Origin: Longilinea sp.
Lineage (GTDB): Bacteria > Chloroflexota > Anaerolineae > Anaerolineales > Anaerolineaceae
DNA: 64,000 nt
Assembly: GCA_039810245.1 (NCBI GenBank)
Contig: JBDHWQ010000023.1
Location: 603 to 64,602 of the forward strand
Reading direction: 5' to 3'
Shown: positions 1 through 64,000 of the stretch, piece after piece
How the letters are laid out: every line of letters starts with the position of its first letter
How positions within the stretch are numbered: the first letter of the stretch is position 1
Program-made: the position numbers and the translations under genes
The notes under the pieces: generated by a model
Database searches by the model: none
Told to the model about the DNA's origin: nothing
What the model saw: the letters and a program-made list of their open reading frames with translations, nothing else

Positions 1-762
1 CGGGATCGAGTTAATCTGGGGAACCGGGCTGGGCGGAGCCTGTCCGGAAGGTTATCAACCATTGACAATGGCAAAAGGGAACTTGTCGGCGTGTCATAGT
101 CAAAGGGACGATGGGACAGATTTGTGGAGTTTGGAAGCCCAAACTTTAGGAAATACCGGCTTCGGAGGCTTTGCATATACAAACGACACAACAGAGAAAA
201 GCCGGGCTTTGGTTCTTCAAGTGGTTTCGACTCTCAGTTTCCCATGAGGCCCGTTTCAGACAACCCCAGGAACAAGACTGAATAGCCAGGTTGTACTGCC
301 GCCCAACGAGGCGTGCGGCCTTCCACCCGTCTGGATTGCCTGTACCTTTTAGGGCGCAAGTTGCGCGAGGACGGCAACCAGGCGGGGATTCTGGCGTAAG
401 GGTAAAATCCTCAAAGAGGATACTTCTCTTTTCCTCAACATTCCCACCGGAACATCCAGTGGGTCTTAGGAAAGTCGATTTCAAGCCCGCGAATCTCGTT
501 TCGCATGCGCGCGTTTTCGGCGCCGATCTGCACCACATCGGCATATTCGAACCCGCCCGCACGATGTCGTATAGCTCGCAAAAGAGCAGGGTGGTCGCGC
601 CCGGGCCGCGAAAGCGCGGCAGGACGCCTATCCCGTCGGCGTTGAGGCATTTTGCACGCCGCAACTCGGCGAGCAAATCGGCTCAGCCCAACAGAGCATT
701 TTTCAACAGGACGCTATGATGAATTCCACTGATATCACGTTCACTCTTCTTATTCATAGAGG

Positions 763-3171
763 TTAGCGAAGGAGTTCTTCTGCATTTCGGATTGCATCAA
801 TCTTATCCCAGTTTTGTCCTTTGCTATAGGCTGACTGCCAGGCGTCGGCAGACAGCGCCTGGCGGGCCAATTTCATCCTCTGCTGATTTACGGTTTGATA
901 ATAAACTCCCAGAGGCAAACCTGACCGCTCGCTCAATTTTTCGATAGCGCCATAAATGCTTGCAGCCAGCTCGGCATCTCCACCGTGCGACAGAACCAGA
1001 TAACCTGAAAGCGCGCAAAGAAAGATGATTAATCTACGGATATGACTTTGAGCAGGGTTCAACGCCTCGCGAAGCCAATATCGTGCTTTGCCCTTATCAT
1101 CCATTGCCAGCGCTATTTCAGCGAGGTTCGTTCTGACCATGGCGACAAAAATTGCGTCATCCGAATCCAAATGGGTTAACGCCTGGTGACAGAATATTTC
1201 GGCCTGTGGTAATCTCCCTTCAAAGAGCGCAATTTCTCCCAACTGTGCCAGGGGAGAGCCAGGATTAAGAGGCGACCCATCATGTTGAGCATACTCCAGG
1301 GCCTCACTCAAAGCTGCTTTTGCTTCTACGAATTTATTTTGCTCGATCAAGATGCGTCCAAGGCGGTTTCGATACATTGCATAGCTGCTTAGGAACCCAC
1401 CTGCTTTTGCCATCTCACCCTGCTGCTGCAAATATCGTTGAGCTGCGTCGAAATTATGCTGCTGCCAGGCAAGATCACTGCTGATTTGGAGCAGGCGCAT
1501 TTGATCCTCTATTACCAAGCCGCCGCTGAGACGGAAAAGCTGCCGGCAATAATCCAATCCTTCTCTTAAGTATCCCAATGAAAACCAATAGCTTTCAAGT
1601 TGTATGACCAGGTCGAAGGCGAGAGTGGTTCTTCCGGCGTTAATTGCCCAAATGAGCGCACTATGCAGATTTGGCAGTTGATGGGAGATGTAAGCCTCTT
1701 GCGAAGCGAGCGAAGACGACTGTCGAATTTTCTTAATCTTTTCATCAAAATATTGAGCGCGAATCATTTCAGTCGCGTCAGATTGCGATAGCTTCGAATA
1801 TGCATGATCGCGGATTAGCTCGGGCATACGCCAGTGCGTGCGTTGCGCAAAACTTTCACGAACTAGAAGAGAATGTTGTGTCAACAAATCAAGATACTTC
1901 ATGGCCTCGGAAGAACCTGTCTCACATACAGTGGAAGCGGCTTCCGCATCGAACCAGCTCGATAATACACTCAACCGTGCGTAAAAGTTTTGAGTGTCTT
2001 CACTTAAGAGGTTAAAGCTCCATTCGATTACGTTCTCAAGCGTACGTTGGCGCTCAGGTAGGTCTCGGTCGGGAGATCCCACTTGCCCGGTCCATTCACG
2101 ATCATGTAACAGCGCGACGATCTCCTCCAGCTTTTTTTGCCGTAACGTGGCTGCTGCCAGTTCGATTGCCAGAGGAATGCCATCGAGGATTGAACATAAT
2201 TCGCTGACGGCGCTTGCATTTTCAGCGGTGATGGAAAAATGAGTTTGGTGAAGGCGGGCGCGTGCCACGAACAATTGGATGGATTCATAACGAAGTAAAT
2301 CAGCCCCATCGTTGGTTAAGATGCGTGGGGGTGTCGTGAGTGGTGGAAGCCGGTATTCATACTCGCCGTAAATACTTAATGGCAGCCTGCTGGTAACGAG
2401 CGTTTTCAATCGCGGACAGGTTTTGAGCAGCTGAGACACCTGCATCGCTGCGCCTTCGAGGATCTGTTCAAAATTATCAAGGATTAGCAGGATTTGATGG
2501 TTTTTAAGTCCTTGAGCCAATTGGACAATGTCCGGTGAAGGCGGCAAACCCAACCCGGATACTACTCTGGCAACTGTCGGGGCAAAGAACTGAGGATTGC
2601 GGACTTCCGATAAATCTACGAACCAGACCCCATCCCGAAATTTGCCAAGTAGATCGTTACCGCAAAAGATGCTTAAACGGGTCTTGCCAATGCCTGGGGG
2701 TCCGATGATGGTAACAAGGCGGGTGCTATTGTCATTGAGTAAACCTGTAATGGCTGCGTGATCCTGGACCCGGTCGATTATTGAGGTGAGCAGTGCCGGC
2801 AGGTTATTCGGCGAGGCGAGGGGATCAACACTGCGAAATGACCAGATCTCCAGTGAAGAACCACGAGCAAATTTTAAAAAAGGTTGAAGCTCATCGGGTG
2901 ACACAAAGAGCGCACTGGCCAACAATTCGGCTAACTGGCGTGACGGCTTACGCTCATCCGCCTCAATCTTGCGAATGGTAGCTTCTGAGCAAGATGCGCG
3001 TTTTCCAAGTTCCGCCTGAGTCAAGTCAAGCTGGCGCCGGCGGGAACGTACCCATGATCCGAATGAGGAATAAGCGCTGTGGTGGTTCATGTTGTCACGG
3101 TTTTTGTCACGCCCGGAGTGACCCATTGCAGAAGGTGAATCCGTATGATCGAGAATAACGGATAGGTTCAT
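763..3171 (-). CDS. XRE-type HTH / NB-ARC-like P-loop STAND NTPase / TPR-repeat regulator (802 aa)
   Basis: The N-terminus has an HTH ('LDLTQAELGKRASCSEATIRKIEADER'). Walker A is 'GPPGIGKTRL' and a Walker B-like stretch is 'ILLILDNFEQ'. The C-terminal half is helical-repeat, TPR-like. The gene is visibly lower in GC (~50%) than most of the window. Confidence 0.8.
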   Translation of the reverse strand: MNLSVILDHTDSPSAMGHSGRDKNRDNMNHHSAYSSFGSWVRSRRRQLDLTQAELGKRASCSEATIRKIEADERKPSRQLAELLASALFVSPDELQPFLKFARGSSLEIWSFRSVDPLASPNNLPALLTSIIDRVQDHAAITGLLNDNSTRLVTIIGPPGIGKTRLSIFCGNDLLGKFRDGVWFVDLSEVRNPQFFAPTVARVVSGLGLPPSPDIVQLAQGLKNHQILLILDNFEQILEGAAMQVSQLLKTCPRLKTLVTSRLPLSIYGEYEYRLPPLTTPPRILTNDGADLLRYESIQLFVARARLHQTHFSITAENASAVSELCSILDGIPLAIELAAATLRQKKLEEIVALLHDREWTGQVGSPDRDLPERQRTLENVIEWSFNLLSEDTQNFYARLSVLSSWFDAEAASTVCETGSSEAMKYLDLLTQHSLLVRESFAQRTHWRMPELIRDHAYSKLSQSDATEMIRAQYFDEKIKKIRQSSSLASQEAYISHQLPNLHSALIWAINAGRTTLAFDLVIQLESYWFSLGYLREGLDYCRQLFRLSGGLVIEDQMRLLQISSDLAWQQHNFDAAQRYLQQQGEMAKAGGFLSSYAMYRNRLGRILIEQNKFVEAKAALSEALEYAQHDGSPLNPGSPLAQLGEIALFEGRLPQAEIFCHQALTHLDSDDAIFVAMVRTNLAEIALAMDDKGKARYWLREALNPAQSHIRRLIIFLCALSGYLVLSHGGDAELAASIYGAIEKLSERSGLPLGVYYQTVNQQRMKLARQALSADAWQSAYSKGQNWDKIDAIRNAEELLR

Positions 3172-3338
3172 TATAAGGCAACCACTTCACGCTGTGGCAC
3201 GCCTGTCGTTATTTTTTTGCCTGATCTTAGCTGCCTGACAGAGCCTGACCTGCGTGCGTTAAACCGTTTCATCGATACAGCGGTGGTAGACGCGATGGAA
3301 CAAAATGAGACTGGTTTTAGCCAGGAAGGAGAAATATC

Positions 3339-4094
3339 ATGGCTGGAAAATTGATCATACTTGTCATTGTTCTGCTGCTGGCTGCCGGCTGCATCCCACA
3401 GGCGCCTGCCACACCGATAACGCTAACTACGCCGGCAGCGACGCCAACCGTGGAAATGCCGGTGGTAGAAGTAAAAACAGCCGAAGCGACATTCACACCG
3501 GCGCCGACCCCGGCCACCGGGTTCGACAGTAACGAATGCGACAACCCGTTTTATCCGGTCAGTGACGAGGCAACCTGGACGTATGCCATTGCTGCCGGGG
3601 GTAATGCGGAATACATAATGAGTGTGGACGAAAAAGGGGCTTTTACACTCAACATTCAGGGGGATGAAAGCACGTTTACCATCGACGGCGATTGCACGAA
3701 TGAGGGGATCGTGCTCATGAACACCGCTGGCGCAGAGACAACTGTTTCCAGTTCGGATGGAAGCGCGGTCGTCTCGACCATCGATGTAAAAGGCGTCACG
3801 CTGCCGAAGGATATCAAAATAAATGACCAGTGGTCGCAGACGATCAATGTAACTACCGAGGGCAATAAATCTGAGATCTTTACACAGTATACAGCGTTGG
3901 GGTTTGAGAATATCACCGTGCCGGCAGGTAACTTTTACGCGCTCAAAATAGAGCAGTCCGGTTATGTGGAGATCTTCGGGCAGAAGGTGAATATGCACGG
4001 CTATCAATGGTTCGCAGAAGGCGTTGGGACGGTCAAATCTGAGATGGATGGAACGCCCGCAATCGAACTGGTTACGTATGATATTCCGGATTAG
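3339..4094 (+). CDS. secreted lipoprotein, unknown function
   Basis: Signal peptide with lipobox 'LLAAGC', followed by a Thr/Pro-rich linker. No other motif recognised. Confidence 0.6.
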   Translation: MAGKLIILVIVLLLAAGCIPQAPATPITLTTPAATPTVEMPVVEVKTAEATFTPAPTPATGFDSNECDNPFYPVSDEATWTYAIAAGGNAEYIMSVDEKGAFTLNIQGDESTFTIDGDCTNEGIVLMNTAGAETTVSSSDGSAVVSTIDVKGVTLPKDIKINDQWSQTINVTTEGNKSEIFTQYTALGFENITVPAGNFYALKIEQSGYVEIFGQKVNMHGYQWFAEGVGTVKSEMDGTPAIELVTYDIPD

Positions 4095-4107
4095 AGAGGT
4101 GAAAAAA

Positions 4108-4731
4108 ATGAGAAGTATTTTCGAACGATGGATGGCGGTACTCACATTGGTGCTGGTTGTCGGCGTATCGGCTTGCGCGCCCAAAGCAAGCGAAGTTTCT
4201 CCGGCTAAGGATTTGGCGGCGCAGCCGGCGGTTGCCACCATGCAAGAGCCAACTTCATCAACCCCAATAACAAAAAAAGCGGCAAATGCTACCATCTCCT
4301 GTGATCAACTGATCCCGCCTGATGAAGTCCGCACGCTGATGACCGGGCTTTCTCCTCAATTGACCGAGCAGCGCTCACAAGAAAAGACCACATGCATCTG
4401 GCAATATGCTTCGAAGGTCAGCGGACAGGCAGCCGAGTTTCAGTTGGAAGCCGGATTCGGCGCATCGGTGGTGGCGGACTGGACAACCGAACGCAAATCG
4501 GAGCTGGCTGGACAGCCGCCTGACCTCAATGTTATCAGCATAGATGGGTTGGGAGATGAGAATTACACCTGGATTGCAAACCCGGAAAAACAGCAGGTTG
4601 TTTATGTTCGCCGTGGTTCACAAACACTGGTCATGCACTATCAGGCCACAGATATCCTGTTTATGGGCACTGAGTCGGGCATCATCGACATGGCAGACCG
4701 AATTTTTAGCAGGTTGAATCCTGAAGGATAA
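4108..4731 (+). CDS. secreted lipoprotein, unknown function
   Basis: Track ORF 4024-4731 trimmed to the ATG at 4108, which follows 'AGAGAGG'. The N-terminus 'MRSIFERWMAVLTLVLVVGVSAC' is a signal peptide with a lipobox. Confidence 0.6.
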   Translation: MRSIFERWMAVLTLVLVVGVSACAPKASEVSPAKDLAAQPAVATMQEPTSSTPITKKAANATISCDQLIPPDEVRTLMTGLSPQLTEQRSQEKTTCIWQYASKVSGQAAEFQLEAGFGASVVADWTTERKSELAGQPPDLNVISIDGLGDENYTWIANPEKQQVVYVRRGSQTLVMHYQATDILFMGTESGIIDMADRIFSRLNPEG

Positions 4732-4899
4732 TCATGTATGTAGGGGTGATGCTTTACCCGCCAGGTGATCTGGGCATCGAATGGCATTCGGGAATACGCG
4801 ATTGCAAGACTGCGCTATGATGGTATTGTAGTTCCACCCGGGAACTACCACCAGGTTTCTTTCTAGAAACTATTCTGCCCACAGGCAGCAAAAACCGGG

Positions 4900-5457
4900 G
4901 TGCGCATGGCTGCATGGATCGCTTTCGCTGTGCTTTCTGGCGTGCTGGTCGTCATATCCCGCGCGTCGCTGCGCGTGCCGGGCTCGCACGGCTTCTACCG
5001 TTTCTTCGCCTGGGAGTGTATCCTTGCGCTGATCATGCTTAATATCCAGGCATGGTTTTGCGCGCCGCTGGCCTGGAACCAGTTGATTTCCTGGCTGCTC
5101 TTGCTCGCCAGCCTCGCGCCACTGTATTTTGGGGTACGCATGTTAAGCGCGCAGGGTAAGCCGGCGACGCGGCGAGCGTCAGAGCCGCAACTGTACGCGT
5201 TCGAGAAGACCACTGCCCTGGTGACCACCGGCATCTACCGCTACATCCGCCACCCGCTATACAGCTCGCTGCTTCTGCTGGCATGGGGCGTGTTCTTCAA
5301 AGCGCCCGGCCTTCCGGGCGGGGCATTGGCGCTTACCGCGACGCTGCTGCTGTATGCCACAGCCAGGGCAGACGAGGCGGAATGCCTGCGCTTCTTTGGC
5401 GCAGCGTACCAGGACTATATGCTCCGCAGCAAGCGCTTCTTGCCGTTCGTGTTTTGA
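4900..5457 (+). CDS. isoprenylcysteine carboxyl / phospholipid methyltransferase (ICMT/PEMT)-family membrane protein
   Basis: GTG start. Multi-pass hydrophobic protein with the family-typical C-terminal block 'GIYRYIRHPLYSSLLLLAWG'. Confidence 0.7.
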   Translation: MRMAAWIAFAVLSGVLVVISRASLRVPGSHGFYRFFAWECILALIMLNIQAWFCAPLAWNQLISWLLLLASLAPLYFGVRMLSAQGKPATRRASEPQLYAFEKTTALVTTGIYRYIRHPLYSSLLLLAWGVFFKAPGLPGGALALTATLLLYATARADEAECLRFFGAAYQDYMLRSKRFLPFVF

Positions 5458-5583
5458 GGATCAGGCGCGGGCTGCGGCGGGACGGCGACGGCCTGGTATG
5501 CGGGTGTATCCCCATCGAGGGGATAGCGCGGGTATAGGTTGCGGCCTTCGGGATCTGATGAATTCTTGCTGGCTTTGAAAACC

Positions 5584-6318
5584 CTAGCTGCTCCCTGCCA
5601 TCCTTTTCGATTTTGCCTGCGCGGCAGCCCGGCTGATCAGAACCCTGTACACCGTCAAAAACAACAGGCTCGCGCCGCTGAACCAATACAGGTAATAGGA
5701 CCAGGCTGTGCCAGTGTCGGTACCACTCATTAATCCGTGAATCAACGCGCCAAGAAAACAGGCATAACTGACAAAATGGATCAGCCGCCAGGCTTTCTTC
5801 CCGATGCGCTTGCGCACATAAAAACTGAGATTGACGATAACCCAGGCGTAAAAAACCAGTTGGCCGATCCCTACCCAGATTGGGCGGTAATTCTGCCCGA
5901 GAAAGGGTACTAACACTTGCGCGACCGTATATTCCATATACCGGTCACCGGTCAGGATCAGGGCATGGAATAGGGCCAAACCCGTCCCGAACAGGCCGGT
6001 ATACTGGTGGATTTCATAGGCCGGTGGGATACCTGGCCAGATTTGTGCCATCTTGTTGGTGATGGTTACCCCCATAGCCATCGAAAGCCACAGCACCCAG
6101 TAGGCTGCGAAGGCGCTGCCGCGAGATAGGAACCAGTAAACCTTCGGTTGGCTCCCGGCGGTGGAAAACGCTAGCCCCGGCAGCCATAACGGCATGGTGT
6201 TGATGGCAAATAGAACCGCGGCCAGTACCACCAGAACCATCAGGAGGAGATCCTGCGACGGCATCACCTCAGGCATTTGCTCATGAATTTCTTCAGCAGG
6301 CGAGGATTTAATCGACAT
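5584..6318 (-). CDS. ferric-reductase-like (YedZ/MsrQ-type) transmembrane di-heme protein
   Basis: Track ORF 5584-6390 trimmed to the ATG at 6318 ('MSIKSS'). Six hydrophobic helices with conserved His residues ('FHALILTGD', 'LIHFVSYACFLGALIHG'). Last gene of the ApbE operon. The start is uncertain. Confidence 0.55.
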   Translation of the reverse strand: MSIKSSPAEEIHEQMPEVMPSQDLLLMVLVVLAAVLFAINTMPLWLPGLAFSTAGSQPKVYWFLSRGSAFAAYWVLWLSMAMGVTITNKMAQIWPGIPPAYEIHQYTGLFGTGLALFHALILTGDRYMEYTVAQVLVPFLGQNYRPIWVGIGQLVFYAWVIVNLSFYVRKRIGKKAWRLIHFVSYACFLGALIHGLMSGTDTGTAWSYYLYWFSGASLLFLTVYRVLISRAAAQAKSKRMAGSS

Positions 6319-7264
6319 TTTTACCCCATAATTCATTTTCGAAGCCCTGGCTGTAAAAGACCCGGCCATCCTGCAAGGCCAGCAGCCCACAAATCTGCGC
6401 CTGGCTTTCCAGCCAGGTCAGCCCATCGCGGCTGCCTAAGATTAAAACCGCTTTCGCGGCTGCTTCGGCTCGCAGCGCATCCGGCGCTATGATGGTCACG
6501 CTCATGAGGTCGGTTTGAGCTGGTTCGCCGCTGCGCGGATCGATGATATGGTGCTGCCAGGAGTTGTTACGACGCCAGCGCCGGTAATCGATCCCAGAGG
6601 TGGCCACACCGCACGCTCGCAGCGCCAGCTTTCCCAGTGACTCCTGCATTTCCAGCGGGTCGGCAATGGCTACCGGCCAGGGGCTGCCATCCGCCCGGCT
6701 GCCGCTGACTGCGATATCGCCCCCGGCGTCCACCAGAGCCGGGCCGAATGCGCTCAGCCGCCGCGCGGCCTGCCAGGCAGCCCAGCCTTTGCCTACCCCG
6801 CCCAGGTCGAGCCGGACACCTTCCGGCAGCCGAACGGCTTGGCGCTTTTCATCGAGTGCGATATCTCGCCAGGCATGTGGAAAAACCGGTAGCCGCTCCC
6901 ATGTATCAGGTGGCAGCCTGTTCTTCAGCCCGGATGGTTCGGCGCCTACAAGCTCGAAGCTGCGATCGTAGCCGGTACGCTCCAAAGCATTTAAGATACA
7001 CGGGTTCACCAGGCCGCCGGTCGAGCGGGCCGCTGCCAGCGCGCCCTGGAGCACTTCCCAAAGGATAGAGCTTACCGGATGGAATGCACCGGCAGATGCA
7101 TTGAGCTCGTTCAGCTCGCTGTCCGGCCGGAAGCGGCTGAGTACCTGCTCCCATTCTTCAAAATCGGCCGGGGTCTGAGCCAGTGCTCTGGTTGCTGGCA
7201 ATCCATCGTCGTCCAGGAAGGCCGCCATCTGGCAGCCCATGGCTCGAAATTCGATCTTCTGCAT
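6308..7264 (-). CDS. apbE: FAD:protein FMN transferase ApbE
   Basis: Motifs 'FRAMGCQM', 'SELNELNASAG', 'DLGGVGKGWAA' and 'GVATSGIDYRRW...HHIIDPRSGEP'. Its start overlaps the stop of the upstream ORF (TAATG at 7262-7266). Confidence 0.85.
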   Translation of the reverse strand: MQKIEFRAMGCQMAAFLDDDGLPATRALAQTPADFEEWEQVLSRFRPDSELNELNASAGAFHPVSSILWEVLQGALAAARSTGGLVNPCILNALERTGYDRSFELVGAEPSGLKNRLPPDTWERLPVFPHAWRDIALDEKRQAVRLPEGVRLDLGGVGKGWAAWQAARRLSAFGPALVDAGGDIAVSGSRADGSPWPVAIADPLEMQESLGKLALRACGVATSGIDYRRWRRNNSWQHHIIDPRSGEPAQTDLMSVTIIAPDALRAEAAAKAVLILGSRDGLTWLESQAQICGLLALQDGRVFYSQGFENELWGKNVD

Positions 7265-7722
7265 TATTTCGATGACCTGGTGGTGGTGACTGGTGCGGAA
7301 CTGCTGTCACCGCTCTGGCTGCTTTCTCCACCGGCGGTGATTACCGGCTGGACGATGATCGGTTTGACTTTTTGTATGATCTGCGGTGTGGGGATCGACA
7401 CCGAGCGCAGTGGGAGTGATTGCCCGGCCGGTTGCGCCTCACTTGCACTGACCGGGAGCTGGTTGGCCTGATCTTCATTCAGGCTGATTAACGGCACCAG
7501 GGTGGGCAGCGGCGGAAAACCTTGTGCCACATTGGCTGGTTGCTGGGGTGGCAGGCTCAGTACGGCAGCCGGGGCTGCTTTTTCTGCCTGGTAGATATCC
7601 TGAGAATACAGGTTCCAACAACCAATAATGAGTGCCGCACTCAGCGCCCCAATGAATAGCTTCGTATCCAGGAACCTGGCCTGTGTGCGCTTGTTTCCCT
7701 GCGTTGGCTTATTCGGCACCAT
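7264..7722 (-). CDS. membrane-anchored Pro/Ser-rich protein, unknown function
   Basis: One N-terminal TM helix ('LFIGALSAALIIGCWNL') followed by a low-complexity Pro/Gln/Ser region. Translationally coupled to apbE. Confidence 0.45.
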   Translation of the reverse strand: MVPNKPTQGNKRTQARFLDTKLFIGALSAALIIGCWNLYSQDIYQAEKAAPAAVLSLPPQQPANVAQGFPPLPTLVPLISLNEDQANQLPVSASEAQPAGQSLPLRSVSIPTPQIIQKVKPIIVQPVITAGGESSQSGDSSSAPVTTTRSSK

Positions 7723-7733
7723 GCTGTTTTCTC

Positions 7734-8540
7734 CTAATCGTCTTCATGGTCATCATGATCTTCAGGTTCGCTCCAATGGTGGCTGCTTTCGCTGCTTGAC
7801 GTGTCACTCTGCGCTGACACCTGCCGGACAGCGCTTTGAACATTCTTCTGCACAAAGATGATCTGGCCGGTCATGTCCAGGTAAGCCATCAACCCGTCCT
7901 TAAAGATGATCCGGTACAGCGGTGCGCCCCGAAATGTAATTTGATCCACCTGAAGGATGTCTTTTTCCTTTAGATATTCCGCCGCAACCTGCGCGGCTTT
8001 GTCCGCGCTGATTTGCTGCGGAATCGTGCCATTAAACAAAACTTCAGCGCTTTGGGCATCAACGTACACGGAGCCATTGTCGAATACGATTTCATATGCA
8101 GCCTTTCCCTGGAAATTGACCAGATCGGGCTTTTTCAGCGCTACCTTGCCAGGATCTACAGCCCTGTGCGCAATTTCATTCGCCTGGTCCGCGGAGATGG
8201 CTGTGCTTGCGTCAGTTTGGGCTGCCCCCTGCTGACCTTGGAGTTGCGTTATATGCTTTTGCATCGCCTGCAAATCGGTATTCGCTTTCTCGATCTGCTG
8301 GTTGGCTTGCTGGAGCATTTGTTGATATTCAGCTTCACGCTGCTGGTACAGTAGAACTGCTTGCGCGGGGTCCATCTGGCTGACTGGCTGCGCCGCTGCT
8401 GCCAGCGCGGCAGAGTCTTGAGCGGCGGCTGGCTGGCTGACATTCTTGTTCATCAGGACGGTGGCAGTGATTCCGCCGATCACGATCAGAATCAACGCTG
8501 TGATGAAAACCGATAGCATGGTGACCTTAGACAGTTTCAT
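7734..8540 (-). CDS. PepSY-domain membrane-anchored protein
   Basis: N-terminal TM anchor, a Gln-rich coiled-coil-like region, two PepSY-like blocks ('ISADQANEIAHRAV...AAYEIVFDNGSVYVDAQSAEV' and 'ISADKAAQVAAEYL...APLYRIIFKDGLMAYLDMTGQI'), and an acidic His/Asp tail. Confidence 0.65.
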   Translation of the reverse strand: MKLSKVTMLSVFITALILIVIGGITATVLMNKNVSQPAAAQDSAALAAAAQPVSQMDPAQAVLLYQQREAEYQQMLQQANQQIEKANTDLQAMQKHITQLQGQQGAAQTDASTAISADQANEIAHRAVDPGKVALKKPDLVNFQGKAAYEIVFDNGSVYVDAQSAEVLFNGTIPQQISADKAAQVAAEYLKEKDILQVDQITFRGAPLYRIIFKDGLMAYLDMTGQIIFVQKNVQSAVRQVSAQSDTSSSESSHHWSEPEDHDDHEDD

Positions 8541-9021
8541 TTTTTAGCTCCTTGGAATACCGGTGGTGGTTTGGTGCTAAGAAGGACCCCAATACACACC
8601 AAAGGTTATTTCGGTTAATTCATACTGATTTAGTTGGATATATTGCGGAAAAGTTACGGTAGTTTATAATATTGGGCGCTGGCCCATAGCAAACCTATGG
8701 CTTTCCCAGGCTATGCAGAGTATTGCGTGGAGACCGTACCTGCAATACACTTGTCGAGATGAAGGATTGGTCCGCCGCTTTTTCTTAAGGCATGGCGCAC
8801 AATGAGCCCTATTATGGGGATTTGAATTTGAAAGCGCCGGCCTGGTAGCCCTGACGCCCTGCTTCCGGGGTTAAGTATGCCTGCCAGATCTGTCAGCAGC
8901 ACTGCGCCGCGGCAGGGCACTGGATGCTTTTTAACAAAACACGCGTAACTTTTCCGTCCTTCCCGCAACCTGATAAATAGATACGTTTTATCGGACTTTT
9001 ACCAGGCCCAGGGCGGCAAGC

Positions 9022-9645
9022 ATGCGCAATCAGCTATCCCCGGTCAGTTGTACAGGAGTAGTCAGTATTCAGATTAATCCGGCCAAAGATATCCTTACGG
9101 ATGCCTCCGATCGCCTGCTCGAACGCGCGCTTTCGCTGGACACGCAGGCTTTGGCGCGTCTCCACGACCGGTGCTACCCGGTCGTGTATCGTTACGTGCG
9201 CTACCGGTTAGAGGATGAACAGCTGGTCGAAGATATCAGCTCCGAGGTCTTTTTGCGCCTGTTGGATCATATCCACCGTCACAAAGGTGAAATTCGCGAC
9301 CTGCGCGCCTGGCTGTTGGGCACCGCCTCCAACCTGATCAACGAGCACCTGCGCCAGAAATATCGCAGGCGAACAGAAAACCTGACCGATCATGAGACCT
9401 TATCCAGTAATGAAGATGTCCATCACGCAGCCGAACAATCGGACCGCCGTAAGGCTGTCCGTCAGGCTATGCACCACTTGACGAACGAGCAGCAACACGT
9501 CCTGGCGTTGCGTTTCAGCCAGGATCTCTCCATCGAGGAAACGGCGCGTTTGATGAATAAGACCACCGGAGCGGTGAAAGTCTTGCAGTTCCGCGCATTG
9601 GCCGCCATCCGAAAAATAATTAACCGCTACGAGGGGGAAGAATGA
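9022..9645 (+). CDS. ECF-type RNA polymerase sigma-70 family factor
   Basis: Region 2 ('YPVVYRYVRYRLEDEQLVEDISSEVFLRLL') and region 4 HTH ('LSIEETARLMNKTTGAVKVLQFRAL'). Its stop overlaps the next start (ATGA at 9642-9645). Confidence 0.85.
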   Translation: MRNQLSPVSCTGVVSIQINPAKDILTDASDRLLERALSLDTQALARLHDRCYPVVYRYVRYRLEDEQLVEDISSEVFLRLLDHIHRHKGEIRDLRAWLLGTASNLINEHLRQKYRRRTENLTDHETLSSNEDVHHAAEQSDRRKAVRQAMHHLTNEQQHVLALRFSQDLSIEETARLMNKTTGAVKVLQFRALAAIRKIINRYEGEE

Positions 9646-10817
9646 GACAGCCGGACCTGGCCGGTATGTTGGAGATATGCATCAGGCGTATTCGGATGGG
9701 CAGTTCCATCGATGAAGCGCTGGCAGATTTTCCCGAGCAGGCTGCGGAACTGCGCCGCCTGCTGCAAATCAGCATGTCTTCCATGCTTCAGCCCGGAGAA
9801 CTTCACCCGCTCACTTCCGCCCAGGTGGAAAGCCGGCGCCAGTTCCTCGACCAGGCCGCGCAACTCAAACAGCGCCGGGTGGAAGCGGCGTTATGGAGCG
9901 TTCTTTCCCTGGTCTGGCGCAACCTTAGCTCGGTTGTCTTTGCCGCCGCCGTCTTCTTGTTAGCGTTTGTGGCGCTGGGCTCGGCCAGAGCCTTGCCTGG
10001 CGACAGGCTGTACTCGGTCAAACTGGCTGCTGAGCAGTTGCAGATCGACCTCGCAGCGGACCCCACATTCCGCGCGCAGCAACAAACGAACTTCGCAGCC
10101 CGCCGGGTAGAAGAAGTAAAACAGATGATCCAGATGAGGCGCAGCGGGGCGGTCACTTTCAGTGGGTTCTTACTCAGCACTGAGCCACAGACAGGCTGGC
10201 AGGTGGCCGGAGTTCCCCTAAGGCTCAGCGCCGATCAGACGCAACAGACCCAGGCCCTCTCCGGCGTGAATGTTGAAGTCAAAGGTTGGTTGGACAGCGA
10301 CGGGCAGGTACAGGTGGAAACGCTACGCCCCCTGCTGGAGAATTTGCAAGGTACACTCACCAACCTGTCGCCCGATCGCTGGGTGGTCAGCGGCCAGACG
10401 GTCCGGATTAGCCAGATCACGCGCATCAATGGCGTGCCGCACCTGGGCAGCCAGGTGCAGGCTCAGGTTGCTCGGCTGGCAAATAGCGACCAGCTTCTGG
10501 CTATAAGCGTCAGTTTGAGTGGTGGCACACAGATATCTCCTACCCGTACGGCTACTCCCACATCGACAGATACCGCTAAGCCAACGCCAACTGAGGGAAA
10601 CACGGTAACCCCGCAGCCCAAAAAGGAAACACCGGTTGCTCCCCAGGTTGAACCCACCGTCGAGCAGGAGAAATCCGAGCATGAAACACCTGAGCCCTCT
10701 GATGAAGAGCACGAAAAAGAATCTCAGGATGCTACCAAACACAATGAGACCGCTAATCCTGAAGAAACCAATCACCCCGCCAGTGAAAGTACCGCCAGTC
10801 ACCCGGAGGACGATTAG
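9642..10817 (+). CDS. putative anti-sigma factor / DUF5666-like extracytoplasmic protein
   Basis: Translationally coupled to the ECF sigma gene. A single TM helix ('VVFAAAVFLLAFVALG') is followed by beta-rich repeats ('VEVKGWLDSDGQVQVE', 'VSGQTVRISQIT') and a Thr/Pro/Glu-rich tail. Confidence 0.65.
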   Translation: MRQPDLAGMLEICIRRIRMGSSIDEALADFPEQAAELRRLLQISMSSMLQPGELHPLTSAQVESRRQFLDQAAQLKQRRVEAALWSVLSLVWRNLSSVVFAAAVFLLAFVALGSARALPGDRLYSVKLAAEQLQIDLAADPTFRAQQQTNFAARRVEEVKQMIQMRRSGAVTFSGFLLSTEPQTGWQVAGVPLRLSADQTQQTQALSGVNVEVKGWLDSDGQVQVETLRPLLENLQGTLTNLSPDRWVVSGQTVRISQITRINGVPHLGSQVQAQVARLANSDQLLAISVSLSGGTQISPTRTATPTSTDTAKPTPTEGNTVTPQPKKETPVAPQVEPTVEQEKSEHETPEPSDEEHEKESQDATKHNETANPEETNHPASESTASHPEDD

Positions 10818-10903
10818 CTCCTGCTGTATGAATAGAGCATCTTCTTGTTCAAGAAGATGCTCTTTGATTTCTGAATTGCGCGAGTGCGGGATGTCGAGAG
10901 GTG

Positions 10904-12859
10904 TTACTGCGGAGTGTGCGCCAGTACCATGAAAGTTGTCATTACTGCCTCACCATTTCCGATGGACATGCGATTGCCTTCAAAGATGGCCTCGGCGAAT
11001 AACTCGCGACCAACATACTCCCAATCCTTAACCTGAAAAACGGATCCCTGCACCATGTCTTGGTGCAGAAAGTAGAAGAGCGGCGCCCAACTGAGGGTGA
11101 CGGGAACGCTGCCGGTGGGGCAGGTGTAGACCATTTCCTCAAAAGGCGCATCCGGCCAGAGGGCGACCGTCACTTCCATTCGTTCCTGGTAGATGTTCAA
11201 GTTTCCATCCGTAACCCGCAAGGTTCCATCCGGATAATTCAGGGTGCGCGGGCAGGGCGTATCACCCCCTTCGACCGTGTATTCCAGGTGGCGCAAGGGT
11301 TGCTGATCAGCCTGCACCAGGCTGCCGTTTGCGGTGAAGCGCACTTTGATCCCTTCTGATTTGAGATGGACTGTGTAGCTCAACTGTTGTGTTCGTACTT
11401 CTACCCGAGAGTCAAAATCCATCTCAAAACTCAGGCAGCGTTGCGAATCCGTCTGCATGCGGCCCAAATAATCTGACCCCATCACGGCTCGAAAATCAGC
11501 GTCCTGGTTGGCCAGCACAGCCATGTTGTACCAGTACATCACATTGTAGACATAGGCAGCCCTGGTGTCCGGCTGCGCCGCGCTGACGCACCGGTTCACC
11601 GCCTGGTTGAATTTGTGCCGGTAATAATCTGCCACGCTTTGCGGGTATTGGGCTACCGCATCGGACACTGCCTGGACGTGCGGGTCAACCGGATCGGCGG
11701 CATAATACTGGGCGATGGCTTTTGAAATTGCATCTGCGCGTGGGTCAACCGGTATCATGCCGTACTGAGCAACTGCGTCGGCAATCGCCTGCGCGCGTGG
11801 ATCCAGCGCCTCAACCGCCTGGCCATACTGGGCGACTGCTTTTGATATCGCATCGGCGCGCGGGTCTGGGGGCACGGCCACCTGGCCGTCGCCGGCTAGC
11901 GGCAGTGTGACCTGTGTTCCGGTCACCGCATACGCGATGTTTTCCCCCGTTTCTACCATCGCGCTTCCTTTGCTCATGGCAACGGTCATCTCAGCCCCGG
12001 GGACGGCCTGAACAAACGCGGTTGATCCCAGGTGGAAGGCCGCGGAATTGATGCTCAGGCTGGCCACCTCTCCCCCTGCCTGGGTGGAGATCAGCAGCCC
12101 GTTTAAGGGTTCAGCCTGGCCGGCCGGGTTGGGTTGGCTGGAAAAGCGCAGCCGCTGCAAGGGGTCTACCCGGCCCACTGGAAGCAGATCGCCTGCCTGC
12201 ACCTTGGTTTCCCTGGCCGGGGGCGGTGCGGGTGTTGCACCAAAACCGGGGACTCCGGGCATGGACAGCGCGAATGGGTTCACTCCGGCCAGGTCCGCCT
12301 GGGTTTCTGCTGGCGCGGAAGGACTGGCTGTTGCATTGTCCGTTGGCAAACCATGGGGGAGAATGGTTGGGATGAATAACGCATCTGAAATATCCACGTC
12401 CAAATTGCTGATTTGCGCATTTCCCATCAGGACCAGGTTGGCACTCTGCCCTGGTTCCAAATCTGCCTGCAGGCGTACCAGGGCCAGGCTCCATTCACCG
12501 GGCTGGCTTTCTACTTCTAATCCATCTATCCCGGCCAGGTCAATTAAATCACCTGGTTGACGAAACTCGCCTGCCGGTTCACCGGTCAGCGTAGTCGCCC
12601 GCACCTTTCCGGCGCCATAACACGCCTGGTCAATACCTGTATTGGCGCAAACCAGCAGCATGGACTGGAAGACGGCTGCAAAACCTGGGATTTCGCTGTG
12701 ATCTTCGGAAACCGGCGTGTCAGCCGCCTGGCCGGGCTCTGCCTGCCTGGTTGAGGTGGCGGGAGCAGTTGCGTTCGGCTGGCAGGCAGCCAGGATCAGG
12801 CAAAACAAAACCAGGCCCATACCCAAGCGGCCCGCCAGGTAGGTGAGATATACCCTCAT
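10904..12859 (-). CDS. large secreted lipoprotein with internal tandem repeats, unknown function
   Basis: Signal peptide with lipobox 'LILAAC'. Four tandem 19-21 aa units of the form DP(R/H)xxA(I/V)xxA(V/I)AQY. No catalytic motif recognised. Confidence 0.6.
   Translation of the reverse strand: MRVYLTYLAGRLGMGLVLFCLILAACQPNATAPATSTRQAEPGQAADTPVSEDHSEIPGFAAVFQSMLLVCANTGIDQACYGAGKVRATTLTGEPAGEFRQPGDLIDLAGIDGLEVESQPGEWSLALVRLQADLEPGQSANLVLMGNAQISNLDVDISDALFIPTILPHGLPTDNATASPSAPAETQADLAGVNPFALSMPGVPGFGATPAPPPARETKVQAGDLLPVGRVDPLQRLRFSSQPNPAGQAEPLNGLLISTQAGGEVASLSINSAAFHLGSTAFVQAVPGAEMTVAMSKGSAMVETGENIAYAVTGTQVTLPLAGDGQVAVPPDPRADAISKAVAQYGQAVEALDPRAQAIADAVAQYGMIPVDPRADAISKAIAQYYAADPVDPHVQAVSDAVAQYPQSVADYYRHKFNQAVNRCVSAAQPDTRAAYVYNVMYWYNMAVLANQDADFRAVMGSDYLGRMQTDSQRCLSFEMDFDSRVEVRTQQLSYTVHLKSEGIKVRFTANGSLVQADQQPLRHLEYTVEGGDTPCPRTLNYPDGTLRVTDGNLNIYQERMEVTVALWPDAPFEEMVYTCPTGSVPVTLSWAPLFYFLHQDMVQGSVFQVKDWEYVGRELFAEAIFEGNRMSIGNGEAVMTTFMVLAHTPQ
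11643..11869 (-). repeat. four tandem ~57-63 nt coding repeats
   Basis: The units are 'DPRADAISKAVAQYGQAVEAL', 'DPRAQAIADAVAQYGMIPV', 'DPRADAISKAIAQYYAADPV' and 'DPHVQAVSDAVAQYPQS', read from the translation and located on the DNA. Confidence 0.8.
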
Positions 12860-13098
12860 CTATCGCTCCTTAATAATGTTAATAATATTTCGGGCAGGTT
12901 TGTACTGAATTTCCCCAGACCTATTATACGGAAACCGGCCGCGCTGCGGGGTCTATTATTGCTATAAAAATGATACAAATGATGGACAATTACTCATTCC
13001 AGCCAGGGTTGGCATAGATTAGCGTAGATACCTGTCGTATCACCTTCAATAGCAATAGATTATATTATTTTTGATCTAATAACACTATAATTCCCATT

Positions 13099-14250
13099 AT
13101 GTTCGGCAAAGCGTTGATACCCATTCTCTTGTGTGCATTGCTGCTCCAGGCGTGCGCTGTTCACCCCGCGCCAACCACGCAGCCTGGGCCCACTGCGCCG
13201 CCTGAACCCACGCTGGTGGTTTCAGTGCAGGTCGTAATTGCGCCGACCGCCACAGAATCACGGCCAACATCCATCCCAACCCCACAGCCAACCGCGACCG
13301 CGCAGCCGACATTGGGACCAACGGCTACCGTTTGGCCGCCGGTGTTTGATCTTTATTCCCTTCAGGACATCCGCAACCTGGATAGCTTTGTGGTGACCGT
13401 GAACGAGAAGAATACGGTAAACGGCCAGCTGACCCAGCTGACCAACACGATTGGATACATCAAAGAGCCTTTTGCGGCATATAACCTCAACCAGTACTAT
13501 AGTGGCACGGACCGCACGTATGTTGTTGGTGGCTGGACGTATACATCCACGGGCAGCGGTGATTGGTATATCTCTGCCAGGCCAAGTGATGACGTTTTTT
13601 TGAAAGCGGATAGCCCTGCCGGGAACACAGAAAAACTGGTGGACGCTCAATTCGCCGGCCTTGAGGAATTCCAGGGCATCCCGGCGTACCATTTTGTTCT
13701 CAGCCCGACCACATCTACGCAAGCCAATACCAAAACGCAATTGGAAGGTGATTTCTACCTGGCGCGAGAAGGCAACTATGTGTTGTATTCTCACTGGAAG
13801 GAGACCAGCGGCCAGGACAATTTCCAACAGGTGTATGAGGTAACCGAGACCGTATCCTCGATCAACGAGTTAGGTGAGATCAAGATCCCAGCCGATTTGG
13901 AGCCGATGGTGACCGCGGCGCAACTGCCCGCGGAGATGGGCCTGCCCTTACCGGGGGATAGCGCTCTCTACCAGATGATCCGTTATAAGAATGGAATTGG
14001 CGTTGACCTTTACTATTTTTCCGATCCAAAAGTCAGCAAAGAGCAGTTCCTGGATTACTACCGCCAGATGCCGGAAACGGATGGATGGCATGTGACGCAC
14101 GTCGGGCATGTGAACTTGCACCAGGATGATTGCGAGTTCTCACAAGAATGTGTGATGATTCAGAAAGGGAACACGCAGGTGATCCTGTATTACAACGGCG
14201 TCACCGTCAGGGCAGAATTCGATTGGCCGCATTTATATTCTCCATTGTAG
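13099..14250 (+). CDS. secreted lipoprotein, unknown function
   Basis: 'MFGKALIPILLCALLLQAC' is a lipobox signal, followed by a Pro/Thr-rich linker. A TATAAT box at 13086-13091 lies only 7 nt before the ATG. Confidence 0.6.
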   Translation: MFGKALIPILLCALLLQACAVHPAPTTQPGPTAPPEPTLVVSVQVVIAPTATESRPTSIPTPQPTATAQPTLGPTATVWPPVFDLYSLQDIRNLDSFVVTVNEKNTVNGQLTQLTNTIGYIKEPFAAYNLNQYYSGTDRTYVVGGWTYTSTGSGDWYISARPSDDVFLKADSPAGNTEKLVDAQFAGLEEFQGIPAYHFVLSPTTSTQANTKTQLEGDFYLAREGNYVLYSHWKETSGQDNFQQVYEVTETVSSINELGEIKIPADLEPMVTAAQLPAEMGLPLPGDSALYQMIRYKNGIGVDLYYFSDPKVSKEQFLDYYRQMPETDGWHVTHVGHVNLHQDDCEFSQECVMIQKGNTQVILYYNGVTVRAEFDWPHLYSPL

Positions 14251-14447
14251 ACAAGGCGAGAGCGGCGGAATTGTTTTTCCTTCTGTCGAAACCAGGTAGA
14301 AAAACAGATTCTGGAAGCACTTAAAGAAGAGTCTTATGAGCAGTATCAAGCATTCATCAGCGAGCGAGACGCCACAGCATCACGCTTCCGTGAAAGCATT
14401 CCTTGCTTCAATAGAGGATGAACAGACATGAACCATCAAATCAGAGT

Positions 14448-14954
14448 TTATCGCGTCCAAAGGAGAAGGCTGGCCAACCAACCGAAGAAGGACAGTCCCA
14501 CTCCAAACGCCACATGGTTCATCAGCGTGCGCAGCCTTGCCTGCATCGGATTCGCCGATCTGGACGCCGCGACACCAAATCCAAACGACGGCTGCATGAT
14601 CAAGAATGGCGCCAGCACGGTAACAACGCCGAAAACCAGCGCGGCGGACGGGGTGGGGCGTTCCAGCCAGCGGGTGCCCATGATGGCGATAAACATGCCG
14701 GCAAAGGTAATGCCGATCAGGTAATGCGCCAACCATCCCACCTGGCATTCCGCATTCTTCCGTGGCGAAGCGGCGATGTTGGCATGCCGGAAAACGCCAG
14801 CGGGCATATAGCGGATCCAGCGCCCGACCAGGCAAATGTTGGATGGCGGAATTTTCAGAATCTGTTTGAGCAACAGTCCCCACAGGTCAAAGGTGAGTGT
14901 CGCGCCAATTCCCATCAGGACGGCGCTGAGGATGATAAGAGCAAGCGTGTTCAT
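14448..14954 (-). CDS. small multi-pass membrane protein (DUF2938-like)
   Basis: Track ORF 14448-15089 trimmed to the ATG at 14954 ('MNTLALIILSAVLMGIGATLTFDLWGLLLK'). The longer version would overlap the upstream gene and has an Arg/Ser/Pro-rich extension that does not look like protein. Confidence 0.6.
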   Translation of the reverse strand: MNTLALIILSAVLMGIGATLTFDLWGLLLKQILKIPPSNICLVGRWIRYMPAGVFRHANIAASPRKNAECQVGWLAHYLIGITFAGMFIAIMGTRWLERPTPSAALVFGVVTVLAPFLIMQPSFGFGVAASRSANPMQARLRTLMNHVAFGVGLSFFGWLASLLLWTR

Positions 14955-14985
14955 GGATTCCTTTTTGTTGGCTGAACGATCTGGC

Positions 14986-15246
14986 CTATGTGGGGTCGTT
15001 GTGGCTGCCGGTGATGGCATTGACAGAGATGAGGGTGATCCCCAGGTCGCGGATGCGCCGCAGGATGCCGTGCAGCGCCGCCTGGTCAATCACCGCGCCG
15101 GTGAGAAGCGTGGTGCCGTCGTCTTCCAGGGTGATGCTCAACCCATCAAACCGGTCTGACCACTGGCGGCCCAGATGGCCCTGGATGCGGATCTGGTAGA
15201 TCCTGGGTTGGTTTGTGGGGCCATCTGGGCTGCGCGTGTTTGACAT
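14986..15246 (-). CDS. conserved small protein of unknown function (paralog of 34713-34937)
   Basis: 86 aa. The block 'IYQIRIQGHLGRQWSDRFDGLSITLEDDGTTLLTGAVIDQAALHGILRRIRDLGITLISV' aligns by eye with the 34713-34937 product. Confidence 0.6.
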   Translation of the reverse strand: MSNTRSPDGPTNQPRIYQIRIQGHLGRQWSDRFDGLSITLEDDGTTLLTGAVIDQAALHGILRRIRDLGITLISVNAITGSHNDPT

Positions 15247-15266
15247 TTTCTTTTTCGCTTTCTTCT

Positions 15267-16178
15267 TTATGCCACCTGGATAACAACATTCCCGGCTTTG
15301 CGCCCCAGGCCAACGTAACGGTGCGCCTCGGGTACCTGTTCCAGCGGGTAGCAGCGGTCGATGACCGCCCGGATCTTGCCGGCTTCGATCAGGTCACGGA
15401 CGGTAGACAGTTCTTCGAGGCTCTGCTTGGTGTTGAGTCTGGCAACGCTGACAAACGCCCCGCCCGGCGCCAGCGCTTTTTCGGCCTTATCCTTTGGGCA
15501 TTTGCCCACCGCATCGCAGATGGCGTCATACTGCGCTCCGCCAGCCGAAAAATCTTCGCGGGTGTAATCGATCACCCGGTCCGCCCCCAGCGCCTTCACC
15601 ATGCCCAGATTCTCGGTACTGCAAACCGCGGTCACATGCGCACCGAACGCTTTGGCGATCTGCACCGCATAGGTGCCCACGCTGCCGGACGCGCCGTAAA
15701 TCAGCACTTTTTGCCCGCGTTGTACCTTGCCTTTGCGCAGCAGACGCAGGGCGGTCGGCGCGCCGATCGGCACCGCGGCGGCTTCTTCATAGGTCATGTT
15801 ATGCGGCTTGGGTAGAACCATACTATCTTCCCGCAGGCTCTTATATTCCGCGTGCCCGCCGAAGTTCTGCGCCAGGGTAGATGCAAACACTGCGTCGCCG
15901 ACCTTGAAGCGGGTCACGCCCTGGCCGACTGCCACAACCTCACCGGAAAGTTCCATGCCGTAAATTGGGTGTTTGGGTTTGGTGAAACCCAGCGTGATCC
16001 GCGCGGGGAGCCAGAACGCGGGTGGCACGTCCAGGCTGCGCATGCGCAGATCCCCGGCGCTGATGGTCGTCGCGCGTACTTTCACTAAGATTTCGTTGTC
16101 TTTGGGGGCCGGTGTTTGCACTTCCATGAGCTGAAGTACTTCAGGACCGCCGAACTTGCTTGCTACAATCGCTTTCAT
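15267..16178 (-). CDS. NAD(P)H-dependent quinone oxidoreductase / zinc-type alcohol dehydrogenase superfamily (MDR)
   Basis: 'MKAIVASKFGGPEVLQLMEVQTPAP...ILVKVRATTISAGD' together with the Rossmann motif 'VLIYGASGSVGTYAVQIAK'. Confidence 0.85.
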   Translation of the reverse strand: MKAIVASKFGGPEVLQLMEVQTPAPKDNEILVKVRATTISAGDLRMRSLDVPPAFWLPARITLGFTKPKHPIYGMELSGEVVAVGQGVTRFKVGDAVFASTLAQNFGGHAEYKSLREDSMVLPKPHNMTYEEAAAVPIGAPTALRLLRKGKVQRGQKVLIYGASGSVGTYAVQIAKAFGAHVTAVCSTENLGMVKALGADRVIDYTREDFSAGGAQYDAICDAVGKCPKDKAEKALAPGGAFVSVARLNTKQSLEELSTVRDLIEAGKIRAVIDRCYPLEQVPEAHRYVGLGRKAGNVVIQVA

Positions 16179-16222
16179 TTTGACCTTTCCTTTTTCGCAA
16201 ACATCTTTTTCTTATTACAATC

Positions 16223-16924
16223 TCAAACTGCCTTACCGGGTTCGTGTTGGACGGCATCGAATCGTGCTTTGTCCGTGTTGGCACCGGAGGCTGGCACCCG
16301 GCGCTCAAAAAACAGCGCAAATCCAAGCCAGACCAGAGCCATCCCCGTGGGGATACCTGTCAACTGATCGAGCTGAACAGGAAGCAGCCTGAACAGGATA
16401 CCCGCCAAAGGCCCCGATACGGCCAGCAGGCCGCCCGCTCCGCGCGGCAGGGTGCGCGCGCGGAAGGTAGCGATACCAAACAACACCAGGCCGAATATAA
16501 ACAGCACCGACGCAAGCGAATAAACCGTTTGGAGGCCGCCGAGGTTCATCGAAACAGCGGTTCCGCTTCTCATCGCTAAGGCGCTCTCAACAAACGCCGG
16601 CGCCACGCCTGTCAACAAAGGCAGCACAGTTGGTTCGATGAAGGAGAAACACATCTGCACTGCAAAGTAGGTGGTTAGCAGGAGATAACCGGCCAGGCCC
16701 AGCCAACCAGACGCTTCCACCTGCCTGGCGTACAGCCCCGTAATACCCAACAGGCCAAATATGGACATCAGCGTTTTAACCGAAGTGATGAGGATGAAAG
16801 CGCTGGTGTTGACGGTCGCAAGAACATCCGGTTGCCGGATCGGTAGAATGGCCGCGAATATTGCGCCTGCCACCGCAGCGGATAGCCCTGCTGCACGGAT
16901 GAGATTTGGGACAGTTACCTTCAT
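16223..16924 (-). CDS. multi-pass membrane protein (paralog of 17806-18537)
   Basis: Trimmed to the ATG at 16924, which follows AGGAG. It shares 'YARQVEASGWLGLAGYLL' and 'ATFRARTLPRGAGGLLA' with the paralog's 'YTRQVEKAGWLGLTGFLL' and 'ATFRARVLPRWAAALLA'. Confidence 0.6.
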   Translation of the reverse strand: MKVTVPNLIRAAGLSAAVAGAIFAAILPIRQPDVLATVNTSAFILITSVKTLMSIFGLLGITGLYARQVEASGWLGLAGYLLLTTYFAVQMCFSFIEPTVLPLLTGVAPAFVESALAMRSGTAVSMNLGGLQTVYSLASVLFIFGLVLFGIATFRARTLPRGAGGLLAVSGPLAGILFRLLPVQLDQLTGIPTGMALVWLGFALFFERRVPASGANTDKARFDAVQHEPGKAV

Positions 16925-16993
16925 TTTGCACTCCTGATCGCGGTCTTTGCTTTGAGGTTTATGCATTGGCATTCTTCACGGTGCACGGTCTTG

Positions 16994-17728
16994 CTATTCC
17001 TGTTGTTCTCTGTCAAGATCCGCGGTGATGGCGGTGGGCTTGAAACCTTTGACGATCAGGTAAACGCCCAACCCAAACTCGAACGTCGCGATTGGGATCA
17101 CACTGAGGGTGGTGAGTGTCAATGCCAGCCCGCTGACCCCGAACATGAGCAGCGCCATATTGACAAACATCACCGGCGCGCCGATGAAGGCCAGCACGGG
17201 CAGTAACCTTGGCACCAGGCGCGACCGGTAGAGCATATAGCCCAGGAGCAGGTCGTTCACGGCCGGCATGATGCCCTGCCCGAGGTGGAACCAGTCGTAC
17301 TGCGCGATCAGCGCCCGGGCGGTGACCAATCCTTCTGCGCCAACCCCGCTTTTCCTTAAGCTAACGATCGTCATGAGAGAAACCACGCCGGCAAAGATGG
17401 TAGCGGCTTCGAGGATGCGCGACCCAATGAAACCCAGTGATAAGACTTCGTTCTGCCGCTTGAGCGCAGGGAACAGCGCGACTGCCGTGCCGATGCCGGT
17501 AAGCGCAACGATGATCTCCAGGATGCCGCCGACAACGACGCCCGTATCAGGGCCGAGGCCTAAGATGTAGTTTGGTGTACGCACCGCGGCGTACAGGGCA
17601 AATTGTGGGACTGCGATGAAGGTGAGCAGGTACAGAATACCCGCGGCGAGTGAGATCTTTCGCGATGGGGCCAGAGAAGTGCGGGACATGTCAGGGGCGT
17701 GGTCTTGATCCAGAACATTGGCTTTCAT
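16994..17728 (-). CDS. DUF4386-like multi-pass membrane protein
   Basis: Trimmed to the ATG at 17728, which follows AAGGAG. Contains 'SLAAGILYLLTFIAVPQFALY' and 'NDLLLGYMLYRSRLVPRLLPVLAFIG', typical of the family as I recall it. Confidence 0.6.
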   Translation of the reverse strand: MKANVLDQDHAPDMSRTSLAPSRKISLAAGILYLLTFIAVPQFALYAAVRTPNYILGLGPDTGVVVGGILEIIVALTGIGTAVALFPALKRQNEVLSLGFIGSRILEAATIFAGVVSLMTIVSLRKSGVGAEGLVTARALIAQYDWFHLGQGIMPAVNDLLLGYMLYRSRLVPRLLPVLAFIGAPVMFVNMALLMFGVSGLALTLTTLSVIPIATFEFGLGVYLIVKGFKPTAITADLDREQQE

Positions 17729-17805
17729 TTCGTAACTCCTTGTGTACACGATTGCGATTGCTTCCGGCAGGTGGTCACCAGACCACCTGCCGCATCTCAT
17801 CCGCT

Positions 17806-18537
17806 TCAGGCGGCGTTGGTTGCTTCAGGGTTGGCGGTTTGTTGGGCGAGCATGGTTTCCGCGGATTTGACCCGCCGTTCGGTTAGCAGCGCGTAGCCCA
17901 TCCAGGCTAGGCCCAATCCCATGGGAACCATGATGATTTTTGCCGCGGTCTCGGTGGATACGAGAGCGCTAAACGGCACCATCACCGACCCGAGGGCCAG
18001 TAAAGCGGCTGCCCAGCGCGGCAGCACTCGGGCGCGGAAAGTAGCGATGGCAAACAGCAGCGAGCCTAAGATCAGCATCGGCGTGGAGATCGTCCACAGC
18101 AGGGGCAGTGCGCCAAGGTTTACCTGGCTGGGTACCCCGGTGAACATTCCCATGAGGCCGGCCACGAAGGGCGGAAACGCACTCGCCAACTGGGGTAGAA
18201 GCACAGCTTCGACGAAAGAAACCATTCCGACCAGTGCCATCCAGGCGCTGAACAGGAGGAAGCCGGTCAGCCCCAGCCAGCCGGCCTTTTCGACCTGCCG
18301 GGTGTACACTCCCGCCAGCCCCAACACACCGAAGAAGCCCAGGGAGGTTGCAAAGATGTGGACGATGATCCAGGTGGAGGTCGTGACCGAAGCAGGCTCA
18401 TTGGCCGGGTGGAACATGCCCAACACGACAATACCCACCCCGGCCAGCATGGCCGAGAACCCTGCCAACCGCATAAGTGCCGCGGTAGAAATCCTTGCAT
18501 TGGTCTCTTTTTTGGCGTTCGTGTTTTTCGTATTCAT
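17806..18537 (-). CDS. multi-pass membrane protein (paralog of 16223-16924)
   Basis: Trimmed to the ATG at 18537, which follows AAAGGAGAG. The paralogy motifs are listed under 16223-16924. Confidence 0.6.
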   Translation of the reverse strand: MNTKNTNAKKETNARISTAALMRLAGFSAMLAGVGIVVLGMFHPANEPASVTTSTWIIVHIFATSLGFFGVLGLAGVYTRQVEKAGWLGLTGFLLFSAWMALVGMVSFVEAVLLPQLASAFPPFVAGLMGMFTGVPSQVNLGALPLLWTISTPMLILGSLLFAIATFRARVLPRWAAALLALGSVMVPFSALVSTETAAKIIMVPMGLGLAWMGYALLTERRVKSAETMLAQQTANPEATNAA

Positions 18538-18717
18538 TTGAACTCTCCTTTCAATCTCGCTTACCGATAGGTTGTTGATTACGATGACAATATACAAAAG
18601 CGTGTGGGGAGATGTCTTCCCCATATGTGGGGATTGCTGTTGGTAGGGTGTGGGGATTAACAAGAGCGGGCCGGGGAGCATAACCAGCTCCCCGGCCCGC
18701 AATCCGAAAAAAAGAAT

Positions 18718-21474
18718 TTAGATCAGTTTCTGTTCAATCGCTCGCCTGACCGCTGCCCTGCGGCTGTTGACTTCCAGCTTGCTGTAGATGCTCTTGGTAT
18801 GCGTGCGCACCGTGCTCAAGGCGACCATGAGCTCCTGGGCGATTTCCGGCCCGGAAAGCTCCGTTTGAAACAGGCGCAGCACCTGCAGTTCGCGCTGGCT
18901 GAGCGGCTCAACGAGCCCGGGTGATATGGAAGCTGCAGTGCCGGCGGTTTTACTCCCCTGTGGATGCTCTGCAGGAAAAGCTGCCAGCAGCTTGCGGATA
19001 TAGACGGAGTGGTCGTGAAGCAGCAGCGCTTCGCGCAGCAACTGTTCCATCGGCGCGCCTTCGTCCAGGAAAATGCGCGCATAACCCTCCGCCTCTGCCA
19101 GCGCCAGCGCCTGCCGGAGTGGCTTGAGTGTGGCATGGGGTTCGCCCAATTCGTGCTGGACCAGCGCCTGTATGATCCGAATCTCGATGACGCTTCTCAT
19201 CCTCCCGCCTGCTTGCGCCGCCTGCAACAGCCGGTCGAGCAGTATTTGCGCCTCTGAAACGATGCTCTGCTCCCGGCTGCGCCGGTAGCGAGCCAGCAGG
19301 ATTCGCGCCAGGGTGATGTGCTCGAACTCGCGCAGATAGCGCATGTCATCCGCGCCAGTCAAATTCCGTTCGTGGGCCCATTGAAGGGCCTCTTCTACCC
19401 GACCTTGAAGGATATACAGGCGGGCTTTCAGTGCCAGGATTGGCCGCACGTTGGGAGAGAAATCCCCGTCATACAAACGGCCGGCCTCATTCAGCAGGTC
19501 GAGAGCGCCGTCCAGGTCGCCCTCAGCCTGCCGGATGCGCGCCATCGCCACCCGCCAGCGGTAGCGGTTCTGCGGCAGCCCGGTATGCTCGCCCTGCTCC
19601 TTCGCTTGCATCAGGCATTGCGCGGCGGCAGCCAGATCGTTGTGCTCATAATACAGCTCGCTCATCCCAACCAGCATATCGGCGCTGCCGCGCAGTGTTG
19701 GCTCGCCGTGCTCAGAAGCAGTCCTGAGCGCTTGCTGGTAGATAGCCATTGCTTCCTGCAGCCGCCCCTGCGCGATGGTGATATCTGCCAGTGCCAGGGA
19801 ACAGCCGGTCGCATCAGCCAGGAAGCCCGCCCGCTGCAAGTTCATGATGCTGTCAGGATACACCTGCAGGGCGGCATCCAGTTCGCCAAGCGCCCAGGAG
19901 GAAAGCCCTAAAATAGCCCCTGCCCCGCCGCGCCTGAGGAAATCGTCTTGTGGCGCAAGCTCCAGCACGCGCCGGGCATGCCCAATGGCTTCATTTACCC
20001 TATTCAGCATCAAGGCCAGGCCGGCGCGATGCAGAGCAACCGCTCCAGGCAGCCGGCGGAATTCCTCCTGATTCACCACTACGCCGGTTTTTTTCTGTTC
20101 CGCGTGCGCATCCTGATCGATGTCCAGCCACTGTTCGGCAGCCAACAGCCAGCCTTCTACGCCTTCCATCACGCCGGTTTGCATTAACACCCCGGCATAC
20201 AGGTTGCAGAGCACCGGCCGTTCACGCACCAGCGCTTCGGGCAGCGCCTTCAGCCAGCCAAGCAGGATCAACTCCTGGCGGCTGCGAGACATGGCCGGGA
20301 ATACCCGCTCGATCAAATCTGCTGCCCGGGCGAAGTCGTCTGCAGCCAGCGAGTGCCGGATGGCATCCGCAAATGCGCCTTGCTGCTCAAACCATAGGCT
20401 GGCGCACCGGTGAAGGTTTGAAACCTGATCGGGTTCTTCGGCTTGCAGCTGCGCCAGCAGGACATCCGCGAACAGGTGGTGATAGCGGTACCAGCGGCGC
20501 TGATTATCCAGCGAGATCACAAAGAAATTACCGCGTTCCAGCGCTTCTAACTGCGCGCTGCCGTCCGCCTGGCCGGTCACGGCGTTGCATAATGAGCCAT
20601 TCAGACGTTCAAGAATGGACGTTTGCAGCAAAAAACGCCGCACTGGCCCGGGCTGGCGGCGCAGCACCTCGTCGATCAGGTAATCCATGATGTAGCGGTG
20701 ATCGCCGGAAAATTCGCGGATAAATGCGGGGATATCCGGGCCGCTCTGGATCGCCAGGGCAGCCAACTGAAGGCCGGCAATCCAGCCTTCCGTGCGCTCG
20801 TCCAACGCATCGATCTGTTCCGGCAGCAGTTTGACGCCCATGCCTGCCATAAAGTCGGCCGCCTCATGGGGGGTGAAGCGCAGGTCAGCGGCGCGCAGCT
20901 CGGTCATTTGCCCCCGGGCGCGCAGGCGTGCCAGGGGCAACGGGGGATCTTCGCGGGTGGTGATCACCAGGTGCATAACCGGCGGCAGGTGATCGATCAG
21001 ATAGGTGACGGCTTCATCCACCGGCTGCGAGTCGATCACGTGGTAGTCGTCGAGTACCAGGATTATCTTCCCGGGAACCGCGACGATATCATTGAGCACC
21101 GCCACCAGGATCGCTTCGACCGGGGCTTGAGCAGATTGAAGCGTCCCTTCAATGCCTCCGCCCAGCCCAGGAACAACCGTCCGCAACGCGGCGATGAGAT
21201 AGCTTAAAAAGCGCACCGGGTCGCTATCCTGATCATCCAGCGAAAGCCAGGCGGTACGAACTGGTGGCTCGTCCGGTCCGGCGTCCTCATTATGCCCGCA
21301 GCATTTCGCCCATTCGCTGATCAAGGTCGTTTTTCCAAAGCCGGCGGGCGCGGAAACGAGGGTCAGTTTGCGGCTCAGTCCCTGGTTAAGCCGCTCCACC
21401 AACCGGGATCGCAGCACATAGCTGGTGGAAGCCGGGGGGATATAGAGTTTTGTTGCCAGTAATGGAGCAACCAT
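18718..21474 (-). CDS. MalT-like STAND ATPase / LuxR-family transcriptional regulator
   Basis: Trimmed to '[14 protein letters not shown]'. Walker A is '[11 protein letters not shown]' and Walker B is '[10 protein letters not shown]'. Also has '[15 protein letters not shown]', TPR-like helical repeats, and a C-terminal LuxR HTH ('[12 protein letters not shown]...[25 protein letters not shown]'). Its ATG overlaps the stop of the upstream CPBP gene (TGATG at 21472-21476). Confidence 0.85.
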   Translation of the reverse strand: [918 protein letters not shown]

Positions 21475-22316
21475 CACACCCTCACTTTGCCTTCCAGATG
21501 GAAAGCAGCGCCAGAAAGGCAATAACGCACACCAAGACCGGGAAGGCTGGCTTCCAGCCCAAACGATCCACCGGTAAGCCATTCGAAACCGGGTTGGAAA
21601 ATCGGAATGAACAATCCTGATTGTTCTGTTCCGCTGACGCCAAAGCCGAGCAAGCCGCCCTGAACCCAGTTTGCCATGAAGTGGATTCCGAGCGGCATGG
21701 CAAGACTCCTGGTGCGGAGAAAGGCCAATCCGAACAGGATGGAAGCCAGGAAGATATTGATGCTTGCCAGTATTTTTACGCCGCCAATCATCCCCGGGTT
21801 ATTCAGATGGGTCAGCAAGAAAAAGACGGCCACAACCAGTTGAGCCGCCCACTGACCAATGCCAGTGATGAGACGTTGAAAGATAAAGCCGCGGAACAGC
21901 AGCTCTTCTGCGATGGCAACCCCGGCGAAGAGCAGCAGCCCCGAGGCCAGGCTGGATAAGCCTGTGGGATTCCACTGCCAGACGGCAAATCCCGTGATAC
22001 CGAGAAAGAGTGCGGGGATCAGCATCAGGGCGGCGCCGATCAGTCCACCCCTGGCAAGATCGCGAAACCAGCCCAGATCAATTTTCCCCAGCAGCTCTGT
22101 CAGGGGGTTACGCATCAGAAGCTGGCAGATGCCTGATACGGCCGCGATGAGTAACGCCTGGATACCAATCGACACCTCTTTCCCTGCTTGCTGCAATAAG
22201 ATGATGATCGGAACCAGGAGCAAAGCAAGCAAGAAAAAGAAGATCAGGATCCACCAGCCGCTGCGCAGCCGGCGGTCAGAGTTTCGAAACGGGTTGGTCG
22301 CTTTTCGTTCGAGCAT
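21474..22316 (-). CDS. CPBP-family (CAAX/Abi) intramembrane glutamic endopeptidase
   Basis: Multi-TM protein with motif 1 'AIAEELLFRGFIF', motif 2 'FFLLTHLNN' and motif 3 'GIHFMANW'. Confidence 0.8.
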   Translation of the reverse strand: MLERKATNPFRNSDRRLRSGWWILIFFFLLALLLVPIIILLQQAGKEVSIGIQALLIAAVSGICQLLMRNPLTELLGKIDLGWFRDLARGGLIGAALMLIPALFLGITGFAVWQWNPTGLSSLASGLLLFAGVAIAEELLFRGFIFQRLITGIGQWAAQLVVAVFFLLTHLNNPGMIGGVKILASINIFLASILFGLAFLRTRSLAMPLGIHFMANWVQGGLLGFGVSGTEQSGLFIPIFQPGFEWLTGGSFGLEASLPGLGVRYCLSGAAFHLEGKVRV

Positions 22317-22561
22317 CCTTCACCTTTTGATGAATCCCCCAAAAGGCAAGTGATTGCGTCCAGCATAACCAATGGCGGCGGCAGTGAGTTGCCTATTGGT
22401 TTCATGAAACAGACAGGGCTACCGGCAATTATGATGCAGATAGCCCTGACGGGTATTGTGGATCATAATGGATAATGTTGATCTTAATCTGTCTCAATAT
22501 GATTATAGGGAAAATTTTTCGAATGCAATATCGGTCGTGTTGTACAGTTTTCAGAAAATCA

Positions 22562-22792
22562 TCAGGATGCGTTGATGACGCTTTTCATGGCCATCTGCAA
22601 TAGCCTCAACTTGCCCAAACGGTCAAGCAATGCACACTGATTGCCGGCATTGTTGATGCCGCAGAAGTGAGCAAATACTACTGGAAAATGGGATTCCCCC
22701 TTTATTTCGTGAAAGCCTGGGCGCTTTTGTTTCCCAGGAACGAAGGTTTTTGGCAGCTTCAGAAGCGAGTGATCGCGCTGGTTTTTTTTCAA
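22562..22792 (-). CDS. hypothetical small ORF / possible gene remnant
   Basis: A 76-codon ORF with a TTG start in an AT-rich spacer, with no motif. It lies in the same frame as the upstream MprF-like gene, and that frame stays open from the TAG at 22973-22975 down to 22562. Confidence 0.25.
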   Translation of the reverse strand: MKKNQRDHSLLKLPKTFVPGKQKRPGFHEIKGESHFPVVFAHFCGINNAGNQCALLDRLGKLRLLQMAMKSVINAS

Positions 22793-22972
22793 TCGATTTA
22801 GCGCTATCGCCTCGCGAATGAGGCCGTTTCCAGCGCCGGCCCTCAGGCGGTTCCGGTAGCCACCCCGGCTCCGTCGAACGGGCAGAATGTGGCCCTTACC
22901 GTGAGCACGACACCATCCCCGGCTGTTTTCGAACCATCCGCTCGTTTCGGGGTCTGCTGTGTGTGGGGCTAG

Positions 22973-24685
22973 CTATTCTTTCCCTGGCTGCTTCCCCAGG
23001 TATTTCCACAGGTAATCATTTCCAGAATGGACGCGCAGCAGCGTGGAAAGCACCAGCGGCAGGCTCGCCGGCCCCGGATAGATCAGGTAGCGCGGCTCCC
23101 GGCGCGGATGGAATTTATCTTTAAAATCATGCAATCCTCTGAAATTGAAGAAGCGCATAACGCGTGTGGAAATCGCATGCAGCGCCTGCTCCACGCGTGG
23201 ATCATCCGGTTTTTCGCCCACCGCAACCAATGCACTCAATCCCAGGCTGAATGTGTCATATCCTGTTTCCCTGGCCCATTGGAGCATTCTGGCGAAAAGG
23301 AATTCCATGGTGCCATGTTCGACCCCGGGGTAATGGCGCATCAGGTCGATTGCCACTTCGTTTTTTGAATATTCGGGCATAAAATTCGCAAAGGCTGTCG
23401 GTGCGCCCCCTGGCGCATGCACCACGATCACCGAACTATTGCGAATGTAATCGTCATTGAACCAGCCATCGGAGAAATGCATCTCTCCACCGGTATGCAA
23501 TGTCAGCCAGGCATCGCTGATAGCCTTTAGAGAGGCCATCAGCGCGCCATCCAACGGAGACATATGAATCTCAGCGCGGTAACCGCCGCGCTCCATGCGG
23601 CTGATAGTGTTTCGAATTCCCTTATTTTTGCTGCCTTCCAGGGTGAAATCTCTGAGGTTAACGATGGCTTCAAAACCAAGGCAGAGGGCATCGAGCCCGG
23701 CGGAATGGTAGGCATCCAGGGTATCGGGCAGGGTGGACAAGAACGATGGTGTCCAGTCATTGCGGGCGCAAAAATCTAAGAAGCGGGCAATCGCTTCCGC
23801 TGCCTGCGCGGGCGGGCCAATCGGGTCACCCAGCGCCATGGCGCCGCGTTTGCTGGTTGCATAGGCAATGACAGTATCTTGAAAGAAGAAGTAGGATTTA
23901 TCCTCGAACAGCGCCGGGCGCGCGAGAGCCGTCCGGCCATATCGTTGGACGATCACCGCCGCTCGTTCTCTTTCTGCCGCGGTAGCTGGCAGCCTCACCA
24001 ATACCGGCCGGATCAGCATCAGCAGGGCGAAGCCGAGCGCTCCCAGGCCTATCACAGAAACCGAGTCGACAAAGTATTTGCCAAAGCTGGTGACCGGTTG
24101 TGGGCTGGGATTATAAAACGCAATGAACATTACGATTGTCTGGCGGATCGCGCCCCACAGGCTGTAACTGACGTGGAAGTGCCGGTCGAGAAGGTAGAAG
24201 CCGGTCGCGCCATACACCAGTGTGAAGACGAAAGCGGCTGCCAGAACGATCATCCCCTGGCGAAGTGAGGGACGGTCTGAGTCAGCATGGAAACTGCGGT
24301 GCAGGAAGATCAGAAGGATCAACAATCCCAGACCCAGGCTGGCTTCCTCAAAATCGAGTCCTTTGATCAGGTGGGCTGCGATGGATATACCCAGCAGGAT
24401 GATCGTCAGCAGCCATGCGGTTCGCTTGCGCCGCCACAGGCTGCTTGCCAGTAAGATCAAAGCAAAGCCAGCCAGCGCGGAAGTAAGCCTGCTGCCATGT
24501 GTGATCTCCAGGGGAAAGATCGTTCTGATAAGCGCCAGCCGGTCCCGTAGGGCAGGTTGAACGGCCGATGTCAGGTTAATCAAGCCCATCAGTAAAGTCA
24601 GCAGAGCGGAAAGACGTACTCCCCAGGCTTCCCAGGGAATATATTCTTTGGTCTTTCGTATGCTGGTATCTGTATTAATCATCAT
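22973..24685 (-). CDS. MprF-like protein: N-terminal multi-TM domain plus C-terminal aminoacyl-phosphatidylglycerol synthase-like (DUF2156) domain
   Basis: About 6 N-terminal TM helices, then a soluble domain with 'RYGRTALARPALFEDKSYFF' and 'DLMRHYPGVEHGTMEFLF'. It starts 7 nt after the mgtA stop. Confidence 0.7.
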   Translation of the reverse strand: MMINTDTSIRKTKEYIPWEAWGVRLSALLTLLMGLINLTSAVQPALRDRLALIRTIFPLEITHGSRLTSALAGFALILLASSLWRRKRTAWLLTIILLGISIAAHLIKGLDFEEASLGLGLLILLIFLHRSFHADSDRPSLRQGMIVLAAAFVFTLVYGATGFYLLDRHFHVSYSLWGAIRQTIVMFIAFYNPSPQPVTSFGKYFVDSVSVIGLGALGFALLMLIRPVLVRLPATAAERERAAVIVQRYGRTALARPALFEDKSYFFFQDTVIAYATSKRGAMALGDPIGPPAQAAEAIARFLDFCARNDWTPSFLSTLPDTLDAYHSAGLDALCLGFEAIVNLRDFTLEGSKNKGIRNTISRMERGGYRAEIHMSPLDGALMASLKAISDAWLTLHTGGEMHFSDGWFNDDYIRNSSVIVVHAPGGAPTAFANFMPEYSKNEVAIDLMRHYPGVEHGTMEFLFARMLQWARETGYDTFSLGLSALVAVGEKPDDPRVEQALHAISTRVMRFFNFRGLHDFKDKFHPRREPRYLIYPGPASLPLVLSTLLRVHSGNDYLWKYLGKQPGKE

Positions 24686-24691
24686 TCTCGA

Positions 24692-27220
24692 TTATTCAGA
24701 GTCCCGTATTCGTCTGTAGAACCACCGCTTTGTCATCTCGGCTGTGAAGAAATACAATACCACGATACTAAAAATCACCAGCAGGAGCGGCAGCGAGAGT
24801 GGAATGAACCCCAATAAACTGGCGAGCGGTGAATATGGAAGGTACAACGTGAACACGAGAACAAAAGCTGTCATGATTAACATAGGACGGCTGGGTTTGC
24901 TGTGAGTAAATGGAAGCCGGGTGCGTACTGCAAACACTACGATGCCTGCTGAAAGAACCGATTCGACGAACCAGCCGGTATGAAAAGTTTCCTGATTCGC
25001 CTTTATCACCCACATCAGCACTGCGAATGTAGCATAATCAAACACCGAGCTGAGCGTGCCAAAGATCAGCATAAAATGACGGATAAAGCCAATATCCATA
25101 CGCCGGGGTTGCTCTACGAGCATATCATCCACATTGTCGCTGGCGATGCTCATTTCGGGCAGGTCAGTCAGAAAATTGATCAGCAATATCTGTTTGGGCA
25201 GCATGGGAAGAAACGGCAGAAACAGGGATGCTCCCGCCATGCTGAACATATTGCCAAAGTTAGCGCTGGTGGCCATGAAGACATACTTCAGCGTGTTCGC
25301 AAAAGTCTTACGCCCCTGAACGATGCCATCGCGCAGCACGTCCAGATCCTGTTCGAGCAGCACCAGATCGGCGGCTTCCTTGGCCACATCCACTGCATTT
25401 GCTACGGAGATGCCCACATCCGCGCTGTGCAGCGATGGCGCATCGTTAATGCCGTCGCCCATGTAGCCTACCACGTGCCTGCGCTTCTTGAGCGCCAGGA
25501 TGATGCGTTCCTTTTCGTTGGGATCGACCTCTGCGAAAATGGTGGTTTCTTCAACGGCGTGCCAGAGTGCTTCATCCCCCAGGCTTTCCAAATCTGAGCC
25601 GGTTAACACTTTGGCGTTTTCGAACCCCACAACCTGACCGGTATGGCGTGCTACCAGTTTGTTGTCGCCCGTGATGATTTTGAGCTGAACGCCCAGCCTG
25701 GCCAGCTCCTGGATGGTTTCCTTAACCCCAGATTTGGGTGGATCGAAGAACAACAGGAACCCCTGAAAGGTCATCTCGCTTTCATCGGCCGTGGAATAGG
25801 GATGTTTCTGCGCGCTGGCGGGTTTGGACGCGACCCCTAAGACGCGAAACCCTTGACCGCTCCACTGCTCAAACCGCTCCTGCACCGCTGCTCGCATCAC
25901 GCTGTCCAGCGCTTTTTCCTGATTGCCGCTCTGCGCTCGTGAGCAAACGGCAAGCACATTTTCCAGCGCTCCCTTGGTGACCATGATCGCGGTTGAATCT
26001 GTCCCTCGGGCAACGACCGTCAGGCGCTTGCGAATGAAATCATACGGGATTTCATCTACTTTTGAATAATCCTGTGCCCCATCGGCTCCCATGTGGATAA
26101 TGGCCTCATCCAGCGGGTTGGCCAGTCCGGTCTGCATGAAAGCATTCAGGTAGGCAAGCAGTTTCACCTGCTCGGATGGCTCGCCGTTCACATTCAGGGC
26201 GCCGTCAAGCCGTATAACGCCCTCAGTCAGTGTGCCGGTCTTATCGGTACAGAGAATATCCATGCTGCCGAAGTTCTCAATCGACTCCAGCCGCCGGACT
26301 ATCACGCCGTGCTTTGCCATTTCTTGCGAGCCTCGCGCCAGGTTGATGTTGATAATGGCGGGCAGAAGCTGCGGCGTTAACCCGACGGCCAGCGCGATTG
26401 AAAAAAGGAGCGAATCGAGTACCGGTTTGTGAAATAAAACATTGAAAAAGAAGATCCCGAAAACCAGGATGAACATGACCTCCGTTAATAAGTAGCCCAG
26501 CCGCTTGATGCCACGCTCGAACTCGGTTTCTGGCGGTCGCAGAGTCAGGCGATCCGCGATCTGGCCAAAGGCGGTATTCCGCCCGGTCTCAACGATCAGC
26601 ACTTTGGCGCTTCCACTGCGGACATTGGTACCCATGAAAACCGTATTGGTCCGTTCTGGCAGCCCGGCATTTTCGGCCACTACGCCAGGGGTTTTCTCCA
26701 CCGGAAATGTCTCGCCAGTCAGCACCGCCTGGTTGACGAAAAAATCATTTGCTTCGAGCACCAGCCCATCAGCAGGAACCAGGCTGCCGGCGGAAAGTAA
26801 AACTACATCACCGGGGACGATTGCTTCCGTCGCGATGGAAATGGTTTTTCCGTCGCGCAGTACATTCGTCTGAAACGAGAGCTGCGCTTTTAACTTCTCA
26901 GATGCGGTATTGGCATTGAATTCCTGGAAGAAACTGAGCAAGGCGCTGCCCATTACAATTAGCAAAATGATAACCGCATCTGTCCAATCCTGCAGAAAGG
27001 CCGAGATCACGGTGGCAGCCAGGAGGATGATAACAATCGGGCTTTTGAATTGGTTGAGAAACAGCCCGAACGGTGTGACCTTTCCCTTCGTGTGGATAAT
27101 GTTTGGCCCAATATGTCGCAGTGTCTCCTGCGCCGCCTGCGTAGACAAACCGGCGATCGTAGAGTTCACTTTTTGGAGTACGCTATCTGCAGGTTCGGAC
27201 CAAAAGGGAAGGGTTGCCAT
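24692..27220 (-). CDS. mgtA: Mg2+-importing P-type ATPase
   Basis: P-type motifs 'CTDKTGTLT', 'ITGDN' and 'MGDGINDAPSL'. The MgtA-type TM region is 'PFLPMLPKQILLINFLTDLPE'. Confidence 0.88.
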   Translation of the reverse strand: MATLPFWSEPADSVLQKVNSTIAGLSTQAAQETLRHIGPNIIHTKGKVTPFGLFLNQFKSPIVIILLAATVISAFLQDWTDAVIILLIVMGSALLSFFQEFNANTASEKLKAQLSFQTNVLRDGKTISIATEAIVPGDVVLLSAGSLVPADGLVLEANDFFVNQAVLTGETFPVEKTPGVVAENAGLPERTNTVFMGTNVRSGSAKVLIVETGRNTAFGQIADRLTLRPPETEFERGIKRLGYLLTEVMFILVFGIFFFNVLFHKPVLDSLLFSIALAVGLTPQLLPAIININLARGSQEMAKHGVIVRRLESIENFGSMDILCTDKTGTLTEGVIRLDGALNVNGEPSEQVKLLAYLNAFMQTGLANPLDEAIIHMGADGAQDYSKVDEIPYDFIRKRLTVVARGTDSTAIMVTKGALENVLAVCSRAQSGNQEKALDSVMRAAVQERFEQWSGQGFRVLGVASKPASAQKHPYSTADESEMTFQGFLLFFDPPKSGVKETIQELARLGVQLKIITGDNKLVARHTGQVVGFENAKVLTGSDLESLGDEALWHAVEETTIFAEVDPNEKERIILALKKRRHVVGYMGDGINDAPSLHSADVGISVANAVDVAKEAADLVLLEQDLDVLRDGIVQGRKTFANTLKYVFMATSANFGNMFSMAGASLFLPFLPMLPKQILLINFLTDLPEMSIASDNVDDMLVEQPRRMDIGFIRHFMLIFGTLSSVFDYATFAVLMWVIKANQETFHTGWFVESVLSAGIVVFAVRTRLPFTHSKPSRPMLIMTAFVLVFTLYLPYSPLASLLGFIPLSLPLLLVIFSIVVLYFFTAEMTKRWFYRRIRDSE

Positions 27221-27335
27221 ACGCGTTCCTTGACATATAAAGTCGATTATATTGATTATAGGAACGAATTTAGGATTCCGCTACATCGGACTATAATATG
27301 GCCTGGATATTGTTTTATAACGTCCAGCAAAAAGG

Positions 27336-28220
27336 ATGGATATGATGGTCTCCAGTAACCAAAAAGAAAAAGCTGAGCAATTCTTGAAATATCATTATGA
27401 TCAAGAGATTCTGGTTCTGCTAAATTCGTGGGACATCGGAAGTTCTAAAGTAGTAGAAGCAAGTGGCTTTAAAGCAATTGCTACAACGAGCATGGGGATA
27501 GCAGCATCATTCGGTTATCCTGACGCTCAGGTCATACAATTGTCAGAAATGCTTCAAGTTATCACCGGGATTGTACGGGCAGTACAGGTTCCAGTATCCG
27601 TTGATATCGAGGCCGGTTACGGAAATAATTTAACTGAAGTAATTGAGTCGGTGAAAAAGATCATTGCAACAGGGATTGTAGGGATAAATATTGAAGACAG
27701 TGTTAACTTAAGTCCTGTGTTGATTGACGAGATGGAATTTTGCGAAAGGATATCCGCCATTCGCGAATTATCAAATTCCCTGGGCTTTCATTTAGTCATT
27801 AATGCCAGAACCGATTCCTTTTATACTTCGACAGGCTCAACACAAGAAAAATTATCGGAATCGATCAGGCGCGGTAACAAATATCGAGAGGCTGGCGCCG
27901 ATTGCATATTTGTACAACCTGTATGGGAAAAAGAAACGATAAAGACATTGGTAAAGGAAATCAATGCCCCCATTAATATTCTTGCAAACCCCAGTTTTGG
28001 AGGAGGAGCGCCGGCATCGGTAAGCGAATTGCAGGATATGGGTGTCGCCCGTTTAAGCCTTGGTTCAAGTTTAATGAAAGCCACCCTGGCTTTGATGAAA
28101 AAAGTTGCCGACGAACTTTCTGAAAATGGGACGTATAACATTTTACTGGACAGCTTAACACCAGCTTCGAATGCTGCAATGGCCTATAAAATGGCAACTA
28201 GAATGAAGAATAGTCCCTGA
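27336..28220 (+). CDS. isocitrate lyase / PEP mutase superfamily protein
   Basis: 'LLNSWDIGSSKVVEASGFKAIATTSMGIA', 'VSVDIEAGYG' and 'GINIEDS'. The gene is about 38-40% GC by eye, far below the flanks. Confidence 0.75.
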   Translation: MDMMVSSNQKEKAEQFLKYHYDQEILVLLNSWDIGSSKVVEASGFKAIATTSMGIAASFGYPDAQVIQLSEMLQVITGIVRAVQVPVSVDIEAGYGNNLTEVIESVKKIIATGIVGINIEDSVNLSPVLIDEMEFCERISAIRELSNSLGFHLVINARTDSFYTSTGSTQEKLSESIRRGNKYREAGADCIFVQPVWEKETIKTLVKEINAPINILANPSFGGGAPASVSELQDMGVARLSLGSSLMKATLALMKKVADELSENGTYNILLDSLTPASNAAMAYKMATRMKNSP

Positions 28221-28370
28221 CATAGAATGAATTGATAAAAAAGCCTGATCGGGGAATATTTGTTATCGTCAGGTTTTCTGCGTCAGGTTACCCACCGTTG
28301 GAGCAAAATATATAAAGTCTCAGGGTGGGCATATCAACCAGGTGTTATGGCAAACGAATACACAGGCGCT

Positions 28371-28856
28371 TTAACCTGCGTTCTGCCTTTCCGGTTGTTT
28401 TTGCACGTTCTCGCGTTCCTGTTCCCATAGCTGTGCAAATCGTTCAAAAACGATGGCGATGAATTCTATTTCATCCTCTGAAAACTCTGCGATTAACGCT
28501 GCCTGTGCCTTTCGCGCCGGTTCAAACCACGCCGCGACTTTTTCCGCGCTCGATTTTGCCGGAAAGATCAGCGTTCCGCGGCGGTCATGAGGGTTCGGCT
28601 GGCGTTCAATCAAGCCCGCTTTTTCGAGGCGGTCAAGCATGGCCGTTGCCGCGCCGGATGTGAGACCGGTATGCCGGGCAATTTTGGATGGCGTGGAAAC
28701 GCCCTCGAGAAACAAGAGCCTGAGACATTCCATGTCGGTTGCGTTGAGCCCGGCCCACTCGTTCATTGCGTTGCGGAACAGCGTCAACTGTACGCCATAA
28801 TCCCTGACCGCGCTCAAAGCCCGGATTTTCAAATCTGTATTCGTTGGATCTGCCAT
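28371..28856 (-). CDS. MarR-family transcriptional regulator
   Basis: Trimmed to 'MADPTNTDLK'. The winged HTH is 'TPSKIARHTGLTSGAATAMLDRLEKAGLIERQPNPHDRR'. Confidence 0.85.
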   Translation of the reverse strand: MADPTNTDLKIRALSAVRDYGVQLTLFRNAMNEWAGLNATDMECLRLLFLEGVSTPSKIARHTGLTSGAATAMLDRLEKAGLIERQPNPHDRRGTLIFPAKSSAEKVAAWFEPARKAQAALIAEFSEDEIEFIAIVFERFAQLWEQERENVQKQPERQNAG

Positions 28857-28866
28857 AAAAAGCCTC

Positions 28867-28901
28867 TTGACATTATCTTTATTATGAAGTATCTTTATTA
28901 T
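28867..28901 (+). promoter_or_regulatory. sigma-70-like promoter with two 11-nt direct repeats (candidate MarR operator)
   Basis: TTGACA at 28867-28872, a 17-nt spacer, then TATCTT. ATCTTTATTAT occurs at 28875-28885 and again at 28891-28901. The site lies between the divergent MarR and DUF1801-like genes. Confidence 0.5.
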
Positions 28902-28981
28902 ATAACATAAACCATGTGGATGCAAGCATCTTGCGGAAACAAGGAAAGAGATCAACCCCGATTTCGTGTCAGGAGGTTTTT

Positions 28982-29458
28982 ATGGGTGAACAATCAAAAA
29001 CGCAAAAATCTGCCAGGAGTGCCGCGGCGGATCAGACATCTCAGGGATTTACGGAAGATGAAAAAGCCGCGATGCGTGAGCGCGCCAAAGAATTGAAAGC
29101 GCAAGCACGCGCGGGTAAGGACAGAGAGGCTGGAGAAAAGGCAGTGCTCGAGAAGATCGCCGAGCTTCCGGAATCAGACCGCCGCATGGCCGAGCGCATT
29201 CATGCGATTGTCTCAACCCATGCGCCCGCGCTCCTGCCGCGTACCTGGTACGGGATGCCCGCATATACCCTTGACGGTAAGGTGGTATGTTTCTTCCAGG
29301 CAGCCGCGAAGTTCGATGCCAGGTATGCTACTTTTGGTTTTAACGATTCGGCCAACCTTGACGATGGGTCCATGTGGCCGACTGCTTTCGCGCTCAAGGA
29401 GATCACCGCCGCGGAAGAGGAGATGATCACCGCGCTGGTGAGAAAAGCAGTAAGCTGA
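28982..29458 (+). CDS. DUF1801 (YdhG-like) domain protein
   Basis: Trimmed to the ATG at 28982, which follows AGGAGG. Contains 'WYGMPAYTLDGKVVCFFQAAAKF'. Confidence 0.65.
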   Translation: MGEQSKTQKSARSAAADQTSQGFTEDEKAAMRERAKELKAQARAGKDREAGEKAVLEKIAELPESDRRMAERIHAIVSTHAPALLPRTWYGMPAYTLDGKVVCFFQAAAKFDARYATFGFNDSANLDDGSMWPTAFALKEITAAEEEMITALVRKAVS

Positions 29459-29708
29459 TCCAAAACCGCCAGGGTTGCCGTTTGTGATTGTGAGGCATCC
29501 AGCGGAGCCGGGTATGCTACCGGCCCTGGTTCGAAGCTGGACATGAAAACCGCCCCGGGGCTGACTCGAACGCAGACCCCGGGACGGTTCTGTGTTCAGG
29601 CCAGCACGCATAAGAATACCGTAAGCGGATGGCCTTTAGCGGTTCCAGGTTTTCTCGCGAATGCCGTTCCTGCCCGGGCTACAGCGCCGATGTATAATCG
29701 AATTTAGA

Positions 29709-32456
29709 ATGCTTCCCTCTCTCCTTTCCACCAAGCTATTCATCCCCCCGGTGCGCGAAGGCGCGGTTACGCGGTCGCGTCTGATCCAAAAATTGATGAC
29801 CGGCCTGGGATGCCCGGGCTGTTTTGCCCTGCTCTCGGGACCGGCCGGTTTTGGGAAAACGACGCTGCTGAGCGAATTTGCAGCACAAAGCAGGCAGCCG
29901 GTTGCCTGGCTTTCCCTGGATGAAGGCGATAACGAACCCAACCGGTTTTGGGCTTACCTGATCAAAGCCTGCCAAACTGCCGTCCCCCAGGCCGGTGAAA
30001 CCGCGCTGGCGCTGCTGCGCTCCCCGCAGCCTGTCACCGATGACGCCATCCCCACACTGCTGATCAATGATTTGGCCGGCCGGCAAGAGCCGCTGGTGCT
30101 GGTTTTCGACGATTACCATGCTATTCAGAACCCTGCCTTGCATGCGGGGGTTTTGTTTCTGCTCGACCATCTGCCCAATCACATCCATTTGATTGTGGCG
30201 ACCCGCACAGATCCCCCCTGGCCATTGGCGCGTTTCCGCGCGCGTAACCGCATGATAGAGATCCGCGCGCAAGATTTGCGCTTTACCCTTGATGAGGCGG
30301 CGGCGTTCTTCCGACAGACGATGGGGCTGGCCCTTTCAACCGGCTCGCTGGCGGCCCTGTCTGAGCGTACCGAAGGCTGGGCTGCAGGCCTGCAACTTGC
30401 CGCGCTCTCCATGCAGGGGCGCGGTGATGCAGATGCGTTTATCCAGGCTTTCACCGGCAGTAATGTGTACATCGCTGAATACCTGATCGATGAAGTTCTC
30501 AGGCGCCAGCCCGAGGAGCTGCAGGCGTTCTTGCTGCAAACCTCCATTCTAGACCGGCTGAGCGGCGCGTTGTGCGATGCTGTCACCGGCCGCGAGGGCG
30601 GCGAGGCAGCGCTTAAGGCGCTGCAGCAGGCCAACATTTTTATCATCCCGTTGGATGATGAAGGCCGGTGGTTTCGGTACCACCGCCTGTTTGCCGACCT
30701 GTTGAAGGCCCGCCTGCACACCAGCAGCCCGAAATCCATGCTGGAGCGCTTACATCAAAACGCGGCTGGCTGGTACGAACACAATGGCATGGTCGGTGAG
30801 GCGGTAGAACACAGCCTGTCTGCGGGGGATTACCCGCGGATGGTGCGCCTGGTGGAAGCCGCTGCCCTGCCACTGATCCTGCAAGCCAATGTGCGCACGG
30901 TCGAAGCCTGGCTCCAGGCTATCCCGGAGGCGCTGGTTGAAAAAAGCGCTCGCATCAATATGGCTCACGCCTGGATGAACCTGCTGCGCGGGATGCCGCA
31001 GCAGGCCGCGCCATATCTCGAACGGCTGCGCGATATTTTTGCGGCTGCTGGTCCCACCGTTCAGGACCCGTCGCTGCAAGCAGAATGGCTGGCGATCCAG
31101 GCGGAGCTGTTGATTGCCCAGGGGCGGGCAATGGAAAGCCGCGATCTGGCCATCCGGGCGCAGGAGATGCTGCCGCAGGTGGAACCTTACGCTCGCAGCA
31201 TGCTGTACGTCACGCTGGCAAAGGCTTACCAGCAAACCCTGGACGATGACCGCGCCATGCAGGTGTTCCAGATGATCGTCCAGGATGCCCGCCAGAGTGG
31301 CGACATTACCTTTGAAGTGTTGGGCACTTCAGCCCAGGCGCAGACAGTTTTAAAGCAGGGTCGGCTTCATCACACCTTTGAAATTGCCAACGAGGGCATT
31401 CGCCGGGTGGAGCAGTCGGGCATTCACGTGCCATTCAGCGCTACCCTGTATGGTGAGCTGGGGCAGGTCTACTTTCACTGGCACAAGTTTGATCTTGCCA
31501 GGCAGAATTTGCGCCGTTCGATGGAGATCAGCGGCAGAAGCGGCTATAGCGATCCGGAGATTTACTTCCACCTGATGCTATCCAAAATGTGCCAGATGGA
31601 GGGCGATATCGAAGGCACGGTGCAGGAAATGGAGCAGGCCAGCCGGTTGGCACGCATGATCCCGCCGGTGATGGTGCGCGCAAACATGATTGCGCAGCAG
31701 GTGCGCGTGTACCTGGATAGCGGCCAACGGGCTGCCGCCGAGCACCTGCTGGCAGCCGAAGGGTTCCGTTTTGATGATGCTTTTATTTTTCCTGATCTGC
31801 CCCCCGGCGCGCCCGTTACCCTGGAGGCCGGGCTGGTGTATAACAGCGCTTTGCGGGTGATGCTTTCGCGCGCGCAAAGCGGCCGGCCGGACCTGGCGGC
31901 CGCGATCGAGCTGGCCGGGCGGTTGATCGAAGGCGAGCTGCGCAGCGGGCATCTGCCAGCGGCGCTGGAGACACTGCTGCTGCTCAGCCAGATGCACGCG
32001 CTGCTGGGTGACCATTCGGCCAGCCGGGCCGCGGCCGGCCGGGCGCTCGCGCTGGCCGAGCCGGAAGGTTTCCTCAGCACGTTTGTCGAAGAGGGCCGGC
32101 CGCTGGCCGCAATCCTCAAGGAGCTTGCCGGCCAGGAACACTCTGCATTTCTTCAGGAGGTTCTTGGCGCTTATCCTGCTGCGGATGACGCGGGTGAGGC
32201 CACCCGGCCCATCTCGGCAGCCAGCCCGTCCGTTCCGCAAGTGCCTCTGGTTGAGCCATTATCCGCGCGCGAGCTGGAAGTGCTGCGGCTGATTGCCGCC
32301 GGCGATTCTAACCGCGTGATCGCCGAAAAGCTGGTTATCACGGTCAGCGCGGTCAAAAAACACAGCGGGAATATTTACGGCAAATTGGCCGTTAATAGCC
32401 GCACGCAGGCCGTTTCGCTCGCCCGGCAGTTGGGGCTGCTCGCTACACACGAGTAA
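29709..32456 (+). CDS. MalT-like STAND ATPase / LuxR-family transcriptional regulator (paralog of 18718-21474)
   Basis: Trimmed to 'MLPSLLSTKLFIPP'. Has 'SGPAGFGKTTL', 'VLVFDDYHAI', 'ERTEGWAAGLQLAAL', and a C-terminal LuxR HTH ('LSARELEVLRLIAAGDSNRVIAEKLVITVSAVKKHSGNIYGKLAV'). A TATAAT box at 29693-29698 lies 10 nt before the ATG and there is no SD. Confidence 0.85.
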   Translation: MLPSLLSTKLFIPPVREGAVTRSRLIQKLMTGLGCPGCFALLSGPAGFGKTTLLSEFAAQSRQPVAWLSLDEGDNEPNRFWAYLIKACQTAVPQAGETALALLRSPQPVTDDAIPTLLINDLAGRQEPLVLVFDDYHAIQNPALHAGVLFLLDHLPNHIHLIVATRTDPPWPLARFRARNRMIEIRAQDLRFTLDEAAAFFRQTMGLALSTGSLAALSERTEGWAAGLQLAALSMQGRGDADAFIQAFTGSNVYIAEYLIDEVLRRQPEELQAFLLQTSILDRLSGALCDAVTGREGGEAALKALQQANIFIIPLDDEGRWFRYHRLFADLLKARLHTSSPKSMLERLHQNAAGWYEHNGMVGEAVEHSLSAGDYPRMVRLVEAAALPLILQANVRTVEAWLQAIPEALVEKSARINMAHAWMNLLRGMPQQAAPYLERLRDIFAAAGPTVQDPSLQAEWLAIQAELLIAQGRAMESRDLAIRAQEMLPQVEPYARSMLYVTLAKAYQQTLDDDRAMQVFQMIVQDARQSGDITFEVLGTSAQAQTVLKQGRLHHTFEIANEGIRRVEQSGIHVPFSATLYGELGQVYFHWHKFDLARQNLRRSMEISGRSGYSDPEIYFHLMLSKMCQMEGDIEGTVQEMEQASRLARMIPPVMVRANMIAQQVRVYLDSGQRAAAEHLLAAEGFRFDDAFIFPDLPPGAPVTLEAGLVYNSALRVMLSRAQSGRPDLAAAIELAGRLIEGELRSGHLPAALETLLLLSQMHALLGDHSASRAAAGRALALAEPEGFLSTFVEEGRPLAAILKELAGQEHSAFLQEVLGAYPAADDAGEATRPISAASPSVPQVPLVEPLSARELEVLRLIAAGDSNRVIAEKLVITVSAVKKHSGNIYGKLAVNSRTQAVSLARQLGLLATHE

Positions 32457-32489
32457 CTGCGCGCTTCTTCTAATCGCATCCGGCCTGGA

Positions 32490-32522
32490 GGGCAGGTGTA
32501 CTTTGGTACACCTGCCCTTTTA
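32490..32522 (+). terminator. rho-independent terminator
   Basis: GGGCAGGTGTAC-TTTG-GTACACCTGCCC forms a perfect 12-bp stem followed by TTTT. Confidence 0.75.
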
Positions 32523-32616
32523 ATCCGCGCGCCAGCAAGACGCCACTTTCGGACAATGACACGGCCTGCACCGCGGCATATATTGGTATGGAAAACCCAT
32601 TCTGAAGGAGTATGAA

Positions 32617-33384
32617 ATGTCCATTCCAAGCACTGCCATTCAACAGCAAACTACCCGGCACGCGCCGGCAAGCTCGCCCTGGCGCAGCGTTTGCATACTG
32701 GGCGGCGCTGCCGCGCTGCTGACCGTGCTGACCGCGCTGATCGAAATGCTGATTACATTTTTGCCGGGCGGTTATACCAGCGCCGGAACCGTGATCGAGT
32801 GGTTTGCGCTGCTCCAGGCGAACCCCTTCCTGGGGATGCGCAACCTGGGGCTGCTCAACATCATCATGACCGCGCTGAGCATACCTCTGATCTTTGCCCT
32901 GTATTGGGTGCACCGGGATACTACCCCGGCTTCTGCCGCCCTGGCGCTGATCCTCGCGCTGATCGGCCTGGCCGTGTTCTACGCCACCAACCGCGCCTTC
33001 CCCATGTACGACCTGAGCGCGCGTTACGCTGCGGCTTCCAGCGAGGCTGAACGAGCGATGATTTCGGCGGCCGGGCAGGCCATGCTGTCGGTCGGGCAGA
33101 GCCACACGCCGGGCACGTTTCTGGCCTTCTTCTTCTCTGAGGTCGCCGGCATCCTCATGGCGGTGGTCGTTCTGCGTGGCAGGCTGCTCAACCGCGCGGC
33201 GGCTTTGGCCGGGCTGGTGGGCTACAGCTTCCTGCTGGTCTTCGAAGTGCTTTCGTCCTTTGTGCCATCCTCTCACCAGGCAATTCTGGTCATCGCGATG
33301 GTTGGCGGGCTTGCCAACCTTACCTGGTACATCCTGGCTGGCATTAGCCTTTTCCGCCTGAGCCGGTTCACGAACGGCCGTTGA
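32617..33384 (+). CDS. DUF4386-like multi-pass membrane protein
   Basis: Hydrophobic throughout. Paralogous to the next gene ('TPGTFLAFFFSEVAGILMAVVVLRG' versus 'TPGTFLGLAFTQIAGILIATTMLRS'). Confidence 0.6.
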   Translation: MSIPSTAIQQQTTRHAPASSPWRSVCILGGAAALLTVLTALIEMLITFLPGGYTSAGTVIEWFALLQANPFLGMRNLGLLNIIMTALSIPLIFALYWVHRDTTPASAALALILALIGLAVFYATNRAFPMYDLSARYAAASSEAERAMISAAGQAMLSVGQSHTPGTFLAFFFSEVAGILMAVVVLRGRLLNRAAALAGLVGYSFLLVFEVLSSFVPSSHQAILVIAMVGGLANLTWYILAGISLFRLSRFTNGR

Positions 33385-33415
33385 TCCGCGATTGCAGAAA
33401 AATTCAGGGAAGAAA

Positions 33416-34192
33416 ATGGAAACAAACACACTGAATCCTCAAAATATTCCAACCGCGCGGCTCGCGCTGGTTACAGCAGATGCGCGCGGGACAACCCTCT
33501 ACCGTGTGGCGGCGCTGATGTCGCTGTTGATTGTGCTCGCCGGGCTGACCGACGCGATTACCTCAATGGGCGTTGAGGCTTATGATAACCGCGCGGCCGC
33601 GATCAGCGATTGGTTGGCGCTGTTTCAAGACGACTCCTTTGCCGCGTTCAGCCGGCTGGGCCTGATCAATATCATTACCCTCTCGCTGGGTATCCCGATC
33701 TACCTGGCCTTCCAGCGGGCTTTTCAGCAGCGCCGCGCGCTGGTCGCCTTTGCCTCGATGCTGTTCTTCATCGGGACGGCGGTTTACCTGTCGAGCAATA
33801 CCGTCTTTCCGCTGTACGCGCTCAGCCAGCAGTATGCCACTGCGCCCGCCGCGCAAAAGCCCATGCTGGAAGCCGCCGGGCAGGCGCTGCTGGAGCAAGG
33901 CGCAGACCTGACGCCGGGCACGTTTTTGGGGCTGGCCTTCACGCAGATCGCCGGCATACTGATCGCCACTACGATGCTGCGCAGTGCCATCTTCAGCCGG
34001 TGGACCGGCAGGCTGGGCCTGGCCGGGTTTAGCGTGATGCTTATCTTTTTCAGCCTTGCCGCTTTCCTTCCTGATCATTACGATACCGCCATGCTGATCT
34101 CCGCACCGGGTGGGCTGCTGTTGGTGGCATACCAACTGATGCTGGCGCGCAGGTTTTTCCAGCTCGCGAAATCCGAAAGGATGGACCAATGA
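33416..34192 (+). CDS. DUF4386-like multi-pass membrane protein
   Basis: Trimmed to the ATG at 33416 ('METNTL'). The TTG at 33392 is an alternative start. Its stop overlaps the flavodoxin start (ATGA at 34189-34192). Confidence 0.6.
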   Translation: METNTLNPQNIPTARLALVTADARGTTLYRVAALMSLLIVLAGLTDAITSMGVEAYDNRAAAISDWLALFQDDSFAAFSRLGLINIITLSLGIPIYLAFQRAFQQRRALVAFASMLFFIGTAVYLSSNTVFPLYALSQQYATAPAAQKPMLEAAGQALLEQGADLTPGTFLGLAFTQIAGILIATTMLRSAIFSRWTGRLGLAGFSVMLIFFSLAAFLPDHYDTAMLISAPGGLLLVAYQLMLARRFFQLAKSERMDQ

Positions 34193-34704
34193 ACAACGTA
34201 TTGGTTACCTATGCCAGCCAGGGCGGCTCCACCGCCGGGGTTGCCGCAGCGATTGGCCGGGCGCTCACCGAGTATGGCGCGTGCGTGGATGTCTTGCCGG
34301 TGAGAAATGTTTGTGACCTGAATGGATACAATGCCGTCGTGGTTGGCAGCGCTGTGCACAGCGGCAAATGGATGCCGGAGATGATGGCATTTGTTGAGCG
34401 CTATCAAACCAGCCTGCAGCGCATCCCAACCGCCGCTTTCCAGGTATGCATGATGCTGGCGACCGGAAATGAAGCCTACAAGGGCATGGCACACGACTGG
34501 TTTGCGCCCTTGCGCGCCTGTATTCGCCCGGCTGGTGAGGCAAGTTTTGCGGGGGCACTCTGGCCGGAGCGCTATCCCAAACTGACAGAAAAACTGGGGC
34601 TGCGCATCTTTCTGGCAGCCATCAAAGTGAAAGCGGGCGATTACCGCGATTGGGATGCCATCCACGATTGGGCATTGCAGATGGCGCCACGCTTAAGCCG
34701 GTAG
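34189..34704 (+). CDS. flavodoxin-like fold protein (HemG/flavodoxin family)
   Basis: 'MNNVLVTYASQGGSTAGVAAAIGRAL' is a flavodoxin-type phosphate-binding loop, followed by 'YNAVVVGSAVHSGKW'. Confidence 0.7.
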   Translation: MNNVLVTYASQGGSTAGVAAAIGRALTEYGACVDVLPVRNVCDLNGYNAVVVGSAVHSGKWMPEMMAFVERYQTSLQRIPTAAFQVCMMLATGNEAYKGMAHDWFAPLRACIRPAGEASFAGALWPERYPKLTEKLGLRIFLAAIKVKAGDYRDWDAIHDWALQMAPRLSR

Positions 34705-34712
34705 GCCTGCCA

Positions 34713-34937
34713 ATGAATACAGAATTTATTTATGAGATTCAGACGGAAGGGCATCTAACGGAGCGTTGGTCCGAATGGTTTGACGGGCTTACGATCCGCA
34801 ATGAGCCGGGTGGAGTGACGGTGCTGGCCGGCCCAATCTGCGATCAGGCGGCTCTGATCGGTGTGCTCGTCAAACTGCAGGCCCTCAACCTGACCATTCT
34901 CGCCGTCAGCAGATACCCGGTTGAGTCGAAGGGATGA
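34713..34937 (+). CDS. conserved small protein of unknown function (paralog of 14986-15246)
   Basis: Trimmed to 'MNTEFIYEIQTEGHLTERWSEWFDGLTIRNEPGGVTVLAGPICDQAALIGVLVKLQALNLTILAV'. It starts 9 nt after the flavodoxin stop. Confidence 0.6.
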   Translation: MNTEFIYEIQTEGHLTERWSEWFDGLTIRNEPGGVTVLAGPICDQAALIGVLVKLQALNLTILAVSRYPVESKG

Positions 34938-35018
34938 AAGCTGGCCGGCCCACGCGCGCGGGCGCCGGGAAAAAAGTTCTGGCCGGGGAAACCCTTTATA
35001 CTTGAAACTCTGAGAGTA

Positions 35019-35073
35019 GGTATAATGCCTAAATCAAGATCGCAGGTGATCGGCGCGGGGGCTTCAGGGATGA
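35019..35073 (+). repeat. upstream copy of a 55-bp direct repeat (promoter plus first codons of the 36036 flavoprotein gene)
   Basis: GGTATAATGCCTAAATCAAGATCGCAGGTGATCGGCGCGGGGGCTTCAGGGATGATG compares with GGTATAATGGCGGCATGAAGATCGCGGTGATCGGTGCGGGGGCTTCGGGGATGATG at 36022-36076. In this copy the ATG is mutated to TCA. Confidence 0.75.
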
Positions 35074-35143
35074 TGCCCGGTTTGCACGGCTGAACGAGGC
35101 TGAGTCTCATGCGGTACAATGCGCTCGGAAGGGAGAGGATATT

Positions 35144-35437
35144 ATGCTCAATGGAAAATCGATCCGTCTGCGGCCAGTGCGGGAAGCCGACCTCGATCAA
35201 CTCTATACGTACCACCTGGAGATTGACAACCGGGGCAACTACTACCCGCGTGAAGTCCTCGCCGGGCCGGTGTTCCGCAGGCAGTTTCAGGAAACTGGTT
35301 TCTGGGGCAAGGCAGATGGTACCCTCTGCCAGCCTGGCGCCTGCCTAGAGCAGCGCCAGCACCAGCAGAACCACGGCCAGCAGCAGCGCCCCTACGGCGG
35401 CAGCCACCTGTGCCGGCATCACCTTCTCCTGGTCTGA
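35144..35437 (+). pseudogene. 5' fragment of a GNAT (RimJ/RimL-like) N-acetyltransferase gene
   Basis: 'MLNGKSIRLRPVREADLDQLYTYHLEIDNRGNYYPREVLAGPVFRRQFQETGFW' looks like the first ~60 aa of a ~180-aa family. The acetyl-CoA-binding core is absent, and the ORF tail (Gln/His/Arg-rich) runs antisense into the convergent DUF3592-like gene. Confidence 0.45.
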
Positions 35438-35788
35438 GATATGCTCCGAGGGATTCTGCGGGTTGTAGCGCACCTGGATCGAATCACCCATCGATTCCAG
35501 CAGTTTATCGGCCTGCGCGCGCACGCCCTTGCTGCCCACAAAGAGCTTCTTCTCGAACGGGCCGCCCGGCGTAGCATAGCGGTAGGTCACTTCCGCCCGG
35601 TAGCTGTGGCCTCTGCCATTGGTGTTGCGGACGGATGAGACATCTCTGGCGAGCACCGTACCGGGTACCACCGGCCATTCTGCGCTGGCGGACTTTCTGC
35701 GATAGATGCTCATCACCTTCAGGCCGGAATAGATGCTGAAGCCGATCATGATCACGGCCAGCAAAATCATAGAGAACTGTGCGTTCAT
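35345..35788 (-). CDS. DUF3592-like membrane protein
   Basis: Trimmed to 'MNAQFSMILLAVIMIGF'. Has 'WPVVPGTVLARDVSS...YRAEVTYRYATPGG...IQVRYNPQNPSEHI' and a C-terminal TM helix. Confidence 0.6.
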   Translation of the reverse strand: MNAQFSMILLAVIMIGFSIYSGLKVMSIYRRKSASAEWPVVPGTVLARDVSSVRNTNGRGHSYRAEVTYRYATPGGPFEKKLFVGSKGVRAQADKLLESMGDSIQVRYNPQNPSEHISDQEKVMPAQVAAAVGALLLAVVLLVLALL

Positions 35789-36021
35789 GGCGTCCCCTGT
35801 TCTATAACTTAGTGTGTGCCTGGAAAATTCCCTATGATATATATAACTTATTTTGGGTGCTTTTGTTTCAATCAACCTAAAAATTACACCATTCGAGTTG
35901 TATCGAAAACAACCCGCAGGCCTGCGGAGAAACGATTGGTTTTTCTATAGGTACATCCGTACTGCGCGATGGATCAGCACCGGTGAATTTGCGGTGCTGT
36001 TTTTGCGCGCCGCCTTCTTCC

Positions 36022-36076
36022 GGTATAATGGCGGCATGAAGATCGCGGTGATCGGTGCGGGGGCTTCGGGGATGAT
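36022..36076 (+). repeat. downstream copy of the 55-bp direct repeat, functional and including the gene start
   Basis: See 35019-35073. TATAAT at 36024-36029 and ATG at 36036. Confidence 0.75.
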
Positions 36077-37256
36077 GGCGGCGCTCCAGGCGGCGCGGGT
36101 AGGGGCCGCGGTGAGCCTGTTTGAGCGCAATGCATCGGTGGGGCGCAAGGTGCTGGTCACCGGCAGCGGGCGCTGCAATATCACCAATGACGCCGCGGCG
36201 GCCGGCGCGTACGCCTGCGCCGACCCGCGCTGGATGGAAACCCTGCTCGGCCAGTTCGGCGTGACCGACCTGCTGACCACGCTTGCCGGGATCGGGGTGC
36301 TGGCGCACAAGACCGCGGACGGATGGTATTACCCGCTGTCCGAATCCGCGCGCACCGTAGTGGACGCGTTCGACAGCGCGCTGCGACTGGCCGGAGTGGA
36401 GCTGTGCGCCCTGGCGCAGGTAACGGCCATCCAGCCCGGCAAGGGGCGCTTTACGGTGCGCTTTCTGCGCGAGGATATGCAAGAGGAGCGCTTGTTTGAC
36501 CGCGTGATTGTCTGCGCCGGCGGCGCGGCCTACCCGTCGCTCGGCTCGCGCGGCGAGTTGTTCCCGGCGCTGGCGCGCCTGGGACATACTATCCTGCCCA
36601 ACCGCCCGGCACTGGCTCCTGTGCTTGCCGACCTGGGCGACCTGCAGCCGCTGGAAGGCGTGCGCCTCGACCTGGGCGCTGCCGTGTGGAAGGGCGACCA
36701 GTGCCTTGGCGCCAGCCGCGGTAATGCCATCTTTACCAAATGGGGCCTGAACGGCCCGGCGGTGATGGACATCAGCCACCACGTCAGCGCGCATCCGCCG
36801 GCCGACCTGCGGCTGTCGCTTGATCTGCTGGCATTTTTTCGAGAAGAATTTGACCAACTGCTGGCGCGCAGCCGCCAGACGGATATGCCGCTGCGCGTGT
36901 TCCTGGGCGCATTCTTCCCGCCCAAAGTGAGCGCCACCTTCGCGGGCATCGCCCGCGTGCCGGAAGACACGGCGATGAAAGACGTGAGTGACCGGGCGCT
37001 GCGCATCCTGCAGGGCCGGCTGGCGGACACGCGCCTGCGCCTGAATGGCGTGCGCGGTTTTGAGTACTGCCAGGTGTCGGCCGGGGGCGTGCCGGTGGGC
37101 GAGGTGGACCCGGTCAGCATGCAGTCGCGGCGGGTGCCGGGGTTGTACCTGGCCGGCGAAACGCTGGACGTTGTGGGCCCGTGTGGCGGCTACAACCTGC
37201 AATACGCCTTTAGCAGCGGCGCCGTTGCCGGTCGCTCGGCGGCTGGGGCAGGCTAA
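36036..37256 (+). CDS. NAD(P)/FAD-dependent oxidoreductase, HI0933/YhiN(BaiN)-like flavoprotein
   Basis: Trimmed to 'MKIAVIGAGASGMMAA' (dinucleotide fold). Has 'KVLVTGSGRCNITN' and the C-terminal 'GLYLAGETLDVVGPCGGYNLQYAFSSG'. A TATAAT box lies 6 nt upstream of the ATG with no SD, so the transcript is probably leaderless. Confidence 0.85.
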   Translation: MKIAVIGAGASGMMAALQAARVGAAVSLFERNASVGRKVLVTGSGRCNITNDAAAAGAYACADPRWMETLLGQFGVTDLLTTLAGIGVLAHKTADGWYYPLSESARTVVDAFDSALRLAGVELCALAQVTAIQPGKGRFTVRFLREDMQEERLFDRVIVCAGGAAYPSLGSRGELFPALARLGHTILPNRPALAPVLADLGDLQPLEGVRLDLGAAVWKGDQCLGASRGNAIFTKWGLNGPAVMDISHHVSAHPPADLRLSLDLLAFFREEFDQLLARSRQTDMPLRVFLGAFFPPKVSATFAGIARVPEDTAMKDVSDRALRILQGRLADTRLRLNGVRGFEYCQVSAGGVPVGEVDPVSMQSRRVPGLYLAGETLDVVGPCGGYNLQYAFSSGAVAGRSAAGAG

Positions 37257-37376
37257 TTGGCCCTGGACACGCCCGTTTACGCCGTTCGAGGATTATAATT
37301 CTGTCCCGGCCGGGCATCTATTGATAGACAGCGCCCGTGTCCGGACGGATGATTTTCCCTGCAATGGAGCACAACG

Positions 37377-38744
37377 ATGAATAACGCACCCAAACGCGAC
37401 ATTTTCACCAGCAGCCTGGGCGTCATCGCAGCCACTCTGGGCTCGGCGGTGGGGCTGGGTAACATCTGGAAATTCCCGTTCCTGACCGGCGTCAATGGCG
37501 GCTCGGCCTTCATTATTGTCTATATCGCCTGCACGCTGCTGGTGGGCCTGCCAGTGATGATCTCCGAGCTAATGCTGGGGCGCAGCGCGCGCGCCAATGC
37601 CATCACCACGCTGCAAAAGCTGGCGCCCAAAAACCAGCCCTGGTGGCTGGTGGGCGTGATGGGCGTGGCCGCGGCCTTTATCATCCTGGCCTTTTACACC
37701 GAAGTCTCGGCGTGGGTGTTTGCCTACGTTTTCCAGTCACTGGCCGGCGGCGCGGTTTCTACCGACCCGGCGGTGACCTCGGCAGCCTTCAACGACCTGG
37801 TCACCAGCCCGCTGCAATCACTGGCGTGGCAGTGGGTGGTGCTGGTGCTGGTAGGCTTTATCATCATCCTGGGCGTTTCCAGGGGTATTGAAGCCGTCAC
37901 CAAGCGCCTGATGCCGGCGTTATTTGTGCTGCTGCTGCTGATCTGCATCCGCAGCCTGACGCTGCCCGGGGCGGCGCAGGGTGTGGCCTTCCTGTTGCGG
38001 CCCAATTTTGCCCTGGTGACACCCGCCGTGGTGCTGACGGCCATGGGGCTGGCGTTCTTCAAGCTCTCGGTGGGCATGGGCACCATGATCACTTACGGCA
38101 GCTACTTCCGCGACGACCAGAATATCCCTGGCACGGCGACGCGCGTGATGCTGGGCGACCTGACCGTTTCATTGATGGCCGGCCTGGCGATTTTTCCGGC
38201 CGTCTTTGCTTTTGGCTTCGAGCCGGATGCCGGTCCGTCATTGTTGTTTATCACCATCCCGGCCGTGTTTGCCGCCATGCCGCTGGGCAGCGTGTTCATG
38301 GCGCTGTTCTTTGTGCTGGCGGCGATAGCCGCCACGGGGGCGATGATCTCGCTGCTGGAAGTACCGGTGGCATTCCTGGAAGAGCGTACTCGCCTGTCAC
38401 GCGCCGCGGCCACCGTGGTGACCGTGCTGCTGCTGGCGCTGGTGGGCTCCACCGCGGCGCTGTCCAGCAGCACGCTGGCCAACGTCAAACCGTTTGGCCT
38501 GACGTTTTTTGACCTGTACGACTTCCTCTCGTCGAATATCCTGCTGCCGGTGGGCGGGCTGCTGCTGGCGCTGTTTGTGGGCTGGGCCTGGGGGCTGCCA
38601 CGCGTTCAACAGGCGCTCACCAACCAGGGCCGGATCGGTAACGGCATGGTGGTGCGCCTGTTCTTCACCGTGGTGCGCTGGATCACCCCAATCCTGATCC
38701 TGCTGATCCTGCTCAACAGCCTGGGTGTGATCCGCCTGGGTTAA
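37377..38744 (+). CDS. sodium-dependent transporter, neurotransmitter:sodium symporter (NSS/SNF) family
   Basis: The hallmark 'GSAVGLGNIWKFPF' is near the N-terminus, with about 11-12 TM helices. Confidence 0.88.
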   Translation: MNNAPKRDIFTSSLGVIAATLGSAVGLGNIWKFPFLTGVNGGSAFIIVYIACTLLVGLPVMISELMLGRSARANAITTLQKLAPKNQPWWLVGVMGVAAAFIILAFYTEVSAWVFAYVFQSLAGGAVSTDPAVTSAAFNDLVTSPLQSLAWQWVVLVLVGFIIILGVSRGIEAVTKRLMPALFVLLLLICIRSLTLPGAAQGVAFLLRPNFALVTPAVVLTAMGLAFFKLSVGMGTMITYGSYFRDDQNIPGTATRVMLGDLTVSLMAGLAIFPAVFAFGFEPDAGPSLLFITIPAVFAAMPLGSVFMALFFVLAAIAATGAMISLLEVPVAFLEERTRLSRAAATVVTVLLLALVGSTAALSSSTLANVKPFGLTFFDLYDFLSSNILLPVGGLLLALFVGWAWGLPRVQQALTNQGRIGNGMVVRLFFTVVRWITPILILLILLNSLGVIRLG

Positions 38745-39007
38745 CGCAGATAGCCGCCCTTCTCGGCCTGCGCCAGCACGGACTGGATGGCATCTACCAG
38801 CGCGCGCGCTGATTCGACACTCAGCTCCACCGCCACGCGCGCGCTGGGACCCAGCGCTTCGTTGACAAAGTCGATATTCAACGCGTGTTCAAATGGCGCG
38901 TCGAACGGGTGATCGTACGAGACGTCCGCCTGGCCCAGCGGGAACCAGCCGTCGGCGCGCTTGCCGCTGCCTTCGATTTCAATCTGCTGCGCGATCATGG
39001 TGCACAT
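38741..39007 (-). CDS. small hypothetical protein
   Basis: 88-aa ORF with ordinary composition. It is convergent with the NSS gene and overlaps it by 4 nt. No motif recognised. Confidence 0.45.
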   Translation of the reverse strand: MCTMIAQQIEIEGSGKRADGWFPLGQADVSYDHPFDAPFEHALNIDFVNEALGPSARVAVELSVESARALVDAIQSVLAQAEKGGYLR

Positions 39008-39019
39008 GCGCTTCTCCTC

Positions 39020-39775
39020 TTACGCCAGATGTTTCCCCAAAAACGCCCAGATCTTCTTCCAGCCGTCTTCGGCCTGCTCGGGGCGGTAGGCCGGGCGGTG
39101 ATAATAGAAGAAACCGTGCCCGGCGTTGGGGTACATGTGGAATTCGTAATTCTTGCCGTGCTGCTTGAGCGCCGCTTCGTGGATGCGCACCTGTTCGGGT
39201 GTGGGGCCGCTGTCTTCCTCGCCAAACAGGCCCAGCAGCGGGATAGATAGCTGCGGGGTGTAGTCCAGCGGGGCCACCGGTTGGCTGGGGGTCAGCTCAT
39301 CCGCGCTCATCACCACGCGCCCGCCCCAGCAGTCCACGGCGGCCTGGAATGCCCGGCTGCGGCAGGCCGCCAGGTAAGCGTGCCGCCCGCCGGAGCAGGT
39401 GCCAAAGACGCCCACCTTGCCGTTGCACTGCGGCAGCGCGTGCAGCAGGTTGGCCGCGCCTTCCAGGTCGCCCACGGCCTGGTCATCCGGCACGCCGCCG
39501 GCGGCGCGCGCCTTGGCCGCCACGTCTTCGGGCGTGCCGTGCCCGCTGCGGAAATACAGGTTGGGGCACAGCGCCAGGTAACCGTGCCGTGCAAAGCGCA
39601 GCGTCGCCTCGCGATACCAATCATCCCATCCGGGCAGGTGGTGCGCCAACACGACGCCCGGGAACGGCCCCGCGCCCATCGGGCGCGCAAAATAGGCGTT
39701 GATCATATCGCCGCCATGCCCATGCAGGCTGATGGTCTCGGCGATGATGCCTTCATATTGATCGGTCTGGTACAT
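39020..39775 (-). CDS. dienelactone hydrolase family protein
   Basis: Trimmed to the ATG at 39775, which follows GGAAAGGAG. Has 'PFPGVVLAHHLPGWDDW', the nucleophile elbow 'GVFGTCSGGRHA', and 'AGHGFF'. Confidence 0.8.
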   Translation of the reverse strand: MYQTDQYEGIIAETISLHGHGGDMINAYFARPMGAGPFPGVVLAHHLPGWDDWYREATLRFARHGYLALCPNLYFRSGHGTPEDVAAKARAAGGVPDDQAVGDLEGAANLLHALPQCNGKVGVFGTCSGGRHAYLAACRSRAFQAAVDCWGGRVVMSADELTPSQPVAPLDYTPQLSIPLLGLFGEEDSGPTPEQVRIHEAALKQHGKNYEFHMYPNAGHGFFYYHRPAYRPEQAEDGWKKIWAFLGKHLA

Positions 39776-39968
39776 GCCTCGCTCCTTTCCATTATTCATG
39801 CCATTGACGGGTTAAGTATAGCGAAAAGCGCACCGCGCCGCTTCCCATGGCAGGCTGAGTCCTTGTATATCCTGTTGCAAGAGCGAGGCATCCTCCCATA
39901 ATAGAACGTATCACATCGCCGGCAGGCGAACCTACGGGTAGTTGCTCCTGGGCAGAAAGGGAAAGCGT

Positions 39969-40340
39969 ATGGAACTGGGCACTTTTTCCATCAGTCTGGC
40001 CGTCAAGGACATCCATGCATCCAAAGCATTCTATGAAAAGCTGGGCTTCACCGTTTTTGGCGGGGATATCAACCAGAACTGGCTGATGCTCAGAAACGGC
40101 GAGACCACCATCGGCTTGTTCCAGGGCATGTTTGAAAAGAACATGCTCACCTTCACCCCTGGTTGGGACAGCCACTCACAACCGCTGGCAAGCTTTACCG
40201 ATGTGCGCGAAATCCAGCGCCACTTGAAAGAGCAGGGATTGGTGTTGAGCGCTGAAGCCGACGAATCGACCACCGGGCCGGCGCATTTCATGCTGGAAGA
40301 CCCGGACGGTAACCCGATCCTGTTCGACCAGTACATCTAA
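39969..40340 (+). CDS. VOC (glyoxalase/bleomycin-resistance/dioxygenase) family protein
   Basis: Trimmed to 'MELGTFSISLAVKDIHASKAFYEKLGF', with 'FMLEDPDGNPILFDQ' at the C-terminus. Confidence 0.8.
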   Translation: MELGTFSISLAVKDIHASKAFYEKLGFTVFGGDINQNWLMLRNGETTIGLFQGMFEKNMLTFTPGWDSHSQPLASFTDVREIQRHLKEQGLVLSAEADESTTGPAHFMLEDPDGNPILFDQYI

Positions 40341-40345
40341 GCAGG

Positions 40346-40462
40346 CTGCGCGCGTTCATCGACCTGCAGGACGATATGCAGGTGGTGGGCGAGGGTTGTA
40401 ACGGCAGCGAAGTGGTACAGCTCGCCGTCGAGAAGGACAGCAAACTTCCCCCCAAAAGGTAG
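40346..40462 (+). pseudogene. short remnant of a response-regulator receiver domain (NarL/LuxR type)
   Basis: A frame with no start codon reads 'LRAFIDLQDDMQVVGEGCNGSEVVQLAVEKDSKLPPKR*'. This resembles the 'D.EVVGEA.NG.EA' stretch of receiver domains. Only ~38 codons are present. Confidence 0.35.
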
Positions 40463-40542
40463 GATATTTATGGGGGAACTGAGGAAGGTGTGGCCTGCGG
40501 GTATATAATCATTCTATCCCCCGCCAGCAGAGAGGAAAACGC

Positions 40543-41064
40543 ATGGTCACCTTTCCCGAAGCGATGGACGCGTACCGCGAGCAGATCGAGCGCGGCTTGA
40601 TCCAGCAAGCCTACCAGGGCCTGATGCAGTATATGCAGGCGCTGCGCGCGCGCTTTGAAAAAACCTTCCCCGGCGATTTCGTCTCCGGCAGCATCTATGC
40701 CGGGGTGATGGATATGACCTATTTCTCGCTGTCCCCGGAGCGCTATAAAGAGCGCGGGTTGAAGATCGCGGTGGTGTTCCTGCACCCAACCTTCCGCTTC
40801 GAGGTCTGGCTCTCAGGCTACAACCGCCCGGTGCAGGCGCGATACTGGAAGCTGCTGCGCGCCCACGACTGCGCCCCCTACCACCTGGTGGACGAAATCC
40901 AGGGCTCGGATTCGATCCTGGAGCACATTCTGGCCGCCCCGCCCGATTTCACCAACCTGCCGGCGCTCACGCGCCAGATCGAGGCCGGCACGCGCGAATT
41001 TCTGCAGGGCACAGACGCGCTGCTTGCGCGGGTGGATGGGGAATACGCCGGCCAGCAGCCTTAA
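40543..41064 (+). CDS. hypothetical protein
   Basis: 173-aa ORF with normal composition. TATATAAT lies upstream at about 40503. No motif recognised. Confidence 0.5.
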   Translation: MVTFPEAMDAYREQIERGLIQQAYQGLMQYMQALRARFEKTFPGDFVSGSIYAGVMDMTYFSLSPERYKERGLKIAVVFLHPTFRFEVWLSGYNRPVQARYWKLLRAHDCAPYHLVDEIQGSDSILEHILAAPPDFTNLPALTRQIEAGTREFLQGTDALLARVDGEYAGQQP

Positions 41065-41070
41065 GCCACC

Positions 41071-41763
41071 CTACTTTCCCAGCACGCGGTAGATATCCAT
41101 CGCCTTGCTTACCCGCGCGGCCAGGATCTCCGCGCCCAGTTTCTGCACGCCATAGCGTATTTCCGCGAAGGTAAACGTATCCTCGCCGGCGTGCAGGGTG
41201 TACATCTCCGTCCCGGCAAAGAATGCGGCGATGGAATCATCGAAGAAGTCCTGCACCGCCTGCGGCTCGCGCGCCACCACCAGGTAGCGCCGGTCGAAGG
41301 CCGGGTATTCGGGGAAGGTCAGCATGTCGCCGCCCAGGTTGGCGCCCCAGGCGATCATGCGGTTGGCCACCTTGCCCAGCCGCTGCTGCTCGTCCATGCG
41401 CGGCAGCAGCAGGAACTGCGGCAGCCGCAGGTCGGGCGAGACCACCGCCACGGCCTGCCTTTCGGCGGTGCTGTCGCTGTCGCCGCCGGTGTCCACCAGG
41501 TCGAACAGGTACATCACACCGCCGGGGATGGTCTTACGCGACACGTTGCGCAGCACGTGCGGCCCGCTGCCGCGCCGGGTGCGGTACAGCGCGGCGATCT
41601 TTTCGGCCAGCGCCTGGTCGGGTTCATGCGGGGAAAAGCCCAGCGACGCGGCCCAGGCCTGCTTGTTCCGTTTTTCCTGCCGTCCCGAGCGGATGGCCAG
41701 GATGAACAGCCCGATAAACATGGCGAAGAATGGAATCAGGAACAGTGGAAACAGGTCTCCCAT
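41071..41763 (-). CDS. membrane-anchored hypothetical protein
   Basis: N-terminal TM helix 'LFPLFLIPFFAMFIGLFILAI' followed by a soluble domain with no recognised motif. Confidence 0.5.
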   Translation of the reverse strand: MGDLFPLFLIPFFAMFIGLFILAIRSGRQEKRNKQAWAASLGFSPHEPDQALAEKIAALYRTRRGSGPHVLRNVSRKTIPGGVMYLFDLVDTGGDSDSTAERQAVAVVSPDLRLPQFLLLPRMDEQQRLGKVANRMIAWGANLGGDMLTFPEYPAFDRRYLVVAREPQAVQDFFDDSIAAFFAGTEMYTLHAGEDTFTFAEIRYGVQKLGAEILAARVSKAMDIYRVLGK

Positions 41764-41838
41764 GGCGGCCCCGGAATGGTTTCTCCCATTCGTGTTATTC
41801 GTTCTTATTCGTGATAAAGCTTTTGGGTGATAACGCTC

Positions 41839-42579
41839 TTACGGGTGCTGCCAGGTGACGCCCAGCCGCTCGAAGTCGTGGTACAGGCGTTGGGTTGTAC
41901 CTTCGAAGTACTCGTCGCTCAGGTAGTGCTGCAGGTTGTGAGCGTGGTACACGCGGTCGGCGTAGTGGTAATTCATGCGGTCGGCAATGACCGTGTCCAC
42001 CTTACCGGCCAGCGCGCCGGCCAGATCTTCCGCGCCGGGCAGCATCGGCGCGATCATGGCGAAGGTGCGCACCCCGGCCTGGTGCAGCGCTTCCAGCGCG
42101 CCCAGCCGCGCCCCGATGGGCGGCGCGGACGGCTCGAAGATGCGCCGCACGGCGTCATCCGCGGTAGGCATGCTGAAACCCACTTCCACCCCCGGCGCGT
42201 CGCGCAGCAGGTCCAGGTCGCGCAGCACCAGCGGCGAGCGCGTCTGGATCACCACCGGCCAGCCGTGGCGCAGCAGGATCTCCAGGCACTGGCGCGTCAG
42301 GCGGTAGCGGCCTTCCAGCGGCTGGTACGGGTCGCACACCCCGCTGACCCACACCTTGCCCGGCGTTTTGCGCTTGATTTCCTTCTCCAGCAGCTCCGCG
42401 GCATTGATCTTCACGTCTACGAACTGGCCCCACGGCTCGCGGTGGCCGGTGAAGCGCTTCATAAAATGCGCGTAACAGTACACGCAGCCATGTTGGCAGC
42501 CAGTGTAAACGTTGATCACATAGGGGTAGATCTGCGATTTTGACAGGATCGATTTGGCCTGCACTTCACGGAGGTTCAT
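41839..42579 (-). CDS. radical SAM protein (SplB/DNA-photolyase-like COG1533 type)
   Basis: Trimmed to 'MNLREVQAKSILS'. The CX3CX2C cluster motif is 'GCQHGCVYCYA'. Confidence 0.8.
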   Translation of the reverse strand: MNLREVQAKSILSKSQIYPYVINVYTGCQHGCVYCYAHFMKRFTGHREPWGQFVDVKINAAELLEKEIKRKTPGKVWVSGVCDPYQPLEGRYRLTRQCLEILLRHGWPVVIQTRSPLVLRDLDLLRDAPGVEVGFSMPTADDAVRRIFEPSAPPIGARLGALEALHQAGVRTFAMIAPMLPGAEDLAGALAGKVDTVIADRMNYHYADRVYHAHNLQHYLSDEYFEGTTQRLYHDFERLGVTWQHP

Positions 42580-42804
42580 GCTTTGATTATACGCGCTCCA
42601 TCCCGCTGATGGTTGAAGAATTCTGCGCATTATCCGCCTGGTTTTCGCAATTGTAGACGCTACGTAACCGTGGACTGCCTACGCCTGGCTCGCATCTGCA
42701 TTTGCAGGCCGATTTATCATGCCCGCCAGTACATCGCATTGCTTTTCGCCCCCGCGCGTTTATAATTACGGGCATATGGCCGCGTACACGCCGGGGATCA
42801 AACC

Positions 42805-43965
42805 ATGAAGGATGCCGAAATGCTGGAAATCTATAACCACGAGGTGCGCCGCGCGTGCGAGTGGACGCGCATGCGCCGCGATGTGCTGCCCGAGGTGGTT
42901 CGCCACGTACTCACCGGGGTGGGCTATGGCGGCGGTTATATCTCCTGGTGCGACCTGACCGAAGATACGGCTGACGCGGTGATCGAGCGCGAGGTGGCCT
43001 ACTTCCGCGACCTGGGCGTGGATTTTGAATGGAAATACTACGACTACGATCGCCCTGCCGATTTGCCGCAGCGCCTGCTGGCGCGCGGCTTTACCCGCGG
43101 CGAGCCGGAAGCCCTGATGGTGGCGCACCTGGACGACCTGCCGGCCGAGTATTGGACCATGGACATCTCCGCCGTGACGCGCGTCACTGCCCCGGGCGTG
43201 GTGGACGAGATCGTGCGCATGGAAAACGAGGTGTGGGATCGCGAGATCAGCGGCTTTGCCGCCGGGTTGAAATACGACCTGGAGCACAACCCGCAAGACG
43301 TGAGCGTCTTCGTCATCTGGCAGGATGGGCGCGTGGTCAGCGCAGCCTGGACATTTTACCTGGCGAATACCACGTTCGCCGGCATGTTCGGCGGCTCCAC
43401 CCTGCGCGAATACCGCCGGCGCGGCTACTACACCGCGCTGCTGGCCGCGCGCGCCCGCGAGGCGCGGCTGCGCGGATATTCTTTCTTGCAGGTCGACGCC
43501 AGCCCCAACAGCCAGCCCATCCTTGCCAAACACGGTTTCCGCTGCCTGGGCTATTCTACCCCCTACGAGTGGGAACCGGACGGCTCTGTGGTGAGCAAGG
43601 AGAACAGCATGTACGTGGTCAACCTGGCCGAGAAGCTGGCCCTGTTTCACGAGCATTGGAGCCCGCGCATCGTCGGCGAGCTGAACGATTCGTTCGTCAA
43701 GCTGGCCAAACTGCAGGGCGAATTCCTCTGGCATAAGCATGACGATGAAGATGAGCTGTTCCTGGTGGTCAAAGGCAGGCTGCGCATCCGTCTGCGCGAC
43801 CGCGAGCTGGTGGTGCGCGAAGGCGAGTTTGCCATCATTCCGCGCGGGGTGGAGCACTGCCCGGTGGCTGCCGAAGAAGTACACGTGCTGCTGCTGGAGC
43901 CAAAAAGCACGCGCAATACCGGCAATGTGCAGAACGAGCGCACGGTAGACCCGCCGCGCATGTGA
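42805..43965 (+). CDS. GNAT N-acetyltransferase fused to a C-terminal cupin domain
   Basis: The GNAT core is 'EYRRRGYYTALLAARAREARLRGYSFLQVDASPNSQPILAKHGF'. The cupin part is 'GEFLWHKHDDEDELFLVVKGRLRIRL...EGEFAIIPRGVEHCP'. Confidence 0.75.
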   Translation: MKDAEMLEIYNHEVRRACEWTRMRRDVLPEVVRHVLTGVGYGGGYISWCDLTEDTADAVIEREVAYFRDLGVDFEWKYYDYDRPADLPQRLLARGFTRGEPEALMVAHLDDLPAEYWTMDISAVTRVTAPGVVDEIVRMENEVWDREISGFAAGLKYDLEHNPQDVSVFVIWQDGRVVSAAWTFYLANTTFAGMFGGSTLREYRRRGYYTALLAARAREARLRGYSFLQVDASPNSQPILAKHGFRCLGYSTPYEWEPDGSVVSKENSMYVVNLAEKLALFHEHWSPRIVGELNDSFVKLAKLQGEFLWHKHDDEDELFLVVKGRLRIRLRDRELVVREGEFAIIPRGVEHCPVAAEEVHVLLLEPKSTRNTGNVQNERTVDPPRM

Positions 43966-43996
43966 GCACCCGGCGACCGGCTGTTATTGGGGGAGA

Positions 43997-45217
43997 ATGA
44001 GGGAAGGTATGGAAGAACGCCAGGAGCGGTATCGTTGGGGTATCCTGACGCTGATTGTATTAACGGTGATGATCGTGGTTGCCATCCCGTCGATGGCCAT
44101 ATCGGTACTATCGAAGGAAATCTCGCTCAGCCTGGGGTTGAACGTGGTGCAGGTGGGCCTGGTGTGGGGCATCGGCTTTCTGCCGGGTATTGCTACCAAC
44201 CTGCTGGGCGGCGTGCTGGGTGACCTGCTGGGGCCAAAACGCGTGCTGGTGGTTTCAGTTTTGCTGGGCGGGCTGGCCAGCGCGGCGCGCGGGCTGGCGG
44301 GTGATTTTCCGGTGCTGCTGGTAATGGTCGTGCTGCAAGGCCTGACCGCCCCGGTGATCATGATGAACGCGATCAAGATGGCCAGCATGTGGTTTTTGTC
44401 GCGCCAGCTTGGCATTGCCAACGGCGCGATCAGCATCGGCATGGCGCTGGGCTTTTTGCTGGGATCGTTTTTCAGCGCCAGCGTGCTTTCGCCGCTGCTG
44501 GGCGGCTGGCGCAACGTGCTGATTGTTTACGGCCTGGTAGGCGCGCTGTTGGCCATTCCCTGGGCGCTGGTGCGCACTCCGCCGGTGAACGCGCAGGCAG
44601 GCTCTGCTGCCACATCGCTGGGCCAGGCCGTACGCCATGTGGCCGGCATTCCCGATATCTGGCTGCTGGGCCTGGCGCTGTTCGGGTTTGCCGGCGCGGT
44701 GCAGAGTATGCTGGGCTATCTGCCGCTGTACTTGCGCAACCTGGGCTGGCCGCCGCTCACCGCTGATACCGCGCTTTCCATGTTTCACACCCTCAGCCTG
44801 ATCTTTGTCTTTCCCATCGCCTTCCTGTCGGACCGCATCCACTCGCGCAAAGGCCTGCTGCTGCTTTCGGTGATGTTTGCCGCGTTAGGCACCGGGCTGT
44901 TGAGCGTGGCGCGCGGCGGCTGGATATGGGCGGCCGTGGCGCTGGCCGGCTTTGTGCGCGATGGCGCCATGACCCTGTTCACCACCATGGCGGTGGAAAC
45001 CGACAATGTTGGCCCAACTTACGCCGGCACGGCGGTCGGTTTTGCGATGGCGATCAGCGCGGTGGGCCAGTTGGTGGCCCCGCCGCTGGGTAACAGCCTG
45101 GCGAATTACCACCCCGGCGCGCCATTCGCGTTCTGGAGCCTGCTCACCCTGCTGGGAATGGTCTGCCTGGCGCTCACCCGCCGCGCGCGCCGCGCCGTGC
45201 CGGCCATTTCCGACTGA
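43997..45217 (+). CDS. MFS transporter
   Basis: About 12 TM helices, with the MFS loop motif 'GGVLGDLLGPKRVL'. Confidence 0.8.
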   Translation: MREGMEERQERYRWGILTLIVLTVMIVVAIPSMAISVLSKEISLSLGLNVVQVGLVWGIGFLPGIATNLLGGVLGDLLGPKRVLVVSVLLGGLASAARGLAGDFPVLLVMVVLQGLTAPVIMMNAIKMASMWFLSRQLGIANGAISIGMALGFLLGSFFSASVLSPLLGGWRNVLIVYGLVGALLAIPWALVRTPPVNAQAGSAATSLGQAVRHVAGIPDIWLLGLALFGFAGAVQSMLGYLPLYLRNLGWPPLTADTALSMFHTLSLIFVFPIAFLSDRIHSRKGLLLLSVMFAALGTGLLSVARGGWIWAAVALAGFVRDGAMTLFTTMAVETDNVGPTYAGTAVGFAMAISAVGQLVAPPLGNSLANYHPGAPFAFWSLLTLLGMVCLALTRRARRAVPAISD

Positions 45218-45288
45218 CCACACTCCGCGCGGGGGTATAATCATCTGGAGCCGGGCGTTTTCATGCGCCTTGCTCAGGAGAGCCAGCC

Positions 45289-46146
45289 ATGATTGCACAG
45301 GAAACCTTTGGCCGCAGCGGCCACCGCAGTTCGCGCGTGCTGCTGGGAGCAGCTGCCTTTTGGGATGTAACCCAGGACGAAGCCGACGCCGCGCTGGATG
45401 CCGCCTTTACCAGCGGTGTCAATCACGTGGACACTGCCGCCAGCTATGGCAATGCCGAGCTGCGTATTGGCAGCTGGATTGTCCGACACGGGCGCGACTT
45501 TTTCCTGGCCACCAAAACCGAGCAGCGCACTGCTCCCGCCGCCTACGAGGAAATCCGCCGTTCGCTCGACCGGCTGCGCGTGGACCAGGTAGACCTGATC
45601 CAACTGCATAACCTGATCGACCCAACCGAGTGGGAAACCGCCCTCGGCCCCGGCGGAGCGCTCGAGGCCGCCATCCGAGCTCGCGACGAGGGCCTGGTGC
45701 GCTGGATTGGCGTGACCGGCCACGGCCGCGCCGCGCCCGCCCGGCATACCGCCGCGCTGCAGCGCTTTGACTTCGACTCGGTGCTGCTGCCCTGGAATTA
45801 CATGATGGCGCAGGACGCCGTCTACCGCGCCGATTTTGAACGCCTGCTCGCGCTGTGCCGCGAGCGCAATGTGGCGGTGCAGTGCATCAAGTCGCTGCTG
45901 CGCAGCCCGTGGGGCGCGCACCCACAGGACCGCAATACCTGGTATCGCCCGCTGGAAGATCAGGCTGACTTAGACCTGGCCGTGCACTGGCTGCTGGGCC
46001 AGCCCGGGCTGTTCCTCAACTCGGCCGGCGACGTGAACGTGCTGCCGCGCGTGCTGGACGCGGCCGCGCGCTTCACCACCGCGCCGGATGACACCGCCAT
46101 GCAGGCAATGGTGGATCGCCTGGAGATGCAAACGCTGTTCCCTTAA
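45289..46146 (+). CDS. aldo/keto reductase
   Basis: '[17 protein letters not shown]', '[15 protein letters not shown]', 'DLIQLHN' and 'WIGVTGH'. Confidence 0.85.
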
Positions 46147-46428
46147 AGCGCTGCGCTGGAGCTTTTTTGGCGCGCAAAACGCGGTTTGCCGCCCCGGGTT
46201 AAGAGCAGACCCGGCAATTCTTCAAAAGAGCGCGGTACATGTGCGCTCTTTTCCGCGCATATTGCTATAATGATAGAGACTTTATCACAGTCCCTTTCCC
46301 ATGTTTGCACAATCGAACATTTGCCGCGCCTGTGTTTGTAGGTTGGCAGAGGATGGCTGCATTCCAGCCCAAGCCTCCTTTCCGCTTGCTGACCCCGGCC
46401 GGCCACGCATAGAAAGGACGTACAGATT

Positions 46429-47241
46429 ATGCCTGCCCGACTCGTTACCTGGATTAAAAAGCAGCCGGTTACCGCCCTGTATCTCTTCGCTTTTCTGTTC
46501 ACCTGGTTGGGATGGGCGCCCCAGGCGCTCCATTCTCGCGGTCTGCTACCTTTTGTTAGCCCGATTTTCTATATTTTGGGCGGCGTTGGGCCGCTGCTGG
46601 CGGTTTTCCTGGTTACTTCGGCGCTGCGTGGCGAAGGAGAATTTGGTGAGCCGTTCCGCGCTTTCACGATCTGGCGCGTACAGCCGATCTGGTTTGTGGT
46701 TGCCATCTTGGGCTACCCGTTACTGTGGCTGGCAGCACTGGCGGTGAGTGGCCAGACCGCGGCAGAACTTGCAAAGATCACCTCGCCGCTGGCAGTTGTG
46801 TCCACGTTCGCCGTATCCTTCCTGGCTGCCATTCCCGAAGAAGTAGCCTGGCGCGGTTTTGCATTACCTCGCTTGCAGGCGCGTTTCTCCGCGCTCACAG
46901 CCGCTTTCATCGTGGGCCTGTTGTGGGGCTTATGGCATATACCGTTGCTGCTCAACACCGACAACGTGATGTCTGGCTATGCATCGATCCCCTTTTTCAT
47001 TACGGTATTGGCGCGCTCGGTAATTTATGTGTGGTTATATAACCATACGCGCGGCAGCCTGCTGTTTGTGACCCTCTTCCATGCGGTGTCGAACTCGCTG
47101 GGTACATTTGCGGGATGGGCGGAGATGCTGGTTACCGTGGCGGCGGCGGCGTTACTGGTGCTGGCTTTTGGCGCGGCAAACCTGGCGCGCCAGGCGCAAC
47201 GCGGGAAAGTTGTAGACGCGCCGGTGATAATTGGCGAGTGA
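46429..47241 (+). CDS. CPBP-family intramembrane endopeptidase
   Basis: 'AIPEEVAWRGFALPRL', 'LWGLWHIP' and 'LFHAVSN', with an AAAGGA RBS. Confidence 0.8.
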   Translation: MPARLVTWIKKQPVTALYLFAFLFTWLGWAPQALHSRGLLPFVSPIFYILGGVGPLLAVFLVTSALRGEGEFGEPFRAFTIWRVQPIWFVVAILGYPLLWLAALAVSGQTAAELAKITSPLAVVSTFAVSFLAAIPEEVAWRGFALPRLQARFSALTAAFIVGLLWGLWHIPLLLNTDNVMSGYASIPFFITVLARSVIYVWLYNHTRGSLLFVTLFHAVSNSLGTFAGWAEMLVTVAAAALLVLAFGAANLARQAQRGKVVDAPVIIGE

Positions 47242-47284
47242 CGCTTACGGTAGCACGAATATGGATTTTGGAAAGGATAGTAGG

Positions 47285-47992
47285 ATGCGTTCACATACGT
47301 CTGTATCGCCTGGCTCCGCGACGGATACCCATTGGCTGCAAACAGGGCTTGTAATGCTGGCCCTGGTGGCGGGCGTCGCCCTTTTCATTCTGGTCGATCT
47401 CGCCTATTTCCGTTTTGCCGACGCGCGCTTCCCGCACGTGGGAGAATCGACCGCCCTGGCAAACCTGTGGGGCGTGGTTTCGCGAGCGCATTGGCTCGCG
47501 GTGCTGATCCCCATTGCCCTGTGGAAGCCCGGCTGGCTGGCGCTGCGTGTTGGCAGCATCCGCCAGCACGCGCGCATGCTGCTGATGATGCTGCTGGCAA
47601 ACTGCGGCGTGATCGCTGCCTACCTGTGGCTGACCAACAGCGGCACGCCCTACAGCGGTAACCAGTGGCTGCTCACCGAAGTGGTGACCGTGCCGGTGGT
47701 GGAAGAGCTTTTCTGGCGCGGATTGGTGTTTACCATGTTGCTGGCCGCCTTTCGCCGTATCCAGCCCGAAACTACCGCCCTCAGGCTGACCGTCTGGTCG
47801 AGCGGCATTGCCTTTGGGCTGCTGCACGCCAACAACCTGTTTGCCGGGGTGGCGCTGCCATTTGTTGCCATTCAATGCCTGAATGCCAGCATCTGGGGCG
47901 TGGTGTACGGGTACGCGCGCGCCAAAACGGACAGCGTTTACCCCGCTATGCTGCTCCACGCGGCGATGAACCTGGTGGTGATCCTGTTTTAG
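47285..47992 (+). CDS. CPBP-family intramembrane endopeptidase
   Basis: Trimmed to the ATG at 47285, which follows AAAGGA. Has 'VPVVEELFWRGLVF', 'AFGLLHANN' and 'MLLHAAMN'. Confidence 0.75.
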   Translation: MRSHTSVSPGSATDTHWLQTGLVMLALVAGVALFILVDLAYFRFADARFPHVGESTALANLWGVVSRAHWLAVLIPIALWKPGWLALRVGSIRQHARMLLMMLLANCGVIAAYLWLTNSGTPYSGNQWLLTEVVTVPVVEELFWRGLVFTMLLAAFRRIQPETTALRLTVWSSGIAFGLLHANNLFAGVALPFVAIQCLNASIWGVVYGYARAKTDSVYPAMLLHAAMNLVVILF

Positions 47993-47995
47993 CTG

Positions 47996-48496
47996 TTATT
48001 CCTCGATGAGGATGCGCTCCAGCACGCCGCTTTCCAGGTCGAGGATAGCGGCCTGGCGCGGCTCGCGCTTGAGCCCGCCCAGGCTGCCCGGGTTGATCAG
48101 CCGCGTGCCGTTGGGGTAGCGCGTGTCTTCGGCGCGGTGCGAGTGCCCGCGGAAAACGTACGCATAGCGCCCCGACTGCACCAGGGCATTCAGCCGGCTG
48201 GCTTCGTGCCCGTGCGCCGCTGCCAGCAGCACCCCACCGATTTCGCCGGTGAAGGTGTGCGCGGCGTAGTTATCTTCCCGGAAGTACTTGATCGTATTGA
48301 GGATCTCGCCTTCGGCCAGGTCACCGTTGCCAAAGGTGAGGATCACGCGAAAGCCGTCCAGCAGCCGGGCGGTATCCGGGTGAGTCAGGTCGCCGCAGTG
48401 CACCAGCGTGTCGATGCCCGCGGCGCGCAGCGCGTCCAGCGCGCGCAGCAGGTTGGCCTCGTTATTGTGCGTGTCGGAAAGGATGCCAATACGCAT
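47996..48496 (-). CDS. YfcE/MJ0936-type metallophosphoesterase
   Basis: 'MRIGILSDTHNN', 'HCGDL', 'GNGD' and 'FRGHSHR'. Its start overlaps the upstream MFS stop (TGATG at 48494-48498). Confidence 0.85.
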   Translation of the reverse strand: MRIGILSDTHNNEANLLRALDALRAAGIDTLVHCGDLTHPDTARLLDGFRVILTFGNGDLAEGEILNTIKYFREDNYAAHTFTGEIGGVLLAAAHGHEASRLNALVQSGRYAYVFRGHSHRAEDTRYPNGTRLINPGSLGGLKREPRQAAILDLESGVLERILIEE

Positions 48497-49851
48497 CAGA
48501 CCGGGCTTTCTTCGGTGGCGGCCAGCGCCAGTTTATCGTAATCCGGCAGGATGTCTTCAGCGTCACGGATGGCGGGGCTGAAATAGCCCAGGATACCCAC
48601 CAGGCTGATCAACACGCCGCAGATCACGATCAGCAGGCCCATGCCCGCGCCAGGGCCGGTGCCCACCAGCCAGCCGGCGCTGCGCGCCAGGCCGCTGTCG
48701 ACGCGCATGGCAGGTTCAAGCACAAAATCGGCCAGCGTGCCGCCGATGATCGGCGCGATCGGGTTGGTGAACCACGCGATAAGCCGCCGCGCGGAGAACA
48801 CGCGCCCCTGCAAATCCGGCGCCACCTTTGACTGCCAGATGGCCTGGTTGGAGCCGTTGATGAGGGGCATGGACAGCGCGCCCAGCACGCCGCCGCTGAT
48901 CCAGGCCGGCAGCCCGAACTTAAGCCCCAGGATGGCCGTACCGACAATGCCGGAATAGATCCAACCCCCCAGCACGCCGTGTACCCGGCGGCGAAAGCCG
49001 CCCCACGCGCTCATTACGATGCCGCCCACCACCGCGCCGATGGCCCAACTGGACTGTACTGTGCCGAGGATCAGGCTGTTTTGATTGGTGCGCGCCAGCA
49101 CCATGGGCGTGAACACCGTAAAGGCGATACCCGAGAACAGGTTGCCAAAGAAGAACACCAGCTGCAGCCCCAGCAGGCTGGGGCGCTGGAAGATATAACG
49201 GAAGCCGAACGCGGCCTCTTTCCATACACTGCCCTGAGCGGCCAGGCCTTCCTGCGTGCGCACCGGCTGAGGCACGTGCACTACCAGCAGCGCGCCTACC
49301 GCCAGGAAGAAGGTGATGATATCTGCCAGCAGCAGTCCCTGCAGGCCGATGACCGGCAGCAGCACGCCCGCCAGCACCGGGGCCAGAACCCCCGGCCCGG
49401 CTTCCATCAACGACATCATGCCGTTGGCGCGCCCGAGCTGCTCTTTGGGGATCATGGTGGTGATGGCGGCCGAATAGGCCGGCCACTGGAAGGCATTGCC
49501 GATGCCGTTGAACACTGCCGCAACGTACAGGTGCCAGAACTCCAGCCGCCCGATCAGGATGAGCACAAAAATACCGCTGGTGGCCAGCACCGCCGTCAGG
49601 TCGCTGAGCATCATCATCAGCTTGCGGTTGTAGCGGTCCACCATCACCCCGGCGAAGGGCGAGATGAGCAGGAACGGGGTGATGAAGAACACCTGCAGCA
49701 GGCCCATCGCGGTGGCGCTCTGGGTCTGCTGGTACATCCAGATCGTCAGGCCGAACTGCGACATGCTGGAAGCCAGCACGGAAACAATTTGCCCGATCCA
49801 GATGACGACGAATGCGATCAGGCCGGTGGGTTGGCGGGGGGATTTTTGCAT
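48496..49851 (-). CDS. MFS transporter (EntS/MFS_3-like)
   Basis: Trimmed to 'MQKSPRQPTG'. About 12 TM helices, with 'AGVMVDRYNRKLMM'. Confidence 0.8.
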   Translation of the reverse strand: MQKSPRQPTGLIAFVVIWIGQIVSVLASSMSQFGLTIWMYQQTQSATAMGLLQVFFITPFLLISPFAGVMVDRYNRKLMMMLSDLTAVLATSGIFVLILIGRLEFWHLYVAAVFNGIGNAFQWPAYSAAITTMIPKEQLGRANGMMSLMEAGPGVLAPVLAGVLLPVIGLQGLLLADIITFFLAVGALLVVHVPQPVRTQEGLAAQGSVWKEAAFGFRYIFQRPSLLGLQLVFFFGNLFSGIAFTVFTPMVLARTNQNSLILGTVQSSWAIGAVVGGIVMSAWGGFRRRVHGVLGGWIYSGIVGTAILGLKFGLPAWISGGVLGALSMPLINGSNQAIWQSKVAPDLQGRVFSARRLIAWFTNPIAPIIGGTLADFVLEPAMRVDSGLARSAGWLVGTGPGAGMGLLIVICGVLISLVGILGYFSPAIRDAEDILPDYDKLALAATEESPV

Positions 49852-50210
49852 GCGTCCATTATGCCAAGAACACGGCTGCCTGACAACGTCCATAAGACCA
49901 GGTTTTGGCGACTTTGTCGCCAAAAGCGCAGGGCGCGTATCCATTGTGTGCGATTTTCCTATACCGTAGGGCTTGCAGGGGGCGAGGCTTCGAGGTTCTT
50001 TCCGGCATGGCCGGTTTCTCTCGCCTCGCCCCTACCCATGATTCGAACACGGTTTTTCCCGCCATGCCCAGGGCAAAACGCCGAGCGTCTGAACCAAACA
50101 GGTCCAGACGGTTCAACTATAGAACATTTATGCTATAATTTTGGCAAGCGTATTTCCCACGCGCCAACCCTGGCGTGCATCCTGATAACGAAACGGCTAT
50201 AATAACCCCT

Positions 50211-51638
50211 ATGAGCAAAGTCCAAACCCAGTTTGTCTGCCAGCAGTGCGGGCGCACGTCGCCGCGCATGCTCGGGCGCTGCCCGTCCTGCGGTAGTTAC
50301 GGCTCAATGGTCGAAGAAGTATTTACCCCGCCATCCGCCCCGGCGCAAAGCCCGGTGGCGCGCGCCGGCGTGCTTGGCGGCCGCTCGCAGCCCGTGCGCC
50401 TCAACGAAATCTCCGGCTCGGTCGAAGAGCGCATGTTCCTGCCCATCGGCGAGTTCGCGCGCGTGCTGGGCGGCGGCGTTGTCCCCGGTTCGATTGTGCT
50501 GGTAGGCGGCGACCCTGGCATTGGCAAGTCCACGCTGATGCTGCAAATGGCGGTGGAAATGTCGAACCGGCCGGGCAGCGGCAAGGTGCTGTACGTCTCG
50601 GGTGAGGAATCGGAGCGCCAGATCAAAATGCGCGCCGTGCGCCTGCTATCCGGAGAAAACGGGCAGCACCCCGCGCTCGAAGACCTGTTCCTGGTGACCG
50701 AGACCAACCTTAACACCATCCTCGAGCACGTGGCCGCGGTGCAGCCCAGCCTGCTGGTGGTGGACTCGATCCAGACCATCTATATCCCCGAGCTCAGCTC
50801 GAGCGCCGGGTCGGTCTCGCAGGTGCGCGAGTGCTCCTCGCGGCTGCGCGAGCTGGCCAAAAGCTCGGGCATCGCCGTGTTTGTCATTGGACACGTCACC
50901 AAAGAAGGCGTGATCGCCGGGCCGCGCGTGCTGGAGCACATTGTAGACACGGTGCTGTACCTGGAAGGCGATCGCTACCAGAGCTACCGCCTGCTGCGCT
51001 CGGTGAAAAACCGTTTTGGCGCCACGTCGGAAGTGGGCGTATTTGAGATGCGCGAGCGCGGCATGGTGGAAGTGCCGAACCCGTCTGAGGCGTTCCTGGC
51101 CGAGCGCATGGTCAATGCGCCTGGCTCGGCCATCGCCGTGACGATGGAAGGCACGCGCCCGCTGCTGGTGGAGCTGCAGGGCCTCACCAGCCACTCCAAC
51201 ACCAGCAACCCGCGCCGCACGCCCAACGGGGTGGATATGAGCCGCCTGCTGATGCTGGTGGCTGTGCTTTCGCGCCGCCTGGGCATGAGCCTGGCCGAGC
51301 AGGACGTGTTCGTCAACGTTATTGGCGGGATGCGCATTAACGAGACCGCCGCAGACCTGGCGGTGGCAGCAGCGATCACCTCGTCGATGCGCGATATCCC
51401 GATGAAGGCCGATACAGTGCTGGTGGGCGAGGTTGGCCTGTCGGGCGAGCTGCGCTGGGTGGGGCAGATGAACGCCCGCCTGCGCGAAGCCGGCAACCTG
51501 GGCTTTCGCGCTGCCATCGTGCCGCGACGGGTGCGCCGCGGTGAGCCGTACCCGGATGGCATCCAGGTGATCGAGGCGCGCTCGCTCCAAGAAGCTTTAC
51601 TGTTAGGGCTGGTGGCAGACCCGCGATCCAAAAACTGA
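50211..51638 (+). CDS. radA: DNA repair protein RadA/Sms
   Basis: Trimmed to 'MSKVQTQFVCQQCG'. Has the zinc finger 'CQQCG...CPSCGS', Walker A 'GDPGIGKSTL', 'KNRFG', and a Lon-like C-terminal domain. Confidence 0.92.
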   Translation: MSKVQTQFVCQQCGRTSPRMLGRCPSCGSYGSMVEEVFTPPSAPAQSPVARAGVLGGRSQPVRLNEISGSVEERMFLPIGEFARVLGGGVVPGSIVLVGGDPGIGKSTLMLQMAVEMSNRPGSGKVLYVSGEESERQIKMRAVRLLSGENGQHPALEDLFLVTETNLNTILEHVAAVQPSLLVVDSIQTIYIPELSSSAGSVSQVRECSSRLRELAKSSGIAVFVIGHVTKEGVIAGPRVLEHIVDTVLYLEGDRYQSYRLLRSVKNRFGATSEVGVFEMRERGMVEVPNPSEAFLAERMVNAPGSAIAVTMEGTRPLLVELQGLTSHSNTSNPRRTPNGVDMSRLLMLVAVLSRRLGMSLAEQDVFVNVIGGMRINETAADLAVAAAITSSMRDIPMKADTVLVGEVGLSGELRWVGQMNARLREAGNLGFRAAIVPRRVRRGEPYPDGIQVIEARSLQEALLLGLVADPRSKN

Positions 51639-51658
51639 CCTGCCTGGCCCGGAAACGT

Positions 51659-52984
51659 GTGGGGAAAAACGATAATATGCTGCGCAAACGCGTTCAACTG
51701 GCCATGATCCACCTGGCGGTGGCCATGACCCTGGTGCCGATCAACAGCACCTTAAACCGCATTATGATCAAAGAGATGGCCATTTCCGCCACGCTGGTGG
51801 CAATCCTGGCTTCGCTGCCATACCTGTTTTCGCCCACCCAGGTGCTGATCGGCTCATATTCCGACCGCCACCCGCTGTTTGGCTGGCGCCGCTCGCCCTA
51901 CATTGCCATTGGGCTGGCGCTGTGCGTGCTGGGCGTGGTGCTCTCGCCTCTGGCGGTGTTTGTCATGCCGGTCAACTGGTGGCTGGGGCTGCTGGTTTCG
52001 CTACTGGTATTCGCGGCGTGGGGCATGGGCTTCAACGTGGCCAGCGTGTCATACCTGTCGCTGGCATCCGAGCTTTCGGGGCCGGAAGGCCGCTCGCGCA
52101 CGGTTTCGGTGATGTGGTTTGTGATGATCGCCGGCATCATTGTCACCGCCGCCGCCCTGAGCGGCATGCTGGCAAATTATGATCACGCCGCGCTGCAGCG
52201 CGCCTTCCTGGTTGTGGGCCTCACCTCGCTGGTGTTAGGTCTGCTGGGGCTGGTGCGGCTGGAGCCGCGCACCACCGCGGCCGAAATTGCCGCCGCGGGC
52301 GTGGCGCAGCGCGCTTCGTGGCGCGTGCTGCTGGCCGAAGTGCTGGGCAATCCCGGCGCGCGCGCCTTCTTCATTTATCTGATCCTCATGCTGGCTGCCA
52401 TCCTTGGCCAGGACGTGCTGCTGGAGCCGTTTGCCGGCGAGGCCTTTCACCTGCCGGTGCAGGCCACCACGCGCATCACGTCGATCTGGGGCACGTGCGT
52501 GCTGCTCACCCTGCTGGCCGCCGGCCCGCTGGAGCGGCGCATCGGTAAGCGACGCGTGGCGCAGATGGGCGCGGCCGGGGCCATTCTGGGCTTCGCGCTG
52601 ATCGGCGCCAGCGGTTTCCTGGCGCTCACCACGCTGTTCTATGTTGGCGTGGTGGTGCTGGGGCTGGGCACCGGGCTGGCCACAGTATCCAACCTGTCGC
52701 TCATGCTGGATATGACAACCGCGCGGGTGGGATTGTTTATCGGCGCGTGGGGCGTGGCGGATGCTCTGGCGCGGCTGGTGGGCACCGTGCTGGCCGGCGC
52801 GCTGCGCGACGTGGTAGCACAGGTCACCGGCAGCGCCATTGGCGGTTACGTGAGCGTATTCGCCACGCAGGCCTTGTTGCTGGTCATTTCGCTTGCCCTC
52901 CTGGCGCGCATCGACGTGGGCCGTTTCCAGCGCGAAACGCTCACCCTGGAAGAGCGCGCTGCATTATTGGAAGAAGCTTCTTGA
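51659..52984 (+). CDS. BCD/PucC-like MFS transporter
   Basis: 'LVPINSTLNRIMIKEMAISATLVA' resembles the PucC/LhaA/BCD family N-terminus. About 12 TM helices. The start is either the GTG at 51659 or the ATG at 51677. Confidence 0.7.
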   Translation: MGKNDNMLRKRVQLAMIHLAVAMTLVPINSTLNRIMIKEMAISATLVAILASLPYLFSPTQVLIGSYSDRHPLFGWRRSPYIAIGLALCVLGVVLSPLAVFVMPVNWWLGLLVSLLVFAAWGMGFNVASVSYLSLASELSGPEGRSRTVSVMWFVMIAGIIVTAAALSGMLANYDHAALQRAFLVVGLTSLVLGLLGLVRLEPRTTAAEIAAAGVAQRASWRVLLAEVLGNPGARAFFIYLILMLAAILGQDVLLEPFAGEAFHLPVQATTRITSIWGTCVLLTLLAAGPLERRIGKRRVAQMGAAGAILGFALIGASGFLALTTLFYVGVVVLGLGTGLATVSNLSLMLDMTTARVGLFIGAWGVADALARLVGTVLAGALRDVVAQVTGSAIGGYVSVFATQALLLVISLALLARIDVGRFQRETLTLEERAALLEEAS

Positions 52985-53001
52985 AGGAGAAAGGAAATCT
53001 C

Positions 53002-53517
53002 ATGACTGCTTTGGAACAGGTACTCAACTGGGGGCCGCTGCTGCAAACGCGGCGCAACCATGCCCTCGAACACGCTTCGCTGCAAATTCTGGCGCAGAAA
53101 ATGCCCGGGCTGCGGGCTGCCGGATACTCCGACGCCAACGGCTTCTGGGTGCTGGGCGACGTGCCCATCGAAGACCTGCGCCAGGCCGTGGACGAGGCCC
53201 AGGCGCGGCTGCGCGCCGGCGAGAGCCGCCTGGCCATCCACCCTTTCTGCGGCACCAACTTTGCCGCCACCGGCATCGCTGCCGGCACGGTGGGCTGGCT
53301 GACCATGCTGGGCACGCGCGACCGCCGCGACGCCTTTGACCGCTGGCCGCTGGTGATCAGCCTGGTCACCTTCGCCATGATCGCCGCGCAGCCGCTGGGC
53401 CCCATGGCGCAGCAGTGTTTTACCACCGAGGCCAACCTCGGCCCGCTGCAGGTGGTGGATATCTCACACCAGAAGCGCAACGGTGCTAACGTACTGCGCG
53501 TCAGCACGCGATTTTAA
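53002..53517 (+). CDS. conserved hypothetical protein with His/Cys motifs
   Basis: Track ORF 52747-53517 trimmed to the ATG at 53002, which follows AAGGAGA. Has 'RRNHALEHASLQIL' and 'AIHPFCGTNF' plus two hydrophobic segments. Confidence 0.6.
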   Translation: MTALEQVLNWGPLLQTRRNHALEHASLQILAQKMPGLRAAGYSDANGFWVLGDVPIEDLRQAVDEAQARLRAGESRLAIHPFCGTNFAATGIAAGTVGWLTMLGTRDRRDAFDRWPLVISLVTFAMIAAQPLGPMAQQCFTTEANLGPLQVVDISHQKRNGANVLRVSTRF

Positions 53518-53712
53518 TATTTTGTTGCCTGTCCGGGGCGAAGCGTCGGCGCAGCAACAAAGATACACTTTTCACCGCTCACCTTGCATTTTGGTTAGCC
53601 GCTAGAGAGCGCTTCCAACCAAAATCCGCGATTCGAGAAACAGAATCGCGGATTTTCGTTATTAACCATAGAACAACACACCACGCAGCCCGCACCACTG
53701 AGGATACCTGCC

Positions 53713-54276
53713 TTGAAAGATCTTTCCCGCCCGATCCGCACGGACGAAACCCTGCTGTGCCACATCCAGCGCAGCCGCCACTGGAGCAGCCTGCTCCTGC
53801 GGCTCGCCGGCAGCATCGCCATCATCCTGCTCGTCTGGCGCCTGTTTTACTACCTGAACCGCTCCTTCATCGAGAGCTATATCCGCCCGTGGAGTACCTT
53901 TGGCAGCTCGTGGCTGATCGTCGTTAACCTGTTCCTTTCACTGGTGCCGGCGCTGGTGCTGCTGGCCCTGGCACAGGACTTTCTGTACACCTTCCTCGTC
54001 GAGCTGTCGCTCACCGACCGGCGCATTGTGGGGCGCGTGGGCGGGCTGGTGTGGCTGCGCGAGGTGGATCTGCCGCTGGAGCAGGTGCAGGACGTGCGCC
54101 TGGATCATGGCCACCTGTTGATTGAGCGCGCCGGCGGCCGGCCGCTGCAGGTCTACGGCCTGCCCGGTCCGGAGCGCTTTGTCACCGCGTACCAGGAGCG
54201 CCACCTGGCCCTGCCCGCTCTCGACGACCCGGCCTACGAGCTGCCCGACGCGTTCACCTTCCAGGGCGCGCGCTAG
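53713..54276 (+). CDS. membrane protein with bacterial PH (YdbS/YdbT-like) domain
   Basis: TTG start. Two TM helices, then 'LSLTDRRIVGRVGGLVWLREVDLPLEQVQDVRLDHGHLLIERAGG'. Confidence 0.5.
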   Translation: MKDLSRPIRTDETLLCHIQRSRHWSSLLLRLAGSIAIILLVWRLFYYLNRSFIESYIRPWSTFGSSWLIVVNLFLSLVPALVLLALAQDFLYTFLVELSLTDRRIVGRVGGLVWLREVDLPLEQVQDVRLDHGHLLIERAGGRPLQVYGLPGPERFVTAYQERHLALPALDDPAYELPDAFTFQGAR

Positions 54277-54316
54277 ACACCCGTTGACGTGCGGGCAGGC
54301 GGTGGAGTTTTTCAAT

Positions 54317-54351
54317 CTCCCCTTCTTTCCCCGCGCCGGGGAGAGAAGGAG
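54317..54351. repeat. GC-rich palindromic hairpin element
   Basis: CTCCCCTTCTTTCCCC-GCGCC-GGGGAGAGAAGGAG forms a ~12-bp imperfect stem. A second small hairpin, GAGAGG-TTTT-CCTCTC, follows. Confidence 0.5.
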
Positions 54352-54508
54352 TCAGGGGATGAGAGAGGTTTTCCTCTCCATTTTCCCTTGACCAATCTTG
54401 CTTGATTCCGGTCAAGGATTCTTGTACAATTTAAGAATATAGCGGACCAGCCCCCTTGGGAAAAGTTTGCTTGCAATGACCGTTTCATGAGAGAAAGGGA
54501 GAGGAAGA

Positions 54509-54769
54509 ATGGACGTCATCAAAGTAAAAGCAAACTCCCGCACTGCTGCCGTCGCGGGGGCGATTGCGGGGGTAATTCGGGAGCATAAGCACGCGGAAGT
54601 TCAGGCAATTGGGGCGGGGGCCGTCAACCAGGCCATCAAGGCGCTGGTGCTGGCCAAGGGCTACCTGGCCGATGATGGCATTCCGATTGTGTGCATGCCC
54701 GAATTCGTAGATGTAGATATTGATGGCAAGATCCGCACCGCCATCAAGCTTGTCGTTGAGCCCAAGTAA
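54509..54769 (+). CDS. spoVS: stage V sporulation protein S family protein
   Basis: 86 aa. 'MDVIKVKANSRTAAVAGAIAGVIREHKHAEVQAIGAGAVNQAIKALVLAKGYL' is characteristic of the family. Confidence 0.9.
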   Translation: MDVIKVKANSRTAAVAGAIAGVIREHKHAEVQAIGAGAVNQAIKALVLAKGYLADDGIPIVCMPEFVDVDIDGKIRTAIKLVVEPK

Positions 54770-54857
54770 AAGATTGCCCGGCAAGGATCGCCTGAGGCGC
54801 TGCGTACCGGCTGCTTGGCCGGTGATGTATAGATAGGCTATGCCACAAGTGGACGAA

Positions 54858-54899
54858 AAGAAACAGGGTTTGCCCGGGCAAACCCTGTTTCTCGTTTTT
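54858..54899. terminator. bidirectional rho-independent terminator between convergent spoVS and the kinase gene
   Basis: GAAACAGGGTTTGCCC/GGGCAAACCCTGTTTC forms a perfect 16-bp palindromic stem, flanked by A-rich and T-rich runs. Confidence 0.75.
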
Positions 54900-55560
54900 A
54901 TAACATCACGCTATTGACTTCGTCGCTGGAGAAGACCACTTCTTCCTTACCGGTCAGCTTCTCCTGCACCTTGCGCACGATCAGGTCTAGGTGTGGCGGG
55001 TGCGCCACGTAATCCAGGTCGTCGGCGGGCACGGTGAGCACCGGGCATTGCACAAAGCCGGCAAACCACTTTTCGTACAGCCCGTTCAACCCTTCAAGGT
55101 AATCGGCGCTGATATCGCGCTCGTAATCACGCGCGCGCTGCTGGATGCGCCCCACCAGCGTGGGCACAGAGGCGCGCAGGTAGATCACCAGGTCGGGCGG
55201 GGGCAGAAAGTCGGCCACGGCCTCATACAGCGCGCGGTAGGTCTGCCAGTCGCGCTCGCTCATGCTGCCCTGCAGGTACAGGTTTTGCGCGAAGATCTCC
55301 GCGTCTTCATAAATACTGCGGTCCTGGATCACCGACCCCGGGAACAGGTACAACTGGTGATGGATGCGCAGGCGGTGCGAGAGGAAAAAGGTCTGCGAGT
55401 GGAAGCTCCACGCCGCCATGTTCTGGTAGAAGTCCGACAGGTACGGGTTTTCGGTCACCGGCTCGTAGAACGGCTGCCAGCCCAGGCGCTCGCACAGCAT
55501 CCCCACCAGTGTCGATTTGCCCACGCCAATATTACCTGCCACCGCGATGAATTTTTTCAT
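54898..55560 (-). CDS. deoxynucleoside kinase
   Basis: Trimmed to 'MKKFIAVAGNIGVGKSTLV' (P-loop). Has 'FYEPV..NPYL' and 'DRSIYEDAEIF'. Confidence 0.85.
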   Translation of the reverse strand: MKKFIAVAGNIGVGKSTLVGMLCERLGWQPFYEPVTENPYLSDFYQNMAAWSFHSQTFFLSHRLRIHHQLYLFPGSVIQDRSIYEDAEIFAQNLYLQGSMSERDWQTYRALYEAVADFLPPPDLVIYLRASVPTLVGRIQQRARDYERDISADYLEGLNGLYEKWFAGFVQCPVLTVPADDLDYVAHPPHLDLIVRKVQEKLTGKEEVVFSSDEVNSVML

Positions 55561-55585
55561 GGCTCCCTCACTGCGACCGCGCGCT

Positions 55586-56371
55586 TTATGGAATTTCCCC
55601 GGCCAGCTCTTTCTGAATGATTTGCTGGAAGACCTCAAACGGCTGCGCGCCCACTACCGCCAGCCCGTTGATAAAAAAGGTCGGCGTGGATGAGATGCCC
55701 AGGTTGCTGGCAAAGTCAAAGTCGCCCTGCACCTCTTCACGCGTGCGATTCGTGCTCAGGCATTCCTGGAACTGGCCCAGGTCCAGCTTCAAATCGCTGG
55801 CGTACTGCTCGTACACCGCGTTGCCCAGCTCAGCGCCTTCCAACAGGCGCGCGTGGTACTCGTAGTATTTCCCCTGCTCGCCGGCGCAGTTGGCGGCCTC
55901 GGCGGCCGAGTTGGCGTTGAAGTGGATATTGGACAGCGGAAAGTCGCGGTACACCAGGCGGATCTGGCCGGGAAAGGCTTTTTGCAGCTCCGGCCAAACC
56001 TCGGCGTGCCACTTGCGGCAGTAGGGGCACTCGTAATCGCTGAATTCGATCAGCGTGATCGGCGCGTCGTCCGGGCCGAGGGCGTAATCATCGTCCACCG
56101 GCACGTCATAGCGGCGCACGGCCTGCTGCTGCTGCGCATCCGGCTGCGCGTCGTCCTGCGCGGCGGGCTGGGCAGCGGTGGGCACGCCGCCGCCCGCGTC
56201 GACCGACACGCCGGAGCGGCCGTCGAGGCCCCAGAAGATGTACCCGGCGGCCAGGCCGAGCACGAAGGTGATGGGCAGCAGCGCCGCGAAAAATATCGAG
56301 CGCCGGAAGACGATCTGGTCTTCGCGCCGCGCGCTCGAACGGTCAGGTCGGGGGGTGGGGGAAGCGTCCAT
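55586..56371 (-). CDS. DsbA-family thiol:disulfide oxidoreductase, membrane anchored
   Basis: TM anchor, Gln/Ala-rich linker, and a thioredoxin fold with 'FSDYECPYCRKWH'. Confidence 0.8.
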   Translation of the reverse strand: MDASPTPRPDRSSARREDQIVFRRSIFFAALLPITFVLGLAAGYIFWGLDGRSGVSVDAGGGVPTAAQPAAQDDAQPDAQQQQAVRRYDVPVDDDYALGPDDAPITLIEFSDYECPYCRKWHAEVWPELQKAFPGQIRLVYRDFPLSNIHFNANSAAEAANCAGEQGKYYEYHARLLEGAELGNAVYEQYASDLKLDLGQFQECLSTNRTREEVQGDFDFASNLGISSTPTFFINGLAVVGAQPFEVFQQIIQKELAGEIP

Positions 56372-56414
56372 GCCGGGATTATACCTGAGAAGCCGCGCGC
56401 GGGTGTTCTTTCTA

Positions 56415-56452
56415 GAAAAAAAGACACCCCGGGCGCGGGCGCGTGGGGTGTT
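56415..56452 (-). terminator. rho-independent terminator downstream of the ferredoxin gene
   Basis: On the minus strand, ACACCCC...GGGGTGT forms a GC-rich stem followed by CTTTTTTT. A second perfect 10-bp hairpin, GCAAGGCAGC/GCTGCCTTGC, lies at 56461-56487. Confidence 0.6.
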
Positions 56453-56512
56453 GAATCACAGCAAGGCAGCATTTGCGGCTGCCTTGCATCACTTTTCCGG
56501 ATGGGAGAGAAA

Positions 56513-56686
56513 TTATGCGGGGCCGATTGCGCCGGTGGGGCAGACATCCGCGCACGAGCCGCAATCCTGGCACAGGGCAGGGTCAACGATATAGTTGCCG
56601 TCGTCCTGCAGCGAGATCGCGCCTTCGGGGCATTCGGTTTCGCAAGCGCCGCACTGGATGCAATCGCTGTTAATCATGTAGGCCAT
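56513..56686 (-). CDS. 2x[4Fe-4S] ferredoxin (57 aa; below the ORF-track length cut-off)
   Basis: My own translation gives MAYMINSDCIQCGACETECPEGAISLQDDGNYIVDPALCQDCGSCADVCPTGAIGPA*. It has two CxxCxxCxxxCP motifs, and an AAGGA RBS lies 7 nt upstream. Confidence 0.85.
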   Translation of the reverse strand: MAYMINSDCIQCGACETECPEGAISLQDDGNYIVDPALCQDCGSCADVCPTGAIGPA

Positions 56687-56847
56687 GGGGAACTATCCTT
56701 TCAGAACATGCTTCGGGTGAAATTGAAGACGTTCCGAGGATAGCACAATCAGACAATTCATGTCAACATTTCTTCTTCGTCGTTTGTCACCGAATCCGGC
56801 TGGAATATGTCATATATTTTCTGTCGATTTGATCGCCGCGCGCATCC

Positions 56848-56876
56848 TTGACATCATCCCAAGCTGGCAATATAAT
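56848..56876 (+). promoter_or_regulatory. consensus sigma-70 promoter for tRNA-Asn
   Basis: TTGACA at 56848-56853, a 17-nt spacer, and TATAAT at 56871-56876. The tRNA starts 15 nt downstream. Confidence 0.7.
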
Positions 56877-56890
56877 ACGGGGGCAATTGA

Positions 56891-56964
56891 TCCTCGATAG
56901 CTCAATTCGGCAGAGCGGGCGGCTGTTAACCGCTAGGTTCCAGGTTCGAGTCCTGGTCGAGGAG
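56891..56964 (+). tRNA. tRNA-Asn (anticodon GTT)
   Basis: Cloverleaf folded by hand. Acceptor TCCTCGA/TCGAGGA, D-arm GCTC/GAGC, anticodon stem GGCGG/CCGCT with loop CTGTTAA, T-arm CCAGG-TTCGAGT-CCTGG, discriminator G. CCA is not encoded. Confidence 0.9.
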
Positions 56965-56979
56965 CCTACATCTTCTGCA

Positions 56980-57013
56980 GCCTCGGGCAACGCCGGCCCG
57001 AGGCGATTTTTTT
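56980..57013 (+). terminator. rho-independent terminator after tRNA-Asn
   Basis: GCCTCGGGC-AACGCCG-GCCCGAGGC forms a 9-bp stem followed by GATTTTTTT. Confidence 0.75.
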
Positions 57014-57102
57014 AAGGTTCAGGTTCCACGCCCCCATTGAGGGGATTGTATTCGCGTCCTGGTCGAGGAGCCTACATCTTCCGCAGCCTCGGGCAACGCC
57101 GG
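57014..57102 (+). repeat. degenerate second copy of the tRNA-Asn 3' half plus trailer
   Basis: AAGGTTCAGGTTCCACG, then a ~24-nt insertion, then GTCCTGGTCGAGGAGCCTACATCTTCCGCAGCCTCGGGCAACGCCGG. The last part matches 56950-56996 with one substitution. Confidence 0.8.
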
Positions 57103-57413
57103 TTTGGGACGCCCTCTTTTTAAGATACGAAGCTAGCTTTCCAGGCGAAAAACTGTTGAAATTGAGCAAATTGACTTGCGTTATCTTGATCTGTTGCCCG
57201 TTCTGACTTCTTACCTATTAAAGGATTGCCGGCCTAAGGGACTGCGGAATTATGGCGAACTGTCTGCAGAAGATGCCGATCAGATCGATCCAATCATCAC
57301 CCATCTTGCCACTATGTCCATTGAACTGACTCGTCTTTTTCCTGCTGGACCGGATGACCGTTCGTCCGACAAAAATAAGTGAGGGTTCGCCATATTTTTG
57401 TTACCTTCTTCGC

Positions 57414-57533
57414 TTGACGCCTGCCAAGTAAGGCTTAGAATTAGAGAAGCGATGAGGCTCGCTAGGAAAGTATCGAACCGCCGACCACGGCTGATAGCTT
57501 CTGTCTGTGACCCCACAAGACAGAGGCTTTTTT
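57414..57533 (+). ncRNA. candidate leader / small RNA element E1 (promoter, 5' hairpin, CTGATAGC box, intrinsic terminator) upstream of eno
   Basis: TTGACG at 57414-57419, 16 nt, TAGAAT at 57436-57441. Hairpin AGCGA-TGAGGC-TCGCT at 57448-57463. CTGATAGC at 57491-57498. Terminator stem AGCTTCTGTCT/AGACAGAGGCT followed by TTTTTT, ending at 57533. A related inverted copy lies at 62281-62389. Confidence 0.4.
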
Positions 57534-57557
57534 AATACCTGCCCTCATTCTCGTTGA

Positions 57558-58862
<1,305 letters not shown>

Positions 58863-58884
58863 ACGATCCAAAAACGAAGGAAAG

Positions 58885-58913
58885 AGGGCCGGGCAAAGTG
58901 GCCCGGCCCTTTC
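58885..58913 (+). terminator. possible terminator hairpin after eno
   Basis: AGGGCCGGGC-AAAGTG-GCCCGGCCCT forms a 10-bp stem, but only a short T tract (TTT) follows. Confidence 0.4.
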
Positions 58914-58930
58914 ATAATAGGATTGCGCGT

Positions 58931-59278
58931 ATGAACACCACACTGATTTTGGTGCGGCACGGGCAGACGGATTGGAACCGGGTTGAGCGTTCCCGCGGCC
59001 GGTATGATATATCGCTCAATTCGACCGGCCTCGAACAGGCTCGCCGGATCGCGCAGCGATTGGCGAAGCGCTGGAATCCGGCGGCCATTTATTCCAGCCC
59101 GTTAAGCCGGGCTATTCAAACCGCGGATGCGATTGCTCTCGCCTGTAATCAAAAGGTAATGCCCGAAGCGGGATTAACGGACATCGATTATGGCGCATGG
59201 CAGGGTATGTCACCTATGGAATACCGTGTGATAAACATCTTCGCCAAAACTGGTCTGCAGGGGTTCGGCCTCGAATAA
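58931..59278 (+). pseudogene. 3'-truncated histidine phosphatase (GpmB/CobC-like) gene
   Basis: 'MNTTLILVRHGQTDWN' carries the catalytic RHG motif, and 'IYSSPLSRAIQTA' follows. Family-like sequence stops near 'DIDYGAWQGMSP' (about aa 95 of an expected ~200). The ORF tail overlaps the 3' end of the convergent low-GC MutS-like gene. Confidence 0.65.
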
Positions 59279-60697
59279 CTTGAAGGTTCGCTTTCCACCG
59301 GATTTCCTCTCCGCGCGCAGGAAAATGGTATTTCCTATGCCTCGTTCGTAAAACGAATGGGCAAGCTCATATTGGTGGGTGACAAAAAACACCTTAATTT
59401 TCCGTTCCAGCAGCGCATTTGTAATTTGCCTGCCGATCTCCGAGCCTTCCCTTTCGTTGGTGGCCGCGAAAGATTCATTGAACAGCACCATCGAATTGGG
59501 GGTAACATGGTCGGCAATATCGCTCATCCGGCTGAGCTCTTCGTCCAGTTTCCCGCTTTTCATGGTGACATCTTCTTCACGCTTATAGTGGGTAAAGATT
59601 CCCGTGCTAAGATTCGCGCTGAAGTCGCTGGCCGGAACGTACATTCCACACTGCATCATCAGTTGGGCCAGGCCGATACTTCGCAAAAATGTCGATTTTC
59701 CCCCCTGGTTGGCTCCGGTGATCATCACAACGTCTTTATGATCTGCGTTCACGTCATTGCCGACGACCTTCTGTTTCATGGTCAACGCCAGGCAGACGTC
59801 GTATAACCCATGGAAAGCATGCCTTCGTTCTGCTGCCGGCGCTGGCGAGGGGAAACAGATGGGACTTTCCCACTGCGCGAGCTGCTCGTGCAGATTCAGA
59901 CATCCGACATAAAATGCCAGCTCGATCTGCAGCATTTTGAAGAAGTTGTCGATGTGATCCGCCGACTGCGCAAGCGCGTTGGCAACCAGGTTTATTCCAG
60001 TGTCCTTTAATTTCCCCAAAGCCCGTGCACCGGATTCGTCTCGGTCACTGATATAGAAGAAATATGTAGGATTCTTCCGATTAAGAATGTCCTTCCACCA
60101 TTTCAAATTTTTTGGCCGGCGAAGGATGTAGTTCGTTCCTTCATTCCCTTGCCCTAAATCAGCGCTGATCAGCACGCCATCCCGAAACTTGAGCTCCTTC
60201 AAGTGATTTTCTACAATGGCAAAATAGTCGTCATCCAGCTCTTTTTGAATCATCGTAAAAAATCTGCGGAAACCTTCCGACTCAAATTCACGGGAATATG
60301 TGTCCGCTATCCCTTTTAGCCTACGCAGCAACCCCACAAACATGTTCATCAACTCAAGCGCGCCACTGAGGACGCCGCTTGGATAATACGTAAATATTCC
60401 CATCCAATGCTGCCGTTTATTTTCCATGGCCTCAATCGGGATTTGGAAGATCTCTCGAATGACAGAAGGGAAACGCAAGCAGTCCTTAAGAATATTTTGC
60501 CGGTAAAGGATGGTCTCAATCTCATCCGAGCCTGACAGGACGGCCTTCCAGGCAATATCCATTAGAAAGCGGTCGCCGCGCGCCATCGCGTTGAACAACG
60601 TATTTAATTCCAGGTCCTGGACCAGGGCTTTTTCGTTAACGGGTAAAGGGTGTTCCAGATCAAAGTCCTGGTCGCGAAACATCAGATATGCTTTCAT
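59210..60697 (-). CDS. MutS-family ABC-type ATPase, core + domain V only (495 aa), partner B
   Basis: Walker A is 'ITGANQGGKSTFLRSIG', Walker B-like is 'MVLFNESFAATNEREG', and 'FFVTHQYELA' follows. No mismatch-binding N-terminal domain and no Smr or nuclease C-terminus. Low GC. Its start overlaps the stop of the upstream partner (ATGA at 60694-60697). Confidence 0.8.
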   Translation of the reverse strand: MKAYLMFRDQDFDLEHPLPVNEKALVQDLELNTLFNAMARGDRFLMDIAWKAVLSGSDEIETILYRQNILKDCLRFPSVIREIFQIPIEAMENKRQHWMGIFTYYPSGVLSGALELMNMFVGLLRRLKGIADTYSREFESEGFRRFFTMIQKELDDDYFAIVENHLKELKFRDGVLISADLGQGNEGTNYILRRPKNLKWWKDILNRKNPTYFFYISDRDESGARALGKLKDTGINLVANALAQSADHIDNFFKMLQIELAFYVGCLNLHEQLAQWESPICFPSPAPAAERRHAFHGLYDVCLALTMKQKVVGNDVNADHKDVVMITGANQGGKSTFLRSIGLAQLMMQCGMYVPASDFSANLSTGIFTHYKREEDVTMKSGKLDEELSRMSDIADHVTPNSMVLFNESFAATNEREGSEIGRQITNALLERKIKVFFVTHQYELAHSFYERGIGNTIFLRAERKSGGKRTFKLFEAEPLQTSFGEDVYHTVFHR

Positions 60698-62268
60698 CCC
60701 TGAATACGCTCCTTTAATTGGCTGTACGTAAGGTAATACTTCTCGGCAATACTGATCGCATATGCCAGTCCATCCGATGGTCTCCGGACAATCTTGAAGG
60801 TTCGCAAGGCTGGATTTTCGGGCACAATGGTACTGACCATGCTGACCGTTTTTTCACTCAGAGAAGACAGCTCATCGATAAACGTCACGCATATACACAG
60901 TAGATCCAATGCAATGATCTGCTCCATGATCTTCTTGCTCAGAAAGACCGCATCTTTCAACGTTGTGGAGGTGAAGATTTCGTTCATGATAATGATGCTC
61001 TCTGGCGTTGCATGATTCAATATTTCATGAATCCGCACCAGGTCATCGTGCAGTTTCCCGCGTAAATTTTTGATCTTTTCTTCTTTTTCAAAATGGGTAA
61101 AGAGTTGATCAAACAGAAAAAGCTGGGCTTGCCGGCCTGGGACTGGTAAACCTAAACATGCCAGGTAGTGGAGCTGCCCGAACATGCGGGCGAAGGTGGT
61201 CTTTCCACCTTGATTTGGGCCTGAAATGACCAGGATGCGCTCACTCCCCTTCAAGGTAAAATCATTGCAGACCACTGGCGCACCTTCGGCGACCAGCTTA
61301 TTGGCTAAAGCAATGTCGAAGCCGTCCACTTCGAAAATTTCTTTCGTTTGACCGGAAACTGCCGGGTAACAGAATTTCAGGCCGGCCTGTTTAATTCTTC
61401 GGATGTACTCCAGGTACGCAATATAAAACTGGATCTCACGATCAAAAATACGAATCGTCTCATCCATGAAATGTTGGTGCTTCTCACAATAGGCATCCAG
61501 TGTGGAAAAAACTTCTGGGTACAATCTGGCAACGCAGTCCAGAATTTGCGCTTCTACATGATTGAACCCCGAACCCTTGATATTTTTGACTTTGTAATCC
61601 TTTACAGCCCCCTGTTTGAACTTTTCAAAGGTTCGCTCAACCTCTTCGCTGTAATCACTCTCCAATTCATATTTTCGAACCCCAACGCGGTTCCCTTTAA
61701 TGATGATGGCATAATGAATCGTTGATTGGTCGACCTTGCATTTCGCGGTCTCTTGTTCAAGCGACTGGAAATTCTCCGCATTCACATAGCGGTCCAGGTA
61801 TTCTCGAAAAGCAAGCAAACCACGCGATTTCAGCGCAGCCCGCGACAAATCCCGTCCCAGGTTCCTAATCGCTTCGCAATAAATAACAGCGGCTTCCAAA
61901 AACCAGCCGGCTTTATGATAGTGATAATCAAGCTTGCCGGCCATGCCAAGATACCGGCGGACAATCACCATTTTTTGTGCAAATATATCGATGCGCTTCA
62001 GTACTTCGTCGCTTTCTAAATCCTGCGCGACCTCCTGCCGGTACTGGATGGTTTCAACATTATGGAAAGGCAAATAGAAAAATGGTTTCAGGTTATATTC
62101 TTGCCGGCTCGCGCAGACGGCATCGACGACCTGATCCAAGTTTAGATCAACGAAGAAAGGTGGCATTTCTGCCGCTTGGATTTCCTCATAATTTGGAATG
62201 CGCTCAAAGAGGATGCTTTGGAAGCGCATATTGTTTTTCATTCCGCTCGCAATTTCCTTTAAGTTCAT
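60694..62268 (-). CDS. MutS-family ABC-type ATPase, core + domain V only (524 aa), partner A
   Basis: Walker A is 'ISGPNQGGKTTFARMFG', Walker B-like is 'IIIMNEIFTSTTLKD', and 'ICVTFIDELS' follows. No domain I and no Smr. Low GC. A GAGGG RBS lies directly after the E2 terminator. Confidence 0.8.
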   Translation of the reverse strand: MNLKEIASGMKNNMRFQSILFERIPNYEEIQAAEMPPFFVDLNLDQVVDAVCASRQEYNLKPFFYLPFHNVETIQYRQEVAQDLESDEVLKRIDIFAQKMVIVRRYLGMAGKLDYHYHKAGWFLEAAVIYCEAIRNLGRDLSRAALKSRGLLAFREYLDRYVNAENFQSLEQETAKCKVDQSTIHYAIIIKGNRVGVRKYELESDYSEEVERTFEKFKQGAVKDYKVKNIKGSGFNHVEAQILDCVARLYPEVFSTLDAYCEKHQHFMDETIRIFDREIQFYIAYLEYIRRIKQAGLKFCYPAVSGQTKEIFEVDGFDIALANKLVAEGAPVVCNDFTLKGSERILVISGPNQGGKTTFARMFGQLHYLACLGLPVPGRQAQLFLFDQLFTHFEKEEKIKNLRGKLHDDLVRIHEILNHATPESIIIMNEIFTSTTLKDAVFLSKKIMEQIIALDLLCICVTFIDELSSLSEKTVSMVSTIVPENPALRTFKIVRRPSDGLAYAISIAEKYYLTYSQLKERIQG

Positions 62269-62280
62269 CGGCCCTCACTC

Positions 62281-62389
62281 AAAAACAAAAAAGCCTCTAC
62301 TGGAGCGTGCGCTCAGTAGAGGCTATCAGTCGGGTGACAGTTTTGGCGAGCCTCATCGCCATGGATCTATTCGATTAATTAGAATTATA
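62281..62389 (-). ncRNA. candidate leader / small RNA element E2 upstream of the MutS-like operon (inverted relative of E1)
   Basis: Read on the minus strand: TATAAT (62389-62384), hairpin GGCGA-TGAGGC-TCGCC (62360-62345), CTGATAGC (62329-62322), terminator stem AGCCTCTACTG/CAGTAGAGGCT followed by TTTTTTGTTTTT. The ATG at 62268 is 12 nt downstream. Confidence 0.4.
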
Positions 62390-62521
62390 CTCGAAAACTT
62401 TGCCGATGCACTTTTATTGACATAGGTTTCTGTGTACAACGCACGCTCTGGTTTGGTTTTGTTTTCGGAACCGGTGTCCTACTTTTCTCGATCTGTCTAC
62501 CCTTCGAAGATTTTCCGCAAT

Positions 62522-62588
62522 CCGCCAGGTTCCAGGTTCGAGTCCTGGTCGAGGAGCCTACATCTTCCTGTGCCCCAGACAACGCCGG
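62522..62588 (+). repeat. direct repeat of the tRNA-Asn 3' half plus trailer (att-like)
   Basis: 62527-62567 is identical to 56935-56975 (41 nt, AGGTTCCAGGTTCGAGTCCTGGTCGAGGAGCCTACATCTTC). Looser similarity extends to ...AACGCCGG. Confidence 0.85.
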
Positions 62589-62609
62589 TCCGATGATAGA
62601 CTGGCGAAA

Positions 62610-62700
62610 ACCTAACCCCCCGGCCCCCTTCCCGACCCGGGAAGGGGGAGCGGAAAGCGTTGATGGTTGCGAAACTGCCTATGCTCCGCGGGGGTTAGGT
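62610..62700. repeat. nested GC-rich palindromic structure adjacent to the att-like repeat
   Basis: The outer 11-bp stem is ACCTAACCCCC (62610-62620) / GGGGGTTAGGT (62690-62700). The inner 10-bp hairpin is CCCCCTTCCC (62624-62633) / GGGAAGGGGG (62639-62648). Confidence 0.55.
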
Positions 62701-62884
62701 CTGCTGGCACGGTACGAAACGAATTACCAAACGAAAAGAGGCTTTTAGGAGCCTATGAGAATAAGCAGCCGGGGGCGCTTGCAATGGAGCCATTTCCGGC
62801 GCGTGCTGGCAGCATGCCTGTGGCGCCATCCACACCCGATCCTGGCGTATAATATCCCTAATCCCACCCCCAAGGACTCCCCCC

Positions 62885-63361
62885 ATGGCTGACACCTACC
62901 CCACCGATCCTACCCCCGACGAGCGCATCCTGGCGGCGGCGGCGCACGCCTCGATCCTCATCCCTATGATGGGCTTCTTCGCCCCGCTGATCATCTGGAT
63001 TTTGCAGAAGGACAAATCGCGCTTTGTGGCTTTCCAATCGCTGCAGGCGCTCGCCTACCAGTTCGCGCTGCTGGTGGGGTACATGCTTGGGATGCTGTGC
63101 TACGGGGTATCCTTCTTCCTGCCGTTCCTGTTCATGATCCCGCTCTCAGGCCAGCACACCAGCTCGCAGGTGGATAGCATCCTAGGGCTGGGCTTCCTGC
63201 TGCCCTTCGTCATGCTGCTGATCGTCGGCCTGGCCGCGCTGGCCGCCATTGTCTATGGCATCGTCGCGGCGGTGAACGCCTTTCAGGGCCGGCCATTCCG
63301 CTACTGGATCGTCGGCGCGCAGGTGGAGCGCTTTACCCGCCCGCAGCCGGCGGCCGCCTGA
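62885..63361 (+). CDS. DUF4870-like small membrane protein
   Basis: 'ERILAAAAHASILIPMMGFFAPLIIWILQKDKSRFVAFQSLQALAYQF' and about 4 TM helices. TATAAT lies at about 62849. Confidence 0.65.
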   Translation: MADTYPTDPTPDERILAAAAHASILIPMMGFFAPLIIWILQKDKSRFVAFQSLQALAYQFALLVGYMLGMLCYGVSFFLPFLFMIPLSGQHTSSQVDSILGLGFLLPFVMLLIVGLAALAAIVYGIVAAVNAFQGRPFRYWIVGAQVERFTRPQPAAA

Positions 63362-63453
63362 TCGCACAGCGCAGGGGCAATTTGCTTGCTTGAAAAATGA
63401 CTTCCGGCGCGCTACCATAGCAGTACGCAATTCGCTTATACGGAGGGGTAGCC

Positions 63454-64000
63454 ATGACGCATCCATCGCGCGCCGGCGCGCTGCGGCTTACCGTGGGGGC
63501 ACTGGGCCTGGTGGTCTTCCTCGCGCTGGTGGCCGGCCTGCTGCTGTTTAACTACACCAGCGGCCTGGCGTTGATCGCCGGGGCGCTGGTGGCTTTAGCG
63601 CTCATCGGCCTGGTGCGCTTCCTGGCGCGGCGCGGCTGGAAAGCCTGGCTGCTGGCAGGGCTGGCGACCGGGTTCGGGCTGGCTGTTTTTCTGGTGCTGT
63701 TGTTGTTTACCCGGGACCGTTATTACAGCGGGTATCCCAACCTGATCTGCCCCATCGCCAGCTATCACGCTGTGGTTGCGCCGGATTCCACCCGGCTTAA
63801 TGGCTTTCAGATCCAGGAGACCGTCACCCTGGTGGAAGGCGGGGAGTTTACCCCACCGGATACCTGGTCCGCGGAAATGGTGGACAACCAGCCCGGCTAC
63901 CGGCTGCCCGCCGGGCAGGCGGCGATTGACAGCCGCGGATTCCTGCTCAAAGAAGCGCGGGTCGACCCATCGGTGACCTGCAATGAAAGCGCGCTGGTCG
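63454..64000 (+). CDS. membrane protein, 3' end beyond the window (partial)
   Basis: Not in the ORF track because there is no stop in the window. My own translation from the ATG at 63454, which follows GGAGGGG, gives 'MTHPSRAGALRLTVGALGLVVFLALVAGLLLF...'. It is open to the window end and has 3-4 TM helices. Confidence 0.5.
   Translation, partial: MTHPSRAGALRLTVGALGLVVFLALVAGLLLFNYTSGLALIAGALVALALIGLVRFLARRGWKAWLLAGLATGFGLAVFLVLLLFTRDRYYSGYPNLICPIASYHAVVAPDSTRLNGFQIQETVTLVEGGEFTPPDTWSAEMVDNQPGYRLPAGQAAIDSRGFLLKEARVDPSVTCNESALV

Follow-up and report, generated by a model that had tools for sequence, protein, structure and literature searches.

Foreign DNA with two fluoride riboswitches between att-like repeats at a tRNA-Asn locus of Longilinea sp.: probable remnant of a decayed genomic island

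How did a segment carrying an enolase gene come to lie between repeated copies of the 3' part of a tRNA-Asn gene? The question is posed by one locus of the window, the whole 64-kb stretch of DNA that was analysed, and the first-pass annotation had answered it by past integration at the tRNA. The gene itself is intact. The complete tRNA-Asn(GTT) that this annotation placed at 56891-56964 is recovered at those positions on the plus strand by Rfam (64.9 bits) and at 56891-56966 by ARAGORN. It is preceded by a consensus sigma-70-type promoter (TTGACA-17-TATAAT, 56848-56876, plus strand, with 12/12 hexamer matches) and followed by an intrinsic terminator of what is here called type a (56980-57013, plus strand), composed of GCCTCGGGC-loop-GCCCGAGGC and a T-run. 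On reading the sequences, the tRNA is found to be the same in two relatives, L040 and L042, both of which also keep the promoter region, and in L042 it is likewise trailed by the type a hairpin.

The 3' part of this gene, together with its trailer, forms copy 1 of the repeat. Its 41-mer (56935-56975) recurs at 62527-62567 with no mismatch, as had been reported, with identity stopping on both sides, and its count in the whole 64-kb window is two. The weaker similarity said to run on beyond it takes the form of an extended repeat of 72 nt (56930-57001 versus 62522-62593), which is 88% identical and continues through ...CAACGCCGG. A 26-mer, GTCCTGGTCGAGGAGCCTACATCTTC, lies at 56950, 57056 and 62542, three times in the window where 0 are expected (100 shuffles), while a scan of JGI metagenome contigs with it gave 0 hits. 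The distal repeat, copy 3 (62522-62593, plus strand), comprises tRNA-Asn positions about 39-73 and 38 nt of a different, type b trailer (GCCCCAGAC...), whose terminator is cut off. This trailer is 92.8% identical to that of the intact tRNA in L040, a closer fit than with any trailer of the locus type seen in the window itself. The possibility that copy 3 is a decayed full-length tRNA was rejected, its upstream similarity to the tRNA 5' half being no greater than that of shuffled or genomic controls.

The remaining repeat, copy 2 (57014-57107, plus strand), is a degenerate tRNA-Asn 3' part with trailer, and its T-arm is split, as already noted in the first pass, by an interruption of roughly 18-27 nt bearing a CCCC-N5-GGGG hairpin. 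It shares 27 nt exactly with copy 3, from 57056, and the two partial copies have a common starting point within the tRNA, in the variable loop or the 3' strand of the anticodon stem. Its role in the event has to be revised, however, for it had been taken as part of the integration, and a homologue with the same hairpin interruption is present in L042 at about 6311-6259. Since L042 has copy 2 and lacks both the module and copy 3, copy 2 is ancestral and not a product of the insertion event, and the insert (57108-62521) therefore sits between copies 2 and 3.

The locus of L042 is central to this reading. This syntenic relative, with about 78% nucleotide identity (range about 77-80% in host DNA), matches the window on both sides: window 48519-57071 aligns with L042 14748-6259, and window 62918-63998 with L042 5856-4708. 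Between the aligned flanks there are 5.85 kb in the window compared to about 400 bp in L042, in which the tRNA, the terminator and copy 2 are present and the module and copy 3 (window 57108-62593) are absent. The host flank contains the gene for a DUF4870 membrane protein (62885-63361, plus strand), and in L042 its orthologue and copy 2 are separated by about 370 bp. The search for an empty site among relatives, which had been proposed as a check, was thus successful: as judged by alignment, the L042 locus is such a site, collinear on both flanks and without the segment. Accordingly, the conclusion that foreign DNA of about 5.4 kb (57108-62521) was inserted at the tRNA-Asn locus, between att-like direct repeats of the tRNA 3' end, is supported.

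The ends of the insert consist of unique sequence, namely a left arm of 110 bp (57108-57217, 40% GC), which has no match in any fetched locus, and a right arm of 94 bp (62428-62521, 46% GC), with homology to the donor-type cluster spanning the interval from 57218 (left edge) to 62427 (right edge). To the right of copy 3 the GC content is 0.595, versus 0.40 and 0.46 in the arms, such that the breaks in GC fall at the repeats and both low-GC ends of the insert coincide with them. Apart from the tRNA-derived direct repeat, no inverted repeats or target-site duplications of at least 11 nt were found at the insert ends. The right boundary is only approximate, because the intergenic DNA to the right of copy 3 is unalignable with L042.

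Other relatives point to a variable site. In L040, the closest relative found, the same tRNA is followed by other DNA (37% GC) that contains a Hypoth_Ymh gene, and the module is absent within the 840 bp of available sequence; L041, a contig of another sample, breaks inside the tRNA. On these two grounds the site is considered variable. Scans of genome and metagenome contigs returned no relatives of >95% identity with which to date or polarise the event. The genome contig scan with the DsbA-like neighbour gave only distant relatives, of at most 64% amino acid identity, whose loci have no tRNA-Asn, remoter DsbA relatives (L051-L056) are without the tRNA, and the metagenome contig scan with the DUF4870 neighbour gave only relatives of 29-33%.

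The composition of the segment, together with its closest matches, indicates where the DNA may have come from. Its genes have GC3 values of 0.44-0.70, compared to 0.80-0.89 in the flanking host genes, and these are the values of the corresponding copies in L020 and L024. Windowed GC and codon usage, another check that had been suggested, thus mark the segment as foreign in codon composition, with the GC breaks at the repeats. The description of eno as having host-like GC does not survive this comparison, as its GC3 is 0.70 versus 0.80-0.89 in the flanking host genes; the gene belongs to the fluoride-response cargo that was imported. The cargo as a whole is 90% identical in nucleotide sequence to part of a fluoride cluster of another lineage. 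This source-type cluster (L020, L021, L057-L064) has the same chromosomal surroundings throughout; its flanks have about 48% GC, and no tRNA or tRNA fragment is nearby. Relative to it the insert is damaged, in that a 787-bp internal deletion removes a HEAT ORF and half of the phosphatase and the left edge truncates ORF150. The cargo is an arbitrary sub-fragment of a chromosomal cluster, without unit ends of its own. An intact parent element with an integrase was sought by following the ORF150 homologues, and the cluster of the L057-type lineage to which they led is chromosomal, with no integrase or tRNA.

The cargo contains two fluoride riboswitches (Rfam RF01734) that the first-pass annotation had missed, at 57439-57510 on the plus strand and 62310-62369 on the minus strand. 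They score 37.3 and 36.9 bits, above the gathering threshold of 34, and each has a predicted terminator expression platform that overlaps the 3' part of the aptamer; conservation among relatives is seen for both. The first unit, ordered riboswitch, eno and truncated histidine phosphatase, converges on the second. It is preceded by the ORF150 remnant (57218-57373, plus strand), the C-terminal 51 codons of a 150-aa gene, which marks the left edge of donor-type homology; in relatives ORF150 is intact and there follows a riboswitch-like element that narrowly misses the Rfam threshold. The eno leader (57414-57533, plus strand) includes a promoter-like site (57414-57441), the aptamer and an overlapping terminator hairpin with T-run (about 57497-57533). 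The enolase gene (57582-58862, plus strand) is intact and encodes 426 aa, identified by Pfam and by a full-length equivalog match to TIGR01060 (658 bits versus a cutoff of 300). The protein shares 93-96% amino acid identity with the enolases of related clusters, an exact-sequence lookup returned no record of it, and there is no second eno within the 64-kb window. The gene behind it (58898-59278, plus strand) belongs to the histidine-phosphatase (phosphoglycerate-mutase-like) superfamily and covers profile positions 1-92 of 194. Its homology stops at 59214, which is the start of the 787-bp deletion relative to L020, where the phosphatase is full-length (218 aa). Neither a fluoride exporter (crcB), nor the 87-aa HEAT ORF, nor further riboswitches occur in the 64-kb window.

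The second unit consists of a riboswitch followed by two MutS-domain-V ATPases on the minus strand, the first of 524 aa (60694-62268), assigned by a domain profile match, and the second of 495 aa (59210-60697), whose last codons are altered by the 787-bp deletion. Its leader (62287-62369, minus strand) combines the aptamer with a terminator hairpin and T-run at about 62287-62323, and is conserved in six further loci, where it likewise precedes the homologous pair, the homologous leaders in relatives scoring 34.5-37.8 bits against RF01734. The two proteins are not full-length equivalogs of MutS1 or MutS2, as defined by mismatch-binding, connector, core and Smr domains: the domain V ATPase alone matches, at 62-80 bits versus cutoffs of 400-642, and the PDB hits of the MutS-like protein are confined to residues about 295-480. 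PADLOC gave marginal hits only for these proteins.

The ORFs between the repeats are all accounted for by the ORF150 remnant, eno, the phosphatase and the two MutS_V proteins, and a domain search of them disclosed neither an integrase nor an excisionase nor any further mobility gene, in agreement with the earlier statement that an integrase is missing. The claim of integration at tRNA-Asn therefore stands in part. Foreign DNA bounded by att-like repeats, the empty site and the foreign codon usage uphold it, whereas the origin ascribed to copy 2 and the host-like nature of eno do not. From these features we infer integrase-mediated, site-specific entry. Partial tRNA-Asn genes, extending from the anticodon loop to the 3' end, adjoin integrase-like ORFs in IMG/VR contigs; the viral contigs with such att-like fragments belong to unrelated, AT-rich hosts, and no cognate integrative element using the same site was found.

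In our view the locus is probably the remnant of a horizontally acquired, decayed tRNA-Asn-associated island, whose segment entered beside copy 2 and whose recombination genes have since been deleted. According to this scheme, the ~5.4-kb segment would have entered beside the pre-existing pseudo-copy of the tRNA 3' end, most likely by site-specific recombination, catalysed by a tyrosine-type integrase, in the 27-41-bp sequence common to the tRNA 3' end and its copies. Through this integration copy 3, a second and clean copy of the 3' half, would have arisen at the far end. The CIME-like arrangement of att-like repeats without an integrase would have come about later, when the recombination genes were deleted along with the remainder of the element. 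The island would supply two fluoride-inducible transcription units, each with a promoter, a fluoride riboswitch and genes, in which fluoride binding is predicted to override the riboswitch terminator. One unit would provide an extra enolase, the classic fluoride-inhibited enzyme, with the phosphatase gene behind it now broken, and the other the pair of MutS-domain-V ATPases. Both the direction of transfer and the induction by fluoride are points that we infer. Points against the island are the lack of mobility genes in the insert, the cargo, whose left edge cuts a gene and which has no unit ends of its own, the approximate right boundary, the lack of a relative of >95% identity among the contigs scanned, and the position of the insert behind a pseudo-copy and not behind the intact tRNA. 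Furthermore, the type b trailer of copy 3 is not predicted by simple integration into copy 2 without extra steps.

The alternative that survives best, though we regard it as unlikely, dispenses with an integrase altogether. The tRNA 3'-end/trailer unit would have been duplicated locally, as it had been once before to give copy 2, and a chromosomal fragment taken up from an L057-like donor would then have been placed between two such units through homologous or illegitimate recombination, such that the repeats would be products of tandem duplication and not att sites. The tandem arrangement of copies 1 and 2, with the terminator alone and no element between them, would agree with such a course, as would the missing integrase and the left end of the cargo, an arbitrary break in a gene whose cluster is chromosomal in other genomes. 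Moreover, trailers of one genome are more alike than trailers that are orthologous between genomes, which points to local duplication or conversion. Yet both low-GC ends of the insert fall at repeats, and the two partial copies share their starting position in the tRNA, as att sites would. The 110-bp and 94-bp arms, furthermore, resemble neither the host nor the donor cluster, as would be expected of vector DNA, and copy 3 is not a simple local duplicate, since its trailer is of a different lineage type from those of copies 1 and 2.

A somewhat smaller chance is given to the opposite polarity, whereby the window genome and L042 descend from an ancestor that already had the island, and the L042 lineage lost it by recombination between copies 2 and 3. 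Such recombination would give exactly the arrangement of L042 (tRNA, terminator, copy 2, trailer, DUF4870), and the tandem of copies 1 and 2 shows an older history of such events at the locus. The cargo, however, keeps its donor-like GC3 (0.44-0.70 versus 0.80-0.89) and its 90% nucleotide identity to the L057-type cluster, although host DNA of the window and L042 is only about 77-80% identical; an insertion that preceded the split should be more ameliorated and more diverged. L040, the closest relative found, also lacks the module in its available 840 bp. It is more doubtful still that the segment remains mobilizable as an integrase-less, CIME-like cassette that moves a fluoride-riboswitch regulon between Anaerolineae lineages, using the conserved pseudo-tRNA of copy 2 as a decoy landing pad and a tRNA-Asn-specific integrase in trans; were the decoy real, the functional tRNA would be spared. 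A metagenomic chimera, in which a foreign fluoride cluster fragment was joined through the short (27-41 bp) tRNA-derived repeats, is very improbable, for although the window resembles a MAG contig (its own proteins being on record from a single 67.5-kb contig) and the cargo composition is unlike the flanks, two independent mis-joins returning to the same syntenic host locus would be needed, the cargo cannot be reads of the abundant L057-type organism because it is only 90% identical to it, and it has private deletions as well as unique arms between cargo and repeats.

Returning to the decayed island as the preferred reading, its closest structural counterparts are islands that target tRNA genes by means of tyrosine (P4-like) integrases, such as the Yersinia high-pathogenicity island and others at asn tRNA genes. 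Shared features are the intact tRNA, the foreign DNA of atypical composition, the distal boundary formed by a direct repeat of the tRNA 3' end, the absence from the syntenic site of a relative and the tRNA-Asn target. In such islands the integrase gene is usually located near the tRNA-proximal end; the element of the window, in contrast, has none, its proximal repeat is an older pseudo-copy past the tRNA terminator and not the tRNA itself, its cargo is a truncated piece of a chromosomal cluster, and its host is a member of the Chloroflexota (Anaerolineae-like). Cis-mobilizable elements (CIMEs), described for the ICESt1/ICESt3 family of Streptococcus thermophilus, are alike by the structural criterion only, in that att-type repeats flank DNA without recombination and transfer genes, and further att copies stand in tandem with it at a single site, either tRNA-associated or at the 3' end of a gene.

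With regard to its cargo, the island may be compared with GI3 of Enterobacter cloacae FRM (PMC5533749), a genomic island for fluoride resistance in which eno and gpmA are under riboswitch control. Both are acquired islands with a fluoride-riboswitch set that includes eno and a phosphoglycerate-mutase-family gene. GI3 adds crcB, ppaC, uspA and transposase flanks, whereas the island of the window has no exporter or pyrophosphatase, a broken phosphatase, the MutS-like ATPase pair and flanks of tRNA-derived repeats. The riboswitches themselves are ordinary: both leaders fit the model of the crcB motif (RF01734) with terminator platforms, and they precede gene classes already reported with it, the motif having been found upstream of mutS-like genes (PMC2864571) and enolase being frequent in fluoride-riboswitch operons (PMC11139923). 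Only the mobile, tRNA-flanked context is new.

The locus is best regarded as a genomic island of an ordinary kind, decayed and without an integrase, whose cargo is uncommon, and no new mechanism is called for. It would mean that in uncultured Chloroflexota a fluoride-riboswitch regulon is transferred horizontally as one block, with a hot spot associated with a tRNA as its landing place, and that the moved block includes an uncharacterised pair of MutS-domain-V ATPases, tied to the fluoride riboswitch since 2010. The pair of occupied and empty loci offers clean material for studying the transfer of such a regulon. Copies of eno in such genomes may possibly be fluoride-inducible accessory genes, and not housekeeping ones.

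The sole tRNA gene in the window is a plus-strand tRNA-Asn(GTT) (56891-56964/66, ARAGORN and Rfam agreeing), preceded by a promoter with perfect hexamers (TTGACA-17-TATAAT, 56848-56876, +) and followed by a strong intrinsic terminator (56980-57013, +). An exact repeat of 41 nt (56935-56975), which runs from the variable loop through the T-arm and the 3' acceptor strand into the trailer for 11 nt, recurs at 62527-62567; the match ends on either side, and with the weaker similarity included the repeat is a 72-nt unit of 88% identity. Besides the 3' part of the intact gene (copy 1) and the distal repeat (copy 3, 62522-62593), there is a degenerate copy 2 (57014-57107), in which about 18-27 nt with a CCCC-N5-GGGG hairpin split the T-arm. 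All three lie in the same orientation and share a 26-mer found three times in the window and never in 100 shuffles; exact identity reaches 41 nt between copies 1 and 3 and 27 nt between copies 2 and 3. Copies 2 and 3 share one start position within the tRNA, that of copy 3 falling around the 3' strand of the anticodon stem. Similarity to the tRNA 5' half, sought upstream of copy 3, was no better than in shuffled and random genomic controls, and copy 3 is thus a true 3' part. The tail of copy 2 is terminator-like and its own, both in the window and in the relative L042 (minus strand, about 6311-6200). Between copy 3 and the DUF4870 gene, in intergenic DNA that cannot be aligned, lies a perfect GC-rich hairpin, CCCCCTTCCCG-ACC-CGGGAAGGGGG (62633-62657), with no T-run behind it on either strand.

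Species-representative genomes were too distant, and contigs of closer relatives were found by a homologue search with the DsbA-like neighbour. In one of them, L042 (GCA_048223075.1, contig JBAMKT010003987.1), the locus is collinear on both sides: window 48519-57071, containing RadA, MFS, DUF6391, a 187-aa ORF, SpoVS, dNK, DsbA, a small ferredoxin and tRNA-Asn, aligns to 14748-6259 at 77-85% nucleotide identity, and window 62918-63998, with DUF4870 and the next gene, aligns to 5856-4708. The distance between these anchors is 5.85 kb in the window versus about 400 bp in L042, whose syntenic site has an identical tRNA-Asn, the same terminator type and a copy 2 homologue with the same hairpin interruption, and contains neither the intervening module nor copy 3. 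The module and copy 3 together thus constitute an insertion/deletion difference between copy 2 and DUF4870. Copy 2 and its hairpin are thus common to two genomes of only about 78% identity; this copy is older than the separation of the lineages and is no trace of the insertion event. The closest relative found, L040 (DsbA 78% identical in amino acids), has the same tRNA and terminator and a stub of copy 2 (TCCACGTCCCCATTGA), followed by unrelated DNA, an insertion of its own at this hot spot; its positions 1-740, up to the contig end, have 37% GC and include a Hypoth_Ymh (PF09509) gene. In another sample the corresponding contig, L041, stops inside the tRNA. The site thus varies among relatives. 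The first-pass annotation had described the tRNA-Asn with its perfect 41-nt repeat and degenerate third copy, as found here, and had proposed looking in relatives for the empty site that L042 now provides; its inclusion of the third copy among the products of one or more integrations does not hold for the present event.

Every ORF between the repeats can be assigned, and none encodes an integrase. They comprise a remnant ORF (57218-57373), the enolase gene eno (57582-58862; 658 bits to TIGR01060), a histidine-phosphatase gene that is truncated (58898-59278; matching positions 1-92 of the 194 in the profile) and, on the opposite (minus) strand, two overlapping MutS-like genes (60694-62268 and 59210-60697). 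The known-domain match of both MutS-like proteins, to the MutS domain V ATPase, is confined to their C-terminal parts, and their scores are far under the MutS1 and MutS2 cutoffs. The family of the first protein is large and strongly conserved. It has at least 120 sequence clusters at about 63-70% amino acid identity or more to the window protein, with source names including Anaerolineae, Firmicutes, Desulfomonilaceae and Limnocylindrales, and one source labels it 'MutS domain protein, family 5'.

The repeats bound a low-GC tract. The unique arms between repeats and cargo have 40% GC (57108-57221) and 46% GC (62428-62521), compared to 59.5% to the right of copy 3. Host genes on the flanks (RadA, MFS, dNK, DsbA, DUF4870) have a GC3 of 0.80-0.89. 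In the cargo, eno reaches 0.70 and the phosphatase gene 0.62, the two MutS-like genes have 0.60 and 0.54, and the remnant ORF has 0.44, values nearly equal to those of the homologous copies in L020 and L024. A lower GC3 is also seen in two long ORFs elsewhere in the window, 763-3171 (-, 0.49) and 24692-27220 (-, 0.64, a P-type ATPase homologue), reflecting either a compositionally patchy genome or further acquired regions; composition alone is thus supportive, not decisive.

The closest homologues of the first MutS-like protein (89%, 83%, 82% and 78% amino acid identity) all lie on contigs with the same convergent architecture: a riboswitch, the MutS-like pair, a small HEAT/zinc-ribbon ORF, in some cases a histidine phosphatase, and eno with its riboswitch. 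Genes for crcB, a DUF190/CBS protein, P-type ATPases or a Na+/H+ exchanger are often close by. Nucleotide identity to a donor-type lineage (L020, L021 and L057-L064) is about 90% over window 57218-59214 and 59217-62427; in that lineage a further 787 bp contain an 87-aa HEAT ORF as well as the 3' half of the phosphatase gene, which is full-length there (218 aa). This segment is missing from the window, whose copy of the cluster thus has an internal deletion, which also changes the final codons of the second gene in the MutS-like pair. The left edge of homology (57218) falls within a 150-aa gene, ORF150, intact in the donor-type loci; only its last 51 codons remain in the window (84% identity). 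ORF150 has no Pfam or NCBIfam match, is preceded in the donor-type loci by a third riboswitch-like element (33 bits, just under threshold) and may be a lineage-restricted fluoride-regulon gene. It lies at L020 8527-8979 (-), its riboswitch-like element at 9058-9127 (-), and at L057 10001-10453, and it forms only three sequence clusters in a collection of 5.8 billion proteins. In the donor-type lineage the cluster always has the same chromosomal surroundings, with about 48% GC on its flanks, and no tRNA, tRNA fragment or integrase lies near it. The deletion, the cut ORF150 and this constant context together mark the window cargo as one piece of a cluster whose native place is in a lower-GC relative. 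Fragments of IS-derived appearance (one ORF with a weak rve_3 match) and a ParA-like gene border the donor-type cluster (L020 1243-2567; L058 5215-6267), and one sample has a DDE_Tnp_1 transposase inserted directly upstream of ORF150. A riboswitch-like stretch 81% identical to the window MutS-like leader also occurs at L057 2065-2136, where a 303-aa ORF and a P-type ATPase follow it.

In its anatomy the locus is a tRNA-associated island, with foreign DNA between same-orientation copies of a tRNA 3' end. Most likely, the foreign DNA entered through site-specific recombination within the shared core, pseudo-copy 2 being the attachment site used; the recombination genes of the element would have been deleted afterwards, with the break inside ORF150 as one deletion endpoint. 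What is left resembles a CIME in being att-flanked and lacking an integrase, the involvement of which we only infer. The first-pass annotation's reading of the locus as one or more past integrations at tRNA-Asn, since decayed or rearranged, is largely right, and its statement that no integrase is present is confirmed; copy 2 is older than it supposed, and eno, which it called host-like in GC, is not so at GC3.

The trailers complicate this scheme. Simple integration into copy 2 would predict that the trailer of copy 3 is the old host sequence. The trailers of copies 1 and 2 are of the L042 type (GCCTCGGGC...GCCCGAGGC behind the window's own tRNA), while that of copy 3 (TGCCCCAGACAACGCCGGTC...) is of the type that L040 has behind its intact tRNA (92.8% over 69 nt). 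It carries at 62568-62593 the terminator type GCCCCAGAC...GTCTGGGGC of L040 834-808 (minus strand), with the 3' arm cut off in the window; the two types differ through compensatory changes in the terminator stem. The simple model thus works only with an ancestral locus that had both types of trailer, or with gene conversion at a later stage. General support for site-specific entry comes from IMG/VR, where the two contigs examined have a partial tRNA-Asn at a distance of about 50-120 bp from an ORF whose Pfam match to Phage_integrase is weak and below threshold; such fragments probably represent attP or att sites of temperate viruses, although of unrelated, AT-rich hosts. In all, five viral contigs of IMG/VR (L046 3589-3612, L047 6617-6640, L048-L050) have a partial tRNA-Asn, from anticodon loop to 3' end with the same 24-mer of T-arm and acceptor, and ARAGORN calls none of these fragments as a tRNA. 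A rival to site-specific entry is insertion of the fragment, with no integrase involved, between tRNA-end units that had duplicated locally. Loss of an older island from L042, through recombination between the repeats, is disfavoured by the unameliorated composition of the cargo and its 90% identity to the donor-type cluster, compared to about 78% for the host. An assembly chimera is unlikely, since two mis-joins would both have to lead back to one locus; the deletions private to the cargo and its unique arms also speak against it.

Both transcription units of the cargo begin with a fluoride riboswitch (RF01734, above the gathering score), absent from the first-pass annotation: at 57439-57510 (+) before eno and at 62310-62369 (-) before the MutS-like pair. 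Each aptamer is followed by a terminator hairpin and T-run overlapping its end, the usual layout of a fluoride-induced ON switch. Enolase is a classic fluoride-inhibited enzyme. The crcB motif has been detected upstream of mutS-like genes (PMC2864571), and fluoride-riboswitch operons frequently include enolase (PMC11139923). Given the two riboswitches and gene classes both linked to them in the literature, the bracketed DNA is a compact fluoride-response module of two convergent units. From what is established for this riboswitch, both leaders should read through their terminators under fluoride stress, with a predicted increase in enolase and the MutS-like ATPase pair.

Transfer RNA genes are classic integration sites of islands, the asn tRNA genes of enterobacteria included, and CIMEs are described att-flanked derivatives without an integrase. 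A fluoride-resistance genomic island with riboswitch-controlled eno and gpmA is present in Enterobacter cloacae FRM (PMC5533749). The window locus is a member of these known tRNA-associated, CIME-like and fluoride island kinds, and its left boundary is a conserved pseudo-tRNA copy. Particular to it are also its host, an uncultured Anaerolineae-like member of the Chloroflexota, and a cargo that includes an uncharacterised, riboswitch-linked MutS-like pair.

Follow-up and report, generated by a model that had tools for sequence, protein, structure and literature searches.

The window analysed here is a stretch of 64,000 nucleotides from Longilinea sp. (GCA_039810245.1 JBDHWQ010000023.1:603-64602), and it contains two related elements in inverted orientation: E1, on the plus strand upstream of eno, and E2, on the minus strand upstream of a gene encoding a MutS-like protein. 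The question raised by this locus is which kind of element the two represent. A first-pass annotation of the sequence had described the same layout for both, with a -10 box, a short hairpin, a variable linker, a conserved box and a terminator stem followed by six T, and had proposed a shared cis-regulatory leader, a pair of small RNAs or the diverged inverted ends of one mobile element, with no match to a known RNA family. Scripted motif searches on both strands found each of the listed features, including the -10 boxes, at the place given for it. E1 and E2 are not a new RNA family: they belong to an already known system, and the genes that they precede are already published for that family.

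Family assignment and structure of the two leaders

The whole 64-kb window was scanned with the 4227 families of Rfam 15 at gathering thresholds. Three matches were found: a tRNA-Asn at 56891-56964 and two full-length matches to RF01734 (fluoride riboswitch, crcB motif), which cover positions 1-64 of the 64 model positions, with E-values for the whole window of about 1.4e-6 in E1 and about 1e-6 in E2. Both scores exceed the RF01734 gathering score, 34 bits, by only about 3 bits; since both lie above it, the absence of a known family, as first stated, does not hold. E1 and E2 are very probably two independent copies of the fluoride riboswitch, each of which would act as a transcriptional ON switch. 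The two leaders show the following features:

57414..57441 (+): E1 promoter, with the -35 box TTGACG at 57414-57419, a 16-nt spacer and the -10 box TAGAAT at 57436-57441
57439..57510 (+): E1 fluoride riboswitch aptamer, Rfam RF01734, 36.9 bits, model positions 1-64
57448-51 with 57460-63 (+): E1 P1, AGCG paired with CGCU (structural parse)
57464-79 (+): E1 J1/3 joiner, 16 nt, 10 nt above the other parsed members
57480-83 with 57488-91 (+): E1 P3, GCCG paired with CGGC, loop ACCA (structural parse)
57492-95, 57496-501 and 57502 (+): E1 3' tail, formed by UGAU, the pseudoknot 3' strand AGCUUC and U, respectively
57496..57533 (+): E1 intrinsic terminator, 57496-57509 paired with 57514-57528, 14 pairs and one bulge
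62384..62389 (-): E2 -10 box TATAAT, read from the sequence
62310..62369 (-): E2 fluoride riboswitch aptamer, Rfam RF01734, 37.3 bits, model positions 1-64
62360-57 with 62348-45 (-): E2 P1, GGCG paired with CGCC (structural parse), with the same loop as E1
62354-49 (-): E2 pseudoknot 5' strand, GAGGCU
AAAACU (-): E2 J1/3 joiner
62338-36 with 62331-29 (-): E2 P3, GUC paired with GAC, loop ACCC (structural parse)
62328-25, 62324-19 and 62318 (-): E2 3' tail, formed by UGAU, the pseudoknot 3' strand AGCCUC and U, respectively
62281..62324 (-): E2 intrinsic terminator, stem 62324-62292, 14 pairs and one bulge

The E1 promoter matches the consensus at 10 of 12 positions and is the top sigma-70-like match within the 5.4 kb scanned, and transcription is predicted to start at about 57448, the first base of P1. 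In E2, no clear -35 box is found upstream of TATAAT. The 14-mer shared by both elements, GCGATGAGGCTCGC, was located by script motif search at 57449-57462 (+) in E1 and lies at 62359-62346 (-) in E2; these are its only two exact copies in the window, and no further copy appears at up to 2 mismatches. This identical core, whose covarying closing pair had already been pointed out, corresponds to P1 (AGCG/CGCU vs GGCG/CGCC) and its conserved loop: in both elements P1 has 4 bp and closes an 8-nt loop, AUGAGGCU, which starts with the AUG of the conserved GAUG and which, in E1, contains the pseudoknot 5' strand GAGGCU at 57454-59. The linker that follows does differ in length between the elements, as described, but it is not featureless: it is composed of J1/3 and P3, which had been overlooked, and the short P3 is present in both elements between the A-rich joiner and UGAU. 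The box CTGATAGCYTCT, which appears as CTGATAGCTTCT at 57491-57502 (+) in E1 and as CTGATAGCCTCT at 62329-62318 (-) in E2, is the conserved 3' tail of the aptamer. The alternative pairing suggested between GAGGCT and AGCYTC turns out to be the 6-bp pseudoknot of the family, which competes with the terminator. In E2 (GAGGCU/AGCCUC) its six pairs are Watson-Crick, and in E1 (GAGGCU/AGCUUC) one of the six is a G-U wobble; with respect to the Rfam consensus (GGAGUU/AACUCC), three pairs of GAGGCU/AGCYUC differ, all of them in a compensatory way. The Thermotoga petrophila aptamer of crystal structure 4ENC (a structure cited in PMC8752731) presumably carries the same pseudoknot variant as E2, GAUGAGGC...CUGAUGGCCUCUAC.

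Related leaders were collected using the 524-aa MutS-like protein as query, which gave 12 loci from genome contigs: two are MAGs of Anaerolineaceae (L002 and L003, with 82% and 77% protein identity, respectively), and the others belong to Deltaproteobacteria, Alphaproteobacteria, Campylobacterales, Bacteroidales, Vulcanimicrobiota, Mesoaciditoga and further groups. These 12 loci show 12 RF01734 matches above threshold and further full-length ones just below it. In an alignment of 13 aptamers from the window and the related loci, the cells of P1 and the pseudoknot hold a standard pair in 117 of 117 cases, and five of the nine pairs change on both sides: two of the four P1 pairs and three of the five tested pseudoknot pairs. 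None of 500 column shuffles reached the observed pairing and covariation score, and in the control in which the partner is slid by 1-3 columns pairing falls to 43-56%. The linchpin nucleotides, A57494 and U57502 in E1 and A62326 and U62318 in E2, are present and occupy columns that are invariant in the 13 aligned members; the base after GAU is A in E1 and E2, compared with G in the Rfam consensus, and is A in eight of these 13.

A total of 18 members, from the window and the related loci, were parsed structurally, and each of them shows four of four P1 pairs and six of six pseudoknot pairs, with five different pseudoknot sequence pairs among them and an invariant U after the pseudoknot. In 16 of the 18, P3 is present and covaries (for example, GCCC/GGGC, GUCA/UGAC and GCU/AGC), and the remaining two are sub-threshold leaders not parsed for P3. 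In the leaders of L002 and L003, promoter boxes, aptamer and terminator stems are conserved and the divergence is in the terminator loops and flanks: comparison of the orthologous leaders shows the promoter boxes of E1 in both eno leaders, and the -10 box of E2 is conserved in both orthologues with diverged flanking sequence.

The J1/3 joiner of E1 contains a 10-nt insertion (57464-57473, AGGAAAGUAU and similar) which is common to the eno-type riboswitches of three Anaerolineaceae genomes: the window (36.9 bits), L002 (8913-8984 (-), 34.5 bits) and L003 (8994-9065 (-), 33.8 bits). Since this insertion brings the Rfam score down close to the threshold, the eno leader of L003 (33.8 vs 34) would be missed by default annotation, a modest point on annotation sensitivity. 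At the same site, L011 has a joiner of 40 nt, and most members have one of 5-8 nt.

Predicted switch and alternative readings

The terminator stem and the run of six T previously described are present in both elements, and folding gives 14 pairs with one bulge in each. A simple terminator scan listed neither terminator, probably owing to their bulged stems, and both are clear on folding. The E1 hairpin folded alone gives -20 kcal/mol (z = -5.5 vs shuffled sequence), and the fold of the whole E1 leader has z = -3.2; the 89-nt fold of the E2 leader gives -33.6 kcal/mol (z = -4.2). In E1, the T6 is at 57528-57533 and the ATG of eno at 57582, 48 nt downstream; in E2, the terminator tail is composed of U6 (62292-62287), a G and a U5 ending at 62281, and the sequence GAGGG (62276-62272) is between this end and the ATG at 62268. 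Both spacings agree with those first reported.

In both elements, the pseudoknot 3' strand (57496-57501 in E1; 62324-62319 in E2) constitutes the first six bases of the terminator 5' arm. Keeping the pseudoknot strands out of the fold makes the best nested structure 8.4 kcal/mol less stable in E1 and 12.6 kcal/mol less stable in E2, and only an upper stub of the terminator, away from the U-run, is left. This overlap and the full-length RF01734 matches give substance to the earlier suggestion of a riboswitch expression platform in a shared cis-regulatory leader.

An overlap with terminators is frequent in the crcB motif, and increased expression in the presence of the ligand was predicted from it (Weinberg et al., 2010; PMC2864571). 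For the fluoride riboswitch family, a Mg2+-fluoride cluster has been described. In the B. cereus crcB riboswitch, fluoride locks a Mg2+-folded pseudoknotted state through the A40-U48 linchpin and disrupts the intrinsic terminator (PMC8752731); the linchpin is a ligand-dependent reverse-Hoogsteen A-U pair between the A in GAU and the U after the pseudoknot.

By analogy with this published behaviour of the family, E1 and E2 would bind fluoride and allow read-through in the following way. Transcription would begin just 3' of the -10 box, and the nascent RNA would fold into P1, with its loop AUGAGGCU, and the short P3 hairpin. With fluoride, held in the Mg2+-fluoride cluster, GAGGCU of the P1 loop would pair with AGCYUC of the tail in a 6-bp pseudoknot, capped in the fluoride-bound state by the conserved A...U pair. 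Since the terminator 5' arm has these six tail bases at its base, the locked pseudoknot would block the formation of the full terminator stem at the U-run, and the RNA polymerase would read into eno (E1) or into the MutS-like pair (E2). Without fluoride, the terminator would form and transcription would stop after about 85 nt. We take A40 and U48 of the B. cereus element to be 57494 and 57502 in E1 and 62326 and 62318 in E2, a putative equivalence of our own which combines the B. cereus numbering with the statements on U45/C46 and A40-U48 in PMC8752731.

A drift of E1 and E2 away from the fluoride riboswitch, towards degenerate constitutive terminators or variants for another ligand, is very improbable. 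Such a drift would account for scores near the gathering score (36.9 and 37.3 vs 34, and 33.8 in the eno leader of L003) and for the J1/3 insertion and the pseudoknot G-U wobble of E1; however, both elements retain all helices, GAUG, UGAU and the U that follows the pseudoknot intact, the gene context is exactly the fluoride regulon, and the E1-type insertion is kept in three genomes, which points to selection rather than decay. To our knowledge, no altered-specificity variant of the fluoride riboswitch family has been described.

Slightly less probable still is that the terminated transcripts of about 85 nt are functional trans-acting small RNAs, a role compatible with riboswitch function. Each element should release, without ligand, a short stable terminated RNA, and some riboswitch-terminated RNAs act in trans in other bacteria, but what is conserved across phyla are only the aptamer positions. 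Moreover, each element is located directly before a gene known as a cis-regulated target and published as such for the riboswitch, which argues against the pair of small RNAs initially proposed.

The third initial proposal, in which a MITE or IS carrying eno and the mutS-like genes has E1 and E2 as its diverged terminal inverted repeats, was rejected and has only a minimal probability. Their inverted orientation, their separation of about 4.9 kb and the identical 14-mer fit such ends, but the similarity is confined to riboswitch-conserved positions and the window contains two copies only in its 64 kb. Between E1 and E2 there is no transposase (the region encodes eno, a His_Phos fragment and two MutS_V proteins), and no target-site duplication was found. 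In other genomes, from unrelated phyla, members of the family are single, tandem or divergent, and the repeats found on either side of the module, outside E1 and E2, are direct and correspond to the tRNA-Asn 3' end.

Equally minimal is the probability of leader-peptide attenuators, in which the AUG of GAUG opens an ORF of 27 aa in E1 (MRLARK...) and of 19 aa in E2 (MRLAKT...), both of which cross the CTGATAGC box in the same frame, given a 12-nt difference in linker length: this candidate was rejected since no Shine-Dalgarno sequence precedes the AUG, the ORF is broken after only 6 aa in the eno leader of L003, its length and sequence vary freely in the family, and the conservation is fully explained by RNA pairing.

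Controlled genes and flanking tRNA-Asn repeats

Read as fluoride riboswitches, E1 and E2 would control three genes:

57582..58862 (+): eno, encoding an enolase of 426 aa, with Pfam Enolase_N and Enolase_C and TIGR01060 at 658 bits
60694..62268 (-): MutS-like protein A, 524 aa, Pfam MutS_V only
59210..60697 (-): MutS-like protein B, 495 aa, MutS domain V ATPase only

The gene predicted to be controlled by E1 is eno, which shows an AGGAGG ribosome-binding site 7 nt upstream of its ATG. Enolase is inhibited by fluoride and is often found in fluoride-riboswitch operons (PMC11139923), and the eno gene of E. cloacae FRM, which a fluoride riboswitch controls, shows 176-fold induction (PMC5533749). 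A 10-bp perfect GC-rich palindromic hairpin (58885-58910, AGGGCCGGGC-AAAGTG-GCCCGGCCCT) is located 23 nt past the eno stop codon and is probably the eno terminator, with a weak U-run. Directly 3' of eno, an ORF of 115 aa (58931-59278 (+)) matches positions 1-92 of the 194 of Pfam His_Phos_1 and extends into the last part of the convergent MutS-like gene; given this short length, partial match and position, it is probably a truncated remnant. A three-frame translation of 62380-63000, beyond the mutS cassette, showed nothing similar to the missing C-terminal half of the histidine phosphatase, and the ORF at the corresponding position of L002 encodes an unrelated HEAT/zinc-ribbon protein. Full-length genes of the histidine-phosphatase family in fluoride-riboswitch operons are gpmA in E. 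cloacae FRM (PMC5533749) and the gene at 1539-2156 of L045, on a B. cenocepacia plasmid.

In tblastn searches of the 64-kb window with the CrcB of L003 and an E. coli CrcB sequence, crcB was not found (nothing at E < 1). L003 shows a third fluoride riboswitch at 3743-3806 (-), sub-threshold with 28.1 bits and with P1 and the pseudoknot intact, which precedes a crcB gene (3302-3718 (-), PF02537) divergent from the MutS-like operon. The homology between the window and L003 ends at 62392, and the crcB gene of L003 is absent from the window.

The first gene predicted to be controlled by E2 encodes MutS-like protein A. Pfam detected no mismatch-binding domain and no Smr domain in this protein, its NCBIfam scores are far under the MutS1 and MutS2 cut-offs, and its PDB sequence matches are confined to residues about 295-519, the ATPase region. 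Proteins A and B are paralogues, with 27% identity over the ATPase region. With a 4-nt overlap between the stop of A and the start of B, both genes are probably co-transcribed. An association with mutS was noted when the crcB motif was first described, with the motif in mutS 5' UTRs (PMC2864571), and no open-access paper was found that explains the function of the MutS-like pair in the fluoride response.

An RF01734 match is directly upstream of the MutS-like homologue in L002, L003, L007, L012 and L010, and L009 has a sub-threshold one (32.7 bits). Further riboswitches near MutS-like genes are located at 7247-7308 in L007, 3514-3574 in L010 and 3665-3725 in L009, and several such riboswitches precede genes similar to NADH dehydrogenase subunit 1 (hyfC-like, formate hydrogenlyase). 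In L008, a Bacteroidales MAG, the riboswitch at 216-277 (+) precedes an ORF (373-2181) encoding a dynamin-family GTPase. MutS-like homologues are also found on 46 plasmids, 21 of them predicted to be conjugative, with 50-56% identity for the ten best records listed; their hosts include Klebsiella, Citrobacter, Enterobacter, Rhodococcus and Burkholderia. The Burkholderia cenocepacia conjugative plasmid L045 contains three RF01734 riboswitches, which precede, in turn, a hypothetical gene and a histidine phosphatase, a CLC channel, and the MutS-like pair, the latter at 6016-9050. The MutS-like pair thus appears repeatedly under predicted fluoride control, across phyla and on conjugative plasmids, and this locus is a further clean example.

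The window, L002 and L003 have in common a module of about 5 kb (57396-62398) which extends from the promoter of E1 to that of E2 and has different flanks in each genome; the segments homologous to L002 and L003 are 57396-58877 and 59217-62398. In the window, the tRNA-Asn gene is at 56891-56966, and its 3' part with the downstream flank is present as direct repeats at 56930-57001, 57036-57107 and 62522-62593. A 26-mer is exact in the three copies, with none expected by chance, copies 1 and 3 are identical over a 41-nt core, and the similarity continues weakly past this core. Copies 2 and 3 enclose 5.5 kb with exactly the two riboswitch operons, and the GC content is 50.7% between the repeats, 58.4% in the left flank and 63.1% in the right flank. 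An ORF of 68 aa (57176-57382 (+)) with no Pfam match follows the second tRNA repeat and precedes the E1 promoter, outside the segment common to L002 and L003.

From this arrangement, the two riboswitch operons can tentatively be regarded as a compact, horizontally mobile fluoride-response islet, although we consider this reading somewhat doubtful. The pattern may fit an integrase-less element that undergoes site-specific recombination at tRNA-Asn and is mobilised in trans; alternatively, the repeats are decayed tandem tRNA copies. No integrase is visible. The right-hand junction (empty site) had no exact match in metagenome contigs, and with the neighbouring DsbA-like protein as query only distant relatives were found, with at most 55% identity and no tRNA nearby. 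L002 and L003 contain neither the tRNA-Asn nor the repeat. If the islet is real, spare regulated copies of fluoride-sensitive enzymes and a pair of MutS-like ATPases would travel as one unit.

Comparison with known fluoride riboswitch systems

E1, E2 and their orthologues in L002 and L003 are routine additions to a family known since 2010-2012, and their value is mostly one of annotation; the possibility that the module is a small mobile islet at a tRNA gene adds a modest point. Compared with the family as described by RF01734 (Weinberg et al., 2010, PMC2864571; Baker et al., 2012, Science, as cited in PMC11139923), both elements show the same P1, P3, pseudoknot, GAUG, UGAU, U after the pseudoknot, overlap with the terminator and downstream genes, and differ in nothing essential: the pseudoknot sequence is changed and compensated, and J1/3 of E1 is 10 nt longer than in the other parsed members. 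They resemble the B. cereus crcB archetype in that the aptamer meets the terminator at the pseudoknot 3' strand and the linchpin U, and the ligand would block the terminator in the same way; unlike the archetype, which controls crcB, E1 and E2 precede eno and the MutS-like pair. A similar gene arrangement is that of E. cloacae FRM (PMC5533749), where a riboswitch-controlled eno is followed by a phosphoglycerate-mutase/histidine-phosphatase gene, as eno is followed by the His_Phos_1 ORF in the window, and where eno and its riboswitch are on a horizontally acquired island. With respect to that strain, the window is without ppaC, uspA and crcB, its His_Phos_1 ORF is shortened, and it contains an additional riboswitch operon with the MutS-like genes.

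Follow-up and report, generated by a model that had tools for sequence, protein, structure and literature searches.

Two overlapping MutS-like genes and two fluoride riboswitches

The window analysed here, a 64,000-nucleotide stretch of Longilinea sp. contig JBDHWQ010000023.1, contains the following features at and around a pair of MutS-like genes:

56891..56966, plus strand: intact tRNA-Asn (GTT) on the putative attL side (ARAGORN; Rfam tRNA, 64.9 bits)
57036..57107, plus strand: partial direct repeat of the tRNA-Asn 3' end and downstream bases (74% to the reference copy)
57176..57382, plus strand: ORF of 68 aa, truncated remnant at the island edge (blastn against L014)
57439..57510, plus strand: fluoride riboswitch aptamer RF01734, enolase leader (Rfam, 36.9 bits, E 1.4e-6)
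57496..57534, plus strand: intrinsic terminator hairpin and U-run, enolase leader (folding, -20.3 kcal/mol, z -5.2)
57582..58862, plus strand: enolase, 426 aa, riboswitch-controlled (Pfam Enolase_N, Enolase_C)
58898..59278, plus strand: truncated histidine phosphatase His_Phos_1, phosphoglycerate-mutase-like (Pfam profile positions 1-92 of 194)
59215..59216, no strand: junction of a 787-bp deletion relative to the related locus L014 (L014 4664-5450; blastn against L014/L015)
59210..60697, minus strand: MutS4B, ORF of 495 aa (Pfam MutS_V)
60694..62268, minus strand: MutS4A, ORF of 524 aa (Pfam MutS_V)
62286..62324, minus strand: intrinsic terminator hairpin and U-run (U6), mutS4AB leader (folding, -23.1 kcal/mol, z -3.4)
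62310..62369, minus strand: fluoride riboswitch aptamer RF01734, mutS4AB leader (Rfam, 37.3 bits, E 1e-6)
62522..62593, plus strand: partial direct repeat of the tRNA-Asn 3' half and downstream bases, putative attR (88%)

A preliminary description of this DNA had reported two overlapping minus-strand MutS-like genes that differ outside the ATPase core, and both points are borne out. The stop of MutS4A and the start of MutS4B share the four nucleotides ATGA at 60694-60697 (minus-strand letters AGGGATGAAAGC), and the two proteins are 27% identical, with the identity confined to the C-terminal 240 aa. Adjacent paralogous genes on one strand, the stop of the first overlapping the start of the second, are the organisation of the MutS4A/MutS4B subfamily defined by Lin, Nei and Ma (2007, NAR; PMC2190696), for which the ATPase (MutSac/domain V) profile was likewise the only one found. 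Judged by this match in gene organisation, the two genes are most probably the MutS4A and MutS4B already described, and the pair is not the uncharacterised two-gene system it had been taken for. In 2007 the subfamily was known from five species of bacteria and two of archaea, and fluoride was not brought up (PMC2190696), whereas the pair is now tied to fluoride riboswitches.

Both leaders carry an RF01734 aptamer above the gathering score of 34 bits. The aptamer of the mutS4AB leader ends 41 nt before the start codon of MutS4A and reaches 62.2 bits with our own model R2, while that of the enolase leader, with a promoter-like site at 57414-57441, reaches 60.3 bits. In each leader the terminator overlaps the 3' end of the aptamer and constitutes the expression platform. 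Riboswitches of this class bind fluoride together with Mg2+ at the aptamer, upon which no terminator forms and transcription proceeds into the downstream genes. The mutS4AB leader thereby shows what is expected of a fluoride riboswitch regulon: a same-strand aptamer above the gathering score, a terminator competing with the aptamer's 3' part, and a riboswitch association that relatives retain. Neither riboswitch appears in the preliminary description.

The genes of the crcB motif were reported to include mutS (Weinberg 2010; PMC2864571), and the crcB-motif regulon has an aptamer and an overlapping terminator before its genes, like the mutS4AB leader. Members of the fluoride regulon that have been listed or seen, namely mutS, enolase, CrcB, antiporters and phosphatases, are also those found at the loci of the pair, which the crcB-motif literature names only as "mutS / DNA repair". 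It is very probable that fluoride controls mutS4A-mutS4B and that the genes lie in a fluoride island.

A small, horizontally acquired and partly decayed island at tRNA-Asn

A repeat search (family D1) recovered tRNA-Asn copies at 57036-57107 and 62522-62593, in agreement with the earlier mention of a tRNA-derived repeat beside the cassette. The contrast in base composition that had been noted is real but smaller than stated: GC content is 60-67% on either side and drops to 44-53% over the pair. DNA identity to the related loci L014 and L015 is 90% and limited to the segment between 57218 and 62427 (blastn). The low GC content, the tRNA-Asn repeats, the restricted identity and the presence of the pair on 46 plasmid records all support the horizontal acquisition proposed at the outset. 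The tRNA-Asn site is specific to the present genome, because eight of ten relatives' loci have no tRNA gene beside the pair and the other two have different tRNAs.

The island has lost material at its edge and internally. The 68-aa ORF is a truncated remnant, since homology to L014 begins at 57218; its 3' part falls in the segment homologous to a 150-aa ORF of L014 (L014 7291-7743). His_Phos_1 had been read as a host gene truncated by the cassette. It instead belongs to the same conserved cluster and was cut by the internal 787-bp deletion: its DNA homology with L014 stops at 59214, and its full-length counterparts in L014 and L015 have 207-218 aa. Relative to these two loci, the deletion took a HEAT_2/Zn-ribbon ORF and the 3' part of His_Phos_1, and an alignment of the B C-termini shows that the last four MutS4B codons were lost and replaced. 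Enolase also adjoins the pair in L007, L011, L014 and L015. No fluoride exporter is present in the island. The best explanation is a small fluoride-response island that was acquired horizontally at tRNA-Asn and has since decayed in part; as an instance of its kind it is ordinary.

The pair and its fluoride riboswitch are conserved across phyla

We compared 80 named genome loci from many phyla. MutS4B lies downstream of MutS4A in 77 of them, and the 4-nt ATGA/GTGA overlap is kept in 69. This conservation upholds the earlier proposal of an obligate pair, and the two proteins are therefore likely to form a heterodimer. At least one fluoride riboswitch is found in 74 of the 80 loci, with 155 matches in 1.15 Mb. 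It lies on the same strand and at most 350 nt upstream of MutS4A in 46 loci and further upstream on the same strand in an additional 27, where the intervening genes are mostly co-directional enolase, MFS or DUF6062 genes; an upstream riboswitch is missing in five of the 78 loci with enough upstream sequence. In all six close loci, an Rfam scan places the riboswitch 100-150 nt upstream of MutS4A. Enolase is the most frequent neighbour within 8 kb (25-32 of 80 loci), along with MFS transporters (18-23), CrcB (16-17) and His_Phos (15-16). The layout is unchanged in a Thermoanaerobacter MAG locus (L023), whose MutS4A is 65% identical. The MutS4 island of Mycobacterium yongonense holds enolase and NADH-dehydrogenase/hydrogenase genes, which are typical of the fluoride regulon.

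Relatives occur in at least 571 species genomes from more than 10 phyla and in one Woesearchaeota MAG. This patchy distribution, which includes archaea, is consistent with horizontal transfer, to which the patchy occurrence of MutS4 in bacteria and archaea was already ascribed (PMC2190696). Phage records contain no close relative of the pair. The pair is widespread and extends to conjugative plasmids in Klebsiella, Enterobacter and Citrobacter. On Klebsiella plasmids the order is riboswitch, antiporter, uspA, MutS4A, MutS4B, and this operon is convergent to an adjoining ppaC-uspA-eno-gpmA-crcB-ATPase operon; Rhodococcus, Burkholderia and Rubrobacter plasmids have similar contexts. The adjoining operon has the gene order of the fluoride-riboswitch-controlled GI3 operon of Enterobacter cloacae FRM, for which fluoride resistance was shown experimentally (Liu 2017; PMC5533749). 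Compared with GI3, the window has just enolase, the phosphatase remnant and the pair. In the FRM study six other genes restored high resistance, and MutS is mentioned neither in the paper nor in its supplement (PMC5533749). Recent reviews of fluoride resistance likewise leave the MutS genes out (PMC11139923), and the fluoride link made for them in 2010 has since dropped out of such accounts. We found no functional study of fluoride-linked MutS, or of the pair under fluoride, in the searchable literature. The enterobacterial plasmids offer tractable systems for testing the pair.

MutS4A and MutS4B consist of a MutS ATPase core with an altered Walker B motif

In a Pfam profile search, MutS_V is the sole match in each protein (MutS4A residues 347-480, E 1.5e-17; MutS4B residues 325-485, E 1.3e-21), and MutS_I, II, III, IV and Smr are found in neither, which agrees with the reported lack of a MutS1 mismatch-binding domain and of Smr. 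Membership in MutS1 was rejected on the missing MutS_I and MutS_II matches and on scores far under the cut-offs of the NCBIfam equivalog models. MutS2 was rejected on the missing C-terminal Smr and on 62-80 bits with TIGR01069 (cut-off 400). The KamC reactivase ATPase family was rejected as well: the NCBIfam model NF052383 gives 46 and 75 bits for the pair against a cut-off of 300, no better than the MutS1 and MutS2 scores.

The P-loops (GPNQGGKTTFARM and GANQGGKSTFLRS) and the unusual N-E Walker B strands noted previously are present in the translations. MutS4A has the Walker A motif GPNQGGKT and the Walker B motif MNEIF (strand IIIMNEIF), and MutS4B has GANQGGKS and FNESF (strand MVLFNESF). 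The N-E Walker B proved to be family-wide, being kept in every copy with a located motif (72 of 72 MutS4A and 67 of 67 MutS4B sequences). A PDB sequence search with MutS4A gave as best match 3k0s, the D693N variant of E. coli MutS, which bears the same Walker B Asp-to-Asn change and in which Mg2+ is lost from the site and ATPase regulation is changed (Lebbink 2010; PMC2857095). In D693N the change is a defect engineered into a protein of mismatch repair, whereas the asparagine is natural and apparently invariant in both MutS4 subunits. The H-loop differs between the subunits: in alignments, MutS4A has Phe463 at the position of E. coli MutS His728, while MutS4B keeps its histidine (His441).

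The predicted structure of MutS4A (AF2, pLDDT 87.6) resembles MutS, MSH and MutS2 over about 500 columns, and its best structural matches (7qv3 and 7vuf among them) include MutS2 core structures and the MutS2-disome complex. MutS4B was predicted with moderate confidence (pLDDT 70, from an alignment of database matches), with 9a5o and 7qv3 as top matches. Its clamp tip has a net positive charge (+3.8) although the protein is acidic, and the clamp tip of MutS4A is not basic. Structural similarity along the entire length connects the pair to MutS2 (RqcU), a dimeric ATPase with a MutS core and no mismatch-binding domain. MutS2, however, forms homodimers, carries KOW and Smr domains and has D-E in its Walker B, where the pair has neither domain and N-E.

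Possible functions of the pair under fluoride stress

Following the leader architecture, a rise in fluoride would lead to binding at the aptamer with Mg2+, the terminator would remain unformed, and transcription would read through into mutS4A-mutS4B. Translational coupling would then yield equal amounts of MutS4A and MutS4B, which would assemble into a MutS-type heterodimer. Neither subunit has a mismatch-binding or nuclease domain; each is predicted to comprise a helical lever, a clamp tip that is very small, an ATPase of the ABC type and helices at the C-terminus. The dimer would be asymmetric, both subunits having asparagine for the Mg2+-coordinating Walker B aspartate and MutS4A alone missing the H-loop histidine. 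We tentatively favor, as a possibility, an ATP-switch clamp on DNA whose altered Mg2+ site keeps it cycling while Mg-fluoride poisons ordinary P-loop ATPases. Such a clamp would act on branched or stalled DNA intermediates, as MutS2 and MSH4-MSH5 do, a target suggested by homology. That N-E may confer fluoride tolerance is our own inference; the N-E motif, apparently invariant, and the H-loop asymmetry lend themselves to concrete tests by mutation.

A more specialized role is rather unlikely, namely that of a dedicated fluoride-stress machine in which the Asp-to-Asn and His-to-Phe changes keep the ATP switch working under Mg-fluoride while it carries out a fluoride-specific rescue. The task could be the rescue of stalled DNA or ribosome complexes, or the reactivation of fluoride-blocked enzymes such as enolase. 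If true, a widespread orphan branch of MutS would gain a function, and fluoride defence would have a further layer besides export and the overproduction of enzymes.

MutS2 acts on ribosomes. The MutS2 core and MutS2-disome entries among the best structural matches, together with the MutS2-like architecture of lever, small clamp and ATPase in the absence of domain I, raise the prospect that the dimer is a ribosome-rescue factor that grasps stalled or collided ribosomes and splits them with ATP. Its induction would be explained by the stalling of translation GTPases by fluoride. The genes for tmRNA, smpB and RNase R are found some 2-3 kb from the pair in a single Firmicutes locus, but this closeness is limited to one lineage; the neighborhoods are mainly ion transport and glycolysis genes and not translation genes, and the pair has no Smr or KOW domain. 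We consider this role unlikely.

The pair could instead be a protein reactivase, an ATP-driven remodeller that frees tightly bound Mg-fluoride-phosphate inhibitor from enolase or other poisoned enzymes, by analogy with the MutS_V-type ATPase KamC, which carries a reactivase annotation. The KamC model aligns to MutS4B over its positions 307-432 (of 508), and the architecture is the same. Enolase, the commonest neighbor, directly adjoins the pair in the closest relatives and in L046, L052 and L059 is co-directional between riboswitch and pair. However, the KamC scores fall far under the cut-off, enolase is common under fluoride riboswitches regardless (PMC11139923), and more than half of the 80 loci have no enolase within 8 kb, which makes this function doubtful.

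Equally doubtful is a role, independent of fluoride, in promoting homologous recombination generally. This was proposed for the M. yongonense MutS4 operon, with which M. smegmatis gave more and longer rpoB recombinants (PMC5742357). That result comes from a single heterologous assay with low colony numbers, the island of M. yongonense has typical fluoride-regulon genes, and the riboswitch linkage in most loci would be left unexplained. Recognizing MutS4 as the mutS of the fluoride regulon reframes this sole functional claim.

The preliminary description had instead envisaged a module with no linked effector, serving defense, plasmid maintenance or recombination control. A stand-alone anti-phage or plasmid/element-maintenance module with no linked partner would suit a patchy, horizontally transferred pair found on plasmids and here in a low-GC island, but it is very improbable: a fluoride riboswitch is predicted to gate expression, the neighbors here and in relatives are fluoride-regulon and not defense genes, close relatives are missing from phage records, and PADLOC gives no significant match (none for MutS4A and marginal P-loop matches for MutS4B, E 6e-4 or worse). 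Databases do contain the occasional A-B fusion protein (P0270, 1026 aa), but an artefact in which one MutS2 gene was frameshifted or fragmented is ruled out by the conservation of the pair, which comprises two full MutS cores that have their own P-loops, lack Smr and keep the overlapping two-gene layout in most genomes.

The gene pair and its fluoride riboswitches

Features of the locus, in window coordinates, are as follows.
56891-56966: tRNA-Asn
57036-57107: copy of the tRNA-Asn 3' part and downstream bases
57439-57510 (+): fluoride riboswitch RF01734, upstream of enolase
57582-58862 (+): enolase gene, preceded by the second fluoride riboswitch
59210..60697 (-): MutS4B gene, 495 aa
60694..62268 (-): MutS4A gene, 524 aa
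62310-62369 (-): fluoride riboswitch RF01734, upstream of MutS4A
62522-62593: copy of the tRNA-Asn 3' part and downstream bases

ORF lists confirm both overlapping MutS-like genes of the preliminary description, and the pair is real, with ATGA forming the overlap in the minus-strand sequence. MutS_V is the sole Pfam domain matched in either protein; MutS_I to IV and Smr were not found in this search, in line with the domain content proposed earlier, and NCBIfam matches to MutS1, MutS2 and KamC all fell below threshold. The two proteins are 27% identical, with similarity confined to the ATPase half. MutS4A and MutS4B were defined in 2007 by Lin, Nei and Ma as proteins with the MutSac domain alone, encoded by adjacent genes in which the A stop overlaps the B start; their distribution is patchy and horizontal transfer likely (PMC2190696). 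This organisation is exactly that of the window pair, which we assign to MutS4A/MutS4B by gene organisation and domain content; support for its phylogenetic membership is indirect.

Fluoride riboswitches prevent termination once fluoride binds. The preliminary description had missed both riboswitches of the locus, which are the only matches in the 64-kb window. The match upstream of MutS4A scores above the Rfam gathering threshold, and the MutS4A start codon lies 41 nt past its end. Folding places the 3' end of both aptamers over the 5' arm of a strong hairpin with a U-run behind it, as is usual for transcriptional ON switches of this class (PMC2864571). Riboswitch, terminator, gene pair and regulon context are all observed here, and the locus is one more member of a family already described, within a known regulon. 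The enolase riboswitch and its own terminator span 57439-57534, in the same island as mutS4AB, and control the enolase gene; a promoter-like site (TTGACG, 16 nt, TAGAAT) lies at 57414-57441.

Distribution and genomic context of related pairs

Database relatives of MutS4A and of MutS4B number in the thousands, the best being 63-94% identical, and a full HMMER scan at E ≤ 1e-30 yielded 1121 cluster representatives (50% clusters). Common to the closest contigs is the order MutS4A-MutS4B, a convergent HEAT_2/Zn-ribbon ORF, in some cases His_Phos_1, and enolase, with CrcB, DUF190/CBS, P-type ATPase and Na+/H+ exchanger genes nearby. In all six related loci scanned with Rfam, a riboswitch lies 100-150 nt upstream of MutS4A, and more precede enolase, DUF6062 and a CBS/P-type ATPase pair.

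At least 571 genomes carried a MutS4A relative in a survey that took a single genome for each species, and locus statistics rest on the best 80 of these. They come from Chloroflexota, Desulfobacterota, Firmicutes, Verrucomicrobiota, Acidobacteriota, Alphaproteobacteria, Actinomycetota, Bacteroidota and other groups, plus a Woesearchaeota MAG. MutS4B is directly downstream of MutS4A in 77 of the 80 loci, and in 69 the overlap is exactly 4 nt. Covariance models built in this analysis counted 155 riboswitches in 1.15 Mb, at least one in 74/80 loci. A same-strand riboswitch lies within 350 nt upstream of MutS4A in 46/80 loci and farther upstream in 27 more, mostly past co-directional enolase, MFS or DUF6062 genes. 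Neighbours within 8 kb include enolase (25-32 of 80 loci), MFS (18-23), CrcB (16-17) and His_Phos (15-16).

In the Woesearchaeota MAG locus (L073; 144-3377 and 6629-6868) the same pair is present, a riboswitch lies 96 nt ahead of MutS4A, and the locus has two others besides. DUF6062 genes directly follow fluoride riboswitches in several related loci (L005 14314-15039, L014 7978-8874, L027, L048 and L070), and other recurring genes are DUF190+CBS and small HEAT_2/Zn-ribbon ORFs; these look like uncharacterised fluoride-regulon members. In loci L040, L071 and L029, five to eight fluoride riboswitch matches fall inside 17.5 kb, a density that suggests large fluoride islands with multiple operons.

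Island composition and an internal deletion

GC content is 44-53% across the pair versus 60-67% outside. The tRNA-Asn 3' end is present threefold, as one intact tRNA (56891-56966) and two partial repeats. The tRNA-Asn-flanked segment looks like a decayed tRNA-targeted island, and the triple 3' ends may record two insertions, one after the other; no integrase ORF was seen in the ORF lists for 55000-64000, and none of 10 related loci checked adjoins tRNA-Asn. DNA identity to the closest relatives (L014/L015) is 90% and limited to 57218-59214 and 59217-62427. At the junction (59215-59216) the window lacks a 787-bp stretch of L014 (4664-5450) comprising the last four MutS4B codons, the HEAT_2/Zn-ribbon ORF and the 3' part of His_Phos_1. 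The cassette had been thought to truncate a host gene; because this stretch is absent from the window, the truncated gene is instead His_Phos_1, a cassette member cut by internal deletion. The deletion also alters the MutS4B C-terminus from FQNEL to FHR. No fluoride exporter was found in the window island.

Plasmids and earlier reports

Among plasmid records, 46 carry the pair, and 21 of these are conjugative. On the Klebsiella pneumoniae plasmid NZ_CP017986.1, a fluoride riboswitch heads an operon of cation:proton antiporter, uspA, MutS4A and MutS4B, and a second heads the convergent ppaC-uspA-eno-gpmA-crcB-P-type ATPase operon. This conjugative IncFIB/IncHI1B plasmid carries the two operons at 6942-18835. 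The gene set of the second, the first being that which ends in mutS4A-mutS4B, equals that of the Enterobacter cloacae FRM operon, experimentally validated for resistance in a paper that does not mention MutS genes (PMC5533749). On Rhodococcus, Burkholderia and Rubrobacter plasmids the pair is surrounded by genes for CrcB, a CLC-type channel, enolase, MFS, USP and antiporter proteins.

In their list of genes that follow the crcB motif, Weinberg et al. (2010) included mutS (PMC2864571). Kim et al. (2017) described the same MutS4 signature in a Mycobacterium yongonense island that also carries enolase and NADH-dehydrogenase/hydrogenase genes, and reported more recombinants in M. smegmatis with the MutS4 operon (PMC5742357). 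The segment credited with driving recombination, OEM_51290-51410, holds these genes together with MutS4A/B, and its content, judged from the published gene list, is that of a fluoride-regulon island (PMC5742357).

Protein structure and possible function

The AF2 model of MutS4A (pLDDT 87.6, pTM 0.83) shows long lever helices (residues 71-182 and 237-294) and a small tip formed by a beta-hairpin (186-199), together with the ATPase domain and a pair of C-terminal helices, and Foldseek aligns it with MutS, MSH2/3/6 and MutS2 cores over about 500-600 columns (E around 1e-16). The MutS4B model is weaker (pLDDT 70) with the same structural matches. The clamp tip is net positive in MutS4B, an acidic protein, and not so in MutS4A. 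Wherever the motif was located, Walker B reads N-E (72/72 MutS4A and 67/67 MutS4B sequences) and never D-E. MutS4A aligns a Phe with E. coli MutS His728; its Phe463 is invariant among 33 diverse sequences and present in 67/72 loci, while His441 is kept in MutS4B and invariant among 40. Among PDB sequences, the best match of MutS4A is E. coli MutS D693N, an engineered mutant whose site loses its Mg2+, whose ATP binding is about 15-fold weaker and whose ATPase shows strong Mg2+ dependence and no mismatch stimulation (PMC2857095).

MutS4A and MutS4B would act together as an ATP switch, an asymmetric 1:1 heterodimer that lacks mismatch and nuclease domains and whose N-E site may be tuned to Mg-fluoride conditions. 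We rank first, tentatively, a DNA clamp acting on branched or stalled DNA. Ribosome rescue ranks second and is rather unlikely, and enzyme reactivation, third, is more doubtful still. The defence or plasmid-maintenance module proposed in the preliminary description is disfavoured by the PADLOC scan, the neighbouring genes in the 80 loci and the search of phage records. The pair raises a real, testable question, namely the role of a MutS-type ATPase in fluoride stress.

Two database proteins, P0270 (1026 aa) and P0357 (800 aa), hold MutS4A-like and MutS4B-like halves within one chain and may have arisen by natural fusion or as artefacts of a frameshift where the genes overlap at ATGA. Elsewhere in the window, an 842-aa P-type ATPase (24692-27220, minus strand) with no riboswitch nearby shares 34% identity with the fluoride-cluster ATPase of the related locus L007.
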